Position numbers and translations under genes: made by a program
Notes under the pieces: generated by a model
Told to the model about the DNA's origin: nothing
What the model saw: only the letters and a program-made list of their open reading frames with translations
The model's database searches: none
In this document: positions 1 through 64,000 of the stretch, piece by piece
How the letters are laid out: each line of letters begins with the position of its first letter
Numbering within the stretch: the first letter of the stretch is position 1
Origin: Candidatus Nomurabacteria bacterium
GTDB taxonomy: Bacteria; Patescibacteriota; Patescibacteriia; HK-STAS-PATE-3
DNA: 64,000 bases
Direction: 5' to 3'
Assembly: GCA_023898465.1 (NCBI GenBank)
Contig: CP060223.1
Coordinates: 896,001-960,000 of the forward strand

Positions 1-389
1 CCTCCTCGCTTCATTAATGCCGCGTTGATACCGGCGACTGCTTCAATCGAGGGAGCAAAAACCGTGTGATGTACACGGCGCACCTTACCGCCGTGCGAGT
101 AAATACACGACAACTCTGTGGCGCAAATAAAGTGTACTTCCTCATCGCTCTTTTCGGTGAAGCGCGCATCTTTGACTCGATACTCTGGCTTCAAACGGTA
201 GAGACCATCCAGGCTGGGTTCTAGCTTCTCTTGTAACTCTGGAAACCACTTGGGATGCGTAAAATCGCCGGTCGCCATTAAATGCAAACCTTTAATGCGT
301 GCCCATAAATCGATATTCTCTAAAGTAAGCTGAGGGGAACAAGCTCGAGCGTATTTGGAATGAATATGGAGGTCAGCAATGATTTGCAT
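1..389 (-). CDS. PHP-domain endonuclease Q-like protein, N-terminal part (continues beyond window start)
   Basis: Own minus-strand translation from ATG at 389: MQIIADLHIHSKYARACSPQLTLENIDLWARIKGLHLMATGDFTHPKWF... It has the DLHIHS and TGDFTHP PHP-type metal-binding motifs. It is absent from the ORF track because no stop lies inside the window. Confidence 0.55.
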   Translation of the reverse strand, partial: MQIIADLHIHSKYARACSPQLTLENIDLWARIKGLHLMATGDFTHPKWFPELQEKLEPSLDGLYRLKPEYRVKDARFTEKSDEEVHFICATELSCIYSHGGKVRRVHHTVFAPSIEAVAGINAALMKRG

Positions 390-466
390 ACTTGGGTATG
401 GTAGCGCATACCAAGGCGTCTGGAAAGAAAACAGCGCACTCATGGAAAAGTACGCTGTAGAACAAG

Positions 467-796
467 CTAGTGAATGTCATCAACCAGACTCCAAGGACTC
501 GCTCGATCAAGGCAAGTCTGTGGCGCGCCACCAACATTCCTTATGCGAATCCAGACCATTCGCTGCCACAGTCCCTTGGCACCAGTCCGCTGACTGCGCT
601 TTCGACGAACAGCCACACAGGCATCTCCATCTTCCAGCACTATGAGTATATGGTCATCGTCTGGAGTTGCCTCCTGGCCGGCTCGTAAAATCTGATAGGA
701 GACCTTGCCTTGCAGCACACCGATGCAGCCCTCTGACACCAGGATTCGTGAGTCATCCGGGACAAGCACCACTTTCGTTACATCCCCTTTACTCAT
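467..796 (-). CDS. hypothetical protein (109 aa), GC-rich
   Basis: Internal ATG (MSKGDVTKVV...) is preceded by GAGGTGGGAGC, a strong SD. No recognisable motif. It lies 62 nt downstream of the YvcK-like gene on the same strand. Confidence 0.4.
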   Translation of the reverse strand: MSKGDVTKVVLVPDDSRILVSEGCIGVLQGKVSYQILRAGQEATPDDDHILIVLEDGDACVAVRRKRSQRTGAKGLWQRMVWIRIRNVGGAPQTCLDRASPWSLVDDIH

Positions 797-858
797 GCTC
801 CCACCTCTAAAGTAAGAGAGAGCAGCGTACCCTCGAAAGAATACGCTGCCTATCAATG

Positions 859-1860
859 TCAGGCGTCAACAGCTGCCTCGATAGCAGCCAACAAACGACC
901 TGAACTGTGAGTGAGCAAATGCGTCCACTTGGCAAAGTTGCCAGCTCGATCGCCATTCCCTGAGAACTGCGAAGGAACCAAGTCAAGCTCCACGAAGCGA
1001 ACTTGCGGGAAATGCTGACGGGCACCGTTGAAGATCACTGGCCGAGAGCCGAGTGCTCCATAGTGCTGCAACACTTCCTCGGGAATAGAACCCGAATTGA
1101 CAATGACCACATCCGGCTCGCGTCCGCAATACGGATGAAGCTGTCGAACGTGCTGCTCCGCATCCCAGTCATCGGTCAATCCCGGCTGTGTCATCAAGTT
1201 AATGACCTGAATCACTTGCGCTTGTGAAGCATGAAATGCTTCGCGCATCCCAGCTGGCAGCAAGGCGCTCACCAAACCGGTATGAAATGATCCAGGGGCA
1301 ATAATGATGACATCAGCTTGTCGAATCGCTTCCAGACTACCAGAGTAGGCCGGCGCATCAACAGACAAGCTCATCTGCTTGATTGGAATGCGAGGATCAC
1401 GCTTGATGATCTCCCACTCTCCAGTCACGATGCTTCCGTCCTCCAGGCTTGCCCGGATGTGCACATTCGATTCGGTCGCAGGCAACACCTGACCCTGACA
1501 ACCCAGATCAACCCTGAAGATGTCAAAGGCTCGGGCGATCCCGTGCTGATTAGTGAGTCGTGCCAAACGTGTGTTGGCTGGCGATGTGCCATCAGAATTG
1601 CGCGTTGCGAGACGATCTCGCTCAGCACTCTCTGGAGCCAAGGCCAACAAACACTGCTTCCCGTCACCTACCTGTGGGATATGGAACTCAGTACGAAGCA
1701 CTCCACTATGCCCACCATTGTCAGTGACTGATACGATGCCAATGAGGCCCTCCAGCTGCTTTCCGCCGCTGGCGAGCGCTCTCAAGATGTTCGCCTGTCC
1801 GGTTCCTGCACCGATGCAGACGACGCGCTTGCCGCTCAAGGCGGAAACTTGCTGAATCAT
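859..1860 (-). CDS. YvcK/CofD-family protein (UPF0052, gluconeogenesis-factor-like)
   Basis: VVCIGAGTGQANILRAL...VSVTDNGGHSGVLR...PQVGDGKQCLLAL matches the family pattern GGGTG...V(A/T)DDGGSSG.LR...GD.R.C. ATG at 1860 has AAGGAG 8 nt upstream; the track ORF extends to a GTG at 1869. The gene is visibly GC-rich. Confidence 0.75.
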   Translation of the reverse strand: MIQQVSALSGKRVVCIGAGTGQANILRALASGGKQLEGLIGIVSVTDNGGHSGVLRTEFHIPQVGDGKQCLLALAPESAERDRLATRNSDGTSPANTRLARLTNQHGIARAFDIFRVDLGCQGQVLPATESNVHIRASLEDGSIVTGEWEIIKRDPRIPIKQMSLSVDAPAYSGSLEAIRQADVIIIAPGSFHTGLVSALLPAGMREAFHASQAQVIQVINLMTQPGLTDDWDAEQHVRQLHPYCGREPDVVIVNSGSIPEEVLQHYGALGSRPVIFNGARQHFPQVRFVELDLVPSQFSGNGDRAGNFAKWTHLLTHSSGRLLAAIEAAVDA

Positions 1861-1948
1861 GAACCTCACTCCTTCTTGGTGATCTCGTCCCTAAAAAGAA
1901 CATCTGCACTGTACCAATGGTCACAGTCCAGATGACTGCTTACGGATG

Positions 1949-2692
1949 CTACTGCAATGTTTTCCATAATGCAGAAAAGATATTCTGCTGAGTTGAAGTA
2001 ATGGCCTGATCTTCAATAATTATCCCGCGTGGCTCTTTATTCTCCCCCACGGTAATCATGGCAATCTTTGCACCATAGAGTATGGTATAGGTTGGCGCTC
2101 CTTCCTCTTTGCGTAACCAACGACGCTGATCAAGTCCGTGCAGCTCGCCACCTTCACCAATAGCAATGACCTTCACTCGAATACCAGCGGCGATACGCTG
2201 TTTGGTAAAATCAGGCCATGCTCGGTGAAGATAAGGACGGATGGTGGAAGAGGAATACACCGCGTACTCTTTCACATCCTGCTGAGCAACCACAGCAATA
2301 AGATCTTCGAGCACCGTTTTCACCCCTCGATAAGCTTCATAGTAGCGAACTACCGGCTTCTCATCACCCCGAGCATACATTGAACGCAGCTCCGGCAACG
2401 CTTCAGCTAGTTCTTCACTTGTGGTAATGAGCGACTGACGTTGTTCAGCGAGCACTTTTTCTAATACTATCGGATCCTCGCAGACAAAATGCTTATGCTG
2501 ATCCTGATGGAAGTAGCTCACCACACCCAACTGAAGCAAGCCCTTCAGGATGTCATAGGTTGTACCACGATTAATTTTTGCGTCAAGAGCAATCTTTCGG
2601 ACAGGTGCTGGCCCTGACTTCAATAAGGCAAGGTAGATGGCAATTTCCTTTTCATCCAGGCCGATTTTTTCTAATAATGTTCCGATTTGCAT
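1949..2692 (-). CDS. TrmB-family sugar-responsive transcriptional regulator
   Basis: MQIGTLLEKIGLDEKEIAIYLALLKSGPAPVRKIALDAKINRGTTYDILKGLLQLGVV is a winged-HTH typical of TrmB, followed by a C-terminal effector-type domain. The start is taken at the internal ATG. Confidence 0.75.
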   Translation of the reverse strand: MQIGTLLEKIGLDEKEIAIYLALLKSGPAPVRKIALDAKINRGTTYDILKGLLQLGVVSYFHQDQHKHFVCEDPIVLEKVLAEQRQSLITTSEELAEALPELRSMYARGDEKPVVRYYEAYRGVKTVLEDLIAVVAQQDVKEYAVYSSSTIRPYLHRAWPDFTKQRIAAGIRVKVIAIGEGGELHGLDQRRWLRKEEGAPTYTILYGAKIAMITVGENKEPRGIIIEDQAITSTQQNIFSALWKTLQ

Positions 2693-2891
2693 AATACAGA
2701 GATTGATTGAGTAGCGGGGACATTGTGGCTGAATCAATATATTTGTCAAGCAAAAAAATACTGACAAGTGTTTTGCTAAATATTTAGCCCTGTTTTTCAA
2801 TATTATCCTGTGTTTCTTTTGTCAATTTTTTGCCAACAGCTACTTTATTACGATTGACGACCAGGATAAATTGCGCGATACTTCGCATATT

Positions 2892-4052
2892 ATGACGCAT
2901 AAAAAAACAATTCTCGTTCTTACTGGTGGAGGCATTACTCCAGCCCTCAACGCCACCTTGTACGGAGTTATCACTAGTGCCCAAAAAAGTGGGCATACTA
3001 TACTCGGAGGTATCTCAGGATGGAAATCTGTGCTTCAAGGTGGAAAACACATTGATCTCAGCACAGTAGACGTATCATCAATCCAAAAAATCGGTGGTAC
3101 TATTCTACGCTCAAGTCGCACAAATCTTTTTGCTATTGAGAATGGTGTTGCGCAAGTGAAGCAAACGATTGCCAACAATAACATTGATGTCATCATTGCG
3201 ATCGGTGGAGATGATACGCTTGGCGCCTGCGAACGTTTAGTGCGCGAGCATAATATTCAAGCTATCGGCATCCCAAAAACAATTGATAACGATCTCTACG
3301 GCACTTATTGGTCGCCGGGTTATCCTAGCGCCGCTTCGCATGTTGCCCATATTGCTGAACACATTCGCCGTGACGCTGCCTATGCGCTTCGTCGTGCCTT
3401 TGTTATCGAAACCTATGGCATGAAATCCGGCTGGCTCACTGCCGCGGCTGGACTAGGAAAGGCTGATGTAATTCTTACACCTGAAAGGGAAGTTAACACT
3501 GAGCATGTGTTAAATACTATTTACGAGCGCTACGAAGCAAACGGTAGCTACGCCGTAATCGCGGTTGCTGAAAACACCCAATTCTCTGACTCAGTGGAAG
3601 GCGAGGAATATGATGCGGCTGACACCTTTGGACATAAACGACAAAACCATATTTCTATTGCGCTGCGCCGTATTATTAAGAAGCAGCTTAACATCGACTC
3701 TCGCGTCATTATGCCAGGCAACATCGTACAGTCTGGTGAACCTACTCCGATTGATGGAGAAACTGCTACCGCACTTGGACGACAGGCGATCGCTATGATT
3801 GAAAATGAAGACTACGGGCATATCCCGAGCATTGAAGTTGATCAGAAAAACCTTGCGGTCACCATTGGGAAACGACCACTTTCCGAAGTAGTCAGTCATG
3901 AGGGCCCGAGAAAAATAGACGATGAAATGTTTGACTTTGCAAACTATCAAGTGAAGCCTGCCTTCCTCGAATACCTTAAGCCAATGCAAATTCATCCTCA
4001 TACACCAGAGGAATACATTGCCTTGCAAGAAAAGATTCGGGCGATTGAATAA
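2892..4052 (+). CDS. pfk: 6-phosphofructokinase (PfkA family; ATP or PPi dependence not decidable)
   Basis: ILVLTGGGITPALNA, IIAIGGDDTLG and IGIPKTIDNDL motifs. Confidence 0.85.
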   Translation: MTHKKTILVLTGGGITPALNATLYGVITSAQKSGHTILGGISGWKSVLQGGKHIDLSTVDVSSIQKIGGTILRSSRTNLFAIENGVAQVKQTIANNNIDVIIAIGGDDTLGACERLVREHNIQAIGIPKTIDNDLYGTYWSPGYPSAASHVAHIAEHIRRDAAYALRRAFVIETYGMKSGWLTAAAGLGKADVILTPEREVNTEHVLNTIYERYEANGSYAVIAVAENTQFSDSVEGEEYDAADTFGHKRQNHISIALRRIIKKQLNIDSRVIMPGNIVQSGEPTPIDGETATALGRQAIAMIENEDYGHIPSIEVDQKNLAVTIGKRPLSEVVSHEGPRKIDDEMFDFANYQVKPAFLEYLKPMQIHPHTPEEYIALQEKIRAIE

Positions 4053-4083
4053 AAAAACGGTGGCCAGAGAGTTCTGACCACCG
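4051..4083 (-). terminator. rho-independent terminator of the PfkB gene (hairpin shared with convergent pfk)
   Basis: cggtggccag/ctgaccaccg stem (9 of 10 bp, 6-nt loop) followed on the minus strand by a 7-T run. Confidence 0.55.
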
Positions 4084-4100
4084 GTGAAGGTGCGAATTGA

Positions 4101-5090
4101 CTAGGCAACGGTTTCCCGCTGCGCAAGGAACTGCGTGATTTCGTCACGCGAAGGGACCGAGGATCCCCCGAGACGACTGATCGTAATAGCTGCTCCAGCC
4201 GCGGCCCAACGCAGGGCTTCTGACTTGGACTTGCCATCGAGCAGTGCCCCGATGTAACAGGACAGGAAGGTGTCACCGGCGCCGGTCAAATCCTTGATCG
4301 GCGTATCAGCAAACACTTCGCCGTTGATGCTCTGTTCTCCACCGTTGTACAGAGTGGCACCTTTGGGGCCTCGAGTAACCAAGACCTCCATATGCCGGCC
4401 CTGCCCAATGGCTTGGAGCTCGCTCACCGTACTGAAGCCGAAGCCTCGGAGCAAATGCGCTTCTTCTTCCTCGTTCACGGCCAAGAGGTCGGTGCAAGAG
4501 AGAAGCTGACGCAGGGCTGTGTGGCGACGACGTTCTTCGAGCTCATTACTGAGCTCATACACCAGACTGATCCCGGGATTCAGAATGTTCATCGACGGAG
4601 CAGCTTGACGACCACCCGCTTCAAACATCGCCAGCACCAGAGGCGCATCTGCGATCTGGACACCCGTACCCACAGTCATGTGAGGACGAACTTGATCCAC
4701 CTGTCGGCGAATCAACTCCGCACCACGCTCCATCGCGTCCGGAAGATAGTTGCCCTTTCCAGCGATGATGCGTTGTGCACCGTCCTTGGCTGAGAGACTG
4801 ACCGTGATGTTCGTCCTTTCCCGCAAAGGGAGAGGAAAAGCATCCAACTCCAGCCTACGCAGCTCGGCTTCGAGGTAGCCGGCGTAGCGATCATCACCGA
4901 CCGTACACAGCAGCTTGACCAACTGCCCGCTACGAAGCAGTGCGCGCGCGACGTTGAACGAAGAACCTGCTGCAATCAAGTCAAAGTCACTTGCTGCAAC
5001 CTGTTGCTTCACCACGTCGCTTGTCCCATCAAAACCAGAGACCGCCATTTCCATGTTGGCACTAAAGCCAACCAAAACAGTTCGAGACAT
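4101..5090 (-). CDS. PfkB-family carbohydrate kinase (ribokinase fold)
   Basis: C-terminal DLTGAGDTFLSCYIGALLDG signature. ATG at 5090 is preceded by GGGGGAA. GC-rich compared with flanking genes. Confidence 0.8.
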   Translation of the reverse strand: MSRTVLVGFSANMEMAVSGFDGTSDVVKQQVAASDFDLIAAGSSFNVARALLRSGQLVKLLCTVGDDRYAGYLEAELRRLELDAFPLPLRERTNITVSLSAKDGAQRIIAGKGNYLPDAMERGAELIRRQVDQVRPHMTVGTGVQIADAPLVLAMFEAGGRQAAPSMNILNPGISLVYELSNELEERRRHTALRQLLSCTDLLAVNEEEEAHLLRGFGFSTVSELQAIGQGRHMEVLVTRGPKGATLYNGGEQSINGEVFADTPIKDLTGAGDTFLSCYIGALLDGKSKSEALRWAAAGAAITISRLGGSSVPSRDEITQFLAQRETVA

Positions 5091-5219
5091 GCTGTTCCCC
5101 CAGCGTTTCGTAAGCGCTCCCTGTGCTCCCGTGAACACGTTGTAAAGATCATTCAGCGTATGAGCTGATCAGGCATCGCTCGCCTTAACCTGTTGCGATG
5201 ACTGATGACTCAGTCTGAA

Positions 5220-6095
5220 TTACTTTTTCACTGGCCACTCTTTTAGGGCTTGCTCGTACACCTCTGGGGTTCCAATATCGAACCACTGTCCTTCAAATAA
5301 ATATCCGACGAGTTTCTTTTCCTTGGCGAGCTGCGGAAACACGTCCGCCTCTAGCATACTTGACCCGCTGGCCGGTACATAGTCAAGCACTTTTGGCTGC
5401 ATGACTGACACACCGGTAAAAATGAGGTGTGACAAGCGACTTGATCGTTCTGGCTTCTGCAGGAATTCGACAATCTTGCTTCCGTGCATCTTTACCACAC
5501 CATACTCTGATGGCTGACTCACGCTAGTAATTGCCAATGTGGCTAATGCCTTACTCTCCAGGTGGTAATCAACAAACTCGTTAAAGTCGACATCAATGAG
5601 CACGTCACCATAGAGCATAAGGAAGGGACTATCTTTCAGAAGGTGTGCGGCTGCACGCAATGGTGTCGCAGTACCCTCGGACTTACCTTCTTCCACATAC
5701 TGAATGGAAACGCCAAAGCCAGATCCGTCACCAAAATGTTCTTTGATGCGTTCGCCTAAGTGTCCAATGTAAATGATCAGGTTGCGGATGCCACTATCAC
5801 GCAGCGACGTCACGGTGTGTTCCAAGATCGGCTTGCCATGCACTGGAATCATCGCCTTTGGCATCTCATACGTGAATGGACGCATATTCACGCCTCGTCC
5901 ACCAGCCAAGATCAATGCCTTCTGAATACGTGAGCCGAGGACCTTGCCCAGGTGATATTCAATCGCATGGGAACGGTTTCGGATACGCGCACCATCAATG
6001 GTGGCATCGAGCTTATCGAGAATGTCTTGTTTTAAGGTGATAGTGAGGCGTTGTCGTTCCATAAGACTGGGCTTCCGCCTTTCATATACCATCAT
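5220..6095 (-). CDS. sugar-phosphate nucleotidyltransferase with N-terminal ribbon-helix-helix domain
   Basis: The N-terminus MERQRLTITLKQDILDKLDATIDGARIRNRSHAIEYHL has a CopG/RHH-like strand-helix-helix pattern. It is followed by ALILAGGRGVNMRPFTYEMPKAMIPVHGKPIL, an NTP_transferase G-loop. The start may be the ATG at 6062. Confidence 0.7.
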   Translation of the reverse strand: MMVYERRKPSLMERQRLTITLKQDILDKLDATIDGARIRNRSHAIEYHLGKVLGSRIQKALILAGGRGVNMRPFTYEMPKAMIPVHGKPILEHTVTSLRDSGIRNLIIYIGHLGERIKEHFGDGSGFGVSIQYVEEGKSEGTATPLRAAAHLLKDSPFLMLYGDVLIDVDFNEFVDYHLESKALATLAITSVSQPSEYGVVKMHGSKIVEFLQKPERSSRLSHLIFTGVSVMQPKVLDYVPASGSSMLEADVFPQLAKEKKLVGYLFEGQWFDIGTPEVYEQALKEWPVKK

Positions 6096-6151
6096 ACTCT
6101 AGTGGTATTTGAAAGAAATGTCAATAATATAGGGACTAAATTATGCTAATA

Positions 6152-6910
6152 TTAGCCTTTTTTCTCTTTTTTCTGAGCAAAAAATACTAGCCTTTCTAGA
6201 TCTTCTGGGGTGTTATACCCCATAGCTGATAAGGCGTCTTGTGTTTTGAGGACTTTATAAGGCAACTTATCTTCTGCAGCTATTTTCAGCACATCAGGCA
6301 GGAAATACTCTCCATTTGGATGTTTCGGGATTCGAGCTAACGCGTTCCACACCCATGGGGCATTCATTAAGTAGAGCGCGGGATTCACTTCCCGTATTCG
6401 GAGCTGGGCTGGGCTACACTCATGCGCCTCTCGTATCTCAAGAACACGATTCCGCTTATCTCGAATGATGCGGCCGAATGACTTACACCCTTCATATATT
6501 CCTCGATAGCTTGGCACTTCAACTGTCATCATGGTAAGCACTTCGCCATGATTACGATGAAAGCGAATAAGCTGTTTCAAAGTATTTGCCTGAATAAAAG
6601 GATGATCGCCGTACAAGGGAAGAATATGTTTTGCCTTGGCAGCAGTTTTTTGAGCTGCGCGTACTGCGTATCCCGTGCCCTTGGCTGAAGCGGTAATAAT
6701 CTTTGCCCGCTTGCTAAATTTTTCTTGATATATTTTTTTTGTATCAGGACGGACGACAAGTATAGGCGTAAGAATATCTGACCCGAGCTTATCCAGAGTA
6801 TCTAAAATCCGCTCAAGGGTTGTTTTCCCATTAATCTCATAGAGAGGTTTCAAAGATTTTGTCCCCATTCGCCTATTGCGTCCGGCAGCCAGAACTACGG
6901 GTTGGATCAT
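6152..6910 (-). CDS. nucleotidyltransferase (GlmU N-terminal-domain-like)
   Basis: VVLAAGRNRRMGTKSLKPLYEINGKT G-loop and a later YGDHPFI motif. Confidence 0.65.
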   Translation of the reverse strand: MIQPVVLAAGRNRRMGTKSLKPLYEINGKTTLERILDTLDKLGSDILTPILVVRPDTKKIYQEKFSKRAKIITASAKGTGYAVRAAQKTAAKAKHILPLYGDHPFIQANTLKQLIRFHRNHGEVLTMMTVEVPSYRGIYEGCKSFGRIIRDKRNRVLEIREAHECSPAQLRIREVNPALYLMNAPWVWNALARIPKHPNGEYFLPDVLKIAAEDKLPYKVLKTQDALSAMGYNTPEDLERLVFFAQKKEKKG

Positions 6911-6996
6911 AAAAAACCGCTAAGCGAAGTTAAGGGAAAACCTGATAAGGTGTACACATATGCTACTGAAAAATACCCTCTCTGGCAAGGCTAGTT

Positions 6997-8157
6997 TTAC
7001 CCAGCCCACTGCCAGTGGGTAAAAGCAAATGTGGTCAGCCCACCGAAGAAAAGCAGAAGAAATAAAAGTAGTGAGCGGATCCAAGCGCTCTGAATCTTCA
7101 ACGCAGCGAAGTAAGCAAGGGGGAATGCTAGCAGGATGTATCGAGTGAATGAATAAAGATGTCCTCCAAGCATTGGTAAGAGCACAACAAAAAAACTATA
7201 AAGTGTAAGTGCAAAGGGTATGCGCTTTTCTCTCAACCCCCACAGGGCAAAAAGAAGTGTAGGTATACTCAGGAGAGTAGCGATAAGCAATTCTCCGCGG
7301 CCGAAAATATCTGCTTGGGTAATGAGTGCATATGCACTTCTCAGCATGCTAGTAATCGGATCGCTTAGTCGATGTCCCCACCACCCCTGACTATGAAGAA
7401 AAGCAAATCCATCACCGCTCACTATATAGTAAAACAGAATTAATAAAGTGCTAGCGATAAAAACACTAGCAATCCAAAGCACATCGCCTAAAGTGATTCG
7501 TCTGCGCTTCACCCACGCTACAATTTCAATAATACAAAGAGTGGCAACTAAGCCTACCCCTACCGGCCGAGCAAAAAGCGCGAGCACAGCAAAAAAAATA
7601 GCTAGCCATCGGTGATGACGCAAGTGAGCAAGGAGGGCGGCGGCGGATACGCAAAAGAAGAGCGACTCGGTGTACCAAGCTGAATAGAAAAAAGCAGCTG
7701 GAAAAAAACTAATCAGTACAAGTGCAAATAGCGCATCTCTTTTTTGTAAGAAGTTACGGGCAATCAAATAACTCAATACTCCTCCAATGAAAAATGAGAG
7801 GTAGGAGACGAGTAAGCCGGCCACCCAAACATTTTGCCATGCATTTCCTATTACGCGAGATAAGACAGGATAGAGGGGAAAGAAGGCTGTCCGATAAAGC
7901 GCATCGCTCTGATACCCACGCACTGCAACATCATAGAGATGATAGCTATCCCATCGAATAAAACTGCTCCACACCTGGCTCTGTGAAAACGCGTCCGGGT
8001 GCGGTTTCACCGATTGCTCAGTATTCACTTGCAAACCAAGCCATGCAACACCAAAGAAAAAAACCCGCGATAAAAAAAGAACCAGCAAAACTATGCCGAT
8101 CTCTCTCTGAAAAAGAAAATGTGTACTTGGGGCTATAGCCCTCGGAGCAATTGCCAC
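6997..8157 (-). CDS. polytopic membrane mannosyltransferase, PIG-V/GT76-like
   Basis: WDSYHLYDVAVRGY...AFFPLYPVL loop motif plus about 9 hydrophobic segments. Confidence 0.55.
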   Translation of the reverse strand: MAIAPRAIAPSTHFLFQREIGIVLLVLFLSRVFFFGVAWLGLQVNTEQSVKPHPDAFSQSQVWSSFIRWDSYHLYDVAVRGYQSDALYRTAFFPLYPVLSRVIGNAWQNVWVAGLLVSYLSFFIGGVLSYLIARNFLQKRDALFALVLISFFPAAFFYSAWYTESLFFCVSAAALLAHLRHHRWLAIFFAVLALFARPVGVGLVATLCIIEIVAWVKRRRITLGDVLWIASVFIASTLLILFYYIVSGDGFAFLHSQGWWGHRLSDPITSMLRSAYALITQADIFGRGELLIATLLSIPTLLFALWGLREKRIPFALTLYSFFVVLLPMLGGHLYSFTRYILLAFPLAYFAALKIQSAWIRSLLLFLLLFFGGLTTFAFTHWQWAG

Positions 8158-8639
8158 AAAAACAATCCAATCATGGCCACACCAACGGCAAACTTAATAA
8201 TCATGCCGCCCATGTAGCCGATAATAATGTAATGCTTCGTTTCCACGGCAAAGACTCGATCACGACCAACTACCAACTGACTAACCACTGCTCCAAAAAA
8301 AGGCCCAACTACAAAAGCAAAAAGTAAACCAAAGAAGGAACCAATTATTCCTCCAATAACCGCGCCCAAAACGCCCCACAAACTTGCGCGAAATTGTTTA
8401 CCGCCCCAAAGGTAGGCTACGAAGTCTAGCAGCACTACTACTAATCCTAGTACGGAAATAATAAGCAGGAAGGACGGAGTAACTAGTGAAAAGTCTGTAG
8501 CGATCCCATACAATAAAATACCAAACCAAATAAGTGGAATGCTCGGCACTATAGGGAAAGCGATACCAACGAAACCAACGAGTACGATAATGAAGCAGAG
8601 TGTCAGAATGATGAGATGTCCAGCCCCCGTGCTAAACAT
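8133..8639 (-). CDS. DUF456-family membrane protein
   Basis: Four glycine-rich TM segments (GIAFPIVPSIPLIWFGILLYG...). The internal ATG at 8639 lies directly after the rnc stop. Confidence 0.55.
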   Translation of the reverse strand: MFSTGAGHLIILTLCFIIVLVGFVGIAFPIVPSIPLIWFGILLYGIATDFSLVTPSFLLIISVLGLVVVLLDFVAYLWGGKQFRASLWGVLGAVIGGIIGSFFGLLFAFVVGPFFGAVVSQLVVGRDRVFAVETKHYIIIGYMGGMIIKFAVGVAMIGLFLWQLLRGL

Positions 8640-8640
8640 A

Positions 8641-9330
8641 TTACCATCCCCGGGCGAGTATCCCGGCCTCCGCTGCGCTGACCTGCGCCTCTTGTTTAGA
8701 TGCACCCTCGCCGGTAGCCACCTCTTCATCACCAAAGTAGACTGCTACGCGGAAGTGTTTATTGTGATCTGGACCCCACTCCTCAAGTACTTTGTAGGCA
8801 GGGGTAACGCCTAGCTTTTCCTGACTCGCTTCTTGCAAACGACTCTTTGGGTCGAGATAAAGTTTGTGCTCGATAATGTAGGGGAGTTTAGGAAGCACGG
8901 TTCGCCCAATAAAATCCTTTGCTACTTCAAAACCCTGGTCGAGATAAATTGCTCCGACAATTGCTTCAAAGGCATTTGCTAAAATTGAATGACGTGCTTT
9001 GGCATTTGCGTCTTTTGCTTCACCCCGGCTTAAGAAGATAAACTGATGCACTTCTAATTCTTCCGCGATACTGCCCAGACTTTTTGCGTTCACAAGAGCC
9101 GCTCGCCAGTTTGTCAGATCTCCTTCTGGATTTTCATATTTAGTATAGAGATGTTCAGTGACAGCTAATTCCAAAACAGCGTCGCCGAGAAACTCCAGAC
9201 GTTCGTTATGACCTAAGCGAAAACTAGGGTGTTCGTTCACATATGAACGATGCACTAGTGCTTGATGAAGGTATTCAGTTTTAGTGAAGTGAACGCCGAG
9301 ACGTTCTTCGAGTGCGGTGAATTCAGACAT
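8641..9330 (-). CDS. rnc: ribonuclease III
   Basis: NERLEFLGDAVLELAVTEHLY signature plus a C-terminal dsRBD. Confidence 0.9.
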   Translation of the reverse strand: MSEFTALEERLGVHFTKTEYLHQALVHRSYVNEHPSFRLGHNERLEFLGDAVLELAVTEHLYTKYENPEGDLTNWRAALVNAKSLGSIAEELEVHQFIFLSRGEAKDANAKARHSILANAFEAIVGAIYLDQGFEVAKDFIGRTVLPKLPYIIEHKLYLDPKSRLQEASQEKLGVTPAYKVLEEWGPDHNKHFRVAVYFGDEEVATGEGASKQEAQVSAAEAGILARGW

Positions 9331-9392
9331 ATGATGAGAGCAACTCGCTTCTCATGGCGACATCGCACCACGACAAGCCAATCGCAAATTAA

Positions 9393-9860
9393 TTATGAAC
9401 TTGCTTGAGGAGGAGTTTCTGTTTTTGTGCTCGGGGCGGTTTCTTGTACATCCATATCTTTAAAGATCGCTCCAAGCACCCCGTTTACGAAGCGGCCAGA
9501 TGATTCTCCACCAAAGCTCTTGGCTAATTCAATTGCTTCATTAATCGCCACCTTTGGAGGAATGTCAGGAGCAAACTTCAGCTCATAGATGCCAATGCGA
9601 AGAATGTTGCGATCAACAATAGTGATTTGATCGAGCGGCCACTCAGGTGCATATTTCACGATCAAGGCATCAATATCTTTTTGATTCTTCTCAATGCCAT
9701 GCACGATGCTGCGTGAAAAATCAGCGTCGCTAAAGTCAGGAGCAAACTCCTTCAGATTCGTTTCGACCATCTCAGAGAGTTCCGTGTTTGATTTGCCGGT
9801 AAAATCCCACTCGTAGAGTGTTTGCATTGCAATCGTTCTGGCAAGGTGGCGATTCGACAT
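9393..9860 (-). CDS. nusB: transcription antitermination factor NusB
   Basis: [17 protein letters not shown]...[24 protein letters not shown]. Confidence 0.85.
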
Positions 9861-9900
9861 AGTGGGAAATCAGTGAAACCTTGAGATGGACAAATGAACT

Positions 9901-10140
9901 TTATTCTTTACTTGCTTCGGCCGGCTCTTGTTTCTGTCGCTTTTTCGCTCGCTTATCGAGCTTTGTTTCCATCTTGAGCACGTCCCGACCGCGGTAATAT
10001 CCGCAATTCGTACAGGCCCGATGGGGCATAATAGCCGACTGACAGCGCGGGCAGGTCGTTAATGACCGACCCTGCAGCGCAAAGTGTGACGCGCGGCGCA
10101 AGCGTGACCCCTTTGATCTTCGTTGTGCGGGAAGTCCCAT
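9901..10140 (-). CDS. rpmF: 50S ribosomal protein L32 with Lys-rich C-terminal tail
   Basis: PAQRRSKGSRLRRASHFAL...CPRCQSAIMPHRACTNCGYYRGR zinc-ribbon pattern. Confidence 0.85.
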   Translation of the reverse strand: MGLPAQRRSKGSRLRRASHFALQGRSLTTCPRCQSAIMPHRACTNCGYYRGRDVLKMETKLDKRAKKRQKQEPAEASKE

Positions 10141-10225
10141 ATCCGTTTCAGATAACAGTAAAACAGTTGCACGATACCAAAAGAAGCCGGAATAAGCAAG
10201 CGCGGCTTAGAAAGGAAATAGTAGA

Positions 10226-12700
10226 CTAGACAAAGGCTACTGTAGCGACCTTATCTCCGCCGTCGGCTAATCGCATAATACGGACACCCTGCGTGTCACG
10301 ACCTAAGACCGATACTGACTTCAAAGGTAGGCGAATAACCTGACCTTTTTGAGACATACAGATGAGGTCGTTTTGCTCTAGTTTCGCATTTACGATAAAG
10401 GCTGACACGATTTGACCGGTCTTTGGGGTGATCTTGGCAGTACGAATGCCGCTACCGCCGCGACCCTGCACCTTGTAATTCCCTAGCTGGGTGCGTTTGC
10501 CATAACCGTTATCCATGACCACTAAGACCTGCTCATTACTCGACGCCTTGCCATCGTGAATGACATCCATGCCAGCTACTTCATCACCTGACTTCAATCG
10601 CATACCGCGAACACCAGCGGCAGTGCGTCCCATTGGCCGAACTCCAGCTTCTTTGAAGCGAATCGCCTGGCCCTTCGCCGTCACGATAAGAATATCATCA
10701 CTACCGGTTGAAGGTTTGGTCCATTGCAAGCGATCGTCATCTTTCACCGTGATGGCAATTAAACCGGATCGACGTACTTTCAGGAATTGCTCAATCGCCA
10801 CTTTCTTAATCAGGCCCTTCTTAGTAACCATGATAAGGTATTTGCAACCTTCGAAATTCGGCGTTGCCAGCACATCAGAAATTCGCTCTTCGCCACGCAG
10901 CTGCAGGAAGTTTACAATCGCCTGGCCCTTGGCAGTACGAGAGGCAACCGGGATATCATAGGCCTTTAATTGGAAAACGCGACCAGTCGTAGTGAAGAAG
11001 AGAATGTCGGCATGCGTCATGGTAGAGAAGAATTCCTGCACCAGGTCTTCTTCTTTGGTGGTTAATCCAATCACGCCTTTGCCGCCGCGGCTCTGTGTCT
11101 TGAAGGTGTCAGGAGCAAGTCGCTTAATATAACCATCGCGCGTCATCATCACAATGGTCGCTTCGTTCGGGATGAGATCCTCTTGACTGAAGCTACCAAC
11201 AGCCTGCGGCACAATTTGTGTGCGTCGCTCGTCGCCAAACTTTTCTCGCAGGGCAAGTAATTCATCCTTAATAATGCCAAGCATTTTCTGCTTTGATTTC
11301 AGGATAGATTCAAACTCTTTAATAAGCTTCTGCTTTTCCTTATACTCGTCTTCAATCTTTTGTCGCTCCAGGTTGGCTAACTGCTGCAACTTCATTTCCA
11401 AAATTGCGACAGCTTGAATTTCTGTCAGCTTGAATTTCTTAATTAAATTAATCTTCGCCTCATCCTTATCTTTTGATTTCTTGATCGTCGCAATAACTGG
11501 ATCAAGTTTGGCGAGAGCGATGCGTAAACCTTCTAAAATGTGAGCGCGCTTCTTTGCCACATCGAGATCAAATGCAGTACGACGTCGCACAACTTCCTGA
11601 CGATGCTTCAGATACTCTTCCAGGATCATCTTTAAGGTCAGCACGCGTGGCTGAATACCATCGACCAAAGCAAGCATATTGAAGTGGAAGGAGCTCTGCA
11701 GGCCGCTAAGCTGGAAAAGGCGATTCAACACCTTCTTTGGATACGCGTCGCGCTTCAACTCAATCACAACGCGAATGCCATCCTTATCTGACTCATCACG
11801 CAAATCGCGAATACCCTCAATACGCTTGTTTGTAACTAACTCGGCAATATCTTTGAGAAGTTGCGCTTTGTTCAGCTGATAAGGAAGCTCAGTCACAATG
11901 ATCTTAAACTGACCGCCATTATCTTCTACAATCTCCGTCTTGGCGCGCACCACAATCGAACCTTTACCTGTAGCGTAGGCTTGCTTCAGCGATTCAATGT
12001 CATACAGGATACCGCCGGTTGGGAAGTCAGGGCCTTTCACAAATTCCATGAGGTCTTCGATCGTGGCGTCTGGATTGGCAATCAGGTGAATAACCGCATC
12101 GATCAATTCGGTCAAATTATGCGGGGGCACGCTGGTTGCCATACCCACCGCAATTCCAACTGCACCATTTAAAAGCAAGTTAGGCAGTTTTGCTGGGAGC
12201 ACCCTTGGCTCTTGCTGTGATCCATCGTAGTTTGGCAGGAAATCAACCGTCTTCTTTTCAATGTCCAGCATCATTTCTTCAGCAATGCGGTCGAGCTTGG
12301 CCTCGGTATAACGCATAGCAGCCGGAGCATCACCATCAACAGATCCAAAGTTACCTTGGCCATCGACCAAGGTATATCGCATAGAGAAATCCTGAGCCAA
12401 GCGTACCATTGCTTCATATACTGGCGCATCACCATGCGGGTGATATTTACCAAGCACCTCACCAACCACCGTAGCTGATTTGCGATACTTCGCCCCAGGG
12501 CGCAAGCCAATATCCCACATAGCGTAGAGAATACGGCGGTGCACTGGCTTCATGCCATCACGTACATCAGGCAAGGCACGCGAAACAATAACCGACATAG
12601 CATAGTCGAGGTAGGAGGTTTCCATTTCCTCGACAATTGGTCGCGGTTGAATTGATCCGATAGAAAAGGTTGGAGTAATTTTTTGCTTCTTGCTTGCCAT
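10226..12700 (-). CDS. gyrA: DNA gyrase subunit A
   Basis: [21 protein letters not shown] active-site Tyr region and C-terminal beta-pinwheel repeats. Confidence 0.97.
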
Positions 12701-12702
12701 AC

Positions 12703-13107
12703 TTATTCAGGAAGGGTACGGAAACTGCCGGAGTCTTGAGCATCACTCGGGAATACCCGCTGCTCTAAATCTTGCAGCTCTTCATCACTTAAATTTGCAT
12801 TATTCGTATTAGCCGCTTGTGAGTTTGTGCCAAAGACGCGACTTACTTCGGACTTAATCCGATCATAGAGAGATTCATCACCGCCGCCGGTTCGACTTAA
12901 GTTCAATCCAATCAAAGCGACCCAGAGTACGGCGATAACGAGCGTGGCACCTGCTACAGAGACCCAAAGCTTTTTACTTGCATTCACTGTTGGAGCACTA
13001 GCCTGTAATGGCGCCTTTACTTCTGCTACTGAGCTAGGTGAGGTCTTCGCCTTGCTTGTTCGGGCACTTACTCGCTTACGGGTTGGAACAGTGCGTCGCG
13101 TTGGCAT
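12703..13107 (-). CDS. hypothetical single-pass membrane protein
   Basis: Basic N-terminus, one TM ([22 protein letters not shown]). Packed between the MBL hydrolase gene and gyrA with 1-2 nt junctions. Confidence 0.4.
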
Positions 13108-13733
13108 TATGATTGCACGATTACGACGCGAGTAGCATCTTGAGGAAGTTCCTTTGGCGTGATTTTCAATTTATCTACCTTCTCCGCATCTTGCGCACCG
13201 TATTCTTTCAAGAATGCATCAACCGGGTCCAGCTTCATTTTCACGCCTGGGGTTTTATACATCATTGGAATAATGATGCGTGGCTCGATTTCGCTGACCA
13301 AAGCGCTTGCCTTCTTTGCATCCAAGACATCATTTCCACCAACCGGCAAACAGAGGATGTCGACACCCTCTAAACGGTCAAGTTGATTTTCAGTCAAAAC
13401 TGTTGAGAGATCACCGAGGTGAGCAATAGTTAACCCCTCTGCCTCAATAACATAAAGCGTGGTGCGTCGTTTCTTGTCACCGTTGTGTTGCACGCCATGG
13501 CCCCACACAAAAACATTCTTCACCTCGTACTCACCTGGACCAGTAATGCGGAAAGGATCGCCACCGCCAGCAGTAATATTCCCGTGCTCTGGTCGATCGC
13601 TCGTAGCTAATACTAAATCCGATGCAAAGCGGGGCGGTTTCAAACCGACCGAGGCATCATAGGGATCAATTAATATGCTCAGATCGCGGAGCACCAAGCG
13701 GAAGCAGGCGAGACCGTGCCAATAAATATGCAT
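13107..13733 (-). CDS. MBL-fold metal-dependent hydrolase (UPF0173-like)
   Basis: MHIYWHGLACFRL..., DPYDA, and HLGDL motifs typical of the small MBL hydrolases. Confidence 0.7.
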   Translation of the reverse strand: MHIYWHGLACFRLVLRDLSILIDPYDASVGLKPPRFASDLVLATSDRPEHGNITAGGGDPFRITGPGEYEVKNVFVWGHGVQHNGDKKRRTTLYVIEAEGLTIAHLGDLSTVLTENQLDRLEGVDILCLPVGGNDVLDAKKASALVSEIEPRIIIPMMYKTPGVKMKLDPVDAFLKEYGAQDAEKVDKLKITPKELPQDATRVVIVQS

Positions 13734-13811
13734 AGCAAAAGTTTCAGCTGAAAGACAAAATTACCCTACCACATTTAGTGCTAAAGGTAAAGCAATACTT
13801 TGCCTAAAAAT

Positions 13812-14591
13812 TTAGTCGATCGGCAAGTCTGGTAAGGACTCCTCATCCCCTGAGGAGACCGGACTTACCAAGCTATCCCGGTGTAAGGGATCTGGAGCAT
13901 CTTCCTCACCATCTTCAGGGTCCGTACTTGGCGCCTCGGTAGTACCTAGTCTCCCTGAGTCACCGAAATGCATGCGAGTATCTTGCTGAGGTACTGAGGG
14001 GGCGACGGTTTTTGGGGTCTCAGTTTTTGATGTGTCTTTATCAAAATCAACCAATATCTTGCGACGGCCAAGCATAGCCTCCTCTCGCTTCTCATCAAGC
14101 TGATCAAGAGTACTTTTGCCAATTTTTTCATCAATGCGTTGGGTTGGGCCGAGATTATTTTTCACACGGGTAATATATTTTTTCCGACGTGCCAGTCGAT
14201 CTAGCCACGACTCTTCAGCCTTCTTTTCAGTCGGAGCTGTAGTAGAGCTAGCTTTTTCAATAAAAGCCTTTGGATATTCTCGAGCAGCCGAAGCGCTTAA
14301 TCGCAGACTTTGGCCGGTTTTGTCTAATTTTAGCGTACGTCGAGGGCCAAAAGTTTGCTTCAGTGCTTTTACAAATTTTTCCCCTCGTTCAGCACTTATG
14401 GCGCCTTTACCACTGGCAACCGCCCGAAGTATTGCTCTAGGTCGGGCAATACCCTGCTTACGCAAAGCACTCTCCAACTCTGGATGCTGGAGGGCTTTTT
14501 GCAGGGTTTCCTTTGGTAAGCGTCCGCCACCTTGGCTCAATATCGAGCGTCCAAGGGCTTTTTGCAGATCTGCTCCTTGTATTTTTGCCAT
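13812..14591 (-). CDS. hypothetical charged low-complexity protein
   Basis: Long ORF. The antisense ORF 14116..14628 is R/S/F-rich junk. No family recognised. Confidence 0.4.
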   Translation of the reverse strand: MAKIQGADLQKALGRSILSQGGGRLPKETLQKALQHPELESALRKQGIARPRAILRAVASGKGAISAERGEKFVKALKQTFGPRRTLKLDKTGQSLRLSASAAREYPKAFIEKASSTTAPTEKKAEESWLDRLARRKKYITRVKNNLGPTQRIDEKIGKSTLDQLDEKREEAMLGRRKILVDFDKDTSKTETPKTVAPSVPQQDTRMHFGDSGRLGTTEAPSTDPEDGEEDAPDPLHRDSLVSPVSSGDEESLPDLPID

Positions 14592-14668
14592 ATTTTTTAC
14601 CTACAATTACTATTATACACTTTTTTAATGTTTTTGTCAATATATATCCCTTTTTATACCTTTGAGAC

Positions 14669-14697
14669 TTGCCAAAACAGAGGAGTCAGCGTACAAT
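14669..14697 (+). promoter_or_regulatory. candidate sigma70-type promoter of rpsA
   Basis: TTGCCA-17 nt-TACAAT. It lies about 105 nt upstream of the rpsA ATG. Confidence 0.45.
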
Positions 14698-14802
14698 TGC
14701 GGGCACTGCCGAATTACTCTCCCCCGGTTTCGTAGAGGGCTACGATACGGCAGCCGGGACTTTCCGCCCTAGGCGTAAGGTTAAACAATATATGTAGTAA
14801 AG

Positions 14803-16035
14803 ATGAACACGGTTACCAAATCTCCCGTGGATCTTCAATCGTCAGCAATGGCAAAATTGCTAGCTGAAGAAGACCAACAACCTCGATTACCAAAGGTTGG
14901 TGATTTAGTTGAAGGGAAAGTATTAAGCGTTTCCAAGAGCGAAGTACACTTGGATATTGATGGCATTACCACGGGCGTTGTCCGAGGTCGCGAATTATTC
15001 GACGAATCAGGTGATTCAGCGGATTTGAAAATTAGCGATCTTGCCCAAGCTACTATTCTCGAGCTTGAAAATGAAAACGGTGAAATGGAATTATCCTTCC
15101 GACACGCCGGACACCAAAAAGCCTGGAATGAATTAGAGGATCTCCAATCAAATGCGAAACCAATTGACGTACCAATCATTGAAGCCAATCGTGGTGGACT
15201 CATGGTCCGCGTCGGTCGCGTAGAAGGATTCTTGCCTGTCTCTCAACTTACTACCGAGCACTATCCTCGCGTAGAAGGTGGCGACAAAAATAAGATTCTT
15301 GAAAAACTACAAAGCTATGTCGGTAGCAGCTTCAAGGTAAAAGTAATTGACGTTGATGAAACTGACAGCAAGCTGATTGTTTCAGAAAAAGCAGCTTGGG
15401 AAGAGCAACATCAAGAAAAGCTTTCTCAGTACGAAGTTGGTCAAAGCGTCAAAGGTAAAGTTACCGGCGTAGTTGACTTCGGTGCTTTTGTAGAATTTGA
15501 TTCTGGGCTCGAGGGTCTAGTCCACATTTCTGAAATGGCATGGCAGCGAGTTGACGACCCACACGACCTCGTCAAGGTTGGCGATGAAATTGAAGTGAAG
15601 ATTATCGGCATTGAGGGAAATAAAATTTCTCTCTCCATGAAGCAACTCACTGAAGATCCTTGGATGCAGGCGGTTGAGAAATATAAGGTTGGCGATGTCG
15701 TGAAAGGAAAAGTAACAAAGCTCAATCCATTTGGCGCCTTTGTAGAACTGGATGAAGAGATTCATGGCTTAGCCCACATCTCTGAACTCTCTGAGAAAAA
15801 TATCAGCCATCCGGGTGAAGTGTTGAAAGTTGACGAAAGCTACGACTTCAAAATTCTCTCCATCGAACCAAAGAGTCACCGCCTCGGTCTCTCCATTAAG
15901 GCTATTAATCAGCCGGATGAGCCAGCAGCAGAAGAGACAAAAGATGAAGAGGAAAAGAGCGTACCAAGTGACGAAAGCTCAGAAGAAAATACAGAGGAAG
16001 AAGTAGATAACGATTCATCAAAGGAACAATCCTAA
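14803..16035 (+). CDS. rpsA: 30S ribosomal protein S1 (four S1 domains, acidic tail)
   Basis: Repeated G..V.G.V......GA.V S1/OB motifs, e.g. GQSVKGKVTGVVDFGAFVEF and GDVVKGKVTKLNPFGAFVEL. Confidence 0.9.
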   Translation: MNTVTKSPVDLQSSAMAKLLAEEDQQPRLPKVGDLVEGKVLSVSKSEVHLDIDGITTGVVRGRELFDESGDSADLKISDLAQATILELENENGEMELSFRHAGHQKAWNELEDLQSNAKPIDVPIIEANRGGLMVRVGRVEGFLPVSQLTTEHYPRVEGGDKNKILEKLQSYVGSSFKVKVIDVDETDSKLIVSEKAAWEEQHQEKLSQYEVGQSVKGKVTGVVDFGAFVEFDSGLEGLVHISEMAWQRVDDPHDLVKVGDEIEVKIIGIEGNKISLSMKQLTEDPWMQAVEKYKVGDVVKGKVTKLNPFGAFVELDEEIHGLAHISELSEKNISHPGEVLKVDESYDFKILSIEPKSHRLGLSIKAINQPDEPAAEETKDEEEKSVPSDESSEENTEEEVDNDSSKEQS

Positions 16036-16039
16036 GCCT

Positions 16040-17908
16040 ATGCGTTCACTCTTCAAAAACTTCATCATCTTCGCGTTTATTTTCCTGGTTATTGCCGGGG
16101 TATTAAGCGTACTTAATAGTCCTCTTGGCTCTAGTCAAGAAGTGCCACTCAGTGATGCGCTGGCAAAAGTAAAAGCAGGTGAAGTAAAGGAAGTGGTGGT
16201 TGATGGAGCAAAACTGTCTCTGACACTGCAGGACGATCAGACCATTACCACGAAGAAAGAGGAAAGTGAATCATTCACCGAGCTCGCCCAGAACTATGGC
16301 ATCACCACTGAGCAATTAGATGCAGTGAAACTCAGCGTGAAGGTTGATTCAACTTCCGTTTGGCTCACCCCACTTCTCACTTTCCTGGTTCCATTCCTAC
16401 TCATTGGTGGATTCATTTGGTTCACCTTCCGACAAGTGCAAGGACAAAATAGTCGAGCGCTTTCTTTCGGACGGAGCAACCCTCGCCAGCAAGAACCACA
16501 AAAGCAAAGAAAGCGTGTGCTATTCAAGGACGTGGCTGGTGCCCAAGAATCCAAAGAAGAACTGAAAGAGGTGGTTGAATTCCTTAAGAGTCCGAAGAAG
16601 TTCCTGAGCCTAGGCGCGCGCATACCGCGTGGCGTCCTCCTCGTTGGCTCACCAGGAACAGGTAAGACACTACTCGCTAAAGCTATTGCTGGCGAGGCAG
16701 ACGTACCCTTCTTCAACATCTCTGGATCGGAATTCGTTGAAATGTTTGTTGGTGTGGGAGCTTCTCGCGTACGTGATCTTTTCCGCCGAGCGAAGAAAAG
16801 CGCTCCTTGCATTATCTTCATTGATGAAATTGACGCAGTCGGACGCCAACGCGGTGCCGGCATTGGCGGCAGCCATGATGAGCGTGAACAGACCCTGAAC
16901 CAAATCCTGGTGGAGATGGACGGCTTTGACACTGACACAAACGTGATTGTTATTGCCGCAACCAACCGACCTGACATTCTCGATCCAGCCTTGCTGCGCC
17001 CTGGTCGTTTTGACCGACGTGTTGTCATTGACCTGCCGGATCTGAACGATCGTGAGGCTATCTTAAAGGTACACGCGGATAAAAAGCCATTAGCTCCATC
17101 AGTAAACCTTCGCACCGTTGCTGAGCGCACCCCTGGTTTCTCTGGTGCTGATCTCGCAAACCTGTTGAATGAAGCGGCTATCCTGGCTGCGCGCGCCAAT
17201 CGCAAAAGCGTAGAAATGGATGACTGTCTGCAGGCAATCGAAAAAGTTATCCTGGGACCCGAGCGACGAAGCCGTGTTATCTCAGACAAGGAAAAGAAGA
17301 TTACCGCCTATCACGAAGGCGGACACGCTTTAGTCGGTCACGTGCTTCCAAATGTAGACCCAGTGCGCAAAATCTCAATCATTTCCCGAGGCATGGCTGG
17401 AGGCTACACATTAAAACTACCTTCTGAAGATAAACATTATCGCAGCAAGTCGGAATTCCTCGACGAGCTAGCTATGATGCTCGGTGGCTGGACAGCAGAA
17501 CGACTGATCTTCCATGACATTACGACCGGCGCTTCTAATGACTTAAAGGAAGCGACCGCCCTAGCTCGTCGGATTGTGACGCAATACGGTATGAGTGACG
17601 CATTAGGACCACGCACCTTTGGTCAAAAAGAAGAAATGGTCTTCTTGGGCCGTGAAATCCACGAACGTCGTGATTACTCAGAAAAAATTGCCCAGCAAAT
17701 CGACGAGGAAGTAAGCACAATCATCAAAGACGCGCAGCATCGAGCTGAAAAGATTCTCAATGAGCAGCGCGATATGCTCGAAAACATTGCTGCGTATCTC
17801 ATCGCTCACGAGACTATTGAACAAGAAGAGTTTGAAAAGCTCGTTGGCGCAAAAGAAGCAGCTACCCCAACTGAACACAAGACTGCTGAAGAAACAGTAC
17901 AGACATAG
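16040..17908 (+). CDS. ftsH: ATP-dependent zinc metalloprotease FtsH
   Basis: GSPGTGKT Walker A, IIFIDEID Walker B, and HEGGHAL zinc site. Confidence 0.97.
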
Positions 17909-17961
17909 TTGCGACGCTTGGGGTAAAAGTGGTATACTCTCGATAGGGGAAAACAGAATTC

Positions 17962-18888
17962 ATGCATTTCTATCGAGATATTCTCAAGCGCGCCTGGCAA
18001 GTAACCTACCGAAATCCATTCTTATGGTTCTTCGGGGTTTTTGCCGCACTCGCGGGTAACGGAGAGCAATACGACAGCTTCTTTGACAACGTGAGCTTTG
18101 TAGGAAACCTGCAGTTCAACATGGATCAACTGCGCGAAGCTCACATGGATGGTAAGCTAAATGAATTCTGGTCCAACTTTACCGTTTCCTTCGGTGATAA
18201 TGTTGGCTCCATGCTTCTACTGCTTTTTGTAGCTCTGGTGATCCTCTTCCTTTTCTTCTGGCTCGTCACTATTAGCCAGGCTGCGCTTATTCGCAGTGCC
18301 CAAAACTCATCTGAGAATAAACCGATTGCCTTTCTCGATATTTTTGGAGCTGCTATTCACCGATTCTGGCCACTCTTCCGCCTCAACCTCATTGTCGTAC
18401 TCTTTATCTACGGTCCGCTTGTGCTGCTTGGCTTACCAGCCCTGATTATTTATCTTGATTCTGGTAGCTTAGTTTGGTCAGTGGGACTTAGCCTGCTTGC
18501 CTTCCTTTTCCTTATTCCGATCGGCATCGTCCTCGCCTTCTTAACTAAGTTTGCCAGCGCCTACATAGTGCTTGAAGGACAATCCGCCCTCCAGGGTATT
18601 CGAAGTGCTCTTCAGCTCTTCCGAAAGAACTGGTTAGTGGCTGTTGAAACTGGTCTCCTCCTCCTCATCATCAACTTCATCTACGCTTTTGTTGCGGTGA
18701 GCATTATGACTATGCTGGGCTTCCCTCTCACCCAGGCTGGCGTGGTTGCCTTCACCGTAGTAATGATAATTCTGGGCTCAATCTACGCGGTATTCCGTTA
18801 TACGACCTGGACTATGCTTTGGCGAGAACTAGTGAATGACAAAGGCACTGCTAAGCTTGTTCGCCTCTTTCAAAACAAGGAACAATAA
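17962..18888 (+). CDS. hypothetical polytopic membrane protein
   Basis: Five to six hydrophobic segments. No motif recognised. Confidence 0.5.
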   Translation: MHFYRDILKRAWQVTYRNPFLWFFGVFAALAGNGEQYDSFFDNVSFVGNLQFNMDQLREAHMDGKLNEFWSNFTVSFGDNVGSMLLLLFVALVILFLFFWLVTISQAALIRSAQNSSENKPIAFLDIFGAAIHRFWPLFRLNLIVVLFIYGPLVLLGLPALIIYLDSGSLVWSVGLSLLAFLFLIPIGIVLAFLTKFASAYIVLEGQSALQGIRSALQLFRKNWLVAVETGLLLLIINFIYAFVAVSIMTMLGFPLTQAGVVAFTVVMIILGSIYAVFRYTTWTMLWRELVNDKGTAKLVRLFQNKEQ

Positions 18889-18913
18889 GAAGGACTACGG
18901 AGCATACAGGCAC

Positions 18914-18936
18914 AACGGGCTTCTTGCCCGTTTTTT
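18914..18936 (+). terminator. rho-independent terminator
   Basis: aacgggc-ttctt-gcccgtt hairpin followed by tttt. Confidence 0.6.
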
Positions 18937-18940
18937 AGAC

Positions 18941-18969
18941 TTGGCGAAAGAGGTATTGCCTGCTAGAAT
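18941..18969 (+). promoter_or_regulatory. candidate promoter of tRNA-Ile(UAU)
   Basis: TTGGCG-17 nt-TAGAAT, 24 nt upstream of the tRNA 5' end. Confidence 0.45.
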
Positions 18970-18992
18970 CGAAACCGCTTTACTACATACAT

Positions 18993-19068
18993 GCGCGCCT
19001 AGCTCAATGGTTAGAGCAGTCGGCTTATATCCGACCGGTTCCAGGTTCGAGCCCTGGGGCGCGCACCA
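18993..19068 (+). tRNA. tRNA-Ile (anticodon UAU), CCA encoded
   Basis: Hand-folded cloverleaf. Acceptor gcgcgcc/ggcgcgc. Anticodon arm gtcgg-cuUAUau-ccgac. T arm ccagg-ttcgagc-cctgg. Confidence 0.85.
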
Positions 19069-19117
19069 GGCTTAAAATGAAAACGACCGTAGCGAATTGC
19101 TGCGGCCGTCTTAGTGT

Positions 19118-19513
19118 TCATTCCTCCTGCCTTGGTGGAGCAACGGGCTCATCTTCAAGGAAACGAGCTTCCGGAAAAGCCACCTCCAGGACACCTAAGA
19201 GATCCTTTGTAGACTGTCCTCTCTTAGGTCCAACATAGAACGCCTGCTCGGCAGTTTCACCATCAGACTCCACCCTCACTACCAAGCGAGGTTGAGTGCC
19301 CTTATGCACGCGCACACCAGCTGGATCCGACCCATTTACCCGATGTAAACCTCCCTCCCGACGTACAGCGAGATCAAGTCGACCAAGTTGAACACGAAAG
19401 TCATGGGCTTTCCTGCGGAGCTCCGGATGCGTACAAGTAGACGTAAGCGGCGCTTCATTTGGCCTGGGTAGATGCCCAAAGTCCACGTGCATGCTTCCTC
19501 TTCTACTTCCCAT
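19118..19513 (-). CDS. hypothetical protein (131 aa), GC-rich orphan between two tRNA genes
   Basis: ATG at 19513 is preceded by GGAGGT with 6-nt spacing. A hairpin lies downstream at about 19083-19110. No motif recognised. Confidence 0.4.
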   Translation of the reverse strand: MGSRRGSMHVDFGHLPRPNEAPLTSTCTHPELRRKAHDFRVQLGRLDLAVRREGGLHRVNGSDPAGVRVHKGTQPRLVVRVESDGETAEQAFYVGPKRGQSTKDLLGVLEVAFPEARFLEDEPVAPPRQEE

Positions 19514-19636
19514 GGAATACCTCCATAACAAAAACTCAAAGAGCCGCCCTCAAAGTACCCTAGGAACATGTCATCGTCAAATGTGGCGTCCGCTTGACCA
19601 GAAGCCCTGTTCTCGCTACACTCTACGGCGTTATAT

Positions 19637-19713
19637 GGGCGGTTAGCTCAGTTGGTTAGAGCGCTACCTCGACACGGTAGAGGTCAGAGGTTCGACTCCT
19701 CTACCGCCCACCA
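19637..19713 (+). tRNA. tRNA-Val (anticodon GAC), CCA encoded, C at position 33
   Basis: Acceptor gggcggt/accgccc. Anticodon arm ctacc-ucGACac-ggtag. T arm agagg-ttcgact-cctct. Confidence 0.85.
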
Positions 19714-19734
19714 CCATTAATGAGACCTGTCAGT

Positions 19735-20478
19735 CTACATAAAAGTAAACTGGCGGCCTTTTGCTTTTTTCACTAAGCGCAATACCTCATCCATGTCATC
19801 AGTGATGGTATATAACTGTGCGTCTTTTTTGCTAATTGCACCATCTTGCAACATTCGCTTGCGAATAAATGCATCAAGATCACACCAATACTCGCACCCA
19901 AAAAGAATGAGTGGGCGTTTATCAATCTTCCCATTCTGAATAAGAGTAGCAATGGTAAAAAACTCATCGAGTGTTCCAAAACCTCCTGGAAAAAATACAT
20001 AGGCGCGCGATGAGGTAGACATCATAGTCTTACGCGAGAAGAAATAGTAAAACCCAATGCCCCGCTGCACCCACTTATTCATGCGTTGCTCGTACGGTAA
20101 TTGAATGTTAAGACCAATCGATTCAGCCTTTACCTCGACAGCGCCCCGATTTGCAGCCTCCATAATACCTGGCCCGCCGCCGGTCACAATAGTATACCCA
20201 GCCTTACCTAACTTCTTAGCAAGCAAGCGTGCCTGCTTATATTCTTTTTCATTTTCTCCAGTTCGAGCTGAGCCAAAAATAGTCACGGGATGCTTCAACT
20301 CCGAGATAAATTCAAAGCCATCAATAAACTCGGACAGAATGCGAAAAATCCGCCAAGAAATATTATTTTTAAAATCAAAAGGTTGCACATGTCGCTCTGG
20401 CTTCGCCTTTGGACTGAGCTGGGAGGGATGAGTAATGTGCTCCTCTACTGTATTCATGTCTGTTTTTTTGCTTGGCAT
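19735..20478 (-). CDS. LOG-family / TIGR00730 Rossmann-fold nucleotide-binding protein
   Basis: TGGGPGIMEAANRGA and PGGFGTLDEFFT signatures. Confidence 0.8.
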   Translation of the reverse strand: MPSKKTDMNTVEEHITHPSQLSPKAKPERHVQPFDFKNNISWRIFRILSEFIDGFEFISELKHPVTIFGSARTGENEKEYKQARLLAKKLGKAGYTIVTGGGPGIMEAANRGAVEVKAESIGLNIQLPYEQRMNKWVQRGIGFYYFFSRKTMMSTSSRAYVFFPGGFGTLDEFFTIATLIQNGKIDKRPLILFGCEYWCDLDAFIRKRMLQDGAISKKDAQLYTITDDMDEVLRLVKKAKGRQFTFM

Positions 20479-20585
20479 GGGTACTCAATGAAAAGATAAA
20501 CTCCTTACAGCATAGCAGAGCCTGGCCTGAGCGTCACTGCCATAAGCATTGCTGTCTCGACGCTCATTTGCTAGGCTATAGCTAT

Positions 20586-21137
20586 ATGGCACCAATCGAA
20601 TCAACCCAAGCAAAACTAGGCAGCGAATTACCCGATTTCAATCTCATCGGTACAGGCGGAGGTATGAATGCGCCTCGTGATTTCGCAGATTATAAAGTGT
20701 TGGTGGTTGCCTTTATTTGTAATCACTGTCCATACGCCAAGGCAGCTATTCCGCGCCTTATTAAGCTGCAAGAGGAATATCTAGAGAAGAGCGTCATGTT
20801 TGTCGGTATCAATGCCAATGATCCAAAGGAATACCCTGAGGATGACATGGAACACATGACAAAGTACGCCCAAGAATGGGGCATGAACTTCCCTTACCTG
20901 GTAGACGATACCCAGGAAGTTGCCAAGGCTTTTGGCGCGGTTTGCACTCCGGATATCTTCGTCTATGACCGTGACCGTAAGCTTGCCTACCATGGACGAA
21001 TTGATGATAACTGGCAGGATGAGGAACAGGTAAGCACCTATGATCTCAAGGAAGCGTTGGAAGCACTGATTATTGGTGCGGATGTGAATCCAGAACAGCA
21101 TCCATCCATGGGCTGCTCGATTAAGTGGAAGCAGTAG
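20586..21137 (+). CDS. thioredoxin-fold thiol-disulfide oxidoreductase (AhpC/TSA-like)
   Basis: LPDFNL..., VVAFICNHCPYAKAA (CxxC), YPEDDMEHM, and CTPDIFVYD. Confidence 0.7.
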   Translation: MAPIESTQAKLGSELPDFNLIGTGGGMNAPRDFADYKVLVVAFICNHCPYAKAAIPRLIKLQEEYLEKSVMFVGINANDPKEYPEDDMEHMTKYAQEWGMNFPYLVDDTQEVAKAFGAVCTPDIFVYDRDRKLAYHGRIDDNWQDEEQVSTYDLKEALEALIIGADVNPEQHPSMGCSIKWKQ

Positions 21138-21235
21138 ATAGGATTTCGCTAAGCTTACCAAGATAGTAAAGATGCAATCGAATATGAGTTTATTCGATAT
21201 TTTGGAATTGGCATTCGTGCTACAATAGTGTGGCT

Positions 21236-22714
21236 ATGACGCATTCAGTACTTAGCTCTCGACTTACTCAAGTTCCCATTCTTCCAGCACTTCGAAACCT
21301 GCAGAAGGCCTATGCATCTGCCGAGGTATATGTTGTTGGTGGAGCAATACGCGATGCCCTACTCAAACGAAAGGGTGGAGATATTGACTATCTTATTCGA
21401 AATGTTTCTTATGCAAATCTCGCGCGCCATTTGCAAAAGAGTGGCAGCGCTCAACTTGTTGGCAAACATTTTGGTGTTATCAAATATTCTCCACGTGGAA
21501 CAAAAGAGATATACGATATTGCCCTGCCTCGCTTAGAGCACTCTTTGCACATGAGTGGGGCCTATCATGACTTTGCGGTGCAGTCAGATCCTAAACTCCC
21601 AGTTGCTGAGGATCTCAAGCGACGCGACTTCACTATTAACGCCATGGCCTGGAATATTCATAGCGGCGAATTTGTAGATCCAAGCAATGGTCTGGCTGAC
21701 CTCGTCGCAAAAAAAATCCGGACTGTAGGTAACCCGAAGCAACGCTTCCAAGAAGACTACACTCGTCTACTTCGCGCTCTACGTTTTGCAGTTGAGCTAG
21801 ATTTTCAAATTGAGGATTCTAGCTGGCGCATTTTGAAACAACTGATTGGTAACCTTAGTAACCGCGTACTCCCACGTGAAGCAATTGCGGCTGAGCTAGT
21901 AAAAATGTTTGCTCGAGCGCCCCTGGCTACGGTTGACGCACTAGAAAATTCGGGTGCGCTACGCGTGCTCATGCCTGAAGCGCATGAAATGAAACGAGTT
22001 GTCCAGCCCGTGCTTCATCATCGCGAAGGATCAGTCTGGCAGCATGCCCACCTCAGCTTAGAAGCGTACACACACCCTGAATTCCGTCGGCGTTTCCCTA
22101 AATTCAAACCTGATGCTGAGCTCTACTTCGCAACCTGGATGCACGACATTGCCAAATCCGTCACTATGAAGCATGTCGGTTCGCACAGCACAAAGCCGCA
22201 CTACAAAAATCATGCTTCTGTAGGCGCGCATATGGCCGTCCGTATTGCTGAACGATTAAAGCTATCTTCAGCCGGTGGTCAAATTCTTCCACGCCGACTC
22301 GATTGGCTGTTGAGAAACCACCTTGTCCGCCTCAAAGTACATGAGCTAGATTTAGATGAAGTAGAACATCTTTTTTGCAACCCCAATCTACCAGGCGAAA
22401 AATTACTCGCTTTAAATTTTGCAGATGCCTGGGCATCAATTCCAGAAGAGGGCGGGCATGACCTCCGTGACCTTGATGCACTAATGAAAAAAATTGCTCT
22501 AGTAAAAAAACGTGGATTCAAAAAAGGTAAGCCGTATCACCTACTAAGCGGAAAAGACGTCATGAAAGGCATGCAAGTTTCTGCTGGACCTCAGGTCGGT
22601 AGTTTCCTCAGCCTGGTTCGCTATCAGCAACTAGAGGGCAAGTTGCTAAGTAAAGCGGCCGCGCTAAAATATCTTGCGCAATATTACCAATCAAAGCTAA
22701 AGAAATCCTCATGA
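21236..22714 (+). CDS. cca: CCA-adding enzyme / poly(A) polymerase-family tRNA nucleotidyltransferase with HD domain
   Basis: VYVVGGAIRDALLKRKGGDIDYL, RRDFTINAMA, and a later HD-type region WMHDIAK. Confidence 0.8.
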   Translation: MTHSVLSSRLTQVPILPALRNLQKAYASAEVYVVGGAIRDALLKRKGGDIDYLIRNVSYANLARHLQKSGSAQLVGKHFGVIKYSPRGTKEIYDIALPRLEHSLHMSGAYHDFAVQSDPKLPVAEDLKRRDFTINAMAWNIHSGEFVDPSNGLADLVAKKIRTVGNPKQRFQEDYTRLLRALRFAVELDFQIEDSSWRILKQLIGNLSNRVLPREAIAAELVKMFARAPLATVDALENSGALRVLMPEAHEMKRVVQPVLHHREGSVWQHAHLSLEAYTHPEFRRRFPKFKPDAELYFATWMHDIAKSVTMKHVGSHSTKPHYKNHASVGAHMAVRIAERLKLSSAGGQILPRRLDWLLRNHLVRLKVHELDLDEVEHLFCNPNLPGEKLLALNFADAWASIPEEGGHDLRDLDALMKKIALVKKRGFKKGKPYHLLSGKDVMKGMQVSAGPQVGSFLSLVRYQQLEGKLLSKAAALKYLAQYYQSKLKKSS

Positions 22715-23649
22715 ACATTGCCGCTATAGAAAAAGATATCGAAGTAGACGCCGCACATGACGGGGCGCGTTTAGATCGCTTCCTGGTTGATCATATTGAG
22801 GGCATTTCACGCGCTGAGCTGCAACGTTGGATTAAGCAAGGTGAGGTTCGAGTGAATGGGAAAAATGCTATTCCTCATCAAGCGCTGAAAGTTTGCGATC
22901 GCATTCACATCGAGCACCAAGCATCCGAACAACACACGCCGGATGCTCTAGCTGCTATTCAAGTGCTAGCCGAAGAAAAAGATTTCCTCATCATCTCAAA
23001 ACCTTCTGGCGTCCTCATGCACGCCACACCAAATTCGCACGAACAAACTTTAGCTGACTGGCTACTCGCGCACTACCCCGAGTTGCATGGTGTCGGCGAA
23101 GATCCTACACGACCTGGCATTGTGCATCGCCTTGATCGTGACGTATCCGGCCTCCTGCTCGTTGCCCGCACTCCAGACGCATTCATCTATTATAAAAATC
23201 TTTTTCAGGAACGGGCAATGGAAAAAGTATATATTGCCTTAGCTCACGGGAGCGTTGAAGAAGATGGAATGATTGAACTGCCCATCTCCCGTTCTCAATC
23301 AAACCGCCGGAGGATGGCAGCCCGAGCTGATGGTATAGGACGTCCGGCAATTACCGCCTATCATATTTTGAAGCGCTATCCTCATCTGACCTTACTTGAG
23401 GTGAAGCCAAAGACTGGACGCATGCATCAAATCCGCGTCCATCTCAATGCCATTGGCCACCCGATTGTGGGCGACCGTCTCTATGTAAAAAAGGCCAGCA
23501 AGGCCACCCAACTGCGACGACCCTTCCTCCATGCCCATAAACTAGCCTTTGTCGACCAAGAGGGCAAAGAAAGGGCCTATACTCTAGCAATACCCCAGGA
23601 ATTACAGGAGTATCTGGATACGCTTGACGAGAAACACGAAAATAGCTAG
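22711..23649 (+). CDS. RluA-family 23S rRNA pseudouridine synthase (RluD-like, S4 domain)
   Basis: [14 protein letters not shown] catalytic motif. ATGA overlap with the cca stop. Confidence 0.85.
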
Positions 23650-23689
23650 ACTGAGGGCCGATTTACATTTTCATTACTTTAGAAAAAAC

Positions 23690-24025
23690 ATGTCAGAAAC
23701 ACTAGCTCCGCTGCATGACAGCCTTCCTGAAGTGAAGTCAGGTCAGCAGGTCCGAGTCCATCAAAAAATCAGCGAGGGGGACAAGGAACGCAATCAGGTT
23801 TTTGAAGGCGTTGTCTTAAAGCGCAGTGGCGGCAAAGGCCCATCAGCCAGTATTACTGTTCGCAAAATTGGTGCTGGTGGCATTGGTGTAGAACGCATCT
23901 TCCCTCTTCATTCACCTGTCATCACCAAGGTTGAAGTAGTGGGTGAAGCAAAGACACGACGAGCAAATCTCAGCTATCTCCGTAAGCCTCGCGCCAAGCA
24001 GCTGAAGATGAAGTCAGTCAAATAA
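23690..24025 (+). CDS. rplS: 50S ribosomal protein L19
   Basis: [16 protein letters not shown]...[24 protein letters not shown]...RRANLSYLR. Confidence 0.9.
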
Positions 24026-24029
24026 GTTC

Positions 24030-24046
24030 CTGCGCGGGTGGCGGAA
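24030..24046 (+). repeat. 17-nt direct repeat, copy 1 (ctgcgcgggtggcggaa; equals 2 nt plus the first 15 nt of tRNA-Leu-GAG)
   Basis: Exact match to 24377-24393. It is followed by two perfect 8-bp hairpins at 24048-24069 and 24073-24094. Confidence 0.8.
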
Positions 24047-24122
24047 CCCCGAACCACGCAGGGTTCGGGAGTCCTGCACCTCACAAGGTGCAGGGTGGGA
24101 GTAAACATTATGTACTCTTACT

Positions 24123-24371
24123 ATGTCATTCGTTTATATCCTGCTACTTAATAATCAAGAGCTCTACGTCGGATTTACTGCCGACCTTAATCGACGACTT
24201 GAAGAGCATCAACTAGGTAGGAGTGGTTACACAAGTAAGTACCTACCAGTAAAACTACTTTTTTATGAAGCCTTTACCAGCGAAGTGGATGCGCGGCGAA
24301 GAGAGAAATATTTAAAAACGAGTAAAGGTAAATCAACGATACGGATGATGCTCCGTACTACACTGCAGTAA
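24123..24371 (+). CDS. GIY-YIG nuclease-domain protein (82 aa, stand-alone)
   Basis: FVYILLLNNQELYVGFTADLNRRLEEHQ...REKYLK has the GIY-YIG core motifs. Confidence 0.8.
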   Translation: MSFVYILLLNNQELYVGFTADLNRRLEEHQLGRSGYTSKYLPVKLLFYEAFTSEVDARRREKYLKTSKGKSTIRMMLRTTLQ

Positions 24372-24378
24372 TATATCT

Positions 24379-24464
24379 GCGCGGGTGGCGGAATGGTATA
24401 CGCGCTAGCTTGAGGTGCTAGTGGCCGCAAGGCCTTGGAGGTTCAAGTCCTCTCCCGCGCACCA
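24379..24464 (+). tRNA. tRNA-Leu (anticodon GAG), type II, CCA encoded
   Basis: Acceptor gcgcggg/cccgcgc. Anticodon arm ctagc-uuGAGgu-gctag. Long variable arm ggcc-gcaa-ggcc. T arm ggagg-ttcaagt-cctct. Confidence 0.85.
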
Positions 24465-24575
24465 CGTGAAGCGTGGTGCTAAATAGCTGAGCAAAATTAG
24501 ACATACCACCGTAGCAAAAGCTGCGTTGCTTTTAAATTGGATAGACTCTTCACTGCTTAAACTCAAATGGTCTTC

Positions 24576-24797
24576 TCAGATGAGTATTAGCAAAACACAC
24601 ACAAGAATTTGCCCTAGGAGAAGTCCTGCACCAACCTGACGACGACCATCAATAATCCGTGCAAATCCAAGTGCAAAGAAAACTATAAAACCGCCTGATA
24701 CAAAAACTAAACTAGCAGGCGCTTGCATGAGCGCTATGTTCCATGCAAAAAACTGATAGAGAAAACTGAGAACGCAAAAAATTATTACTTTTTTCAT
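24576..24797 (-). CDS. hypothetical small membrane protein (73 aa)
   Basis: Three hydrophobic segments. No SD checked. Weak call. Confidence 0.3.
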   Translation of the reverse strand: MKKVIIFCVLSFLYQFFAWNIALMQAPASLVFVSGGFIVFFALGFARIIDGRRQVGAGLLLGQILVCVLLILI

Positions 24798-24923
24798 AAA
24801 AGGAAATGGACATCGTATTTGTATATATTTAATCGCACGCCTAGCTCTTTTGTTTCATGAAAGCTCGCTGTATTAATTCCAAAATCATGCTACTATGCTA
24901 GCAAGTAATTTTACTCTACCTCT

Positions 24924-25163
24924 ATGAAAAAAATTCTCGCTACCTTTTCATTCATACTTTTAGCCAGTCCATCCATTGCCTCAGCCCACACTGGCGTAGA
25001 ACACACAGGGACTTTTTGGCATATTTTTCTCCACCTGCTTAGCGAACCAGATCACATCTTCATAATAGGATCTATCGTTATCCTGGGTTATGGCGTACTG
25101 CTTCATACGAAACCACAGAGGAGTTTATCTCGTGTTCCACGTGGAAGCATTGCTAAGTATTGA
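24924..25163 (+). CDS. small secreted/membrane protein with HupE/UreJ-like N-terminal His motif (possibly a truncated remnant)
   Basis: The signal peptide ends in SIASA. The mature end is HTGVEHTG...FLHLLSEPDHIFII, which compares with the HupE/UreJ pattern AH.G...F.HP..G.DH. It has only one TM after the motif, whereas full-length family members have about 6. Confidence 0.3.
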   Translation: MKKILATFSFILLASPSIASAHTGVEHTGTFWHIFLHLLSEPDHIFIIGSIVILGYGVLLHTKPQRSLSRVPRGSIAKY

Positions 25164-25203
25164 CTTCCCTAGGCTAATCGCGTAATAATCAGGCCTGTCC
25201 CAT

Positions 25204-25280
25204 GGGCGGTTAGCTCAGTTGGTTAGAGCGCCTCGTTTACACCGAGGAGGTCGGGGGTTCGACTCCCTCACCGCCCACCA
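25204..25280 (+). tRNA. tRNA-Val (anticodon UAC), CCA encoded
   Basis: Acceptor gggcggt/accgccc. Anticodon arm cctcg-uuUACac-cgagg. Confidence 0.9.
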
Positions 25281-25395
25281 CACTTAGCGTGGCCGACCAT
25301 ACAAACCATGGCTAGTAATTGAGGACGCGCTCTATAGATGTAAGTAGTGACTTTTTGCTATACTCATCAGGTACTAACTCCTAACTTTTTATTTC

Positions 25396-26682
25396 ATGAA
25401 AATATCTGTAATTGGCGCCACCGGCTACGTCGGTCTCGTCTCAGCAACCTGCCTTGCCGAAATTGGCCATACGGTAACTTGTTTTGGTAGAAACGCAGAA
25501 GCGATAAATAAATTACAGCGTGGCAATATTCCTATTTATGAACCCGGCTTGAACGAACTAGTCAAAAAGAATATAAAGGCAAAGCGTCTTCGCTTCACCA
25601 CGAATTTTGATCTAGCAGTAAAAGAAAGTCTCGCAATCTTTATTGCCGTAGGAACACCTCCGCTACCAAACGGTAAAGCAGACCTACGCGCCGTATTTGA
25701 AGTTGCACAACGTATCGGGCAAAGCATGACCGACTATAAGGTTATTGTTGATAAAAGCACTGTGCCAGTTGGAACGGGCCAAGAGGTGAAGCACATTATT
25801 GCAAAGGAATACTCAGGAAGATTTGATGTTGCTTCATGTCCAGAATTTTTGCGCGAGGGTTCAGCTATTGAAGACTTCATGCATCCAGATCGAGTGGTTA
25901 TTGGTACTGATTCTGAAAAAGCAAAAAGGGTTATGCTTGATATTTTCAAACCCCAGAAGACTACTAAGCTCACTACAAATATTGAAAGTGCCGAACTTAT
26001 TAAGTATGCTTCCAATGCTTTCTTGGCCACCAAAATTTCATTTATCAATGAGATATCCAACCTTTGCGATTTAGTCCGGGCTGATGTTGAGGAAGTCGCT
26101 CGAGGTATGGGCCTAGATAAGCGTATTGGACAAAGTTTCTTAAAGGCTGGAGTGGGATACGGCGGCAGCTGTTTCCCTAAGGATGTGAGTGCCTTAAAAG
26201 AACTTGCGGGATCTAGTGGCTATGACTTTCAGTTACTTAAGGCTGTCATTGAGGTAAACAATACACAACGATCAGTCGTCATTGCAAAAGCAAAACAACT
26301 ACTTGGTTCCTTGCGGAACAAACACATCGGCGTACTTGGACTGGCTTTTAAGCAAAATACTGATGATGTACGGGAGTCTGCTGCCATAGACATTATTAAA
26401 CTGCTGCAAAAGGCTGGTGCAAAAATTACTGCTTTTGACCCAGTGGCTACAGAAAAAGCAAAAAGTAAGCTTACTCGCGTAAAGTATGCCAAGTCAGCCA
26501 AGGAAGCATGTAAGCAGACTGATCTCCTTGTCATTGTGACTGAGTGGCCTGAATTCGCTCAGCTTGATTGGAAAAAAATCCGTCCAACTATGAGACAAGC
26601 AAAAATTGTTGATGGACGTAACCTGCTTGATCCAATAAAGATGCGAGAGTTGGGGTATCAATATCTCAGCGTAGGTCGATAG
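25396..26682 (+). CDS. ugd: UDP-glucose 6-dehydrogenase
   Basis: MKISVIGATGYVGLVSATCLAEIGH Rossmann N-terminus and the GYGGSCFPKD catalytic Cys motif. Confidence 0.9.
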   Translation: MKISVIGATGYVGLVSATCLAEIGHTVTCFGRNAEAINKLQRGNIPIYEPGLNELVKKNIKAKRLRFTTNFDLAVKESLAIFIAVGTPPLPNGKADLRAVFEVAQRIGQSMTDYKVIVDKSTVPVGTGQEVKHIIAKEYSGRFDVASCPEFLREGSAIEDFMHPDRVVIGTDSEKAKRVMLDIFKPQKTTKLTTNIESAELIKYASNAFLATKISFINEISNLCDLVRADVEEVARGMGLDKRIGQSFLKAGVGYGGSCFPKDVSALKELAGSSGYDFQLLKAVIEVNNTQRSVVIAKAKQLLGSLRNKHIGVLGLAFKQNTDDVRESAAIDIIKLLQKAGAKITAFDPVATEKAKSKLTRVKYAKSAKEACKQTDLLVIVTEWPEFAQLDWKKIRPTMRQAKIVDGRNLLDPIKMRELGYQYLSVGR

Positions 26683-26744
26683 TAAAAACCCTGCCACTTC
26701 ACTCAAAGAGATAAAGAGACAGGGTTTCAACAGATCACAACTGC

Positions 26745-26960
26745 CTACGCAGTTGATTTGTCGTCGGCGACTTCGTCGCCACTGCTCACGATCTTAGGCT
26801 CATCCATCTTCTGCACCAGCTTTGGCCTGGGCTTTGGCACATACGCCGGAAACTCCCTCTTGCCACGACGATTGGCTATCAGCATAGCGCCGAGCACAAT
26901 CGCTCCTGCCCCCAGGATCGCCAAGAAGAAAAGTACCGGGTTCTGAAGTAGAGACGACAT
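26745..26960 (-). CDS. hypothetical small single-pass membrane protein (71 aa), GC-rich
   Basis: Strong SD GAGGAGGAATC directly before the ATG. N-terminal TM followed by a charged tail. Confidence 0.45.
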   Translation of the reverse strand: MSSLLQNPVLFFLAILGAGAIVLGAMLIANRRGKREFPAYVPKPRPKLVQKMDEPKIVSSGDEVADDKSTA

Positions 26961-27073
26961 GATTCCTCCTCACCTCGATTGTTAACCCCCGCATTTACTC
27001 TAGCCTAAAACGACTTTGCTCCTACGTCAAATACCCGCTGCCGACGGGCTATGAAAAATGCAGCAAAGCAATT

Positions 27074-27241
27074 TTAGCGTTTATCTTTTAAGCGCCCTCG
27101 TTTCTTCAACGCTTCACGGAGCACCCACTCGATTTGACCATTCAGGCTGCGCAATTCATCACTAGCCCACCTTTCGAGTGCCTCTAGGGTTGTGCTATCA
27201 ACACGGAGCAAAAATGGCTTTGTCCTCCTTTGTACCGCCAT
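27074..27241 (-). CDS. Arc/MetJ-type ribbon-helix-helix DNA-binding protein (55 aa; not in ORF track)
   Basis: Own translation: MAVQRRTKPFLLRVDSTTLEALERWASDELRSLNGQIEWVLREALKKRGRLKDKR. It has the F.LR...L...L...A....RS.N..I pattern of Arc-family repressors. The ATG lies 2 nt after the SPFH stop. Confidence 0.6.
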   Translation of the reverse strand: MAVQRRTKPFLLRVDSTTLEALERWASDELRSLNGQIEWVLREALKKRGRLKDKR

Positions 27242-27243
27242 GC

Positions 27244-28113
27244 TTATTGGTACAAGCTTCCGGTATTCACCACCGGTTGCGCATGACGATCACTGCAAAG
27301 CACAACCAAGAGATTGCTCACCATGGCAGCCTTTCGCTCCTCATCTAATTTTACAACGTCTTTTTTTGAAAGCTCTTCAAGCGCCATCTCTACCATGCCC
27401 ACCGCACCTTCAACTATTCTCGTTCGGGCGGCTACCACCGCACTTGCCTGCTGGCGCTGGAGCATTGCACTGGCAATCTCTGGTGCATAAGCTAAGTGAC
27501 TAATTCGCGCTTCAATAACCTCAACACCTGCTTTTGCCAAACGGTCCTGCACTTCAGCTTTTAGTTTTTCAGCTACGTCATTTGTGTTCCCACGCAATGA
27601 GACCACACCTTCTTGATGAGCGTCATAGGGATATGAGGTAGCCATGTTACGGAGAGCAGCTTCGCTCTGTACATGGACAAAATTTTCATAGTCATCAACA
27701 TTGAACATTGCCTCAGCAGTATCGACAACCTTCCAAACTATGACTGCAGCAATCTCGATGGGGTTACCATCAGAATCATTTACTTTTAACTTTCCGCTTT
27801 CAAAGTTTCGTATGCGAAGAGAAATTCTTCGTCGACTTGTAAAAGGATTCATCCAACGAAAGCCTGACTGTTTTTCTGAACCTATATACTTACCAAACAA
27901 CTGCGCAACTGCAGCCTCATTTGGATTTACAATAAAAAAACCACTTGTACAAAAAAGAACAGCTATCCCTAGGAGTATGGAAACAATTACTAGCCAGATG
28001 GTATTCGCAGTTGCGGCATAAATAAAACCAAACGCCGCCAGACACAAGAGCACAAATAAGGAAGGAGCAGCAACAAAGCCATTAGTCGAACGAACAGCTT
28101 TTTCTTTAATCAT
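27244..28113 (-). CDS. SPFH/band-7 domain membrane protein
   Basis: N-terminal TM pair followed by an SPFH core ([19 protein letters not shown]...[26 protein letters not shown]). Confidence 0.85.
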
Positions 28114-28127
28114 AGTAAAAAGGTAAA

Positions 28128-28146
28128 TGATATCAAACTGATATCA
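28128..28146. promoter_or_regulatory. double palindrome TGATATCA-aac-TGATATCA upstream of the SPFH-Arc operon (candidate operator)
   Basis: Two exact 8-bp palindromes, 11 bp centre to centre, 15 nt upstream of the SPFH ATG. Confidence 0.3.
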
Positions 28147-28213
28147 GTGAACCTCTTATCTGTACATTTGTCAAGTTAAAAAAAACTACTACGCAGATGT
28201 AGTATGTTTTCTC

Positions 28214-28227
28214 TGGTGGACCCTACC
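28214..28227 (-). repeat. duplicate of the last 14 nt of tRNA-Ala (ggtagggtccacca) preceded by a GC hairpin
   Basis: Exact copy of the 3' acceptor strand plus CCA of the tRNAs at 28263 and 29946. The adjacent ccccgc-cca-gcgggg hairpin replaces the T arm. Confidence 0.7.
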
Positions 28228-28262
28228 CCGCTGGGCGGGGTCAGCTCTGTATGTTGAGATCT

Positions 28263-28338
28263 TGGTGGACCCTACCGGGCTCGAACCGGTCACCTCCGCG
28301 TTGCAAACGCGGCGCTCTACCAAATGAGCTAAGGGCCC
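28263..28338 (-). tRNA. tRNA-Ala (anticodon UGC), CCA encoded
   Basis: Reverse complement gggccct...; G3:U70 present. Anticodon arm ccgcg-uuUGCaa-cgcgg. Confidence 0.9.
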
Positions 28339-28626
28339 TTAATTCAGACTATTCGAAACAGGTGAAAAAATATCCCGTAGAAGAGATGGAACAAATCCAG
28401 TCAGTGTAAGAAAAACAATGAAAATCATGAGGATACCGAGAAGCTTTAAAAAAATTCTCGTACCACCCTCGGTACCGAGATGCTGCTCAGCCCATTCGAT
28501 CCGACCAAACCAGTTCATGAAAAAATCAGTCTTGATCACAAGTAGCGCACCTATCAGTATAACGATTCCACCAATTAAATATCGCATAACTCTTCTCGTA
28601 TTATTAACGCCCCCCCCTAGCACCAT
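28339..28626 (-). CDS. hypothetical small membrane protein
   Basis: Two TM segments. The stop abuts the tRNA-Ala 5' end. The start may be the internal MRYLIGG. Confidence 0.4.
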   Translation of the reverse strand: MVLGGGVNNTRRVMRYLIGGIVILIGALLVIKTDFFMNWFGRIEWAEQHLGTEGGTRIFLKLLGILMIFIVFLTLTGFVPSLLRDIFSPVSNSLN

Positions 28627-28730
28627 CGAGTACTTGAGCTTGAAAAGCTAAGTACGAGATGAAAAGCGGCACGTTTGCAAAGGGCGCAGTCCGGCTTGGC
28701 CGGGCAAAGCCTGGAGCAAACGATGACGTG

Positions 28731-28807
28731 TGGTGGGCGATCCAGGAATCGAACCTGGGACCTCGTCATTATCAGTGACGCGCTCTAACCAACTGAGCTA
28801 ATCGCCC
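28731..28807 (-). tRNA. tRNA-Ile (anticodon GAU), CCA encoded
   Basis: Reverse complement gggcgat...; anticodon arm cgtca-cuGAUaa-tgacg. Confidence 0.9.
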
Positions 28808-28854
28808 ATGTTTGTTCCCCGTGGAACATGATGTAAAACTACATAACAACGCGG

Positions 28855-28940
28855 TGGTGCCGCCGGTCGGACTTGAACCGACATGAGGTTACCCTCAAGG
28901 GATTTTAAGTCCCTCGTGTCTACCATTCCACCACGGCGGC
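28855..28940 (-). tRNA. tRNA-Leu (anticodon UAA), type II, CCA encoded
   Basis: Reverse complement gccgccg...; anticodon arm aggga-cuUAAaa-tccct; long variable arm. Confidence 0.9.
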
Positions 28941-29043
28941 AAGCATTCAAAGCGAATACATGCCATATTTCAACACAAGAATGTCATTCATGCAAGACCA
29001 GCAGGAACCACATGCTAACACGAGTATTTCGGAAAAACAAGAC

Positions 29044-29721
29044 TTACTCGGGTTTATTAAACTCAATCTGCGAAGTAGACTCTTTGCTTCTGCGACTTTT
29101 AATAAACTCCCAGAGGGCGGGCAATAATGAAATAGCAATGATAGCAACTACGACAAAACTAAAATTCTCCTGGATAAAAGGAAGCCTGCCAAAAAAATAT
29201 CCTCCGAACAAGAAAATGCTGACCCAGAGGAATGCTCCAAGCACATTATAAGTGAAAAAGTGACGATATCGCATTAAGCCAACACCTGCAACAAAGGGAG
29301 CTATGGTACGAACAATTGGAACAAATCTCGCAATGACAATTGTCTTTGCTCCATACCTTTCATAAAAACGATGGGTACGGTCAAGATGCTCCTTCCTTAG
29401 CCAACGAGAATTTCTCAACTCATATACTCTTCGACCAAGGTGCTTCCCTATCCAATAGTTTAATCCATCGCCTAACACAGCCGCAGTAAACAGCAAGGCA
29501 AAGAGAAGTATAATATTTAGTGACCCTGCATCAGACAGCGCTCCAGCGGCAAAAAGAAGCGAATCCCCTGGCAAGAAGGGCATAATCACAATGCCCGTCT
29601 CAAGGAAGACAATACCAAAAAGAAGCGCATAGACCCAGGTGCCGTATGTGCTTATAGCTATTCCAAGGCTTTCATCTAAGTGGAGAAAGTATTGAGAAAT
29701 AGTGTGTAATAGCTCGTTCAA
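29044..29721 (-). CDS. DedA-family (VTT domain) membrane protein
   Basis: FLETGIVIMPFLPGDSLLFAAGAL signature. Confidence 0.85.
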   Translation of the reverse strand: MNELLHTISQYFLHLDESLGIAISTYGTWVYALLFGIVFLETGIVIMPFLPGDSLLFAAGALSDAGSLNIILLFALLFTAAVLGDGLNYWIGKHLGRRVYELRNSRWLRKEHLDRTHRFYERYGAKTIVIARFVPIVRTIAPFVAGVGLMRYRHFFTYNVLGAFLWVSIFLFGGYFFGRLPFIQENFSFVVVAIIAISLLPALWEFIKSRRSKESTSQIEFNKPE

Positions 29722-29820
29722 CTTGAATTAGATAATTGTTTCAGTATTTAGTCAAAATGTTATTTTATTTTTTTTGGCTAACTTTAGTGAGGCGATGTTC
29801 CTCGAGGAACTTTTTAATTG

Positions 29821-29895
29821 TGGTGGACCAGAGGGGAGTTGAACCCCTGACCCCTGCAATGCGAATGCAGTGCTCTACCACTGAGCTACTGGCCC
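29821..29895 (-). tRNA. tRNA-Ala (anticodon CGC), CCA encoded
   Basis: Reverse complement gggccag...; G3:U70 present. Anticodon arm ctgca-uuCGCau-tgcag. Confidence 0.9.
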
Positions 29896-29945
29896 TAGTG
29901 TGTTCCTCGTGGAACAAACGGATGGGAGGCCTAAATTATCTAACG

Positions 29946-30021
29946 TGGTGGACCCTACCGGGCTCGAACCGGTCACCTCTTCCATGCCATGGAAGCGCTC
30001 TACCAAATGAGCTAAGGGCCC
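29946..30021 (-). tRNA. tRNA-Ala (anticodon GGC), CCA encoded
   Basis: Reverse complement gggccct...; G3:U70 present. Anticodon arm cttcc-auGGCau-ggaag. Confidence 0.9.
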
Positions 30022-30073
30022 ATGTGAACTACGGATATTTTAAGCTTCTTTTCTCCGTACCTGCCTCAGCCTT

Positions 30074-30145
30074 TGCCCCCACCATGAATCGAACATGGAT
30101 CCAGGGCTTAGGAGTCCCTTGTTCTATCCTTTGAACTATGGGGGC
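30074..30145 (-). tRNA. tRNA-Arg (anticodon CCU), CCA not encoded
   Basis: Reverse complement gccccca...tgggggca. Anticodon loop cuCCUaa with an A31-G39 mismatch at the stem end. T arm ccatg-ttcgatt-catgg. Confidence 0.7.
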
Positions 30146-30325
30146 AGGGGCGGCGGCAGGCAATTTTCTTTTACCCGAGATTTTGTAACTTTTGTAAAAA
30201 GTTATTTTTTTGCTAGCCTTTGCAAAAAATAAGCGTCGTAGAATATTATGTTAAAAATGCATCTAAGTTACGAGCCATTATTACACCAAGTGGCCATTTT
30301 CGCAATGCCTAAAGAGCCAGATCGA

Positions 30326-30354
30326 TTGACACAGTAGCATCAACAACTTATTGT
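30326..30354 (+). promoter_or_regulatory. candidate promoter of the bactofilin gene
   Basis: TTGACA-17 nt-TATTGT, 26 nt upstream of the ATG. Confidence 0.4.
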
Positions 30355-30379
30355 TACCACGTTTACCACTCATATACAT

Positions 30380-30784
30380 ATGGCACTACTTAATAGAGAA
30401 GAAAAACAATCACAACACATCGATACCGTTATTGGCCGAAACGTTCAGGTTGAGGGCAATTTTAATGGTGAAGGCAATGTAACCGTAGAGGGTACGGTTT
30501 CAGGTACCTTAAAGACAGCTAAAGATCTCATCGTTGGATCAGCCGCAAAGATTAAAGCTGATGTTGAAGCTGAAAACATAAGCGTTGCGGGTGAAATTCA
30601 AGGAAACGTTATCGCACGCGGTAAACTTGAGCTAAGTTCAAGCGCAAAAATAATTGGCAATGTAAAAACCTCAACTTTGTCGGTAGAGTCAGGCGCAGTT
30701 TTGCACGGCAAATGCACTATGAACGAAACGAAAGACAAGCTTGCAACTGATGAAGCGATTGAAATGCCCGCTAAGCTAAAATAA
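30380..30784 (+). CDS. bactofilin-family cytoskeletal protein
   Basis: Repetitive beta-helix pattern: VEGNFNGEGNVTVEGTVSGTL...VAGEIQGNVIARGKLELSSSAKIIGNV. Confidence 0.85.
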   Translation: MALLNREEKQSQHIDTVIGRNVQVEGNFNGEGNVTVEGTVSGTLKTAKDLIVGSAAKIKADVEAENISVAGEIQGNVIARGKLELSSSAKIIGNVKTSTLSVESGAVLHGKCTMNETKDKLATDEAIEMPAKLK

Positions 30785-30796
30785 GCAGGGCATTGT

Positions 30797-31567
30797 ATGT
30801 ATTGTTACCTGTTTGACACCTTTCTCCGTGAAAGGCAGTACGAAAAAAGCGTACATCGCGTTGAAGCGCGAATCGCTGAGCTTGGCTTACAAGGAAAAAC
30901 TGAGCGGCTCAGCATTCTAAAAAACGCAGGTGAAATAGTTCGCGATGCAGTTAAAAAAGGTGTACAAACTTTTGTTATTGTTGGCGACGATAGCACGATT
31001 CAGAAAGTATTAACCTATGTAGCCGAAGAAAAGGTTACCTTGGGAATTATTCCTCTCGGTACAAAATTAGAAATAGCTGACATGCTTGGTATTCCGCACG
31101 GAGAGGCTGCTTGCGATACACTTTCGAAACGAGTTATTCAATCACTCGATCTCGGCCGAATAAACTCTCAATACTTTTTACGCTCACTCGATATTCAGAG
31201 CAATGCGGTGCAACTTGAAAGTGATCAAGGGTACACAATCTCTCTTCAAGACCCGGAAGCTAAAATTCAAATTGCTAACTTTCTTCCTATGCAAGATGAA
31301 AGGGGAAAAGCAGGCGACCCATCAGATGGAACGCTTGAGGCAATTGTTTCAGCCTCGCCGAAAAAAGGTTTCTTTACCTCGCTTCGTGGACAGTCTGATC
31401 ACCCTAGCATTTTCCCATTCCGCAAAGTAAAAGTGACGTGTCGCGATGCCAGCGTCCCTCTGGTAGTGGACGGGGAAGGGATAGTAAAAACTCCAGCCCA
31501 AATAGAAGTAGTACCACATTGTTTGCGGGTGATCGTCGGAAGAGCGCGGCATTTTGCTCAGGCATAA
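30797..31567 (+). CDS. diacylglycerol-kinase-catalytic-domain lipid kinase (YegS/BmrU-like)
   Basis: FVIVGDDSTIQKVL...LGIIPLGTKLEIADMLGIP. Confidence 0.7.
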   Translation: MYCYLFDTFLRERQYEKSVHRVEARIAELGLQGKTERLSILKNAGEIVRDAVKKGVQTFVIVGDDSTIQKVLTYVAEEKVTLGIIPLGTKLEIADMLGIPHGEAACDTLSKRVIQSLDLGRINSQYFLRSLDIQSNAVQLESDQGYTISLQDPEAKIQIANFLPMQDERGKAGDPSDGTLEAIVSASPKKGFFTSLRGQSDHPSIFPFRKVKVTCRDASVPLVVDGEGIVKTPAQIEVVPHCLRVIVGRARHFAQA

Positions 31568-31655
31568 GCTCTAGGAAAAAAAACTTTCGCCTAGCCCGTG
31601 TGAACATGGCATTCACATTGTCTTTTCTTAAAATATCTTGTATAATATTCGCGTA

Positions 31656-32537
31656 ATGAAAGCAAACGGAACAAAAAAACTTGTACGAAAAGCAGTGATT
31701 CTGGTGGCCGGGTATGGTACCCGATTTTTGCCTGCCACCAAAGCACAGCCAAAAGAAATGCTTCCAGTTATTGACACGCCAGCTGTTCAGCTAAGTGTTG
31801 AGGAAGCCATTAATGCCGGTATTGAAGATATTGTGCTCATTACGGGATCCAGCAAAAGAGCAATTGAGGATCACTTTGATGCAAATACTGACCTGGAAAA
31901 TCGATTACGCCAGCAAAAGAAACATGCGCAACTAGAGAGCATTACACGGATTCAACGTCTGGCAAATTTTATTTACGTTCGACAACCTCAGCCGCTCGGA
32001 AATGGTCATGCCACCTTAATGGCTGAAGCAGCGATTGGAAACGAACCTTTTGTTTTACTCTACCCGGATGACTTAATTGTTTCCAAAAAAAATTCTATCA
32101 AGGAAATGATTCAGGTCTACGAGGAATTTCAAGCGCCAGTTATGGGCCTCTTACACGTAGAGAAAAAAGATGTAACAAAGTACGGCATTGCCAAAGTCAA
32201 CCACATCCGTGAACATATCTACGAAGTCTCTCAGGTTATTGAGAAGCCAACTCTCGCACAAGCACCTTCTCAGCTCGCCTCATTAAAAGGCTTTGTTTTC
32301 CCTCCGATAATTTTTGAATACTTACGCAAAGTACGACGCGGCAAAGATGGAGAAATATGGCTGCCAGATGCCGTAGACCTTTATAACAAAAAACATGCCG
32401 TCTTTGGTTGTGAGCTTAATGGTGAAGTATTTGATCTTGGTTCTAAGCTAGGCTGGTTAAAAGCAAATGTTTCTTTTGCGCTTAAGCGACCAGAGCTGCG
32501 TAAAGAATTCCGCGCCTATCTCAAAAAATTAGTCTAA
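31656..32537 (+). CDS. galU: UTP--glucose-1-phosphate uridylyltransferase
   Basis: KAVILVAGYGTRFLPATKAQPKEMLPVIDTP. Confidence 0.9.
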   Translation: MKANGTKKLVRKAVILVAGYGTRFLPATKAQPKEMLPVIDTPAVQLSVEEAINAGIEDIVLITGSSKRAIEDHFDANTDLENRLRQQKKHAQLESITRIQRLANFIYVRQPQPLGNGHATLMAEAAIGNEPFVLLYPDDLIVSKKNSIKEMIQVYEEFQAPVMGLLHVEKKDVTKYGIAKVNHIREHIYEVSQVIEKPTLAQAPSQLASLKGFVFPPIIFEYLRKVRRGKDGEIWLPDAVDLYNKKHAVFGCELNGEVFDLGSKLGWLKANVSFALKRPELRKEFRAYLKKLV

Positions 32538-32545
32538 GGGGGAAC

Positions 32546-33937
32546 ATGCGACGTTACGTCATTCTCATAGGTATCGTACTCATACCGGTTCTGGCCGTAT
32601 TTATTATCGTGTCCGGGGTTATTAATAAACCACAGCCAAATGTACAGGACGTACCATTAACCTTTTGGACAGTACAAGATGACACAAGCGCCTTTACTGA
32701 CGTGATCGCAGCATATCAGCAAGCCCACCCCTACATTACCATCGAGGTCGTACAAAAGCGTGCTCAAGATTATGGTGAGGCACTTATTCAAGCATGGGCA
32801 CGTGGGGACGGGCCTGATATTTTTTCTCTCCCTAATGCAGAGGTTGGAGAATATGCTGACTTTATTGCCCCATTACCTGAGGCAACACAGGTCTATCAAT
32901 ATCAGAACAAACGCGTGCTTCTCAGTAGGCAGCTTGTGATTACACCGGTCACTTCAAGCTCTATCACCCCGGCCCGCCTCAGTAATGACTATGTAGATGT
33001 TATTGCCAGCGATGTTATCCGAGATGGACAAATATATGCACTCCCATTAAGCGTAGACACCTTAGCAGTCTACGTTAATCGCAACCTTCTAAACACTGCT
33101 AATATTGTTTCACCGGCAACAACCTGGCAAGAGCTTATTTCCCAAGTACCTGATCTCACTATTTTTGATGCGCAAAATAATATTATTCAATCTGGGATCG
33201 CACTTGGAACGGCTGAAAATGTTTCCTACTCAGCTGAAATACTCTCACTGCTCATGATGCAAAACGGTACACAAATGACTGACCCAACTGGAACACGTGT
33301 GCAATTTGATCAGGGAACAAAAGAATATAACGCGGGTGAACGAGCTGTTGATTTCTACACCGACTTCTCTGACGAAACAAAAGCAGTCTACAGCTGGTCA
33401 GGGGATAGCTCACACTCAATTGATAGTTTTATCGAAGGTAAGACTGCCTACTTAATTGGCACCTTAGCTGACCAGGCAACAATTCAGGAGCAAAACCCGG
33501 CACTCCGCTATGACATCGTGCCAATGTTCCACATCAATACCGATGGAACCGACACCAGCGGCAGCACGGGAACGCGTACAAAAATTAACTACGCAAAATA
33601 CTGGGTGCAGACAGTGGCAAAAAATTCCGCTCATAGCAATGAGGCTTGGAATTTTGTGCAATACATGAGTCAGTCAGGCGTCGTCGAGGCATATCTCAAC
33701 GCCAGCGGACGTATTTCTCCTCTCCGAAAAATATTAGCACAACAAGTGAATGTGCCGGCCTTACAAGTCTTTGCCAATCAAGCGCTCACTGCGCAAAATT
33801 GGTATCATGGAAACAGCTGGACACAAACTGAAGGCTATCTCAAGCAACTCATCACCGTTGTTGCTGAAAAAACAAAGTTGCCGTTGGAGGCTTTAAGCCA
33901 AGCTGCTAAACAAGTGCAGCTCACCTTTACTGAATAA
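32546..33937 (+). CDS. extracellular solute-binding protein (sugar-type ABC SBP fold), N-terminal TM anchor, no cognate permease or ATPase nearby
   Basis: LTFWTVQDDTSAFTDVIAAYQQAHPYITIEVVQK...GDGPDIFSL pattern of family-1 SBPs. Confidence 0.7.
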   Translation: MRRYVILIGIVLIPVLAVFIIVSGVINKPQPNVQDVPLTFWTVQDDTSAFTDVIAAYQQAHPYITIEVVQKRAQDYGEALIQAWARGDGPDIFSLPNAEVGEYADFIAPLPEATQVYQYQNKRVLLSRQLVITPVTSSSITPARLSNDYVDVIASDVIRDGQIYALPLSVDTLAVYVNRNLLNTANIVSPATTWQELISQVPDLTIFDAQNNIIQSGIALGTAENVSYSAEILSLLMMQNGTQMTDPTGTRVQFDQGTKEYNAGERAVDFYTDFSDETKAVYSWSGDSSHSIDSFIEGKTAYLIGTLADQATIQEQNPALRYDIVPMFHINTDGTDTSGSTGTRTKINYAKYWVQTVAKNSAHSNEAWNFVQYMSQSGVVEAYLNASGRISPLRKILAQQVNVPALQVFANQALTAQNWYHGNSWTQTEGYLKQLITVVAEKTKLPLEALSQAAKQVQLTFTE

Positions 33938-33940
33938 CGC

Positions 33941-34924
33941 ATGTTACGTTTACCCTCAACTCGATTCTGGATCATCTCGGGTTTAAGCATGCTTATTGTA
34001 CTTGGCGCAGTAATACCTGCCCGAGCGGAGATCTTACCAAACTGCGAAAAAACACTTTACAAAGTTGAGCTCAATGGAGATCTCGATTGCCCAGATGGAA
34101 CAAACAATTGTATTGATCCAAATGATTACATACAAACTGTACACGGTGATATCGAACAGGTAATGGTCAACCGGAGCTGTGGTTTCAATGACTTCATTCA
34201 GCTCTTTGTGAATCTCGCAAACTGGGGCTTGGCTATTATGGGTGCCCTGGCTGTTTTCTTCTACATGTACGCGGGCTTCCAATTCTTAACTGCCGGCGGT
34301 CGGAGCGAGAATGTCGAGCAGGGTAAAAAAATTCTCTGGGGCACCACTATGGGAGTGATTATCATGCTGACTGCGTGGGCCGTTATTGGTTTCTATATTG
34401 TTGCTACAACTGGCAGTAACCAAGGCTTTGTTTTTCCTAATGATCCTAACTTCCTAGCCCCTTGGTTTGGTCAGACCGAAACTTGTCGACAGACCTATAT
34501 AAAAAATTACGACCAATCTCAGTGTGGACAAAACAATCTTCATATAAACTGTTCAGACCCGATTGATGGAAGCGATGGACCTGTTACTCGTTTGCAAAGC
34601 ATACTTACTCAGCGAGCTTGTAACCCTGGAGGAATAGACGGCTGTTTTGGTTCAAACACTGAAAGTGGGCTCCGACAATTCCAGAGAGTGAATTGGCGCA
34701 GTGGAATTATTGAAGACGGGGTAGTGAATGCCGATGATTGGAGCACCCTACTCAACACTTCTACTGCGTATGATTGTTCAGTCCCGCTAGGTTGCTGCAT
34801 CAATCCTGATGAACCGAGTCTTTGTTATGATCAAATTCCAGAGGCCTACTGTAACCAGAATGGTTGGACCTTCCTACCAGATAGCTGTGCGAGTTACGAC
34901 TTTGACTGTGAAGGACCAAGTTAA
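33941..34924 (+). CDS. T4SS-pilin-like (TrbC/VirB2-type hairpin) membrane protein fused to a Cys-rich domain and a peptidoglycan-binding-like domain
   Basis: Signal peptide (...IPARA/E). Hairpin motif YAGFQFLTAGGRSENVEQGKKILWGTTMGVIIMLTAW. C-terminal GCFGSNTESGLRQFQRVNWRSGIIEDGVVNADDWSTL resembles the PG_binding_1 pattern. Contains 20 Cys residues. Confidence 0.6.
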   Translation: MLRLPSTRFWIISGLSMLIVLGAVIPARAEILPNCEKTLYKVELNGDLDCPDGTNNCIDPNDYIQTVHGDIEQVMVNRSCGFNDFIQLFVNLANWGLAIMGALAVFFYMYAGFQFLTAGGRSENVEQGKKILWGTTMGVIIMLTAWAVIGFYIVATTGSNQGFVFPNDPNFLAPWFGQTETCRQTYIKNYDQSQCGQNNLHINCSDPIDGSDGPVTRLQSILTQRACNPGGIDGCFGSNTESGLRQFQRVNWRSGIIEDGVVNADDWSTLLNTSTAYDCSVPLGCCINPDEPSLCYDQIPEAYCNQNGWTFLPDSCASYDFDCEGPS

Positions 34925-34937
34925 TTTTCTATTGCAT

Positions 34938-35300
34938 ATGAATACACTACGAAAAAAACGCTTACCACTTATTCTCATGATCGCCGGACTCGTCCTCATG
35001 CCGCTGAGCGCCTTTGCGCAAAGCGGCTCGGCTGTAGCCATACCTAACCCGATTTCGTGTGGTAACTTAATTTGTCTCTTTGTAAACCTCATGCGCCTTA
35101 TTCTGGCCGGCTTAGGTGTCTTTGGCATGGTGATGTTTATTTGGGGAGGCTTTCTCATGCTTACTTCTGCGGGTAATGCTGATCGAATTCAAAAAGGAAA
35201 AGAAACCTTAGTGTGGTCAATTCTTGGTATTTTAGTAATTCTCGGCAGTTGGATACTCCTCAAATCAGTGATTGATGCAATTAACGGGGTTACTAACTAG
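34938..35300 (+). CDS. T4SS-pilin-like small membrane protein (120 aa)
   Basis: Signal peptide ...SAFAQS. Hairpin IWGGFLMLTSAGNADRIQKGKETLVWSILGILVILGSW. Confidence 0.6.
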   Translation: MNTLRKKRLPLILMIAGLVLMPLSAFAQSGSAVAIPNPISCGNLICLFVNLMRLILAGLGVFGMVMFIWGGFLMLTSAGNADRIQKGKETLVWSILGILVILGSWILLKSVIDAINGVTN

Positions 35301-35385
35301 GTTTGACGAAGTAGGAAGAGAGAGGTACGCTATATTCGACATAAGGTGAAGGAACACTTCACAATTGAAAGGGGGTGAGAAACAC

Positions 35386-35751
35386 ATGAAACAACGTACA
35401 CGACTGCTCGGCACACTAGCAGCATTTGCTATACTAGCACTTCCGTTGCTTGTTTCCGCCCAATCTGCTTTCACCGTAGAAAACATCGGTGGATCAGTTG
35501 GTCTCGGTACTGCTGACCTCAAAGATACCGTCATCAACATCATTCAATGGGTGCTTGGTATCCTCGCACTCGTTGCTGTCGTTATGATCATCATTGGTGG
35601 TTTCCAGTGGATGACTGCTGGTGGAAACGACGAAAAGGTGGAAAAGGCCAAGAAGATTATCTCAGCCGCGGTAATTGGTCTTATTATCATCTTGTTGGCT
35701 TGGGCTATTGTCATCTTCGTCGCAAATACAACGGCGAATGTCACTACCTAA
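35386..35751 (+). CDS. T4SS-pilin-like small membrane protein, paralog P1 (121 aa)
   Basis: SD GGGGGTGA. Signal peptide ...VSAQS. Hairpin IIGGFQWMTAGGNDEKVEKAKKIISAAVIGLIIILLAW. Tail ANTTANVTT. Confidence 0.7.
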   Translation: MKQRTRLLGTLAAFAILALPLLVSAQSAFTVENIGGSVGLGTADLKDTVINIIQWVLGILALVAVVMIIIGGFQWMTAGGNDEKVEKAKKIISAAVIGLIIILLAWAIVIFVANTTANVTT

Positions 35752-35777
35752 TCCAATCACGTATTTGGACTTTTAGA

Positions 35778-35808
35778 ACATACCCAGCTCACTGCTGGGT
35801 ATGTTTTT
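35778..35808 (+). terminator. rho-independent terminator of P1
   Basis: 11-bp stem acatacccagc/gctgggtatgt, 5-nt loop, then tttt. Confidence 0.8.
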
Positions 35809-35873
35809 ATTCAAAAAAGCCTTACTATGCTATAGTAGTATATATCTTTGAGAAGAAGAGGGGGTGAATATAC

Positions 35874-36230
35874 ATGAAGAAAGCTTTAATCGCAGTCGGT
35901 ACTTTGGCGCTCGTTGCTATGCCAATGCTTGCATCAGCCCAATCTGCTTTCACCGTTGAAAACGTTGGAGGATCCGTCGGTCTCGGTACCGCTGATTTGA
36001 AGGACACCGTCATCAACATCATTCAATGGGTGCTTGGTATTGTCGCCTTAATCGCTGTCGTTATGATCATCATTGGCGGTTTCCAGTGGATGACTGCTGG
36101 TGGAAACGACGAAAAGGTGGAAAAGGCCAAGAAGATTATATCTTCAGCCGTAGTCGGTTTGATTATTGTGTTACTCGCCTGGGCAATTGTTGTATTCGTT
36201 GCAAACACAACCTCAAACGTTACCGCCTAG
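35874..36230 (+). CDS. T4SS-pilin-like small membrane protein, paralog P2 (118 aa)
   Basis: SD GAGGGGGTGA. Near-identical to P1 and P3. Tail ANTTSNVTA. Confidence 0.7.
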   Translation: MKKALIAVGTLALVAMPMLASAQSAFTVENVGGSVGLGTADLKDTVINIIQWVLGIVALIAVVMIIIGGFQWMTAGGNDEKVEKAKKIISSAVVGLIIVLLAWAIVVFVANTTSNVTA

Positions 36231-36249
36231 CGTACACTTCGCAAATTCT

Positions 36250-36286
36250 GCAAAAGCCCTACCTTATACGAGGGCTTTTGCTTTTT
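36250..36286 (+). terminator. rho-independent terminator of P2
   Basis: 11-bp stem gcaaaagccct/agggcttttgc, then ttttt. Confidence 0.8.
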
Positions 36287-36356
36287 CTGCGCAACTTTTA
36301 TTTTTCATGGTATACTGAATGCATTACATCTTTAGGTAAAGGAGGTGAATGTCAGA

Positions 36357-36725
36357 ATGACCATAAAACGATTTCTTCCCTTAGCGCTACTCGGACTTAC
36401 CTTGGTATTACTGCCTTCTACTGTAGCAGCTCAATCAACCGCCTTTACGATCGAAAATATTGGTGGATCAATCGGTCTCGGTACCGCTGATTTGAAGGAC
36501 ACCGTCATCAACATCATTCAATGGGTGCTTGGTATCCTTTCATTAGTAGCCGTTGTTATGATTATTTTTGGTGGCTTTACCTGGATGACTGCCGGAGGTG
36601 CTGAAGATAAAGTTGATCAAGCCAAGCGTATTATCACCGCTGCAGTAATTGGTCTTATCATCATCTTGTTGGCTTGGGCTATTGTCATCTTCGTCGCAAA
36701 TACAACGGCGAACGTTACCACTTAG
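36357..36725 (+). CDS. T4SS-pilin-like small membrane protein, paralog P3 (122 aa)
   Basis: SD AAAGGAGGTGA. The ATG at 36357 is preferred over the GTG at 36345. Tail ANTTANVTT. Confidence 0.7.
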   Translation: MTIKRFLPLALLGLTLVLLPSTVAAQSTAFTIENIGGSIGLGTADLKDTVINIIQWVLGILSLVAVVMIIFGGFTWMTAGGAEDKVDQAKRIITAAVIGLIIILLAWAIVIFVANTTANVTT

Positions 36726-36743
36726 GCTACACTAGAATCAAAA

Positions 36744-36780
36744 CACAGACCTCTCCATATTTGGGGAGGTTTTGTGCTTT
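36744..36780 (+). terminator. rho-independent terminator of P3
   Basis: Stem core cctctcc/ggggagg with flanking extension, followed by a T-rich run. Confidence 0.65.
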
Positions 36781-36809
36781 TGGCTGACTCCGCTACACTA
36801 TGAACGCAT

Positions 36810-38816
36810 ATGTCTAAAATACCGGATAGAACACAGGCCTGGCTGCTAGGAATGATGATCTGTATGATTGTTATCTCTTTTGCAGGTCAATACGTAAAAT
36901 GGCAAAGTCTGGCCTATAACGGACTCGATTTGGGTATTTACACTCAAGTAGTATCAGAAACCAGCCAAGGGAATTTCTTTGGCTTCACCATTCACCCGCA
37001 CTCCTACTTGGGTGACCATGTTGAATTTTTACTATTACTCCTTGTGCCTCTTTTTTGGATTGTGGCTCATCCACTCTGGCTCTTGGCCGCACAAAGCCTT
37101 GTGTTGGCTTTAGGCGCTATCCCTATATTTCGCCTTGCACGCAAAAAACTAAATGGTAACTGGGCTCTAGGTTTAAGTGCAGCCTACCTTTTTTCGCCTT
37201 TCCTCTGGAATGCAAACATGTATGAATTTCACATGTTAGCTTTTGCAATTCCAATCTTACTTGCGGCACTACAAACCTACATCACTAAATCACTCAAGTG
37301 GCATTGGCTTTGGCTGGCTTTGGCCTTGCTCGTACGAGAAGATGTTGCCTTTGTAGTATTTGGCATTGGTATTGTGGCTGCAATTGAGCGGAGGAATTGG
37401 AAATGGTGGCTACCCACCTTTTTGGTTAGCGCTGCCTGGTTTGGATGTAGTATTTATCTCGCTGGATCCTTGGGCACTTTGGGTGAATATAAATTTCTCA
37501 AATACTATGGATGGCTCGGCCCCGATCTTGTTTCTATTATCGGAAACTTTTTTGGACATCCCTGGCTCGTACTCCAACGCGTGCTTCATCCGCAAGCGCT
37601 TGCTTTCTTGCTAGGCCTAGGACTCCCTTTTGCCTATTTGCCAATCTTCCGACTTCGTTGGCTTATCCCGATCTTACCTATCTACTTACAACTTTCTCTC
37701 TCAGGAGTTGCGCGAGAAATCTCACTAGAAATGCACTACGTGAGTTTGTTCTTACCATTTCTCTGGATTGGCTCTATTGAGGCAATACACAAACTTCGTA
37801 GTGAAATGGGAAAAACTCGACGAGGAAAATTTATCCAAGAATACGCCGGGGTTATTGTTAGCGTACTCGCTGTTGTGGCAATATATTGCTTCATCGTAAT
37901 CGGTCCGATTCGCGGCCTGGCACAAACCTGGTATCGACCAGATACGCAACGTGAACATGAACAGTTAGCCAGAGATGTGCTCAACATTGTACCCGATACC
38001 ACACCTCTCGCAACTGGATATCGCTTTATTTCATGGACAGCCACTCGACCCGTGTTGTACTCCTTGCACTATCTTTTTATTGGCCGGCAACAATATAGCG
38101 ATGAAAGTTTCCCACTTGACCCTAGCATCCAAACGCTGCTCATAGACCAAAGTGATTTTGTTACCTATCAATCAGTCTATCCGGAAGATAATACCGACTA
38201 CAAAGGTGGTGCCCAGCGCTTCCGCGATCTCATTGAAGAAAGAAAGCTTCAGCTCAATCTCATGGTTGACGATCTCTTGCTCTATACAAACACCCATACT
38301 ACATCCCAAAAAGAATTAGTGCGTATTGGAAATGAAGATCAACTAAGACAAAGCCTCTTTCAGACAAGCAACGGACTCATCTTGCACTCCTGGGAGAATA
38401 ATGAAGGAATCAACAAACTTCAAAGTGAATATGTGCATATTAACACGCACAACTACCTCACCCTCCCGCTCTCGTTTATCTGGTCTCAGCATGAAATAAC
38501 AACGCGTCATAATACCGTACTACTCACACTGACTCGGGGAGACGGCGCAGTGTATCAAAAAGAATATCCCATCGCCCCGCTCTGGCCGCAATCAGAGTGG
38601 CCATTAGATACTCCAATGATTACGCAACACCAATTTCTCATCCCGACCGACTTCGCCCAAAGTGATACCCAGATAGCAATGGATGTGATGTCGATTCGGG
38701 GTCGATTAAGTTTGGATACCCAACGCTCTATCGTGCCTCGCTACGATGAACACGACTCCTTGGGCCACCTTAATCTCGGAAATCTTATTCTACCGGACGC
38801 AAGCGATACAGAGTAA
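36810..38816 (+). CDS. DUF2079-family polytopic membrane protein (putative glycosyltransferase)
   Basis: N-terminal YNGLDLGIYTQVVSETSQGNFF...HPHSYLGDHVEF pattern, about 12 TM segments, and a large C-terminal extracytoplasmic domain. Confidence 0.65.
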   Translation: MSKIPDRTQAWLLGMMICMIVISFAGQYVKWQSLAYNGLDLGIYTQVVSETSQGNFFGFTIHPHSYLGDHVEFLLLLLVPLFWIVAHPLWLLAAQSLVLALGAIPIFRLARKKLNGNWALGLSAAYLFSPFLWNANMYEFHMLAFAIPILLAALQTYITKSLKWHWLWLALALLVREDVAFVVFGIGIVAAIERRNWKWWLPTFLVSAAWFGCSIYLAGSLGTLGEYKFLKYYGWLGPDLVSIIGNFFGHPWLVLQRVLHPQALAFLLGLGLPFAYLPIFRLRWLIPILPIYLQLSLSGVAREISLEMHYVSLFLPFLWIGSIEAIHKLRSEMGKTRRGKFIQEYAGVIVSVLAVVAIYCFIVIGPIRGLAQTWYRPDTQREHEQLARDVLNIVPDTTPLATGYRFISWTATRPVLYSLHYLFIGRQQYSDESFPLDPSIQTLLIDQSDFVTYQSVYPEDNTDYKGGAQRFRDLIEERKLQLNLMVDDLLLYTNTHTTSQKELVRIGNEDQLRQSLFQTSNGLILHSWENNEGINKLQSEYVHINTHNYLTLPLSFIWSQHEITTRHNTVLLTLTRGDGAVYQKEYPIAPLWPQSEWPLDTPMITQHQFLIPTDFAQSDTQIAMDVMSIRGRLSLDTQRSIVPRYDEHDSLGHLNLGNLILPDASDTE

Positions 38817-40422
38817 GCTCGCCTGATTGGTATACTGTCTGAAGTGCAGAAATCGCGCTTGGATCAGCCACACTATTCCGCGTATCAAATTCACCCCATA
38901 GTAAATAATCCACACTCTGCTCTCGCAACCATCTTTCAAGGGCAGTATTTCCACTTTGGCGCGCTACAATAAAACCATCTGATTTGTCATTGTAATGCAA
39001 GGTTTCAATCGGGTGTCCAAATACCACTGCCCGACCCGCCCAAGCTGGTATATAGAGATTGCCAATTTTCCCAGCTGCAAAAACTGCACGAGTATCGGTG
39101 TGTGTTTTCATCCAGTCACTCATATCTTGATAAGATTGATCGACGTAGAGGTGGTATGGCGGCTGACGAAAAGTATCATTCGTCCAAAGATGTACATCCA
39201 TGCCCACTAAAGCAATCGGCGAAAGACTAAACACTACTACGGCCAGCATTGGAGTGGCTACATAGCGAGACCAGCTTACTAATGGAAATCGCTTGAATAC
39301 TATACGAAGACCAATAAAAGCAAATAAAGCTAGGGGGAGCATCCAACCTTCAGTTAGGCGGCGACTAAAACTAATCGGCAAAAAGAAAATACATGCTTGC
39401 CCAAACAACCACGCAAGCGGCATTGCGTAGGTGCTTCGATCACGACCTAGTTGAAACAAAGCAAGAAGGGCCAGCGGAATAAGAGCGCCATAGCTAATAA
39501 GTGTGGTAAAAAAGAATGGCATAGTATTCACATTCTGAGCCGCTCGGCTATTCGCAATTGGGTCAAAAAGTATTATCCCAACTTGGTAGAAAATCATTGG
39601 CAGCGCTAGTCCTCCTACAAGAAGCGCCCCCCACAAAGCCCGTGCCGTTTTATCCCGCTGCCATAAAAAAGTGAAGAGTATAAAAAGCACAAAAACCCCT
39701 ATCACTGTTGGTAAGTGAAAGGGGTGAAAGCTCATAAGTAAAAAAAGCGACAGGCCGCTTTGCAAAAAATACTGTATTTGCTTTTGCTGCACCCCGAGGT
39801 AATACCAATGAAAAATGAGAATAAGTAATGAGGTGGCTAAAATAAAATGCGGGCTCTGATACATCGTTAAAAATGTATACGCTTCACTTACCCAGAGATC
39901 CATCGGCCAAATCGCCCACTCAATAAATCCAAAAATGTATTTAATAAAAGGATATGCAATTGCTCCAAATCCTGCAGCAAAAAGAAAAAGCAAAATAGCA
40001 AATTTACGCTCACGCCATGCCGGAAGAAAATTGCGTAAGAAAATTTCGCTCGACCATAGGAGTAAGGGGATGAGGAGGATTCGGGCTAAATGAAAACTTA
40101 CTAATGCGGAAAGGTGCAGCCACTTTGCCATATATCCAACAACAATCCAGATTGGACTGAAAATAAAAGCGTCATGCGGCTCAGCAGTAAACAAATCCCT
40201 AAGCATCACCTGTCCCTGTTTTACCTGTTCTATGTAGGAAAAATAGACCGGCAAATCACCTGGAGCCAGTGTATGTCCTCCGGTAAAAATCATCCCATCT
40301 GCCTGCATCATCCACGCGTAGAGGTAAGGGAACGTTGTGAGAATAACTAAAGCGAGGGCTATCCACCAAAACCAACGACGTGGCATTTTTTCAGCATCTG
40401 GGTGAAGAGAAAAAAACTGCAT
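38785..40422 (-). CDS. polytopic membrane protein, GT-C-fold glycosyltransferase-like
   Basis: More than 10 TM segments plus a C-terminal soluble domain. Last gene of the coupled operon. Its 3' end overlaps the convergent DUF2079 gene by 32 nt. Confidence 0.45.
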   Translation of the reverse strand: MQFFSLHPDAEKMPRRWFWWIALALVILTTFPYLYAWMMQADGMIFTGGHTLAPGDLPVYFSYIEQVKQGQVMLRDLFTAEPHDAFIFSPIWIVVGYMAKWLHLSALVSFHLARILLIPLLLWSSEIFLRNFLPAWRERKFAILLFLFAAGFGAIAYPFIKYIFGFIEWAIWPMDLWVSEAYTFLTMYQSPHFILATSLLILIFHWYYLGVQQKQIQYFLQSGLSLFLLMSFHPFHLPTVIGVFVLFILFTFLWQRDKTARALWGALLVGGLALPMIFYQVGIILFDPIANSRAAQNVNTMPFFFTTLISYGALIPLALLALFQLGRDRSTYAMPLAWLFGQACIFFLPISFSRRLTEGWMLPLALFAFIGLRIVFKRFPLVSWSRYVATPMLAVVVFSLSPIALVGMDVHLWTNDTFRQPPYHLYVDQSYQDMSDWMKTHTDTRAVFAAGKIGNLYIPAWAGRAVVFGHPIETLHYNDKSDGFIVARQSGNTALERWLREQSVDYLLWGEFDTRNSVADPSAISALQTVYQSGELTLYRLRPVE

Positions 40423-41120
40423 TACTTCTGAGAGCGAAACAATAATGCAAGAATCATTTGAGCGTATTCACGAGCAATCGTGAATGAAATTTTACTCTTG
40501 CCATATTGGCGATCCTGAAAAACATAGCCGATTTCTGTGGTCTGAAGTGGACGCGCTCGAACCAAAATCTCTACTAAAAGTTTATACCCGCGCGGACGTA
40601 AAGTATGTGCAATGCGTGTATACACATCTCGTCGTACGGCAAAATATCCGCTCATAGGATCACGCTCTCGAATACCGAGCATCACCTGAGCAATCCTAGT
40701 AGCAAACCAACTCATGGCTTGGCGTCGCAGAGGCCAACCTAACATACCGCCGCCACTAACAAAGCGTGAACCGATAGCCACGTCATTACCTAACTGCACC
40801 GCCCTAATCATCTGCGGAATAATTGCCGTATCATGCGAAAGATCGGCATCCATGCAAATAAAAATTTCTGATCTGGCCTCTTCCATACCAGCCATCAGTG
40901 CAGAAGCAAGGCCTAACTTACCTGTTCGCTCAATAACCCTGACTGGATAGTGAGCAGCCAGCGAACGAACAAGCTGAGCGGTCCCATCTGGCGAAGCATC
41001 GTCAACCACAATTATCTCGACAACCAGCTGCAAGCGGGCAATCTGTCGAAGGCACGCCTCAATGTTCTCCTTTTCATTATAGGTTGGCAGGATAATGCTA
41101 GCTTTTGGCAAGGCGCTCAT
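40422..41120 (-). CDS. polyprenol-monophosphate mannose synthase (GT2, Dpm1/Ppm1-like)
   Basis: SIILPTYNEKENI...VVDDASPDGTAQLV...CMDADLSHD. Confidence 0.85.
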   Translation of the reverse strand: MSALPKASIILPTYNEKENIEACLRQIARLQLVVEIIVVDDASPDGTAQLVRSLAAHYPVRVIERTGKLGLASALMAGMEEARSEIFICMDADLSHDTAIIPQMIRAVQLGNDVAIGSRFVSGGGMLGWPLRRQAMSWFATRIAQVMLGIRERDPMSGYFAVRRDVYTRIAHTLRPRGYKLLVEILVRARPLQTTEIGYVFQDRQYGKSKISFTIAREYAQMILALLFRSQK

Positions 41121-42406
41121 GAAGATACGGATTTGGACTGATCGCTCGACCCTGATGAAGTATAAGGCAGGGCTGCTAATAGGAAAACAAGCGCGAGGTA
41201 ACCCAGGTGTGTGTCATTAAAATACCGGGCAAAAAACCAAAAAACAAGCAGGGTAAATCCATAGTACCAGAAGATATTTTGCAGGGAAATGTCTAGTCGA
41301 CTCTTCCTCAATAAAAGGAGAAAACTCGGGATTCCAATGCAGAGAGAAAAAACCCAAAATGGGAAATGTCCGTAGGGATCAATAACATGAAAAGTTGCCA
41401 TCCACTGGGCAATACCTAAACCTGATGCTGGATAACTCAACTCAGCGCTGCCGTTTGCATACTTCCAAACGTCATCATAAAAAGCTCCTGGCGACCAGAG
41501 AAAGAAAAAACCCATAACCACAATAAGGAGAAGTAGCGAAGGAAATAATGGACGATATACTTGCCGCCAAGGACCTGGTTTCCGGCGCTGCCATACTGCT
41601 ACGAGGTAAAATGGCACAAAGAGCCAGGCGGACTGCTTCATCAGTAAAGCAAAAACCAGAGCAAATCCCGAGCTCGTGTATCTGCCTCGATAAAGCGCTA
41701 GGGCTGCGAGGAAGAGGAAAAGCAATACGGTGATGTCATTCAACCCAGCCACAATAAACTTCAACATAAATGGATTCAACGCAGTAAGGATAATTGCTAG
41801 ATCTCTCCAAGGAGCTTGCACGGTTTTTGCTAAGAGTAAGAGGAAGGCAATCCAAAAAAGTAAGTACAGCGCACGTACATCAAACCAACCAGTAAATCGC
41901 TCTAGGCTCCATTGCCACGGCGCCACGATAAGGAAAGAGCCTGGTAAATACACATAGTGCTCCCAGGCTGGATTGGGTCGCGTGCTATCAGAAAAACGAT
42001 CAGGGAACACACCAAAAGCTGTACCACGATAATCACTCGCATAAGGATTTTTACCCTGTAGGAGAAAATGACTCGCTTCCTCAGTCTGGATTGCACCATC
42101 GTGCACATATGCTTCTAGTGGACGATAAGGTCGTACCAGCATCTGCAAGGTACAGACGGTCACTAGGATGCCTATGCTTAAGATAAGGACGATCCTTGTT
42201 CGCATCTCATCTGCTGATGGGGCAAAGATAAGACTTAATCCATACGCAAACACCAGCAACAAAGGCAGGATGCCAAACCAGAAAAGTGGTGTGGGGGAAA
42301 AGAAATAACTAAAGGCCTGCTGACCTGAAAAAACCTCGGCCATCACATAAAGCACGAGGAGAAGAATGAGAACAAAAGTAAAACGTCGAATCGTGATTCC
42401 GTTCAT
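41117..42406 (-). CDS. polytopic membrane glycosyltransferase, GT87/DUF2029-like
   Basis: Loop motif HDGAIQTEEASHFLLQGKNPYASDY, many TM segments, and an ATGA overlap with the next gene. Confidence 0.55.
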   Translation of the reverse strand: MNGITIRRFTFVLILLLVLYVMAEVFSGQQAFSYFFSPTPLFWFGILPLLLVFAYGLSLIFAPSADEMRTRIVLILSIGILVTVCTLQMLVRPYRPLEAYVHDGAIQTEEASHFLLQGKNPYASDYRGTAFGVFPDRFSDSTRPNPAWEHYVYLPGSFLIVAPWQWSLERFTGWFDVRALYLLFWIAFLLLLAKTVQAPWRDLAIILTALNPFMLKFIVAGLNDITVLLFLFLAALALYRGRYTSSGFALVFALLMKQSAWLFVPFYLVAVWQRRKPGPWRQVYRPLFPSLLLLIVVMGFFFLWSPGAFYDDVWKYANGSAELSYPASGLGIAQWMATFHVIDPYGHFPFWVFSLCIGIPSFLLLLRKSRLDISLQNIFWYYGFTLLVFWFFARYFNDTHLGYLALVFLLAALPYTSSGSSDQSKSVSS

Positions 42407-44041
42407 TTACGGAGCAACTGCATAAATCTTAGCCTCCTTGTCTTCGTAGACCAGTGAGACCCCCTCTGTACCATCTACTAAACGATCCATAGCTACATGA
42501 TCTTTAGTAACAACTACGTACGATGCATGAAAAGTATCACGTAGAGTGGTACTCACCGTGCTCGGATCTGACTTCCCGGTGGTTAAATCAACCCAAGCCC
42601 AATAGCGATCTTCATCGTGGGCATACAAAAAGGTTGGATCTAAACCAGCAATATAGCGATGTGATGGATCATAGTAAAAAAGGAGTGGAAACTCATCCCA
42701 GTCACTATGTACGACAATCTCGTCTGATGGGGCATTTGCTTTTAACCAAGTGCCAACACCAGACAGGGTTGAGGCATCTTGCCCACCCGCTAGGTCGCGT
42801 CGCACATTTCGCAAGTCACGTACACCCACGCCAACCACTCCTATAACAACATAGGCGAGGATTATCACTGCGACCGTTTTTGAAAGGACGCTATGACGCC
42901 ACCCGGCCACAACATCTCGCAAAAGCGCTTTACCTGCCTTACCAGAGAGTGCGTCGCTGATGGAAAAAGCTCCAAACAACATACCAATCGGCACATAGTA
43001 TTCAACGTAGCGCTTGGACTTCAGGGTAAGCAGGAAAAAGAAAATGGTTAGCAAGAAGAGGGTCCAGGAGCGGACAGACTGCTTTCGTAATTGCAGAGCC
43101 ATACCGAATATCCCTAACACCACCACAATAGAAACAAAGATGGTGGTAGGAATAAGCTCACCGATGTGATACGGATACCACTCTCCGCCTACGCCAATGC
43201 TATGTTGCGCATTAATAATGCCAATCTTAAAAAGCTGGTATTCGTAAAATCGAATGTTGTGCGGGAAGCTAGGATTAAGCAATAGACCTGCCAGCATCCC
43301 ACCCCCAACCGCCAAACCTATGGTGATGTAAAGACGCCAAGAAGCTTCATGGTGTCGCCAACGATCATACTGCTCATGCAGACGAGTAAGGAGAGAACGA
43401 GAATCACTCTGATGGAGTATCCAATAACGGACTAAGCCCACCAGGCAAAACACCGCTGTACAAACAAGCAGCAGGGAAAATCCGCCGTATACCCAAACAA
43501 AAATCCATGAGTACACAAAAGCCCACTTTGCTCGGAAGTGAAACACCAACCATAAACCAGCCAAAAGAAGTGTCACTCCCAGAACAGGCGCTTTTGGTAA
43601 ACCCATCCGAAACATGAATGGATTCACAAACAAAAGCAACAAGGTAAATACAAATGCCCATCGCACTTGGAAGGAACGAAGGAGGCCATAGAACATGCCA
43701 GCCATCACTGCAGTGAGTAAAATAGTGGCGACTTTTATCCCGACCAGTGGATCAGCTATAGAAACAAACGGGATGAGAATAACGTGATAAAGAAAATGCT
43801 GATTAATGTAATTCTCACTCAGGGATGTAAAAGGCAGCCAGGGAAACTGCGTAAAAAAACCTTTGTCAGCTACCAGGGTTGCCATCCGAGCATGATAAAA
43901 AGAATCAGGATCAGCAAAAGCATCATGCAATTGCAAATACGATGCAATGACCAGGGCAATCATCATGATAAGCAGACCGGTCAGAAAGGGCGTCCGGCAA
44001 AAGATACGATAGATTTTATACCACCAAGCCTCCTTTTCCAT
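42407..44041 (-). CDS. polytopic GT-C membrane glycosyltransferase (PMT/ArnT-like or STT3/AglB-like)
   Basis: First-loop motif ADPDSFYHARMATLVADKG. Later motifs GGEWYPYHIGEL and VVHSDWDEFPLLFYYDPSHRYIAGLDP. About 13 TM segments and a short C-terminal soluble domain. Confidence 0.5.
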   Translation of the reverse strand: MEKEAWWYKIYRIFCRTPFLTGLLIMMIALVIASYLQLHDAFADPDSFYHARMATLVADKGFFTQFPWLPFTSLSENYINQHFLYHVILIPFVSIADPLVGIKVATILLTAVMAGMFYGLLRSFQVRWAFVFTLLLLFVNPFMFRMGLPKAPVLGVTLLLAGLWLVFHFRAKWAFVYSWIFVWVYGGFSLLLVCTAVFCLVGLVRYWILHQSDSRSLLTRLHEQYDRWRHHEASWRLYITIGLAVGGGMLAGLLLNPSFPHNIRFYEYQLFKIGIINAQHSIGVGGEWYPYHIGELIPTTIFVSIVVVLGIFGMALQLRKQSVRSWTLFLLTIFFFLLTLKSKRYVEYYVPIGMLFGAFSISDALSGKAGKALLRDVVAGWRHSVLSKTVAVIILAYVVIGVVGVGVRDLRNVRRDLAGGQDASTLSGVGTWLKANAPSDEIVVHSDWDEFPLLFYYDPSHRYIAGLDPTFLYAHDEDRYWAWVDLTTGKSDPSTVSTTLRDTFHASYVVVTKDHVAMDRLVDGTEGVSLVYEDKEAKIYAVAP

Positions 44042-44094
44042 ACGCTAAAGTATAGCATTCTCATGCCTACACGGCGAACTGCTGATTAGCGAAT

Positions 44095-45147
44095 TTACTT
44101 CAGCTGCGCTTTGAAATAATCCACCCAAGGAATCGGCGATGGATCTATGTCATGCTCCATAGCGAGCCAGAAGCTGAGATAGCCACTAAAGGTGAGGTGT
44201 AAAACTATCTCTTCTAAGCGCGACTGAGCAGAAACCTTCACATCATCAACGCTAAAGTGCTGTCGTTGAAAAACCTTTTTACTAATACCGTAACGTTTTT
44301 CATTTCGAGCATGTAAAAACTTTGAACGAAGCATGAGTACATGCAGGGCTACTTTAGGATGCGCTAAGCCCTCCATGAGGTGGTGATTTAATCCTGGGAT
44401 AGGGAAATGTAGCGCAAAATGCTTACTGTTTTCATGGAAGCGATTTCGATAGGCCAGGGCTACATTTTCTAAGTGCTCGCTCCCCACAATAAGCGGGATG
44501 CGAGTGCACAACTTCTTGGCTAACTGCAGAGTAGTATTTCGTTGTTGAGGCGCCTGCACTGACCATTGTTTACCAGCTCGTCGAGCCTTCTCTATTGCGC
44601 GATGTAATTCTGGAGTAGATACACGTAGCTGCCCAGCAGCCGCAAGTAGCCCCATAATACCAAAAAGCATGTATCCAGTACCCATGCGAGGTTGCTGGGA
44701 TGGATTATACCGTGCATCAAAAATATAGGCGGGAATTTTCCATTGCGTAGCCAACTTGGCCAATGTCCCACCCGAGGAAATAACCATGAGTTTGGCGCCA
44801 CGTTGTCGAGCCTGACGAAGCGCGCTCACACTTTCTTCCGTACCGCCTGAATAACTTGAGGCGATTACGAGAGTATCAGGACCAACATAGGCTGGAATAT
44901 CGTACTGCTCTATTACCTCAAAAGTCGCTTTTGATGAGGGACGCAAAAAATCCGCTGCGATCCGAGCTGGAAATGCAGAGCCACCCATACCAGCCACCAC
45001 AATTTTTTTCACTGCACGATAACTAGCAGGCACAGCTATGCGTGAGGATTCGTCCCAGGCTTGTGCAATCTGATCAGGAAAAGCATCGAGCGAACTTAAC
45101 ATTTGTTGCTTATCAAGTCTTTGGACTTTTTGTTGTAGTGTCATCAT
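44095..45147 (-). CDS. bifunctional phosphoglucose/phosphomannose isomerase (SIS domain)
   Basis: KKIVVAGMGGSAFPARIAADFL, SYSGGTEE, and a C-terminal region typical of the bifunctional PGI/PMI family. Confidence 0.8.
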   Translation of the reverse strand: MMTLQQKVQRLDKQQMLSSLDAFPDQIAQAWDESSRIAVPASYRAVKKIVVAGMGGSAFPARIAADFLRPSSKATFEVIEQYDIPAYVGPDTLVIASSYSGGTEESVSALRQARQRGAKLMVISSGGTLAKLATQWKIPAYIFDARYNPSQQPRMGTGYMLFGIMGLLAAAGQLRVSTPELHRAIEKARRAGKQWSVQAPQQRNTTLQLAKKLCTRIPLIVGSEHLENVALAYRNRFHENSKHFALHFPIPGLNHHLMEGLAHPKVALHVLMLRSKFLHARNEKRYGISKKVFQRQHFSVDDVKVSAQSRLEEIVLHLTFSGYLSFWLAMEHDIDPSPIPWVDYFKAQLK

Positions 45148-45193
45148 GCATTAAATAGTATCAGTCTTTATGGGCAAAGAAAAGGAAAGTATA

Positions 45194-45222
45194 TTGACCG
45201 TTCGGCTTTTTTTTGGTATAGT
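45194..45222 (+). promoter_or_regulatory. candidate promoter of yebC-ruvC and downstream genes
   Basis: TTGACC-17 nt-TATAGT. Confidence 0.55.
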
Positions 45223-45283
45223 AATAGCAAGGAACTCACGGGGAGATGGCGCTTTTAGTGATGAAGTCTCCGCTCATCAAGCT

Positions 45284-46006
45284 ATGTCCGGACATTCCAA
45301 GTGGTCACAAATTAAACGACAAAAAGGTGCGGCGGATGTAAAACGCAGCAGTCTTTTTACTAAACTCGCTAATAATATTGCGGTAGCTGCCAGAGATGGA
45401 AAAGATCCTGACATGAATTTTCGTCTCCGTTTAGCTATAGATCGTGCTCGAGCCGCCAATATGCCCAATGACAATATTGACCGAGCAGTGAAACGGGGTG
45501 CTGGTGAACTTGAAGGACAGATTATTGAGGAGATCACCTACGAAGCCTATGGCCCGGGTGGCGCTGCACTCGTTATACGCGTGCTCAGTGATAATAAGAA
45601 TCGAAGCGCAAGCGAGGTACGGACGACGCTCAATAAATACAATGGCAATTTGGGAGCAGCAGGAAGTGTGGTATGGAACTTCACGCTCAAAGGCGTCATC
45701 CGCGTCGAACAAGAGCATGTGCAGGAAAAAGATATCGACACCTTAAGCCTAGAACTCGTTGATGCAGGAGCGGAGGATATAGCTCAATCTGAAGAGGGAC
45801 TAACAATCTTCACCGCCGTGTCAGGTCTGGCTGAAGTACAAAGTGCACTTCACAAACAAAATATCGCAATTGCCGAAGCTGGACTCGAATATGTGCCAAA
45901 CACTACTGTAGCGCTAGATGAAAAAGCTTCTGGACAAATGCACACCTTAATTGACGCTCTTGAAGAGCTTGATGACGTTGACGCCGTCTTCACCAATGCC
46001 CAATAA
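45284..46006 (+). CDS. yebC: YebC/PmpR-family DNA-binding regulator
   Basis: MSGHSKWSQIKRQKGAADVKRSSLFTKL N-terminus. Confidence 0.9.
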   Translation: MSGHSKWSQIKRQKGAADVKRSSLFTKLANNIAVAARDGKDPDMNFRLRLAIDRARAANMPNDNIDRAVKRGAGELEGQIIEEITYEAYGPGGAALVIRVLSDNKNRSASEVRTTLNKYNGNLGAAGSVVWNFTLKGVIRVEQEHVQEKDIDTLSLELVDAGAEDIAQSEEGLTIFTAVSGLAEVQSALHKQNIAIAEAGLEYVPNTTVALDEKASGQMHTLIDALEELDDVDAVFTNAQ

Positions 46007-46487
46007 GTCACGTCGCATTCTCGGAATTGACCCTGGCTATGGACGACTCGGTTACGGAGTGCTGGAGGAAAAAGATCGGACGCTCCACTGTGAAAGCTAC
46101 GGCTGCATCGAAACACCGGCGAAAGAAGAAGCACCAGTCCGGCTAGCTAAGATTGCCCAAGAGCTACGCAGCATTTTACAACGCTATCAACCTGACCTCA
46201 TCGCAGTAGAAAAACTTTTCTTTGCAAAAAACACCAAGACAGCCCTCGGGGTAAGTGAAGCACGGGGAGTAGTACTCCTGATTGCACAAGAATACGGTGC
46301 AGAAATACAAGAATTTACACCAGTAGAAGTAAAACTAGCCTTAACCGGCTACGGACAAGCAAATAAAGATCAAGTACAGCAGATGGTAGAACGCCTCCTC
46401 AAAGTAGAGGAAAAAATCGCCAGCGATGATGCGGCAGACGCACTGGCAATCGCCATCTGTGCCGCCCACACAAAAATACCTACATGA
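45996..46487 (+). CDS. ruvC: crossover junction endodeoxyribonuclease RuvC
   Basis: RILGIDPGYGRLGYGVLE...AVEKLFFAKN...DAADALAIAICA. Confidence 0.9.
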   Translation: MPNKSRRILGIDPGYGRLGYGVLEEKDRTLHCESYGCIETPAKEEAPVRLAKIAQELRSILQRYQPDLIAVEKLFFAKNTKTALGVSEARGVVLLIAQEYGAEIQEFTPVEVKLALTGYGQANKDQVQQMVERLLKVEEKIASDDAADALAIAICAAHTKIPT

Positions 46488-47539
46488 GTTCGATGAAACA
46501 ACAAAGTGAACAGCTCATTCATGCCACCGAGCGAATCTTTCGTGAATGTGTGCAGACAAATGGGGCTATCACTATCTCTCCTGATAGTAAACTGGTAATA
46601 CCTCATCACGCTGCTTTTGTTACTGTGGCAGCACCTTTTGTTGGTTTAGAGCTTGCTCCAGAATTTTTTGCTTGGGTTAAAAAAACTCTAGAGAATGAGG
46701 AGAATAACGGAGCCTTAAGTAATGCCTATGATTGGGAGGGAAAAGCAACCCATTCGCCAGCCCGATTTGCACCCGAACAAAACGGCGCCATGCTCTGGAG
46801 TATTGATGCCTATATTGAACGACATCCAGAGGAGCTGGCTCATATGAAGGAATTAGTAAGCCTGCTCGTGCAAGGAATTACTCAGCACTGGAAAAAAAAT
46901 GGATTTTCGCGTACTACTAATGAGGTATGGGGGGAACATCATCACATAGGAGCGCCTGAGATGAATCAGCGCTTTACATATGCCCTAGCCGCCTGTGCAC
47001 ATGGGCTTGAACGTGCGGCCGCTCGCTATAAGCAACGGCGATGGAAAGCTATTGCCGGGCAAATGCGTGAGCATATAAATAATGCCTGGGATGAAAACAA
47101 AAAGACTTTTCATCGCGCGCTTGGTAAACATAATGATACAAGCATTGATAGTCTAACTCTCGGACTTTGCTGGCCTTATCATATTTACGAGGCAAAAGAG
47201 AAACGCATGCAGGCAGCTGTCGAACGCATTGAAGAGGTGCTTATTGATGGTGGTGGAGTGCACCGCTTCCAATATGATTACCACGACAGCGAAGGGGATG
47301 CAGAAGATGGTGGTGGTATTTGGCCAGCTCTTAATTTTTGGATGAGCATCTATTTTGTTGAACAAGGCGATGAGGCAAAGGCGCGGGCTTACTTCCAATG
47401 GGTATTAGAACGCGTGCATGAAGAACTCCCAGAACAAATGTTTAAAGATTTTCGTATCGGCATTACTCCTTTTGCCTGGAGTCACGCACTCTTTCTCTTG
47501 GCTGCTCATAGTTTAAAACTTCTCCCAAATGAAGCGTAA
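46484..47539 (+). CDS. glycoside hydrolase family 15-like (short alpha/alpha-barrel, glucoamylase-related)
   Basis: FTYALAACAHGLERAA..., GGIWPALNFWMSIYFVEQGDEAKARAYFQWVLE, and FAWSHALFL. Confidence 0.55.
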   Translation: MSSMKQQSEQLIHATERIFRECVQTNGAITISPDSKLVIPHHAAFVTVAAPFVGLELAPEFFAWVKKTLENEENNGALSNAYDWEGKATHSPARFAPEQNGAMLWSIDAYIERHPEELAHMKELVSLLVQGITQHWKKNGFSRTTNEVWGEHHHIGAPEMNQRFTYALAACAHGLERAAARYKQRRWKAIAGQMREHINNAWDENKKTFHRALGKHNDTSIDSLTLGLCWPYHIYEAKEKRMQAAVERIEEVLIDGGGVHRFQYDYHDSEGDAEDGGGIWPALNFWMSIYFVEQGDEAKARAYFQWVLERVHEELPEQMFKDFRIGITPFAWSHALFLLAAHSLKLLPNEA

Positions 47540-49004
47540 ACTTCGCATCATGAACGTAGCTGCAGAAGTGGCTCCCTATGCCAAAACCGGGGGCCTGGCT
47601 GACGTAGTACATGCGCTACCAAAAGAATTAGTACACCAGGGCCATAGCGTCAGTATTATCATGCCCTGCTACGGCTTCATGAAAAAGCAAAATATTCCCA
47701 TGACTGAGGTGGATCGCTTCCGCATTAGTGTGGGGAGTAAAAACTTTGGAGCGACTATCTATCAAACTGAATTTTCACCAGGCTTAACAATCTACTTTGT
47801 TGCCAATCACGAACTCTTTGGTCGTTCGCGACTCTATGGCTACCCAAACGACAACACTCGCTTCATGTTCTTTTGTAAGGCCGTTGTACGCTTTATTAAA
47901 GAAATGAATAACCGGCCTCATGTCGTTCACTGCCATGATTGGCACACCGGGTTAATACCAAACTACCTCAAGCAAAAATTTAATCACGACCCATCTCTCC
48001 GCTCAATCGCAACACTCTACACGATTCACAACCTACCTTTCCAATTCGGATCAGACTGGTGGAAGGTGCCGCCAAAGCAGCAAGATGACGGACGCGGCGT
48101 ACCCCCTGAAACACCGACGAAGAAGTTGAATCGAGTAAACTTTGCCAAACGCGCCTTACTCAACGCCGACATCATCAACACGGTAAGTGAGCGCTATGCT
48201 GAAGAAATCCTCACCCCAGAATTTGGCCAAGACCTTGATGGAATACTCCGACGTCGAGAAGAAGATGTCTACGGCATTGTAAATGGCATTGACTACACCG
48301 TATATAATCCGGTGTATGATAAAAACATCCCGGTAAACTACGACTGGAACCAGCTCGATAAAAAACAGCTCAACAAAAACGCCTTGCAGCGTAAGGTTGG
48401 CCTAGAGCAAAAAGCTGATATCCCGCTCATCGGGGTAGTGAATCGCTTAAGTGAGCAAAAGGGATTTAACCTGCTACGTGAAATTGCCTACGTGCTCGTG
48501 AAGCTGCCTCTGCAGCTCGTTATTGTGGGAAGTGGACATCCGGATTATGTGCGCTTCTTTAAGCGCTTAGCAAAAAAATATCCTAAGCGGATTGGCTTTT
48601 ACTCTCCTTTTACCGAGGAGCTCGCTTCGCTTACCTATGCTGGCTCTGACATGTTCCTCATGCCCTCGCGCTATGAGCCATGTGGAATTTCCCAAATGAT
48701 CAGTTTACGATACGGCTCTATTCCGATTGTCCGAGAAACAGGCGGGCTCTCTGACACTATTACCAATTTCAATCCAAAGACGCAAAAAGGTATTGGCTTT
48801 GTATTTTCTGGATATACCAAGGAAGATTTTCTCATCGCTATTGTCCGAGCCCTCGAAACCTATCGCTATGCACAGGTCTGGGAACACCTCACCTGGCGAG
48901 CTATGAAAACGTCATACTCATGGGAGGTGCCAGCAAAAAAATATGCGCAGTTATATCGCTTAGCTTATCGACATAAACGGGCACGAAAGAAGGGGACAAC
49001 ATAA
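47529..49004 (+). CDS. glgA: glycogen/starch synthase (GT5), copy 1
   Basis: MNVAAEVAPYAKTGGLADVVHALPKEL, HCHDWHTGL, and PSRYEPCGISQM. Confidence 0.9.
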   Translation: MKRKLRIMNVAAEVAPYAKTGGLADVVHALPKELVHQGHSVSIIMPCYGFMKKQNIPMTEVDRFRISVGSKNFGATIYQTEFSPGLTIYFVANHELFGRSRLYGYPNDNTRFMFFCKAVVRFIKEMNNRPHVVHCHDWHTGLIPNYLKQKFNHDPSLRSIATLYTIHNLPFQFGSDWWKVPPKQQDDGRGVPPETPTKKLNRVNFAKRALLNADIINTVSERYAEEILTPEFGQDLDGILRRREEDVYGIVNGIDYTVYNPVYDKNIPVNYDWNQLDKKQLNKNALQRKVGLEQKADIPLIGVVNRLSEQKGFNLLREIAYVLVKLPLQLVIVGSGHPDYVRFFKRLAKKYPKRIGFYSPFTEELASLTYAGSDMFLMPSRYEPCGISQMISLRYGSIPIVRETGGLSDTITNFNPKTQKGIGFVFSGYTKEDFLIAIVRALETYRYAQVWEHLTWRAMKTSYSWEVPAKKYAQLYRLAYRHKRARKKGTT

Positions 49005-50248
49005 TGCGCTGGGCCGCCCTCCTACATATTTATCAACCTCCGCACTGGGATGCTCGCGTCATTGCTAAAGTAGTGAGTGAAAGCTATCGACCTTTAGTGG
49101 ATATTTTAACGCGAAATCCCAAGATTAAGATTACGCTAAACATCAACGCCTCGTTGACTGAGCAACTTGCTCGACATGGCTACCTCGATGTTATTGATGG
49201 ATTACGCAGCTTGGCTGAACGAGGACAAATTGAATTTACTGGCAGCGCAAAATACCACCCGATTTTACCCCTCCTGCCAGCTGATGAGGTACGTCGTCAA
49301 ATCCGCCTCAACACTGAAACAAACCGAGCTCTCTTTGGTGATATTTATCGCCCACGAGGATTTTTCCCGCCTGAGATGGCAGTCGATCTCGACCTCATCC
49401 GCATCTTAGTGGAAATGGGATTTGAATGGGTAGCAGTTGACGAATTAGCCGGTGAGAAAAAACTTGGCGATCTTCCTTTAAATAAAAAATATTTAGTTGA
49501 GCCTTTTGATATCTCTCTGGTTCTACGCAATCGTTTCATGAGCGACTATCTGGCCTTTGCGGCTCCAATTGATAAGCCAGGTGAATTTTTTGCTGAGGTA
49601 GAAAAAGAAAAACGCTCAAAGGAAATTCTCATCACTGCAATGGATGGAGAAAACCTTGGCCACCACCGTCCAGGCACTGAACGACTATGGGAGGAGTTAG
49701 TAACAAATCCTTCAGTCGAAATGGTCACCTTCACTGAAGCGCTGGAAGGTTTTAGCACGCAGGAAAAACTCATGGTGCAGGAAAGCAGTTGGTCGACTCG
49801 AGCAATTGATCGAGTCCGCAATGCACCTTATCCGCTTTGGCAGCATCCGGAAAATCAACTTCATCAACTACAGTGGTCGCTCACCACGCTCATCATCGAA
49901 GCGATTAACCAAGCAGAGAAGCGAAGTGACCACACCATTGAACAAGCTCGGATTGCTTTAGACGAGGCGCTGTCTTCTGATCAATACTGGTGGGCCTCAG
50001 CCACGCCCTGGTGGAGTGTGGAGATTATTAATGAAGGAGCCGAGCGACTTGGTAAAGTGTTAGAAGCGCTCAGTGAAGTGCCGCCCGCTACGCAGAAAGA
50101 AGCGCGACAGCTCATTCGCTCAATTCGAGAAACTTCACGTCGCTGGCAGGACAAAGGAGTTGCTTCTCAGCGTATGGCTGAATACAACAAAGAAACAAAG
50201 CAAGTACATTACATGGCTGGACAACGCATTGACGGTTCTGCCAAGTGA
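49004..50248 (+). CDS. glycoside hydrolase family 57 protein, copy 1
   Basis: LHIYQPP, GQIEFTGS, FFPPEMAV, AMDGENLGHHRPG, and SSDQYWWAS correspond to the five GH57 conserved regions. Confidence 0.8.
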   Translation: MRWAALLHIYQPPHWDARVIAKVVSESYRPLVDILTRNPKIKITLNINASLTEQLARHGYLDVIDGLRSLAERGQIEFTGSAKYHPILPLLPADEVRRQIRLNTETNRALFGDIYRPRGFFPPEMAVDLDLIRILVEMGFEWVAVDELAGEKKLGDLPLNKKYLVEPFDISLVLRNRFMSDYLAFAAPIDKPGEFFAEVEKEKRSKEILITAMDGENLGHHRPGTERLWEELVTNPSVEMVTFTEALEGFSTQEKLMVQESSWSTRAIDRVRNAPYPLWQHPENQLHQLQWSLTTLIIEAINQAEKRSDHTIEQARIALDEALSSDQYWWASATPWWSVEIINEGAERLGKVLEALSEVPPATQKEARQLIRSIRETSRRWQDKGVASQRMAEYNKETKQVHYMAGQRIDGSAK

Positions 50249-50304
50249 TTGTACGGTAGGTGCGCATAGAACTTTCATTAGACAATTAATTCCTTAGAAA
50301 AAAC

Positions 50305-51675
50305 ATGTATTGGGCAAATTTCCTGCATATTTATCAACCACCAACCCAAAAACCATATTGGGTGAAGCGAGTCACTGAAGAGTCGTATCGAAAAATCGTT
50401 GCTGAATTAAAGCGCGCTCCGGGTGCTAAACTCACTCTGAACATTAGCGCGGTGCTTGTTGAATTGCTGGATAAGAATGGATGTGGAGATGTTATTGATG
50501 ACATTCGTCTCTTGCTCGAGCGTGGACAAATTGAATTAACCAGCTCAGCAAAGTTTCATCCATTACTACCAAAGATTCCCAAGGATGAAGTTATTCGACA
50601 AATCCAACTGAACGACGAAACGCATCGTAAATATTTTGGTGAACTCTACAAGCCGAAGGGATTTTTCCCACCTGAGATGGCCTTCTCTACCGATGTGGCA
50701 AAGATCGTAAAAGAGCTGGGCTATGAATGGATCATTGTTGATGAATTATCCTTCTCTCGCGAAATCGGCAATATTGATTACAGCAAGCGCTACACGGTTG
50801 AGGGTCTGGATGATTTTTCCATCTACTTCCGTGAACGGCGCATGAGCTACAAAATCCTTTCCGGACAATTAGGATCCGGCTCGCTTCTTATTCAGAGCCT
50901 GGGTGATCGATTAAAGAAAAATGAATACCTCCTAACTGCAATGGATGGAGAAACTTTCGGCCACCACCGTCCAGGTATGGAGCACCTCCTTTTTGAGATT
51001 TACGAATCAAAGGAACTCGAAACTATCCTTATCTCGGATATCCCAAAACACTTCCCAGAGTCCACGCCGATTGATCCTTTGCCATCCACTTGGGCGCTGA
51101 TGGAAAAAGACCTTGAAAAGAATGCGCCGTTTTCTCGCTGGCTTGATCCAGGTAACACAATTCATGAACGACAATGGGAATTAACCAACCTGGCGATTAA
51201 GGCGGTACATGCAAGCGATCAAAGCGATCCAAAATTTCCTGAGGTGCGGACAGCGCTTGATCGAGCAATTCACTCAGATCAATACTGGTGGGCCTCGGCA
51301 AAACCATGGTGGAGTATGGAAATGATTGAGGCAGGCGCTAAGGAGCTGTCTGATGTGGTATTAAACGCGCCAGGCTCAAGTGAAGAGGAGAAGGAACGAG
51401 CGAAACAGCTCTACCAAGAAATTATCTATACCGGCTTTGACTGGCAGCGATCTGGTTTAGTGGAAAAGCTTTCCCAGCAAGAGGATGAGGAAATACGACA
51501 GCGAACTGATGAAGCTATTCCTGAATTACCTGCTGAAGAAATTGATAAAATTATTGCGAACTTGCGCAAAGATATCGATGATGTGGTGAAGCGAGAAGAA
51601 TACGAGCGAGCAGCTCAATTGCGCAATCGCATTAAAGAACTCGAGCAATATCGAGACAAAAAAAGTAAAGAATAA
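50305..51675 (+). CDS. glycoside hydrolase family 57 protein, copy 2, with C-terminal UVR motif
   Basis: LHIYQPP, GQIELTSS, FFPPEMAF, AMDGETFGHHRPG, and HSDQYWWAS. The tail is IDKIIANLRKDIDDVVKREEYERAAQLRNRIKELE. Confidence 0.8.
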   Translation: MYWANFLHIYQPPTQKPYWVKRVTEESYRKIVAELKRAPGAKLTLNISAVLVELLDKNGCGDVIDDIRLLLERGQIELTSSAKFHPLLPKIPKDEVIRQIQLNDETHRKYFGELYKPKGFFPPEMAFSTDVAKIVKELGYEWIIVDELSFSREIGNIDYSKRYTVEGLDDFSIYFRERRMSYKILSGQLGSGSLLIQSLGDRLKKNEYLLTAMDGETFGHHRPGMEHLLFEIYESKELETILISDIPKHFPESTPIDPLPSTWALMEKDLEKNAPFSRWLDPGNTIHERQWELTNLAIKAVHASDQSDPKFPEVRTALDRAIHSDQYWWASAKPWWSMEMIEAGAKELSDVVLNAPGSSEEEKERAKQLYQEIIYTGFDWQRSGLVEKLSQQEDEEIRQRTDEAIPELPAEEIDKIIANLRKDIDDVVKREEYERAAQLRNRIKELEQYRDKKSKE

Positions 51676-51699
51676 GCAGGTTCTTATATAGAATACGTG

Positions 51700-51727
51700 C
51701 AGCGCGTCCAAATGGGCGCGCTGTTTG
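51700..51727 (+). terminator. rho-independent terminator
   Basis: 10-bp stem cagcgcgtcc/gggcgcgctg, 4-nt loop, then tttg. Confidence 0.6.
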
Positions 51728-51753
51728 TAAAAAAATGCTACAATAAGTGAAGC

Positions 51754-52677
51754 ATGTCACGACTTTCCGCTGAAAAAGTACACTCACTACTCAAACAAAA
51801 AGCTGTTTTTAAGGCTGAGATTACCCATGTGGTACTTGAGAAACACAAAGCCTTTTCTCATTCCAGTCGACTTGCTCGCTATATCGTGTCTCTGGCAAAT
51901 GGGCAAACAAAATATATCCGAGCAAATGTTTGGCCAATCTCAGCTTTTCGTATTGCAGAAGCGCTCAGCGCACAGCAAAGCTTAAAAGCGCCTCAACCGA
52001 TATACTACGACAAGAGTAGTCACACTATTCTTTACGAGGAACTAAATGGTGACACCCTGCGCAGCGTGCCGCTCACCGCAAAAGCATGGAAGCCCATTAT
52101 TCCTAAGGTTGCTCAACTCCTAGCCGCTTTTCATCAAACGCCACTACCTAAGGGCTTAGCACCTGAGACGCAAAGCGCCGCAAAGAAGCGAAGAAAAAAC
52201 CTTGTCCAAGGAATACAAAAGGCTGATAAGGGATATGGCGCACTAGCGAAAGTTGCGTGTAGCCAGCTCGAGTCACAGATTGCTCGCCAGGCCGGAAAAG
52301 TAAAGGCACTCACCCATGGCGATTTCCAGGCAAGTAATATACTCATCGCAAAAAAGAATCTCTCGCTTATTGACTTCACGCTGAGTCGACCAAATCATCC
52401 AGCCAGCGACCTTGGTCTCTGGTTAGTACATTGGCAGGCTATGACGCGCGATCACCTTAGTCACACACAAAGGGAAGAGTTGGGCTATCTCTTTTTACAG
52501 TACTACTTCTCAGCCGTGCCAAAGGCCTGGCACGCACCTATCCGAGCAATGCTTCCAGTCTATGTGAGCGAGGCCACGCTCGAGGTCGCCGCTACCACCT
52601 TGCTTATGTACGGCGCCCACGATACCAATGTTCGCGCATTACTTGATGAATTATTTTCTAGTTTGCACTATGTCTGA
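51754..52677 (+). CDS. aminoglycoside-phosphotransferase-fold kinase (substrate unknown; maltokinase-like role possible)
   Basis: HGDFQASNILI catalytic loop and LIDFT (DFG-equivalent). Confidence 0.6.
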   Translation: MSRLSAEKVHSLLKQKAVFKAEITHVVLEKHKAFSHSSRLARYIVSLANGQTKYIRANVWPISAFRIAEALSAQQSLKAPQPIYYDKSSHTILYEELNGDTLRSVPLTAKAWKPIIPKVAQLLAAFHQTPLPKGLAPETQSAAKKRRKNLVQGIQKADKGYGALAKVACSQLESQIARQAGKVKALTHGDFQASNILIAKKNLSLIDFTLSRPNHPASDLGLWLVHWQAMTRDHLSHTQREELGYLFLQYYFSAVPKAWHAPIRAMLPVYVSEATLEVAATTLLMYGAHDTNVRALLDELFSSLHYV

Positions 52678-54130
52678 ACGCATCCTCTTTATCTCAGCCG
52701 AAGTAACACCGCTCGCAAAAGTCGGGGGACTGGCCGATGTGGTTGGCGCCCTACCTCCAGCTCTACGAAAACTGGGAGCTGACGCTCGTATCCTCATGCC
52801 AAAGTATGGCGTGATTGATGAAGAAAAATATCCCATGGAAATACGTGGGCAAGGCATCCCAGTCCAGATTGGACAAGGTACGGTGTATGTCGATCTATGG
52901 GAAACAAAATTACCTAATACTGACACTCCGGTCTATCTCATTGGTAATGACAAATTTTTCGGAGGAAGCCGTATCTATTTTGATGCTTCAGCTTTTGCCA
53001 GCCAGTTTGTGGAATTCGAGCGATTCCTTTTCTTTGCCATGTCGAGCGTGGCCGTGCTTGATGCACTCGAATGGAAGCCTACGATTATTCACTGCCATGA
53101 TTGGCACACCGGATTAATTCCCGCTTTACTCAAGCAGGAGAAGCCTCGCATCGCGACAGTCTTCACCATTCATAACCTAGGCAACCAAGGTAAATGGAAC
53201 ACGCCAGATATTTTCCGCTTCCTAGGTTTGCAAGCGCAGGATCGCGCATCATTTAGCCTGACCGACTCCCAGGGTAATTTTAATTGTTTGCTCCAAGGTG
53301 TAGTGAATGCAGATGCGGTAAATACGGTTAGTCCGAGCTATGCCAAAGAGATTCTCACTGCCGAGTATGGAGAGGGTCTCGAAAAAACACTTCAGCAACA
53401 AGGTGACCGCCTAATGGGAATACTGAATGGGATTGATGTTGAACGCTTTGACCCGAGTCGTAATCCTGACCTACCTGAACATTTCAGTGCGGAGAAGCTT
53501 GAGGGAAAAATACGAGCTAAGGAAGCGCTTCAAAAAGAATGCAATCTCGAAGTAAATAAAGAGGTCCCTCTTTTCAGCTTCATCGGTCGACTCACTGATC
53601 AAAAAGGTATGGACCTGATCGGACAATCAGTTGAACATATTTTGAAGCTTGGTGGTCAGCTGGTTCTACTCGGCAGTGGAATGGATGAATTTGAAAAAAT
53701 TGCCCAGGAAGCGGCGGCAAAATATCCCGGGAAGGTGTACACAAAAATTGGCTTTGACGCAGCACTGGCCCAACGGATATACGCCGGAAGTGACTTTTTC
53801 CTCATGCCCTCAAAATATGAGCCATGCGGACTGGGGCAAATAATTGCCATGCGCTATGGCACTATCCCAGTAGTCCGAGCAACTGGAGGCTTGAAAGATA
53901 CCGTGCCAGACTATACCATGAATAGTGCAGAGGGTAGGGGGTTTGCTTTTACGCCATATGCGGCCAGCGATCTCCAAGATGCTATTACCCGAGCGCATCA
54001 GCTTTATCAAAACCAAACCGAGTTTATTCAACTGCAAAAACGCATCATGGGTATTGACCTCTCCTGGAAGCAATCAGCTCGCCAATACCTTGATCTCTAT
54101 ACCCGCGCCCGACAAGAACAACGACCATGA
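52670..54130 (+). CDS. glgA: glycogen/starch synthase (GT5), copy 2
   Basis: ILFISAEVTPLAKVGGLADVVGALPPAL, HCHDWHTGL, and PSKYEPCGLGQI. Confidence 0.9.
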   Translation: MSERILFISAEVTPLAKVGGLADVVGALPPALRKLGADARILMPKYGVIDEEKYPMEIRGQGIPVQIGQGTVYVDLWETKLPNTDTPVYLIGNDKFFGGSRIYFDASAFASQFVEFERFLFFAMSSVAVLDALEWKPTIIHCHDWHTGLIPALLKQEKPRIATVFTIHNLGNQGKWNTPDIFRFLGLQAQDRASFSLTDSQGNFNCLLQGVVNADAVNTVSPSYAKEILTAEYGEGLEKTLQQQGDRLMGILNGIDVERFDPSRNPDLPEHFSAEKLEGKIRAKEALQKECNLEVNKEVPLFSFIGRLTDQKGMDLIGQSVEHILKLGGQLVLLGSGMDEFEKIAQEAAAKYPGKVYTKIGFDAALAQRIYAGSDFFLMPSKYEPCGLGQIIAMRYGTIPVVRATGGLKDTVPDYTMNSAEGRGFAFTPYAASDLQDAITRAHQLYQNQTEFIQLQKRIMGIDLSWKQSARQYLDLYTRARQEQRP

Positions 54131-55128
54131 AACAAAGTGAAATCCGCCAAGATTACGTTCATAACCGAGTAGTCATTATCTCGCCAGGTCGCTCAAAGCG
54201 CCCGCATGATTTTCATCCTACTGGCACGCCGCACCAGGTTCATCGAGCTGAGTGTCCGTTTTGTCCTGAGCAAGTAGATAAGGTGAAGGCGGTAGCGAGC
54301 TACAAAGGTCAAAAGCCTTGGAGTATTAAGGTTATCAAAAACATCTTCCCGGCGGTTCGGAAAGATAATCCTAAGGCCTACGGTGATCAAGAGGTTGTTA
54401 TTGAAACGCCTGAACATGATTTAGAGCTATCAGAACTTTCTGTCGAGCATATTGAGCAACTTTTGAAAGTATATGCTGACCGTACTTGGGCGCAATCAAA
54501 AGACAAGAAGATTCAATACATCATGATCTTCAAAAACAACGGGGGTCGAGCTGGCGCTTCTATTGACCATGCTCACTCTCAAGTGTTTGCCACAAACTTC
54601 CTCCCACCGCACATTGTCGATAAGCTTCGCCGCGCTGAGGAATATCTTATCCGCTATGGAACTTGTTACTACTGTGACTTGATTGCGAAAGAGGGTAAGG
54701 GACCGCGCATGATCGAGAATAATGAATTTGTTTTTGTGGAAGCTCCCTATGCTTCATCGTATAATTACGAAGCTTGGATCTTGCCAAAGCGCCACCTCGA
54801 TAATATTACGAATCTCAATAAGGCGGAACGTCTGGCTTTTGCAAGGGCGCTAAAAAATATACTTGGCAAGTTAAATAGCATTGGCCTCCCATATAATTAC
54901 TACCTGCACCAGGTGGTTCGCTATGGAAATGAACACCTTTACTTCCGTGTAGCACCGCGTCGTGATGTATGGGCAGGAGTGGAATTAGGATCGCGACTTA
55001 TTGTGAATACCGTACCACCGGAAGACGCCGCCGCCTTTTACCGCGGTGACGATGAGAAAAAGAAAGGTAAGAAAAAGTCCGCAACGAAAAAGCTTTCTAA
55101 TAAACGAAAGTCCGCCAAGCGCAAATAG
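54127..55128 (+). CDS. GalT-family (HIT superfamily) hexose-1-phosphate nucleotidyltransferase / NDP-glucose phosphorylase-like, Lys-rich tail
   Basis: PGRSKRPHDF, the CPFCPEQ zinc motif, and SIDHAHSQVFA (HxHxQ). ATGA overlap with the glgA copy 2 stop. Confidence 0.75.
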   Translation: MKQSEIRQDYVHNRVVIISPGRSKRPHDFHPTGTPHQVHRAECPFCPEQVDKVKAVASYKGQKPWSIKVIKNIFPAVRKDNPKAYGDQEVVIETPEHDLELSELSVEHIEQLLKVYADRTWAQSKDKKIQYIMIFKNNGGRAGASIDHAHSQVFATNFLPPHIVDKLRRAEEYLIRYGTCYYCDLIAKEGKGPRMIENNEFVFVEAPYASSYNYEAWILPKRHLDNITNLNKAERLAFARALKNILGKLNSIGLPYNYYLHQVVRYGNEHLYFRVAPRRDVWAGVELGSRLIVNTVPPEDAAAFYRGDDEKKKGKKKSATKKLSNKRKSAKRK

Positions 55129-55195
55129 CTCGTACTTGCCAAATCCCATGTCGTAGCCGAAGCATTGAGCTTCGGCGGCTTCAATTGATAAAAGA

Positions 55196-55254
55196 AAACC
55201 CCGACCACAGCGCTAGTCCTCGTGCATAGACACGTGGATAGATGTGATCGGGGA
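55196..55254 (-). terminator. hairpin terminator, homologous copy 1 (shares the 19-mer aaaccccgaccacagcgct with 55901-55919)
   Basis: On the minus strand, ccccgatcaca...tgtggtcgggg is followed by a T-run. Confidence 0.55.
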
Positions 55255-55264
55255 AAGTACGGAG

Positions 55265-55843
55265 CTACTGGTAGATTGACTTCACCTGACCCCAACTCCT
55301 GCTGAGGGTTGGCACCGGCCCGATTGTACCATAGGTCCGGAAGAGCCAATCATACGGCTTTTCTTCGCCTGCACTGTAGGCGGTGCCGCCAGGGTATTCG
55401 CATCCACCTTCTACCCGTCGTTCGGTGGCCCAACCGTTGTTTGAATGCGAAACAGGATGAAGGTAGTAGGTGGCGCCAGGCTGAATGGTCACACCACCGA
55501 AGTCGAAACTGATCCAGTTGTCCCCGCCCGACTCAACGTCTTGCGTCGCAACAGCCAGAACACTCTCGCCAGGCACCACTGAGTTCTGGAGAAAGAGCGT
55601 CACCGTACCCGCGGCTGGGTAAAAGAACAGCTCAACACCGCACAAGTAGTCCATCGTCGGCGTGAAAGACTGCAACAAACAACTTGAAAGTTCTTCCTCT
55701 GGAGTGCAGTACATACTGTGTCCAAAAGTCGGACCGATGATTGGTTCACAGCTCTGGTCGAGGTCACCGCAGGGTGCTTGCGCATTCGCGCTGCTTGCAC
55801 ACAGCACCACCAAAGCAAAAACGAGGCCACTGAAACGCGACAT
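55265..55843 (-). CDS. hypothetical secreted Cys-containing protein (192 aa), GC-rich
   Basis: SD GGGAGGTG. Signal peptide MSRFSGLVFALVVLCASSANA/QA. No family recognised. Confidence 0.45.
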   Translation of the reverse strand: MSRFSGLVFALVVLCASSANAQAPCGDLDQSCEPIIGPTFGHSMYCTPEEELSSCLLQSFTPTMDYLCGVELFFYPAAGTVTLFLQNSVVPGESVLAVATQDVESGGDNWISFDFGGVTIQPGATYYLHPVSHSNNGWATERRVEGGCEYPGGTAYSAGEEKPYDWLFRTYGTIGPVPTLSRSWGQVKSIYQ

Positions 55844-55900
55844 GAGACACCTCCCACTTTGTTTGTAAGGAGCCTTGATTAGCTTTACTGCTTCAATAAT

Positions 55901-55943
55901 AAACCCCGACCACAGCGCTGCGCAAGCACAGCCGTGGCCGGGG
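55901..55943 (-). terminator. hairpin terminator, homologous copy 2
   Basis: On the minus strand, ccccggccac...tgtggtcgggg is followed by ttt. Confidence 0.55.
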
Positions 55944-55951
55944 AAGTACTG

Positions 55952-56470
55952 TCACCAGCCATCCATAGTGGTTGACTGGTAATGGAAGTTGCGCTCCTCG
56001 ATCATGCCGGGATCAACGAGACGATCTCCATAGTAACGCCAGTAGTAAGCCCAGCGTCTCATATCGTCGAAGCTCAGACGCCTCCCAGTACAAGAGAGAC
56101 ATAGGTCACCGGCCTCCAAGGTGCGGCAACGCAAATCCCAGTAGAGAGAACCCTCCGTATCGAGTGGGTATTGACGCCACTGACCCCTGCACCAAGCAAG
56201 AGCGTCGCGCAGATCACGGTCATTGCGCTGATGCCACTCCTGCACCAACTCAGCTTGGAACTCGGGCTCGAGGGTCACTCCCTGGGAAAGAGTGATGAGA
56301 AGATTCTGGGCGCTCCGATCTCCGCCGGCCTGACCCTGAATCGTTCTCCAGGGCTTGGCCTTCATAAACGCGAGGTCCCAGACCTTCTCTCGGTCGCTCC
56401 GAGCATCAGCCTGAGCTAATGTGGCGAAACCGAACAGCATCAACACTAGGACGGTAACCCGAATACGCAT
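55952..56470 (-). CDS. hypothetical secreted Trp/Arg-rich protein (172 aa), GC-rich
   Basis: SD AAGGAGGAG. Signal peptide MRIRVTVLVLMLFGFATLAQA/DA. Confidence 0.45.
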   Translation of the reverse strand: MRIRVTVLVLMLFGFATLAQADARSDREKVWDLAFMKAKPWRTIQGQAGGDRSAQNLLITLSQGVTLEPEFQAELVQEWHQRNDRDLRDALAWCRGQWRQYPLDTEGSLYWDLRCRTLEAGDLCLSCTGRRLSFDDMRRWAYYWRYYGDRLVDPGMIEERNFHYQSTTMDGW

Positions 56471-56518
56471 GCATCTCCTCCTTGTTTCATGTGCGGTTGT
56501 CGATGTACAGCTGCGTAC

Positions 56519-56547
56519 CGTATACTACGGGTAAGCAACCTTGTCAA
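56519..56547 (-). promoter_or_regulatory. candidate promoter of the 55952..56470 gene
   Basis: Minus strand TTGACA-17 nt-TATACG. Confidence 0.5.
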
Positions 56548-56586
56548 TCCTTATCCTTCGGAATTCAAGTTTATAACATTAGCATT

Positions 56587-56961
56587 ATGGGTAGTTTCAT
56601 CGAAATCAACGACACGCTCCAACTTACTACTGAGCAAGGCTTTCCCTCGGAGCTTACTTTAGAGAAACACTTGAAAAAGGCGTTCACTGTTGAGGATTTT
56701 AAAGACCAAGTCTTTGAATTTCACCACAAGCCGGACCTGCGGATCTACCACCTTAAACCTACTCGAGTATTTCTCGTTCATAACATTGATGGTAAGTGGT
56801 TGTATTGGGGCCACGCCATGATACTTGAAGAAACGCTCCACGCAGAAACGAAAACAACTTCCGGGAAATTTATCATCACAAAAATTTATTCACCCGAGCA
56901 CCAAAGAACAATGAGCACTATCGAAGTAAGCGAAGGCAAGGAGTATCCTTTTGATGAGTAA
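56587..56961 (+). CDS. hypothetical protein (124 aa)
   Basis: ATG at 56587 (MGSFIEINDT...). Overlaps the xth start by 8 nt. No motif recognised. Confidence 0.5.
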   Translation: MGSFIEINDTLQLTTEQGFPSELTLEKHLKKAFTVEDFKDQVFEFHHKPDLRIYHLKPTRVFLVHNIDGKWLYWGHAMILEETLHAETKTTSGKFIITKIYSPEHQRTMSTIEVSEGKEYPFDE

Positions 56962-57724
56962 ATCTCTAGTGCTGCAATCGTGGAACATTAACGGTATTCG
57001 GGCTGCAGTGCGTAAGGGCTTTACCGATTATCTCAAAAAAGAAAAACCTGATGTAATTGGTCTGCAGGAAATAAAAATAAGCGAAGAAGCGCGCTTGGCT
57101 ACTGAGTTTGATTTTGGAGGATATGTGGAGCATTGGCACTCAGCAAAAAAACCTGGATATTCCGGCACTGCGGTGTTGGTAAAAAACGGTATCGCACATA
57201 CAGCTCTGCCGAAACTAGCCTGGGACGACGAAGGACGAATTCAAGCCATCGATATGGGGAAGTATATTTTCCTTAATATCTACTTTCCTAATGCCAGTAA
57301 TGACGGCTTGAAGCGCCTAGCCTTTAAGATGCAGTGGAATGAAAAGCTGCTTAACTACCTCAAGCAACTTGAAAAGAAAAAACCACTTGTCATCACGGGT
57401 GACTATAATGTGGCACATGAAGAAATTGACCTAGCTCGACCGAAAGAAAATACCCAGAGCCCGGGCTTCACTCCTGAGGAGCGTACCTGGATGACGAAGT
57501 TTCTCAAAACAGGTTACGTTGATACTTGGCGTGAAGCCAATCCGAAGAAAGTACAATACACCTGGTGGAGTCAGCGCGGTGGCGCTCGCAGCCGAAATGT
57601 AGGCTGGAGGATTGACTACTTTTGTGTGAGTCAAAAATTCCTCAAACAAACAACTAAACCGGCTATCCTCGACCAAGTGATGGGCTCAGATCACTGTCCG
57701 GTTAGTTTAATAGTATCCTCATAG
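56954..57724 (+). CDS. xth: exodeoxyribonuclease III
   Basis: LQSWNINGIRA, GLQEIK, and a C-terminal GSDHCPV. Confidence 0.9.
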   Translation: MSKSLVLQSWNINGIRAAVRKGFTDYLKKEKPDVIGLQEIKISEEARLATEFDFGGYVEHWHSAKKPGYSGTAVLVKNGIAHTALPKLAWDDEGRIQAIDMGKYIFLNIYFPNASNDGLKRLAFKMQWNEKLLNYLKQLEKKKPLVITGDYNVAHEEIDLARPKENTQSPGFTPEERTWMTKFLKTGYVDTWREANPKKVQYTWWSQRGGARSRNVGWRIDYFCVSQKFLKQTTKPAILDQVMGSDHCPVSLIVSS

Positions 57725-57937
57725 CCGCTGCCTCCGGGCTTTGGCGATGATGAAGTAACGTTTATTCATCTCATATTCCATTGACATCTGCTTTGACTCA
57801 AGGTAATTCAGCTAACCATAGAAATACTGTGGTTAGCTCCTTGAAACAAGTCGAATTTGGAGTACTGCAACGCCTGCAGACAGCCAAAATCGACGCTTCC
57901 ATTAGCGTGACACTGAGCACGTTAAGTGGAGGTTATC

Positions 57938-58894
57938 ATGTCACGGCAAGAAACCTGTCCTCGATGTGTAAAGAAAAACGTTTACGGCGCTCCTCGCCTG
58001 AGAATCACCACTGGAATCACTTGGCTTTGTTACATTGCCTTGTTTACGGCGCTCCTCTGTCTCGCCATTTTCCTGGGAGAGCCAAGCTCTTTCAAGAAGA
58101 GCATTGTGCTCATGTTCATCATCGTTAACGCGGCAACTCTGCTAGGCGCCGCTCACGACCTCCTGATACCCAAGCGGGTTTGGATATGGCGCGATAGAGG
58201 AGACAGTGTACATATTCACAAGGAAGCTCCAACGCTTCCCGACTTCGACTTCTGTGGATTCAAACATCCACTCGTTATGGCCTGGATCAACCGGCCGTGG
58301 CGTCGAGCTGACCTAAGTTGGGGTGCTGACACCTCGGGCATGTGTCTTCCTGAAGTCACTATGTCTTGGACACGCAAACGTCCATACTTCATCGTCACCT
58401 ACCACCAGCTTGGGACGATAACGCAGACTATCCGGATTCGGATAACTGAACCATCCACCATGCTCGACACCCTGAACTGGATTCGCTTCGCACCCAACCC
58501 TTTCAACTTTCAGGCGCACCTCGAGTCGCTAGATAATGAGAGGAGAGTCTCCCATACACTACACGAGCAAACAGAGTGGCTTACCTGGCTCAATGAACTC
58601 GTGTGCGCGCTGTACGTGGCTACCGAGCGACGGCGTACCTCGCTTGGCCAATCTCCTCATGGTCAGTTTGTTCACGCTTATCTCGGCCACCTGCTTGGCT
58701 TCATGCGAGTCCACAACATAACAGGAAGGGAAAGCCCAAACCATGCGGTCCGGGTAGAGGATGAGGCAACACAGATCGCCGACACCATCGCGTCAGCTAA
58801 GCAGGAGGGGGGTAAACACTGGGCAGAACGAGCTGCGGACAAGGTTTGGGAAAACCGAAATCGAGCAGCGCTTGAACCCGTCACTGAGTCGTGA
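57938..58894 (+). CDS. hypothetical 2-TM protein with large cytoplasmic domain (318 aa), GC-rich
   Basis: SD GTGGAGGT. N-terminal CPRC, then two TM helices, then KRVWIWRDRGDSVHI. Confidence 0.5.
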   Translation: MSRQETCPRCVKKNVYGAPRLRITTGITWLCYIALFTALLCLAIFLGEPSSFKKSIVLMFIIVNAATLLGAAHDLLIPKRVWIWRDRGDSVHIHKEAPTLPDFDFCGFKHPLVMAWINRPWRRADLSWGADTSGMCLPEVTMSWTRKRPYFIVTYHQLGTITQTIRIRITEPSTMLDTLNWIRFAPNPFNFQAHLESLDNERRVSHTLHEQTEWLTWLNELVCALYVATERRRTSLGQSPHGQFVHAYLGHLLGFMRVHNITGRESPNHAVRVEDEATQIADTIASAKQEGGKHWAERAADKVWENRNRAALEPVTES

Positions 58895-58935
58895 CAATTC
58901 TACGCGCCCTGATCTCTAGGAGATTGGGGCGCTTT
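58891..58935 (+). terminator. 45-nt repeat/terminator, copy 1
   Basis: 13-bp hairpin gcgccctgatctc-tag-gagattggggcgc followed by ttttt. 44 of 45 nt identical to 59944-59988. Confidence 0.8.
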
Positions 58936-59100
58936 TTACATTGACGAAATTTTCTGCGCTTGCTAGCGTGAGTCCGCATGAGGAAATGCCTCACGTAAGC
59001 TCTTTACAATAGAGCAATCCTGTAACAAGCCGACGCAAGTAAGGCAATTTGCATCCGCTTGTTTCCCGCCTTGAAAAATCAGGGCCGGTAAGGAGTAAAA

Positions 59101-59931
59101 ATGACCTGCGCGAAAGAATCTACCAAAGAGTTGGATCTCACCAACTACCTACCTCTTCCCAGGGGCGGCTTGCGATGGACGGTCTCCACGCTATGCTTTT
59201 CCCTTGCTGCTTTTCTGGGACTCTTCTTGCTCTTCAAAATGGCCGTCAATAGTGAGGGGCTATGGTGGTCACGCCTGTTCTACGGCTGCCTGATTATCGC
59301 CATCTTAGTCTCACTACTTGGATTTTTTGGCTTGAAGCTACTCCGATTCAACTATGCGTATTGGAGAAGAAATGTGAGGGGTTACTACATCTCCTATCCG
59401 CAAATGGATCGAGTGTACTATCGTGGCGAGCGGGCCAAGGAAAGCTTGGCACTCGTAGAGATGCACCTAGCTCTGGGCGGTTGGCGCCATCAACTTGGGA
59501 GCTTTCATCGAGGCTTTGTGGTTACCTCGCGAGACACTTCCGCGGACTCCATCTTTTGGTATGGAGTAAAAATCGTTCAACAATCACCACAACCTTCAGG
59601 GCTTCGCGTGATCGTCTACAGTCACCGGAAAAAGGAACAAACACCACCAATGAGCCTACGGCATGCCAGCGTGCTTATCGGTAAGTTATGCCGCAACCAG
59701 AGCTCCTTGGAACTTGAGTTTGCAACCTTTCTCACCAGTGAAGATGGGCTCGTTAACGCCTGTATTCGCTTGCTTGAACGGATAAAGACAACCTCGCGCT
59801 TATCCTCTACACAAGAAGGTAGGGCCTTTGCTCGAGATCTTGCAACTGCGGCACTCAGTCACTCCATTCGTGGAACTCGGGAACACCGAGAACTTGTGGA
59901 TCTGCAAGAATACTGGGGTCGAACCAGGTAG
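59101..59931 (+). CDS. hypothetical 2-TM protein, divergent paralog of 57938..58894 (276 aa), GC-rich
   Basis: SD TAAGGAGT. Two TM helices, then FNYAYWRRNVRGYYI. The C-terminal stretch GLVNACIRLLERIKTTSRLS compares with ELVCALYVATERRRTSLGQS in the upstream gene. Confidence 0.5.
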   Translation: MTCAKESTKELDLTNYLPLPRGGLRWTVSTLCFSLAAFLGLFLLFKMAVNSEGLWWSRLFYGCLIIAILVSLLGFFGLKLLRFNYAYWRRNVRGYYISYPQMDRVYYRGERAKESLALVEMHLALGGWRHQLGSFHRGFVVTSRDTSADSIFWYGVKIVQQSPQPSGLRVIVYSHRKKEQTPPMSLRHASVLIGKLCRNQSSLELEFATFLTSEDGLVNACIRLLERIKTTSRLSSTQEGRAFARDLATAALSHSIRGTREHRELVDLQEYWGRTR

Positions 59932-59943
59932 ACTCACTTCTCA

Positions 59944-59988
59944 GTGACAATCCTACGCGCCCTGATCTCTAGGAGATTGGGGCGCTTT
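59944..59988 (+). terminator. 45-nt repeat/terminator, copy 2 (abuts the convergent tyrS stop)
   Basis: Same 13-bp hairpin followed by ttt. Confidence 0.75.
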
Positions 59989-61180
59989 ACTTTATCTGCA
60001 CAAACCGTCGCTTCCCAACCTGAAGCAAGGGTGCCTTTTTTGCATCCAATTCCTTTGCGCCATCTTTCTCTACCTTGCCATCAATACGGACCGCTCCTTG
60101 CTCAAGCATGCGACGTCCTTCTGACTTTGATGGCACCAACTTTGCGCTGACTAAAATTTCTAACAGCGTGCTTTTTTGCTTCAGGCTGAACTCTGGCACC
60201 TCGTCTGGAGTGGCACCTTTTTGAAATACATTTTGAAATTCAGTTGCCGCCTTATCCGCATCGTTTAAGGAATGATATTGTGCAACCAGAGTATGGGCCA
60301 GCTTTGCTTTGACGTCGCGGGGATTATGGCCTGACTTCAAGCCTTGCGCCATTTCCTCGATCTCGGATAATGGTAAACGACTTAGTAAGGTAAAAAACGT
60401 AACAATCTGCTCGTCAGGAATACGCATGAGCTTGCCATACATATCTTTAGGCGTGTCAGAGAGCAATATTGCGTTGCCATAACTCTGACTCATCTTGCGC
60501 TTCCCGTCAGTACCGACGAGCAAGGGCATAATTACTAAATCTTGCGGAGACTGTTTTGCAGCCTCTTGAAGTGGGCGCGCCTGCAGCTCGTTAAATGTTT
60601 GATCACGACCAATCACTGTCACGTCAGCTTTCAACATTACCGAATCATAACCCTGCAAAAGGGGGTAGGTAATTTCGTGCAATCCAATCTCTTTGCCCTC
60701 TTTCATGCGTTGCTGAAACATGTCCCGCTCAAGCATGCGCTGGACGCTCACCTGAGAGAGTAAGTGAAGAAAATCCTCGGCTGACATTTTATCGTACCAC
60801 TCAGCATTTGAACGTACTTCAACCTTCTTAATATCAAGTATTTTACCTAACTGTGTAACATATTTCTTGGCCAGGCGATGTACTTCTGCGGCCGAACGAA
60901 GCGCTCGACGCTCAGCTCGATCAGTTGGATCACCGAAACGGGCCGTAAAACCACCGATTAGGAACTGGATAGTGTGACCTGCTTCTTGAAATTGGCGCAA
61001 CTTTTCATAAATAACTGCGTGACCCAAATGGAGGTCGGCAGTGGTCGGATCAACTCCGTGCTTAATCTTTAGCTTCTTGCCTGAGGCTAGCTTCTTCTCT
61101 AAGGATGCTCGAACTACGACCTCCGCAACGCCTCGGTCAAGTAAATCGCTTCTCATTGATTGGGCCTGTTTTTTCGCCAT
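59987..61180 (-). CDS. tyrS: tyrosine--tRNA ligase
   Basis: DPTTADLHLGHAV (HIGH), KMSQS (KMSKS), and a C-terminal S4 domain. Confidence 0.95.
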   Translation of the reverse strand: MAKKQAQSMRSDLLDRGVAEVVVRASLEKKLASGKKLKIKHGVDPTTADLHLGHAVIYEKLRQFQEAGHTIQFLIGGFTARFGDPTDRAERRALRSAAEVHRLAKKYVTQLGKILDIKKVEVRSNAEWYDKMSAEDFLHLLSQVSVQRMLERDMFQQRMKEGKEIGLHEITYPLLQGYDSVMLKADVTVIGRDQTFNELQARPLQEAAKQSPQDLVIMPLLVGTDGKRKMSQSYGNAILLSDTPKDMYGKLMRIPDEQIVTFFTLLSRLPLSEIEEMAQGLKSGHNPRDVKAKLAHTLVAQYHSLNDADKAATEFQNVFQKGATPDEVPEFSLKQKSTLLEILVSAKLVPSKSEGRRMLEQGAVRIDGKVEKDGAKELDAKKAPLLQVGKRRFVQIK

Positions 61181-61263
61181 AAGAACAGTTGAAAGTATAG
61201 CAAAAAAATGCTAAGATAAGAACTGCTTCGGGGCGCATACTCGGCCCCGCTTCTCTACAACGA

Positions 61264-64000
61264 ATGCCTATCCCTACTCTCACCCCACGCTCTCGTAATA
61301 GTGCGGCTACCTGGCGCAGTGCTAAAAATATGCCGGGATCTGAGCGACCTCGCAAATCTCGCCCCATATGGAAACGGCGGGAATTTTGGGTGCGTCGCGC
61401 GCTTCCTGTTGCTGCCGGACTTTTTCTGATTGGCGTGCTAGGAGTGGTGGGATTATTTGCCTGGTACTCACGCGACCTGCCTGACCCAAACGGTATAGTC
61501 GATCGTTCAGTTGCGCAAAGCACTAAAATATATGCTCGCGACGGGGAAACTCTACTCTACGAGGTGCACGGCGAAGAACGTCGCACTGTTGTTGAGTTAG
61601 AAAAAATTCCATTTAACTTACAAAAAGCCACCATTGCCATTGAGGATAAAGATTTTTACAAGCACGGCGGCATTGATTTTCGTGGACTCTTCCGGGCTGT
61701 CTTTACAAACATTATTAATCTCGACGTAACGGGTCAGGGCGGTTCAACTATCACCCAGCAGTTTGTAAAAAACGCCATCCTTACTACTGAGAAGAGCTAC
61801 GTTCGAAAAATTAAAGAGGCGGTGCTGGCCTATCAAATTGAGAAACGCTTTACAAAAGATCAGATATTAAAGCTGTACTTCAATGAAATTCCCTATGGTC
61901 GTAATGCTTATGGCGCCGAAGCTGCCGCGCAGGTATATTTTGGCAAATCAGTCAGCGAGGTGAGTCTAGATGAAGCAGCGCTCTTAGCCGCCCTCCCTCA
62001 GGCTCCGTCCTACTACTCGCCTGATGGTAATCATGTTGATCTACTTGAAGGTCGGCAAGGTCGCGTCCTGCAAAACATGGCTGACCAGGGCTACATTACT
62101 CAAGAAGAAGCTGACGCAGCAAAAGAAGAGGACACGGTGGCGAAAATAATTCCACGCCGAGAAGTGATTAAAGCGCCGCACTTTGTTATCTATGTAAAAG
62201 AGCTACTCACTGAAAAATACGGCGAGAAGCAGATAGAGCAAGGGGGATTGCGAGTCATCACCACACTCGAGCCAAATCTGCAGCAAATGGCTGAGGATGC
62301 GGTGAGTAATGGTATGGCAAAAGTGGAGCGCTACGGTGGATCAAATGCGGCCCTGGTATCCCTAAACCCACAAACCGGCCAAATACTCGCTATGGTTGGC
62401 TCGCGCGACTACTTTGATGCCGAACATGATGGGAACGTAAACGTGGCCCTTAGACCACGTCAGCCTGGTTCCTCTTTTAAACCCATAGTCTATGCTCAGG
62501 CTTTTCGGGAGGGCTACACTCCGGAAACTATTTTATTTGACCTGATTACTAACTTTGGTGGCACACCAAACTATATTCCACAAAACTACAACGGCCGAGA
62601 AAATGGTCCAGTCACTATGCGTAAGGCTTTAGCTGGTTCTCTTAATGTCCCAGCAGTAAAAACACTTTATTTGGTTGGCGTAAATGATGCAGTGAATTTA
62701 GCAAAGAGCCTCGGCTACACCACACTGAATGATCCTGACCGCTATGGACTCTCGCTCACCTTAGGGGGCGGAGAAGTGAAGCTCTTAGAGCACACGGCTG
62801 CCTTTGGTGTTTTTGCAAATGAGGGCGTACGACAATCTACTGTTGCCATACTCCGAGTCGAAGATCGAAATGGAAAGATCTTAGAAGAAACAAACGAGGG
62901 TGAAGGAGAGCGCGTCTTGGATCAAAATGTTGCTCGCGAAATTTCCAGCGTACTCTCTGATAATGGAGCCCGGGCATATATTTTTGGCACGCAAAACTCC
63001 CTTATTCTGTCTGGTCGACCAGTTGCCGCAAAAACTGGTACTACAAATGATTTCCGAGATGCCTGGACCATGGGCTACACTCCTAACCTGGTTACCGGGG
63101 TATGGACAGGGAACAATGATAACTCTGAAATGAGCACCGGCGCTGATGGGTCAGTTATTGCGGCTCCGATTTGGAAAAGCTTTATGCAAGCAGCCACGGC
63201 CGGCGCTCCAGTGGTAAATTTCACCGCACCAAAGCCCAATGATGCAGAAAAACCAATACTCCAAGGTCGTTTAAGCTCTGGGGAAACCTTAACAGTAGAT
63301 ACGATCACTGGTAAGGAAATCCCAAGTGAGTGTGTAGATGAATGGCCCGAGGAGTTTAAGAAGCAGAAAGAATTAGAGCAGGTGCACACTATCCTTTATT
63401 TTGTGAATAAAGATAATCCCCGTGGACCAGTTCCTGATAACCCAGCCAGCGACCCTCAATTCACTCGTTGGGAAGAACCGGTCCGACGCTGGGCCGAAGA
63501 AAACGACAAGTTGGTCGATCGTCCAGCCAAGGAGGATTGTGATCTTCGAACAATAGCAAACACTCCAAAGGTAACAATTACTTCACCTGCGTCTGGAAGT
63601 ACTATTACGGGGAACAGTGTCTCGGTAAGCGCTACGGTGGACGCGACGCGCGCTATTACACTTACAAAATTCGTTATTGACGGGGTGGAAATAACCGAAG
63701 ACACAACCGCGCCTTTCCAAGCCTCGCTCGATGTGAGTGATCTTGAAAATGGTTATCATAAGTTAAAGGTTATTGCCTACGATACTGTTGAACAAGCAGG
63801 GTCTCAAACAATTGACGTAATTATTCAACACGAAAGCTCTGGCACAAGCATTTACTTCACTGCCCCAGTACCCGGCAGTCGTCATGCAATAAGCGATGGG
63901 GCGATATCAATTAGCGTTGTAGCCCAAAGCGCGATTGGTATTGATTCAGTAAAAGTAAATATCACCGACGCGAATGGTGTAGTCACAAAACTTTCCACTT
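61264..64000 (+). CDS. class A penicillin-binding protein (GT51 transglycosylase plus transpeptidase) with C-terminal Ig-like repeats; continues past window end
   Basis: Own translation from ATG 61264. TM anchor, then IAIEDKDFYKHGGID and GGSTITQQ (GT51). Then QPGSSFKP, SLN, and KTGTTND (transpeptidase). Absent from the ORF track because no stop occurs before 64000. Confidence 0.9.
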   Translation, partial: MPIPTLTPRSRNSAATWRSAKNMPGSERPRKSRPIWKRREFWVRRALPVAAGLFLIGVLGVVGLFAWYSRDLPDPNGIVDRSVAQSTKIYARDGETLLYEVHGEERRTVVELEKIPFNLQKATIAIEDKDFYKHGGIDFRGLFRAVFTNIINLDVTGQGGSTITQQFVKNAILTTEKSYVRKIKEAVLAYQIEKRFTKDQILKLYFNEIPYGRNAYGAEAAAQVYFGKSVSEVSLDEAALLAALPQAPSYYSPDGNHVDLLEGRQGRVLQNMADQGYITQEEADAAKEEDTVAKIIPRREVIKAPHFVIYVKELLTEKYGEKQIEQGGLRVITTLEPNLQQMAEDAVSNGMAKVERYGGSNAALVSLNPQTGQILAMVGSRDYFDAEHDGNVNVALRPRQPGSSFKPIVYAQAFREGYTPETILFDLITNFGGTPNYIPQNYNGRENGPVTMRKALAGSLNVPAVKTLYLVGVNDAVNLAKSLGYTTLNDPDRYGLSLTLGGGEVKLLEHTAAFGVFANEGVRQSTVAILRVEDRNGKILEETNEGEGERVLDQNVAREISSVLSDNGARAYIFGTQNSLILSGRPVAAKTGTTNDFRDAWTMGYTPNLVTGVWTGNNDNSEMSTGADGSVIAAPIWKSFMQAATAGAPVVNFTAPKPNDAEKPILQGRLSSGETLTVDTITGKEIPSECVDEWPEEFKKQKELEQVHTILYFVNKDNPRGPVPDNPASDPQFTRWEEPVRRWAEENDKLVDRPAKEDCDLRTIANTPKVTITSPASGSTITGNSVSVSATVDATRAITLTKFVIDGVEITEDTTAPFQASLDVSDLENGYHKLKVIAYDTVEQAGSQTIDVIIQHESSGTSIYFTAPVPGSRHAISDGAISISVVAQSAIGIDSVKVNITDANGVVTKLST

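Follow-up and report, generated by a model that had tools for sequence, protein, structure and literature searches.

In the genome of a Candidatus Nomurabacteria bacterium, two neighbouring genes for predicted secreted proteins, here called A and B, are followed by hairpins that have one arm in common, although their coding regions do not resemble each other. How did such a pair arise: were the two units brought in as mobile cassettes, as a sequence-only reading of this DNA had proposed, or was the terminator copied where it now stands? We examined this question in a window of 64 kb, by which we mean the whole stretch of DNA that was analysed (positions are counted from its first letter), and at the corresponding site in related genomes.

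Two Predicted Secreted Proteins Encoded by GC-Rich Genes

Gene A (H6760_04750, 55265..55843, minus strand) encodes a protein of 192 aa. Besides a signal peptide, this protein has an N-terminal stretch rich in Cys, a DUF4082-like beta-sandwich of the jelly-roll type, and SWGQVKSIYQ as its C-terminal motif. Gene B (H6760_04755, 55952..56470, minus strand) encodes a protein of 172 aa whose signal peptide is followed by a Trp/Arg-rich mature part. The N-termini resemble signal peptides with the cleavage contexts SSANA|QA in A and TLAQ|AD in B; protein A contains 7 Cys, and mature protein B 9 Trp and 4 Cys. Ribosome-binding sites could be read directly from the minus strand, GGGAGG for A (55850-55855, 6 nt 5' of the ATG) and AAGGAGGAG for B (56475-56483). 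The sequence-only reading had described two ORFs with signal peptides, strong Shine-Dalgarno sites and several Cys or Trp residues, and direct reading together with the N-terminal features bore this out. Judging from these N-termini, both proteins are probably exported via the Sec pathway.

The textbook promoter that had been credited to B fared less well. The hexamers TTGACA (56547-56542) and TATACG (56524-56519) are indeed present 17 nt apart (56519..56547, minus strand), but the -10 hexamer lacks the conserved final T, and the site, which is absent from the list produced by our promoter scan, is a consensus match that does not rise above chance (4 promoter-like sites in the region vs 5.7 expected from shuffles). 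A divergent site on the plus strand (TTGTCG-18-TATACT, 56497-56526) has a -10 hexamer that overlaps with the one credited to B. No promoter of its own was recognisable for gene A.

The GC content of A (0.554) and B (0.566) lies 5-6 standard deviations over the mean of the 32 other long ORFs (0.46 +/- 0.017), in agreement with the earlier description of a block of atypical composition. Two ordinary enzyme genes of the same window, CofD (0.552) and PfkB (0.573), are equally GC-rich, so that composition alone is no proof of transfer. The NCBI MAG and two Logan assemblies made independently of it show the same arrangement of the locus, with 0-1 mismatches.

A Probable Terminator Module Present Twice

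The 19-mer AAACCCCGACCACAGCGCT occurs in two exact copies in the 64-kb window, at 55196-55214 and 55901-55919; a search allowing 3 mismatches retrieved no third copy there, and two matches were obtained in 0/100 shuffles. On the transcribed (minus) strand, both copies form the 3' arm of a hairpin and run into a U-tract, which confirms what had been noticed at these two positions. Folding and repeat searches delimited two modules on that strand. T_A, 3' of gene A (55190..55260), consists of the lead-in GTACTTT (55260-55254), the 5' arm CCCCGATCACA (55253-55243), an inner stem-loop, the 3' arm inside the 19-mer (55214-55196), and the U-tract UUUUCUUUU (55198-55190). T_B, 3' of gene B (55895..55949), consists of the lead-in GTACTT, the 5' arm CCCCGGCCACGGC (55943-55931), the 3' arm inside the 19-mer (55919-55901), and the U-tract UUUAUUAUU (55903-55895). 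The outer stem of T_A has 11 bp (dG -30.8 kcal/mol, z -4.5) and the stem of T_B 13 bp (dG -34.7 kcal/mol, z -4.7), and none of 200 shuffles folded as well. The 5' arm begins 11 nt after the stop codon of A, within the 10-12 nt announced by the sequence-only reading, but only 8 nt after that of B. With a stable GC-rich stem-loop and a U-rich tract directly 3' of it, both modules have the sequence features of Rho-independent terminators, and we infer that they work as ordinary terminators of this type.

The arms of T_A and T_B differ at two adjacent positions (A-U/U-G vs G-U/C-G), with pairing kept in both. The lead-in GTACTT is also conserved, and ATTGAAGC lies 3' of both U-tracts at slightly different spacing. 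The exact common 19-nt arm and the conserved lead-in indicate that the two modules are paralogous rather than independent, and their common descent is supported. Homology past the modules was marginal, since the upstream GTAC-TTCCCCG was matched by 71/2000 shuffles and the downstream ATTGAAGC by 119/2000. At the DNA level, the units of A and B resemble each other in the terminator module only, and A and B were rejected as paralogues (BLASTP E 0.33, no DNA similarity outside the modules); the 3' flanks are thus homologous while the coding regions are not, as had been suggested.

A Variable Islet between GalT and TyrRS

Synteny in 12 related loci placed A and B in a lineage-specific variable region of 4.86 kb (55129..59986). 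Its flanks are two convergent core genes, the GalT-like gene (ending at 55128) and TyrRS (stop codon at 59987), and it contains A, B, a gene for a 124-aa protein, xth, and two further ORFs, C and D. The 124-aa gene and xth are of native composition. In five relatives (L031, L032, L034, L035, and L039), GalT and TyrRS are directly convergent with no gene between them and a plain bidirectional terminator at the junction; in L030, L036, and probably L029, the junction is occupied by different secreted or membrane ORFs. Checking related genomes for presence or absence, as had been proposed, thus showed the site to be variable, and one part of what would have spoken against the earlier reading, namely that the proteins are conserved core genes of the lineage, did not come true. 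That A and B are not core genes is supported by this comparison. The block had been said to interrupt the GalT-like gene and xth; GalT is indeed a conserved flank, but xth lies inside the variable region and the other flank is TyrRS.

Between 45 and 64 kb, the window encodes a YebC-type regulator, RuvC, GlgA, GH57, a kinase, GalT, xth, TyrRS, and PBP, as well as five ORFs without family match, namely the 124-aa ORF, C, D, one of 348 aa that lies upstream of the cluster, and one of 128 aa at 61137-61523. Rfam at permissive thresholds recognised no RNA family in 54900-60300.

A second pair of genes and modules lies at the other end of the islet, on the plus strand. ORF C (57926..58894, 322 aa), the first gene of this pair, and ORF D (59101..59931, 276 aa) matched no family; for each of them, two membrane helices are predicted at the N-terminus. 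Terminator and repeat searches identified T_C, a 45-nt module at 58891..58935 made of the hairpin GCGCCCTGATCTC-TAG-GAGATTGGGGCGC and a T-run, and a repeat search its 98%-identical copy T_D (59944..59988), which abuts the stop codon of TyrRS. The sequence of T_C/T_D is unrelated to that of T_A/T_B, and the layout is alike. C and D were likewise rejected as paralogues (BLASTP E 0.73, no DNA similarity outside the modules), and no homology extended beyond the 45-mer. Direct repeats thus flank A (705 bp apart) and D (1053 bp apart), and each set of repeats encloses the gene of its pair that adjoins the conserved flank. Each module type was present as two adjacent copies, with no more copies in the 64-kb window; this covers about 6% of the 1.08-Mb genome, and more copies may lie beyond it. 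A terminator scan with permissive settings gave far too many calls across the window (553) and was set aside.

Protein A Belongs to a Widespread Family

Protein A had been taken for an orphan, a view that did not survive an exhaustive HMMER scan, which retrieved 103 relatives at E<=1e-3, 12 of them at E<=1e-10. The top relative is 45% identical over the full length, and the motifs and subfamily cysteines are conserved in the family. This is a warning as to method: a gene that passed for an orphan when 5.8 billion proteins were searched with a fast index had more than 100 relatives in an exhaustive search. Protein B retrieved only itself in the word-indexed search, which also missed all relatives of A, and had no match in Pfam, NCBIfam, PDB, PHROGs, PADLOC, plasmids, phages, or viral contigs.

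Domains and fold were studied on 67 family members (alignment and Pfam scan). Pfam DUF4082 (PF13313) was matched by 12 of these 67 at E<=0.01, with a best value of 8.8e-6; one member, P0013, scored 22 bits, under the 28.4-bit cut-off. The choice_anch_R model (NF041539) was weakly matched in one member, and for protein A itself neither Pfam nor NCBIfam gave a match, even at E<=1. The single-sequence AlphaFold prediction of A was useless (pLDDT 38.6), which the 67-sequence alignment remedied; the model of protein A then displayed a beta-sandwich/jelly-roll fold. Foldseek comparison of this model with the PDB retrieved nothing at E<=1e-3, with TM-scores <=0.5.

What comes after the domain varies: some proteins stop there, others continue into a membrane anchor that has a basic tail, and PEP-CTERM or IPTL-CTERM tails are present in 6 of the 67 members. 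About one fifth of the family, protein A included, ends in (S/T)WGx(V/I)KxxY(R/Q), a motif without description in the model libraries and literature that we searched. Protein A is a divergent member of a widespread uncharacterised family in which a DUF4082-like/carbohydrate-binding-module-like beta-sandwich is combined with interchangeable C-terminal ends. Protein A is most likely a surface-associated binding protein; the term "effector" used by the sequence-only reading found no support, since a beta-sandwich of this kind suggests a binding or surface protein.

The contigs that carry A relatives (four distinct contigs, six loci) have a GC content of 0.51-0.675, and those whose A relatives possess the C-terminal motif of A one of 0.62-0.675. 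The closest relatives are not on recognisable CPR contigs. Gene A was probably acquired from a GC-richer bacterium.

Proposed Origin of the Islet and Its Duplicated Terminators

The best explanation in our opinion, to which we would give about an even chance of being right, is that the 1.4-kb A/B block is part of the 4.86-kb lineage-specific islet at the GalT-TyrRS junction and that its terminators were duplicated locally. The islet would have accumulated at this junction of convergent core genes in Candidatus Nomurabacteria, and it probably consists of acquired genes for surface or secreted proteins. T_A and T_B would descend from one sequence of ~55-75 nt, copied most likely on the spot when an outer gene joined next to the core flank; addition of an outer gene with local copying leaves A between direct repeats. 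At the TyrRS end, an independent event of the same kind would have left D between the 45-nt repeats. T_A and T_B have diverged in the loop and 5' arm whereas T_C and T_D are 98% identical, which implies very different times for the two duplications, if they had the same origin. We found no strain lacking A or D, and the order of insertion is therefore conjecture; no donor was identified either. In the present arrangement, transcription would most likely start at the B promoter and T_B would halt most transcripts, A being served by read-through or by an unrecognised promoter, while T_A would shield the convergent GalT gene.

It is conceivable, if rather unlikely, that A and B were instead transferred together, and C and D separately, each pair as a two-gene fragment from a donor with a common terminator or REP-like repeat. 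Such a history would fit the adjacency of A and B on the same strand, their near-identical GC content and the possession by each pair of its own module type. REP-type palindromes just past stop codons are common in GC-rich bacteria, and many genomes that are not related have terminators built on the stem CCCCG..CAC/GTGGTCGGGGTTT. However, a hairpin-pattern scan of 185,579 species-representative genomes (the source genome not among them) retrieved the version of the window, with AGCGCT, in none. It yielded 23 unrelated terminators, one of them a perfect palindrome that arose by coincidence in another Paceibacterota MAG (L020), and the only multi-copy family, in Allokutzneria, had a different sequence. 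Viral contigs contained no exact module. Joint transfer is also not favoured by the surroundings of the A relatives: tblastn revealed no B-like neighbour on two of their contigs (L027 and L028), and on three further contigs the neighbours had no family match or were housekeeping genes; a search for a conserved partner gene thus turned up none that resembles B.

That A and B are native genes, evolving fast under diversifying selection on surface proteins and owing their GC content to a local or expression-linked bias, seems to us unlikely. CPR genomes encode many lineage-specific secreted proteins, the GC content of CofD and PfkB shows that values of 0.55-0.57 occur in ordinary genes here, and the junction also harbours xth and the 124-aa gene with their native composition. 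A native origin is at odds with the five relatives that have no gene between GalT and TyrRS, with the provenance of the closest A relatives (DNA of 62-67% GC, not on recognisable CPR contigs), and with the best relative being only 45% identical.

One could go further and regard the duplicated terminators as footprints of recombinase-independent gene stacking at a CPR convergent-gene hotspot and, separately, (S/T)WGx(V/I)KxxY(R/Q), which alternates with PEP-CTERM-type tails, as an undescribed sorting signal; we regard this as a long shot. Under stacking, an incoming gene would join at the terminator bordering a core gene, or bring an allelic copy of it, one route being homology-facilitated illegitimate recombination between strains with different genes at the site, and the islet would grow outward as an ORF-terminator array bracketed by terminator repeats. 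Should our best explanation, local duplication in an islet, be right, the locus would be a small clean case of a reduced CPR genome gaining surface or secreted proteins, likely tools of a host-attached lifestyle, at a fixed core-gene junction, and the terminator repeats could serve as markers for presence/absence variants in populations. The WGxVKxxYR C-terminal motif is a minor lead for protein-sorting research. Current understanding is unchanged by all this. Terminators, hotspot and domain family each belong to a kind that is already known, and the locus is a fairly ordinary variable islet.

The sequence-only reading had suggested promoter-ORF-terminator cassettes as candidates; units of an ORF and a hairpin moved by a site-specific or hairpin-recognising recombinase, integron-like or MITE/REP-like, are in our view highly improbable. 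Each unit is a single ORF with an imperfect palindrome, the islet has direct repeats around its outermost gene on either side, and the Logan assemblies break exactly inside the 45-nt repeat, so that in the assembly graph D behaves like a unit with repeats as its borders. Against this, no integrase, transposase, or RAYT was recognised between 45 and 64 kb, and direct reading revealed no clear target duplication flanking the arms. The hairpin ends lack attC core sites: RYYYAAC is absent, GGGGTTTTCT is not GTTRRRY, and the modules end in GTACTT(T)CCCCG and GGGGTTT(T/A). An integron origin (attC sites and integrase) was thus rejected, there being neither core sites nor a recombinase. Each module has two copies in 64 kb; neither modules nor similar paired terminators were found at the GalT-TyrRS hotspots of relatives, nor exact modules in viral contigs. 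Nor do the units agree with cassettes in their expression signals, as a promoter-like site precedes B only, so that the proposed cassette structure does not fit A, and the modules carry the U-tracts of plain terminators.

Finally, chance convergence under the constraint of a GC-rich stem and T-run, or a chimeric assembly, can practically be dismissed: the same stem core does recur at 23 unrelated loci, but the 19/19 identity takes in AGCGC, outside the outer stem of T_A, the lead-in GTACTT and the ATTGAAGC after both U-tracts are conserved, and the repeat statistics and the agreement of the NCBI MAG with two Logan assemblies (0-1 mismatches) effectively refute both.

Comparison with Known Systems

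T_A and T_B resemble intrinsic terminators in their 11-13 bp GC-rich stem followed by a U-rich tract, in their position 8-11 nt past the stop codon, and in a stability beyond that of shuffles. They differ from independent intrinsic terminators by having the exact 19-nt arm and lead-in in common, and T_A differs from a plain one by an extra inner stem-loop in its 32-nt interior. REP/BIME elements are likewise GC-rich palindromes just 3' of stop codons with conserved arms and variable loops; here, unlike in those, the 64 kb contain just two copies, which are neighbours, and a RAYT gene is missing. Integron cassettes similarly combine a short single ORF with an imperfect palindrome, and neighbouring units carry similar palindromes, whereas our locus has no IntI, no R''/R' cores, two units per type, and palindromes with U-tracts like plain terminators.

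The A family has in common with DUF4082 (PF13313) the beta-sandwich, and like choice-of-anchor domains it varies its C-terminal tail behind one domain. In contrast to these families, A matches no model, and the WGxVKxxYR-type motif is undescribed there.

As a whole, the region is comparable with strain-variable islets, in that conserved core flanks enclose a content that differs among relatives, with an apparently atypical composition and secreted or membrane products. Unlike usual genomic islets, it has no tRNA, integrase, or phage gene at its borders; it also differs from them in containing the housekeeping-type xth of native composition and in the terminator repeats that bracket the outermost gene at both ends.

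Results

The GalT/TyrRS junction

The source genome is a metagenome-assembled genome of Candidatus Nomurabacteria (CPR/Paceibacterota), and the genes studied here lie on a 1,082,586-bp contig. Using the GalT-like protein, we recovered 12 related loci (L029-L040; 54-70% identity). In five of them (L031, L032, L034, L035, and L039), GlgA-GalT was directly followed by a convergent TyrRS, the junction being empty except for a simple bidirectional terminator. The junction of L030 contained two ORFs, one for a 107-aa membrane protein and one for a 319-aa secreted protein. In L036, it carried a 667-aa secreted repeat protein, and in L029, the closest relative, unrelated sequence of 750 bp or more. 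In the window, it spans 4.86 kb (55129-59986) and carries genes A (55265-55843) and B (55952-56470) on the minus strand, a 124-aa gene and xth, both of native composition, and genes C (57926-58894) and D (59101-59931) on the plus strand. The content of the convergent GalT/TyrRS junction thus varies among related Nomurabacteria-like genomes. Since the GalT/TyrRS order holds in relatives without intervening genes, the conserved flanks are GalT and TyrRS and not xth, which the sequence-only reading had counted among the housekeeping genes interrupted by the block.

Two independent Logan assemblies contained the same DNA with 0 and 1 mismatches, and the arrangement in the window is therefore real. 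Logan contigs break within the 45-nt repeat that follows C and D (see below), hence the occurrence of D alone on a 1077-bp contig.

The neighboring glycogen-type cluster (47529-51675 and 52628-54130) includes duplicates, with two GlgA-like and two GH57-like paralogues and stretches of 57-65 nt at 80-82% identity about 1.3 kb apart; this duplication is also present in relatives. On the contig of a distant relative (L037), an exact 44-nt AT-rich repeat (ATTCGTAATTCGTATATTCGTATC...; 3966-4009 and 7617-7660, 3.65 kb apart) adjoins paralogous glycosyltransferase-like genes.

Terminator modules and expression signals

Genes A and B are each followed by a hairpin module, T_A (55190-55260) and T_B (55895-55949). 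The 19-mer AAACCCCGACCACAGCGCT was recovered exactly where first reported (55196-55214 and 55901-55919), and no further copy was found in the 64-kb window with up to three mismatches allowed. Read on the minus strand, both copies are 3' arms of hairpins, next to a U-tract (T_A, dG -30.8 kcal/mol, then UUUUCUUUU; T_B, dG -34.7 kcal/mol, then UUUAUUAUU; z-score < -4.4 for both), confirming the hairpins with homologous 3' flanks. The 5' arms start 11 nt (T_A) and 8 nt (T_B) after the stop codon and differ at two adjacent positions, pairing with the identical 3' arm being kept in both, and a 15-nt indel separates the loops. Outside the arms, the lead-in GTACTT is common to both modules, as is possibly ATTGAAGC, 3' of the U-tract. 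No Rfam family matched either module; T_A and T_B look like ordinary Rho-independent terminators, and they are of common descent. Chance and assembly artefact were excluded, as 0 of 100 shuffles yielded two 19-mer matches and the same DNA was found in both Logan assemblies. A perfect palindromic bidirectional terminator in another Paceibacterota genome (L020, 5509-5548; AAAACCCCGACCACTTCAGTATACTGAAGTGGTCGGGGTTTT) has the stem core of T_A and T_B with a different remainder, a likeness that is probably a coincidence.

Both ORFs have Sec-signal-peptide-like N-termini and strong ribosome-binding sites, as previously noted. The TTGACA-17-TATACG sequence claimed as the promoter of B is indeed present, but the conserved last T is missing and promoter-like matches in the region were not above shuffle expectation. 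No promoter-like site was found between T_B and the ribosome-binding site of A, whose transcription probably depends on read-through or some unrecognised signal; the label "promoter-ORF-terminator" thus fits B at most. At 56497-56547, divergent promoter-like sites of B (minus strand) and of the 124-aa gene/xth operon (plus strand) have -10 hexamers overlapping on the palindrome GTATAC.

Genes C (322 aa) and D (276 aa) form a second pair. Their sequences are unrelated, both are GC-rich, and their N-termini carry twin predicted membrane helices. They are followed by 98% identical 45-nt modules (58891-58935 and 59944-59988, plus strand) with a 13-bp terminator hairpin that has no relation to T_A or T_B. 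The gene enclosed by the repeats is, in either pair, the one adjoining the conserved flank, A beside GalT and D beside TyrRS. No similar terminator-repeat pairs were found in the relatives' loci.

Proteins A and B

A word-indexed search of 5.8 billion proteins matched protein A (192 aa, H6760_04750) to itself only. With an exhaustive HMMER scan over 1.84 billion cluster representatives, we retrieved 103 relatives at E<=1e-3, of which 12 reached E<=1e-10 and the best was 45% identical over the full length, so that A is not the orphan it had seemed. The family has in common the motifs DQ, GQxFxP, GW..FDF, PG.TY, YPxG.A, and D..FRTY, and the cysteines of A are also present in the nearest subfamily. 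Secreted proteins of about 190 aa contain the domain, as do large surface proteins, where it is repeated or joined to PKD, fn3, cadherin-like, and dockerin domains. Among 67 members, 12 matched Pfam DUF4082, five had PEP-CTERM tails and one an IPTL-CTERM tail; NCBIfam choice-of-anchor R gave a weak match to one member.

At the C-terminal end, members have a membrane-anchor sorting tail, no addition, or the motif (S/T)WGx(V/I)KxxY(R/Q), which lies at the C-terminus itself or a few residues from it in 19 sequences: A, at residues 183-192, and 18 relatives such as P0003, P0007, P0008, P0038, P0078, and P0090. Neither NCBIfam nor Pfam yielded a model for this motif, and we found no paper describing it. 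Other members of the same domain family have PEP-CTERM, IPTL-CTERM, or membrane-anchor tails in its place, so that it may act as a signal for sorting or anchoring. Contigs encoding the relatives that bear it have 62-67% GC. AlphaFold, run on the 67-sequence alignment, predicted a beta-sandwich (pLDDT 85.3). From these results, A is a divergent DUF4082-like binding-type domain and, by inference, a surface or secreted binding protein.

Searches of Pfam, NCBIfam, PDB, PHROGs, PADLOC, plasmids, phages, and viral contigs gave no match to protein B (172 aa, H6760_04755), and the word-indexed search returned the protein alone; as that search missed all relatives of A, B is no more than a candidate orphan. 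The GC pattern over its codon positions speaks for a real gene, as do the signal peptide and the ribosome-binding site.

Other features of the window

Four paralogous genes lie in tandem at 34809-36725, the last three units at 77-83% DNA identity. Their small products, 118-163 aa long, each have a signal peptide plus two membrane helices and are reminiscent of the pilin-like proteins of small size that CPR genomes often encode. Among ten loosely clustered tRNA genes, ARAGORN identified a tRNA-Ile with anticodon UAU (18993-19068), unusual for bacteria, besides an ordinary tRNA-Ile(GAU) at 28731-28807.

Discussion

The initial observation was confirmed, its interpretation in part only. We favor, at roughly even chances, an islet specific to the lineage, with secreted and membrane proteins that were probably acquired, in which outer genes would have been added and the terminators duplicated locally upon each addition. 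The main rival, distinctly less probable, is that each pair was co-transferred from a donor in whose genome its hairpin is a common terminator or a REP; a pattern scan of species-representative genomes, requiring exact arms in a collection without the source genome, revealed no such donor.

A native, fast-evolving origin of A and B appears unlikely. Their GC contents (0.554 and 0.566; GC3 0.61-0.64) are 5-6 sd above those of 32 other long ORFs (0.46 +/- 0.017), bearing out the contrast of a GC-rich block with AT-richer surroundings. The CofD-like and PfkB-kinase genes (859-1869 and 4101-5138) are equally rich (0.552 and 0.573; GC3 0.57-0.61), and GC heterogeneity in this genome therefore extends beyond unannotated ORFs; composition supports a foreign origin of A and B, without proving it. 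A true mobile-cassette system is very improbable; no recombinase was found between 45 and 64 kb of the window.

Terminator repeats around the outermost gene, seen twice, are a modest curiosity. Each of the objects belongs to a known kind, whether intrinsic terminator, hotspot islet, or DUF4082-like family.

Follow-up and report, generated by a model that had tools for sequence, protein, structure and literature searches.

Two orphan gene units with a near-identical terminator-like hairpin between xth and tyrS in a Candidatus Nomurabacteria genome

Extra genes that separate two neighbours of a related genome are familiar from bacteriophages, where they are known as morons (Hendrix/Juhala; summarised in PMC2920897, section 25). 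Such genes bring signals for their own expression, a terminator among them, differ from their surroundings in base composition and occupy hotspots that are filled differently in each genome. Integron cassettes provide a second point of reference. Cassette arrays without an integrase (CALIN) have been described, so a nearby integrase is not required (Cury et al., 2016, PMC4889954), and attC sites are distinguished by R and L boxes, which an unpaired central spacer separates, and by their extrahelical bases (PMC4889954, Fig. 2 legend). Very small genomes were found to be without integrons (PMC4889954); the host genome considered here is about 1 Mb.

The locus described below lies in a 64,000-nt stretch (the window; GCA_023898465.1, CP060223.1:896001-960000) of a small CPR/Patescibacteria genome of 1.08 Mb, a MAG labelled 'Candidatus Nomurabacteria' by NCBI. 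Between xth and tyrS it contains two open reading frames, p1 and p2, each followed by a copy of one hairpin (R1 and R2). The reading we favour, with a probability of roughly 60%, is that p1 and p2 are moron-like accessory gene units, specific to this lineage, whose terminator was recently copied within a hotspot of gene turnover; this would make the locus a modest curiosity and not a new system. The insert would consist of two self-contained units, each with a structured leader, Shine-Dalgarno sequence (SD), ORF and terminator, and each would encode an unrelated database orphan with a putative N-terminal two-helix membrane hairpin. As with morons, the flanking genes abut in a relative (L083), the base composition is unlike that of the surroundings and the hotspot is filled differently in each genome. 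Of the signals that morons bring, the units have putative terminators, and no sigma-70-like promoter was detected. Unlike morons, which reside in phages or prophages, p1 and p2 are flanked by xth, tyrS, PBP1 and dnaN/dnaA, and the two units have one terminator sequence in common; searches for a phage signal gave no PHROGs match and neither a relative nor a hairpin match in IMG/VR.

The segment between xth and tyrS

The features of the segment and its flanks are as follows.

56954-57724, + strand: xth (exodeoxyribonuclease III family, PF03372), left flank
57725-59986, + strand: lineage-specific segment of 2,262 nt, from the xth stop to the tyrS stop, comprising p1, p2, R1 and R2
57725-57937, + strand: xth-p1 spacer, probable p1 leader, strongly structured
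57938-58894, + strand: p1, orphan ORF of 318 aa, annotated H6760_04770, hypothetical protein
58891-58935, + strand: R1, with a 13-nt 5' spacer, hairpin (58904-58932) and TTT; putative intrinsic terminator of p1
58936-59100, + strand: p2 upstream spacer or leader, four predicted hairpins (z=-3.4)
59101-59931, + strand: p2, orphan ORF of 276 aa with an AAGGAG SD
59944-59988, + strand: R2, with hairpin 59957-59985; putative p2 terminator, set against the convergent tyrS stop (59987-59989)
59987-61180, - strand: tyrS, right flank and start of the conserved backbone, convergent with p2

Comparison of the xth-tyrS interval with relatives found it empty in L083, whose TyrS is 90% identical: there the two convergent genes overlap by 4 nt with interlocked stop codons and nothing lies between them, indicating that 57725-59986 is a lineage-specific indel. 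The flanks align with L083 at 85% (window 57470-57702) and 87.5% identity (59998-60165), and between the aligned flanks 29 nt in L083 stand opposite 2,295 nt in the window. Homologues of xth are present in L083 and L086, and xth and tyrS end at homologous positions in all genomes compared. An insertion here and a precise deletion in the L083 lineage would fit equally well.

As the sequence-only reading had noted, each ORF has its own SD (GGAGG for p1, AAGGAG for p2), 5-7 nt 5' of the start, and both are GC-rich, at 0.536 for p1 and 0.509 for p2 against 0.470 for the window. GC3, at 0.577 and 0.534, respectively, is higher than in the neighbouring housekeeping genes; most window ORFs with 150 aa or more have values of 0.36-0.50. 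GC-richness is not peculiar to the orphan genes; it is also seen in the genes for CofD and PfkB. The PGAP version of p2 has 230 aa, starting from Met47 without an SD; the 276-aa form was also obtained from an independent Logan gene call.

It is very unlikely that the two ORFs are a decaying or non-coding foreign fragment with the hairpins as inert remnants. The lack of homologues, the low AF2 confidence and the weak codon-position periodicity, especially that of p2 (R1=0.50, here a statistic and not the repeat copy), would suit such a fragment, but the one-strand open stretches of 322 codons (p1) and 279 codons (p2) compare with 135 +/- 29 in composition-matched simulations, only 4/2000 of which reached 276 codons and 0/2000 reached 322. 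The SDs are also well placed, the terminators are intact, both proteins have two clean transmembrane (TM) helices and independent samples carry identical sequence.

The p1 leader has a predicted minimum free energy (MFE) of -81.2 kcal/mol, compared with -53.0 +/- 3.8 for shuffles (z=-7.4). The hairpin at 57810-57838, previously read as a 9-bp stem, is real but has 12 bp, and is extended by pairing of 57798-57803 with 57839-57844. In the predicted fold a 15-bp hairpin (57895-57909/57918-57933) sequesters the SD, bases 57927-57932 of which have pairing probabilities of 0.96-1.0, while the AUG pairs with 57785-57787. No Rfam match was found for this leader. The promoter-like boxes that had been proposed upstream of both genes did not emerge from a sigma-70 scan of the two spacers, which returned no promoter, bearing in mind that sigma-70 rules may not be those of CPR bacteria; p1 could be co-transcribed with xth. 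An ATTGACG motif lies 4 nt past R1 in the p2 spacer, and only CATTGAC is common to the two spacers when they are aligned.

Two copies of one hairpin

The 45-nt direct repeat (58891-58935 and 59944-59988) is identical at 44/45 positions, exactly as first reported, and exceeds chance, 2 matches being found in 0/100 shuffles. Both copies are on the + strand, spaced 1,053 nt apart, and their exact-match part is 36 nt. Each forms the claimed 13-bp hairpin (8 G-C and 2 G-U pairs) with a 3-nt loop, and on the + strand the stem is free of bulges. The T-run that comes next reads TTTTT in R1 and TTTACTTTAT in R2, where the run is weaker, three T's preceding an interruption. In 71-nt contexts the MFE is -29.5 kcal/mol for R1 and -26.4 kcal/mol for R2 (z ~ -4.8). 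On the - strand both G-U pairs become A-C mismatches, forming nothing more than a symmetric 2x2 internal loop, and there is no T-run; the hairpin is thus specific to the + strand.

The stem starts 10 nt past the p1 stop codon and 26 nt past that of p2. The earlier statement that the repeat starts inside the p1 stop codon was close: R1 contains that codon (58892-58894), but begins 1 nt 5' of it. R2 does begin 13 nt past the p2 stop and abuts the tyrS stop codon, which it overlaps by 2 nt. From its sequence and fold, the repeat is probably a strong, one-way Rho-independent terminator. R1 would end p1 transcription and set p1 apart from p2, and R2 would end p2 transcription just where the essential, convergent tyrS has its stop codon, which would prevent antisense read-through. 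In common with intrinsic terminators, the repeat has a GC-rich 13-bp stem, a 3-nt loop and a T-run, lies 0-26 nt past the stop codon and shows G-U strand asymmetry; it differs from them in that R2 has only three uninterrupted T's and in that the same 45 nt serve two adjacent, unrelated genes.

The arrangement is found with identical sequence in independent assemblies from other samples. Logan contigs from these samples have ends that fall inside the 36-nt exact repeat, one 1,077-bp contig corresponding to window 58906-59982.

That the repeat belongs to a dispersed, genome-wide palindromic family (REP/BIME-like or uptake-sequence-like), and by chance follows p1 and p2, appears decidedly improbable. 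It resembles REP/BIME palindromes in being a GC-rich imperfect palindrome 3' of genes, assemblies break at it, and the search for copies covered 71 kb of the 1.08-Mb genome. However, the two detectable copies are both local: no third copy with up to 5 mismatches occurs in the window and 7 kb beyond it (the 71 kb searched), and the exact 22-mer core has zero matches in GTDB representative genomes, JGI metagenome contigs and IMG/VR. A degenerate stem pattern matched a single unrelated GC-rich contig. A ubiquitous 45-mer, which the sequence-only reading had named as one outcome that would overturn it, is not what these searches returned. Other genes in the window also end in comparable hairpin and T-run sites, and these terminators are all different.

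Two orphan proteins

Hydropathy analysis agrees with the earlier prediction of two TM helices in each protein, at residues ~23-52 and 54-77 of p1 and ~26-51 and 54-84 of p2. The C-terminal ~240 aa of p1 would be cytoplasmic by the positive-inside rule. In homologue searches among 5.8 billion proteins p1 and p2 each matched only themselves. When 1.84 billion representatives were scanned exhaustively by HMMER, p1 returned itself and P0123 (E=4e-4); the latter was rejected as a homologue, being a repetitive junk ORF. No significant match to p1, and none to p2, was found in Pfam, NCBIfam, PADLOC, PHROGs or PDB. At E<=1 the sole match of either protein was a sub-threshold one between p1 and Pfam GH115_C (E=0.005; 17.1 bits, where the cut-off is 24.1), and a Foldseek search of the PDB with p2 found nothing. 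Single-sequence AF2 models are unreliable for both proteins (pLDDT 42 for p1, 56 for p2).

The proposal that p1 and p2 form a membrane sensor or defence-type pair found no backing in these databases, and the neighbouring genes are not those of a defence or mobile island; a search for evidence of defence, sensor or integron function in the segment likewise found none. As a guess, the two could be dispensable envelope proteins of a strain-variable repertoire.

The sequence-only reading had described p1 and p2 as tandem divergent paralogs with a common Trp/Tyr-basic motif and a similar late segment. These resemblances are at chance level and paralogy is not supported: BLASTP gave E=0.72, local and global alignments (Smith-Waterman, 500 shuffles) gave z from -0.9 to +0.8, and hhalign gave a probability of 0.2%, with profiles at Neff=1 because there were no homologues from which to build them. 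Within the limits of such profiles, this lack of homology is the other outcome that the sequence-only reading had said would overturn it. By sequence comparison p1 and p2 are most probably unrelated orphans.

Ancient tandem paralogy within one two-TM family, with the terminator kept by purifying selection or repeated gene conversion, is quite unlikely on several counts, although the proteins do have the same orientation and a common layout: an N-tail of ~22 aa, then TM1 and TM2 joined by a loop of 5-10 aa, followed by an aromatic/basic juxtamembrane stretch and a ~200-aa C-terminal domain. In both low-confidence AF2 models, too, the two TM helices precede a beta-rich middle and then, at the C-terminus, a helical bundle, and to judge from these models the common layout could reflect homology beyond sequence detection. 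Against this, none of the three comparisons gave a signal, and aromatic and basic residues following a TM helix are a generic feature of membrane proteins. The entire block is missing in the relative with the 90% identical TyrS. The parts of the repeat outside the stem, dispensable for a terminator, are also conserved (spacer 12/13, loop 3/3), which argues for recency and not selection. Moreover, the true tandem paralogs at 35365-36725 (77-83% DNA identity) have three different, unrelated terminators, indicating that this genome does not keep its terminators through inheritance with selection.

The near-identity of R1 and R2 would thus reflect recent copying, and not descent of paralogs with selection on every base. 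The two copies are 98% identical; the xth and tyrS flanks reach only 85-87.5% when compared with L083. Recent spread or selection had been offered as alternatives; with a 98% identical 45-mer beside unalignable coding sequence, recent spread is the better of the two.

The tyrS-galT islet and a second duplicated terminator

The p1/p2 segment forms part of a larger variable region, of which the following features are needed here.

55129-59986, no strand: hypervariable tyrS-galT islet of ~5 kb, with genes that differ in every relative
55199-55253, - strand: T_B, second copy of the T_A terminator, after orphan gene o192 (55265-55843)
55904-55943, - strand: T_A, terminator hairpin that follows o172 (55952-56470), a conserved gene for a secreted protein

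The backbone T2SSE-DHH-TsaE-YidC-(RnpA)-dnaA-dnaN-PBP1-tyrS ... galT-glgA-APH-GH57 is conserved in five relatives (L001, L086, L087, L088 and L090), in each of which the gap between tyrS and galT has a different filling. At these loci o172, o124 and xth have homologues, and p1, p2 and o192 have none. The islet lies a few kb from dnaN/dnaA, and the genes around p1 and p2 are those of glycogen metabolism, galT, xth, tyrS, PBP1 and dnaN/dnaA; no defence or mobility genes were found in the neighbourhood.

T_A and T_B have in common an exact 19-mer, AGCGCTGTGGTCGGGGTTT, as well as the 5' GTACTT(T)CCCCG, and bracket o192 as a second duplicated terminator in the islet. Relative to the orthologous terminator of L001, the 5' arm is L001-like in T_A and the T-tail is L001-like in T_B.

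This second case bears on the idea that cassettes were inserted by a structure-directed route, the hairpins acting both in termination and as sites of recombination or integration, so that a new orphan gene entering at a resident terminator would come to have a copy of it on each side; an exchange like that between two attC sites, or duplication of a long target with staggered cuts as in CRISPR repeat duplication, could be the route. The p2 unit between R1 and R2 and o192 between T_A and T_B represent two independent cases in one 5-kb islet, and in both the duplicated piece begins a few nt 5' of the hairpin and ends with the third T that follows. T_A and T_B appear chimeric against the L001 orthologue (ancestral 5' arm in T_A, ancestral tail in T_B), the 1,077-bp contig of p2 has the repeat at both ends, as a circle would, and no locally duplicated intergenic hairpin was found in ~1.09 Mb of other loci. 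A CALIN, too, comprises two or more same-strand sites with a spacing below 4 kb (here 1,053 nt).

Nevertheless, such insertion is unlikely. The 10 kb on each side contain no integrase, transposase, Cas1-like or PF00589-type gene, each case involves only two units, and no duplicated hairpins occur in the islets of relatives. The attC core sites R''(RYYYAAC)/R'(GTTRRRY) are absent from both strands of 58860-58970 and 59913-60023, and the 29-nt stem of the repeat is uninterrupted, without R/L boxes, central spacer or extrahelical bases. Unlike promoterless integron cassettes, the units have long leaders of their own (165-213 nt). Homologous (Campbell-type) recombination or local duplication fits the evidence equally well. 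The broader proposition that orphan genes are added singly at terminator hairpins in this CPR lineage, duplicating the hairpin without a recombinase encoded nearby, seems quite improbable. If true, the hairpin would be terminator and landing pad in one, R1/R2 and T_A/T_B would be two footprints of one mechanism, and the duplication would proceed through a long, structured target-site duplication or an att-like exchange.

Under the preferred reading of moron-like units with a recently copied terminator, the p2 unit may have been joined beside p1 by recombination or insertion at the p1 terminator, duplicating it; alternatively, both units may have come from one donor that reused the same terminator.

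The tyrS-galT region resembles flexible genomic islets in its conserved flanks, in content that differs per relative and in its enrichment in orphan and envelope-type genes. It differs from them in its size of ~5 kb, in having no tRNA or integrase anchor and in adjoining replication origin genes. The corresponding islet of L088 contains two tRNAs.

Two orphan reading frames, p1 and p2

Two open reading frames (ORFs) lie between xth and the convergent tyrS, and a stretch at the start of the second falls outside its public annotation:

57938-58894, + strand, p1, 318 aa, strong Shine-Dalgarno (SD) sequence
59101-59931, + strand, p2, 276 aa, strong SD sequence
59101-59238, N-terminal extension of p2 outside the public annotation

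The sequence-only reading had described both as GC-rich genes with their own SD, and this holds. GC and GC3 are 0.536 and 0.577 in p1 and 0.509 and 0.534 in p2, where the window as a whole has a GC of 0.470 and most of its ORFs a GC3 of 0.36–0.50. Raised GC is here not confined to genes that lack homologues, since two ordinary metabolic genes, of the CofD and PfkB families (859-1860 and 4101-5090), match the orphans (GC 0.55–0.57, GC3 0.57–0.61). The open stretches extend over 322 (p1) and 279 (p2) codons, compared with 135 +/- 29 in composition-matched simulations of one strand, 4 of 2000 of which reached 276 codons (maximum 310). Codon-position periodicity is lower than in tyrS, xth and galT, most markedly so in p2. 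Each protein carries two hydrophobic helices, near residues 23–52 and 54–84. In the NCBI annotation p2 starts at Met47 and has 230 aa and one transmembrane (TM) helix; the ATG at 59101, which gives the 276-aa form, is preceded by an AAGGAG SD and brings in a first TM helix, and an independent Logan assembly calls the gene from there too.

It had been proposed that p1 and p2 are divergent paralogs forming a sensor or defence pair, and neither part of this proposal found support. Comparison of the two proteins gave a BLASTP E of 0.72 and an hhalign probability of 0.2%, and their BLOSUM62 alignments are at chance level, local and global scores for the full proteins, TM parts and C-terminal domains all falling within one standard deviation of 500 shuffles. 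Aromatic and basic interface residues are expected on the C-terminal side of any TM helix; the motifs quoted as a family signal consist of such generic residues and a 7/20 match absent from the BLAST output. A coarse layout is common to both. AlphaFold models show it as well, the two TM helices being followed by a beta-rich middle part and then a helical C-terminus, at confidences too poor to count (AF2 on single sequences, no alignment; pLDDT 42 for p1 and 56 for p2). Foldseek of the p2 model against the PDB returned no match at E<=0.001. In a word-indexed search of 5.8 billion clustered proteins, p1 (H6760_04770) and p2 (H6760_04775) each matched only themselves, in the record 'MAG: Candidatus Nomurabacteria bacterium' (1,082,586-bp contig), and an exhaustive HMMER search of p1 against 1.84 billion representatives recovered itself and a repetitive junk ORF (E=4e-4). 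Neither protein has a significant match in Pfam, NCBIfam, PADLOC, PHROGs or PDB sequences. A phage origin was rejected, there being no relatives in IMG/VR. The most fitting description of p1 and p2 is that of new accessory singletons in a flexible islet; their proteins offer no functional lead at present.

The 213-nt spacer between xth and p1 is unusually structured (window 57725-57945, MFE -81.2 kcal/mol, z=-7.4 versus shuffles) and matches no Rfam family. Because the p1 SD is paired at a probability of about 1.0 within a 15-bp hairpin (57895-57933) and the AUG lies in a long-range helix with 57785-57787, the predicted fold suggests that p1 is under translational control and that the spacer may be a cis-regulatory leader. 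A likeness between the two upstream spacers was discarded, CATTGAC alone being common to both.

Turnover of the xth-tyrS interval and the tyrS-galT islet

Comparison of the xth-tyrS interval with relatives, suggested in the sequence-only reading, showed that p1 and p2 are absent in their entirety from this interval in L083, a Logan contig from another sample with a TyrS 90% identical to that of the window. There, xth is convergent with tyrS, and their stop codons are interlocked in TTAG, so that the two genes overlap by 4 nt. The flanks align at 85% (57470-57702) and 87.5% (59998-60165), and between them 29 nt of L083 stand opposite 2,295 nt of the window. Since the ends of xth and tyrS fall on homologous codons in L083, in a further relative, L086, and in the window, the segment 57725-59986 (2,262 nt) is, as judged from these alignments, a clean presence/absence difference, reflecting either insertion here or deletion in L083. 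A TA target-site duplication flanking the segment was rejected as uninformative, TA being imposed at either junction by a stop codon.

More distant relatives (TyrS 63–68%) keep the backbone T2SSE-DHH-TsaE-YidC-RnpA-dnaA-dnaN-(DciA)-PBP1-tyrS ... galT-glgA-APH-GH57-GH57-glgA, and the tyrS-galT stretch is filled differently in each.

Content of the tyrS-galT stretch in relatives
L090: ECF sigma factor and DUF5667
L087: DUF2142 and small ORFs
L088: two tRNAs and a 227-aa protein
L086: glyoxalase, DUF2142, 176-aa secreted protein, xth, others
L001: 900 nt of non-coding DNA and a 225-aa secreted protein

Among the window's islet genes, tblastn found homologues of o172, o124 and xth in the relatives' loci and none of p1, p2 or o192. 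The constant backbone and varying fillings place p1 and p2 within a small hypervariable islet beside origin-proximal genes. The 10 kb to the left and to the right contain no integrase, transposase or defence gene. A tRNA-anchored island was also considered and rejected, the window's islet containing no tRNA and L088 alone having tRNAs there. Directly 3' of tyrS in L088 lies a tRNA (11276-11353) to which ARAGORN assigns an anticodon of four bases (gcaa); tRNA-Val(GAC) follows, and Rfam confirms both as tRNA. In L001, the approximately 900 nt from tyrS to the o172 homologue (8168-9072) contain no ORF of at least 90 aa and carry GC-rich hairpins, such as GGGCGGGGGTCCCGCTAGAGCGGGAGATCCCGCCTC; no Rfam family scores at its gathering threshold in this stretch.

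The block of xth and the adjacent 124-aa gene (56587-57724, against L086:9317-10539) is 82–84% identical at the amino acid level, and identity to L086 is only 68% for TyrS and 42% for o172. These identities suggest a mosaic islet or a swap of the xth block between lineages.

A duplicated terminator-like repeat

Each orphan is followed by a copy of a 45-nt repeat, R:

58891-58935, R1, after p1
59944-59988, R2, after p2

The coordinates and 44/45 identity reported for this repeat proved accurate; the copies are direct repeats at a spacing of 1,053 nt, and none of the shuffled windows contained two matches. R forms a 29-nt hairpin, GCGCCCTGATCTC-TAG-GAGATTGGGGCGC, whose 13 bp include 8 G-C and 2 G-U pairs, followed 3' by TTTTT in copy 1 and TTTACTTTAT in copy 2. 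A consensus scan classed it as terminator-like, and in 71-nt contexts it folds at -29.5 (R1) and -26.4 (R2) kcal/mol (z about -4.8). Read from the opposite strand, the stem is split by A-C mismatches in place of the two G-U pairs and no T-run follows, so R is directional and has the same reading sense as both ORFs. It is thus predicted to be an intrinsic terminator, ordinary but duplicated. A small 5-bp hairpin ahead of the main stem in both copies takes its 3' arm from the repeat start (GTGAC / AGTGA); its 5' arms differ between R1 and R2, and it is possibly fortuitous.

Assembly artefact as the source of the two copies was ruled out, as independent Logan contigs show all three junction types. 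Contigs assembled from other samples match the window at 100% identity and end within the 36-nt exact repeat, and one of 1,077 bp corresponds to window 58906-59982. No further copy with up to 5 mismatches occurs in the window or the 7 kb beyond it, the 22-mer core has no match in GTDB representatives, JGI metagenome contigs or IMG/VR, and the hairpin has none in Rfam. A degenerate stem-pattern search gave a single match, in an unrelated GC-rich metagenome contig in a recR / desaturase context (L092:1520-1548). This is a perfect palindromic terminator, GCGCCCCGATCTC-AGA-GAGATCGGGGCGC, differing from the R stem only at the two positions of R's G-U wobbles, a likeness that is probably coincidence.

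The near-identity of R1 and R2 had been attributed either to recent spread of the module or to selection on it, and the former is supported. Identity between the copies is 98% and extends to the 13-nt spacer and the loop, against only 85–87.5% between the flanking genes, which are under constraint, and their nearest relative. Terminator activity requires neither spacer nor loop. Three tandem paralogs elsewhere in the window (35365-35751, 35874-36230, 36345-36725) retain 77–83% DNA identity and end in unrelated hairpins (at 35775, 36250 and 36747). They belong to a run of four tandem small membrane proteins (34809-36772), which may be similar to pilin-like proteins of the TrbC/VirB2 type, a common group in CPR genomes. 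A second duplicated hairpin occurs in the islet itself, following o172 (55952-56470), a conserved gene for a secreted protein, and o192 (55265-55843), an orphan:

55904-55943, - strand, T_A, hairpin after o172
55199-55253, - strand, T_B, hairpin after o192

The identity of R1 and R2 across spacer and loop, the unrelated terminators of the paralogs and this second case together favour recent copying over conservation. T_A and T_B have in common GTACTT(T)CCCCG...AGCGCTGTGGTCGGGGTTT, of which the 19-nt AGCGCTGTGGTCGGGGTTT is identical in both, and the genes they follow are unrelated (BLASTP E=0.34). The terminator after the o172 homologue in L001 (9783-9830) is recognisably orthologous, even with TyrS only 64% identical; its 5' arm resembles T_A and its T-tail T_B, a chimeric likeness that fits entry of o192 at or next to an ancestral terminator, with duplication of that terminator. 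No locally duplicated intergenic hairpin was seen in approximately 1.09 Mb of other genomes' loci, indicating that the pattern is rare, and the duplicated hairpins here coincide with orphan genes in 2/2 cases. The C-terminus of o192 (55265-55300) ends ...SRSWGQVKSIYQ* and that of the o172 homologue in L086 (9160-9206), a secreted protein of 176 aa, ends ...SRTTWGRIQKQYH*; this motif, common to otherwise unrelated proteins, may be either a sorting tag or a 3' end preserved from another gene.

A proposed origin of the two units

The reading we prefer, with a probability of about 0.6, is that p1 and p2 are moron-like accessory units in a turnover hotspot, that R is their terminator and that the identity of R1 and R2 reflects a recent event. 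R would act as intrinsic terminator of both units, with R2 keeping antisense transcription out of tyrS, which abuts it in convergent orientation. In the recent event one unit would have come to lie beside the other, either at the terminator they share or bringing a copy of it; acquisition may have taken one step or two. The two genes behave like a pair of phage morons (as defined in PMC2920897), but without a surrounding prophage. The p1-R1-p2-R2 layout also has a superficial likeness to a two-cassette CALIN (as defined in PMC4889954); however, R has neither attC core sites nor the bulged attC architecture, and the units have long leaders. An integron element was rejected on the same grounds, the core sites being absent and the fold wrong.

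The locus provides a clean, well-delimited case of a minimal CPR genome gaining or losing strain-specific genes. Its hotspot measures 5 kb and adjoins the origin-proximal backbone, its orphans encode membrane or secreted proteins, and its putative terminators would shield the convergent essential tyrS. There is only an outside chance that hairpin-directed gene capture lies behind the duplicated terminators. If the pattern recurs genome-wide, it would point to such capture in bacteria without classical integrons and provide a handle on the origin of CPR orphan genes. Elsewhere in the window, a 35-nt partial copy (74–77%) of the ends of the tRNA-Ala genes (28214-28248) lies 15 nt from the first of these (28263-28338; second at 29946-30021) and resembles the tRNA-fragment footprint of integrative elements.
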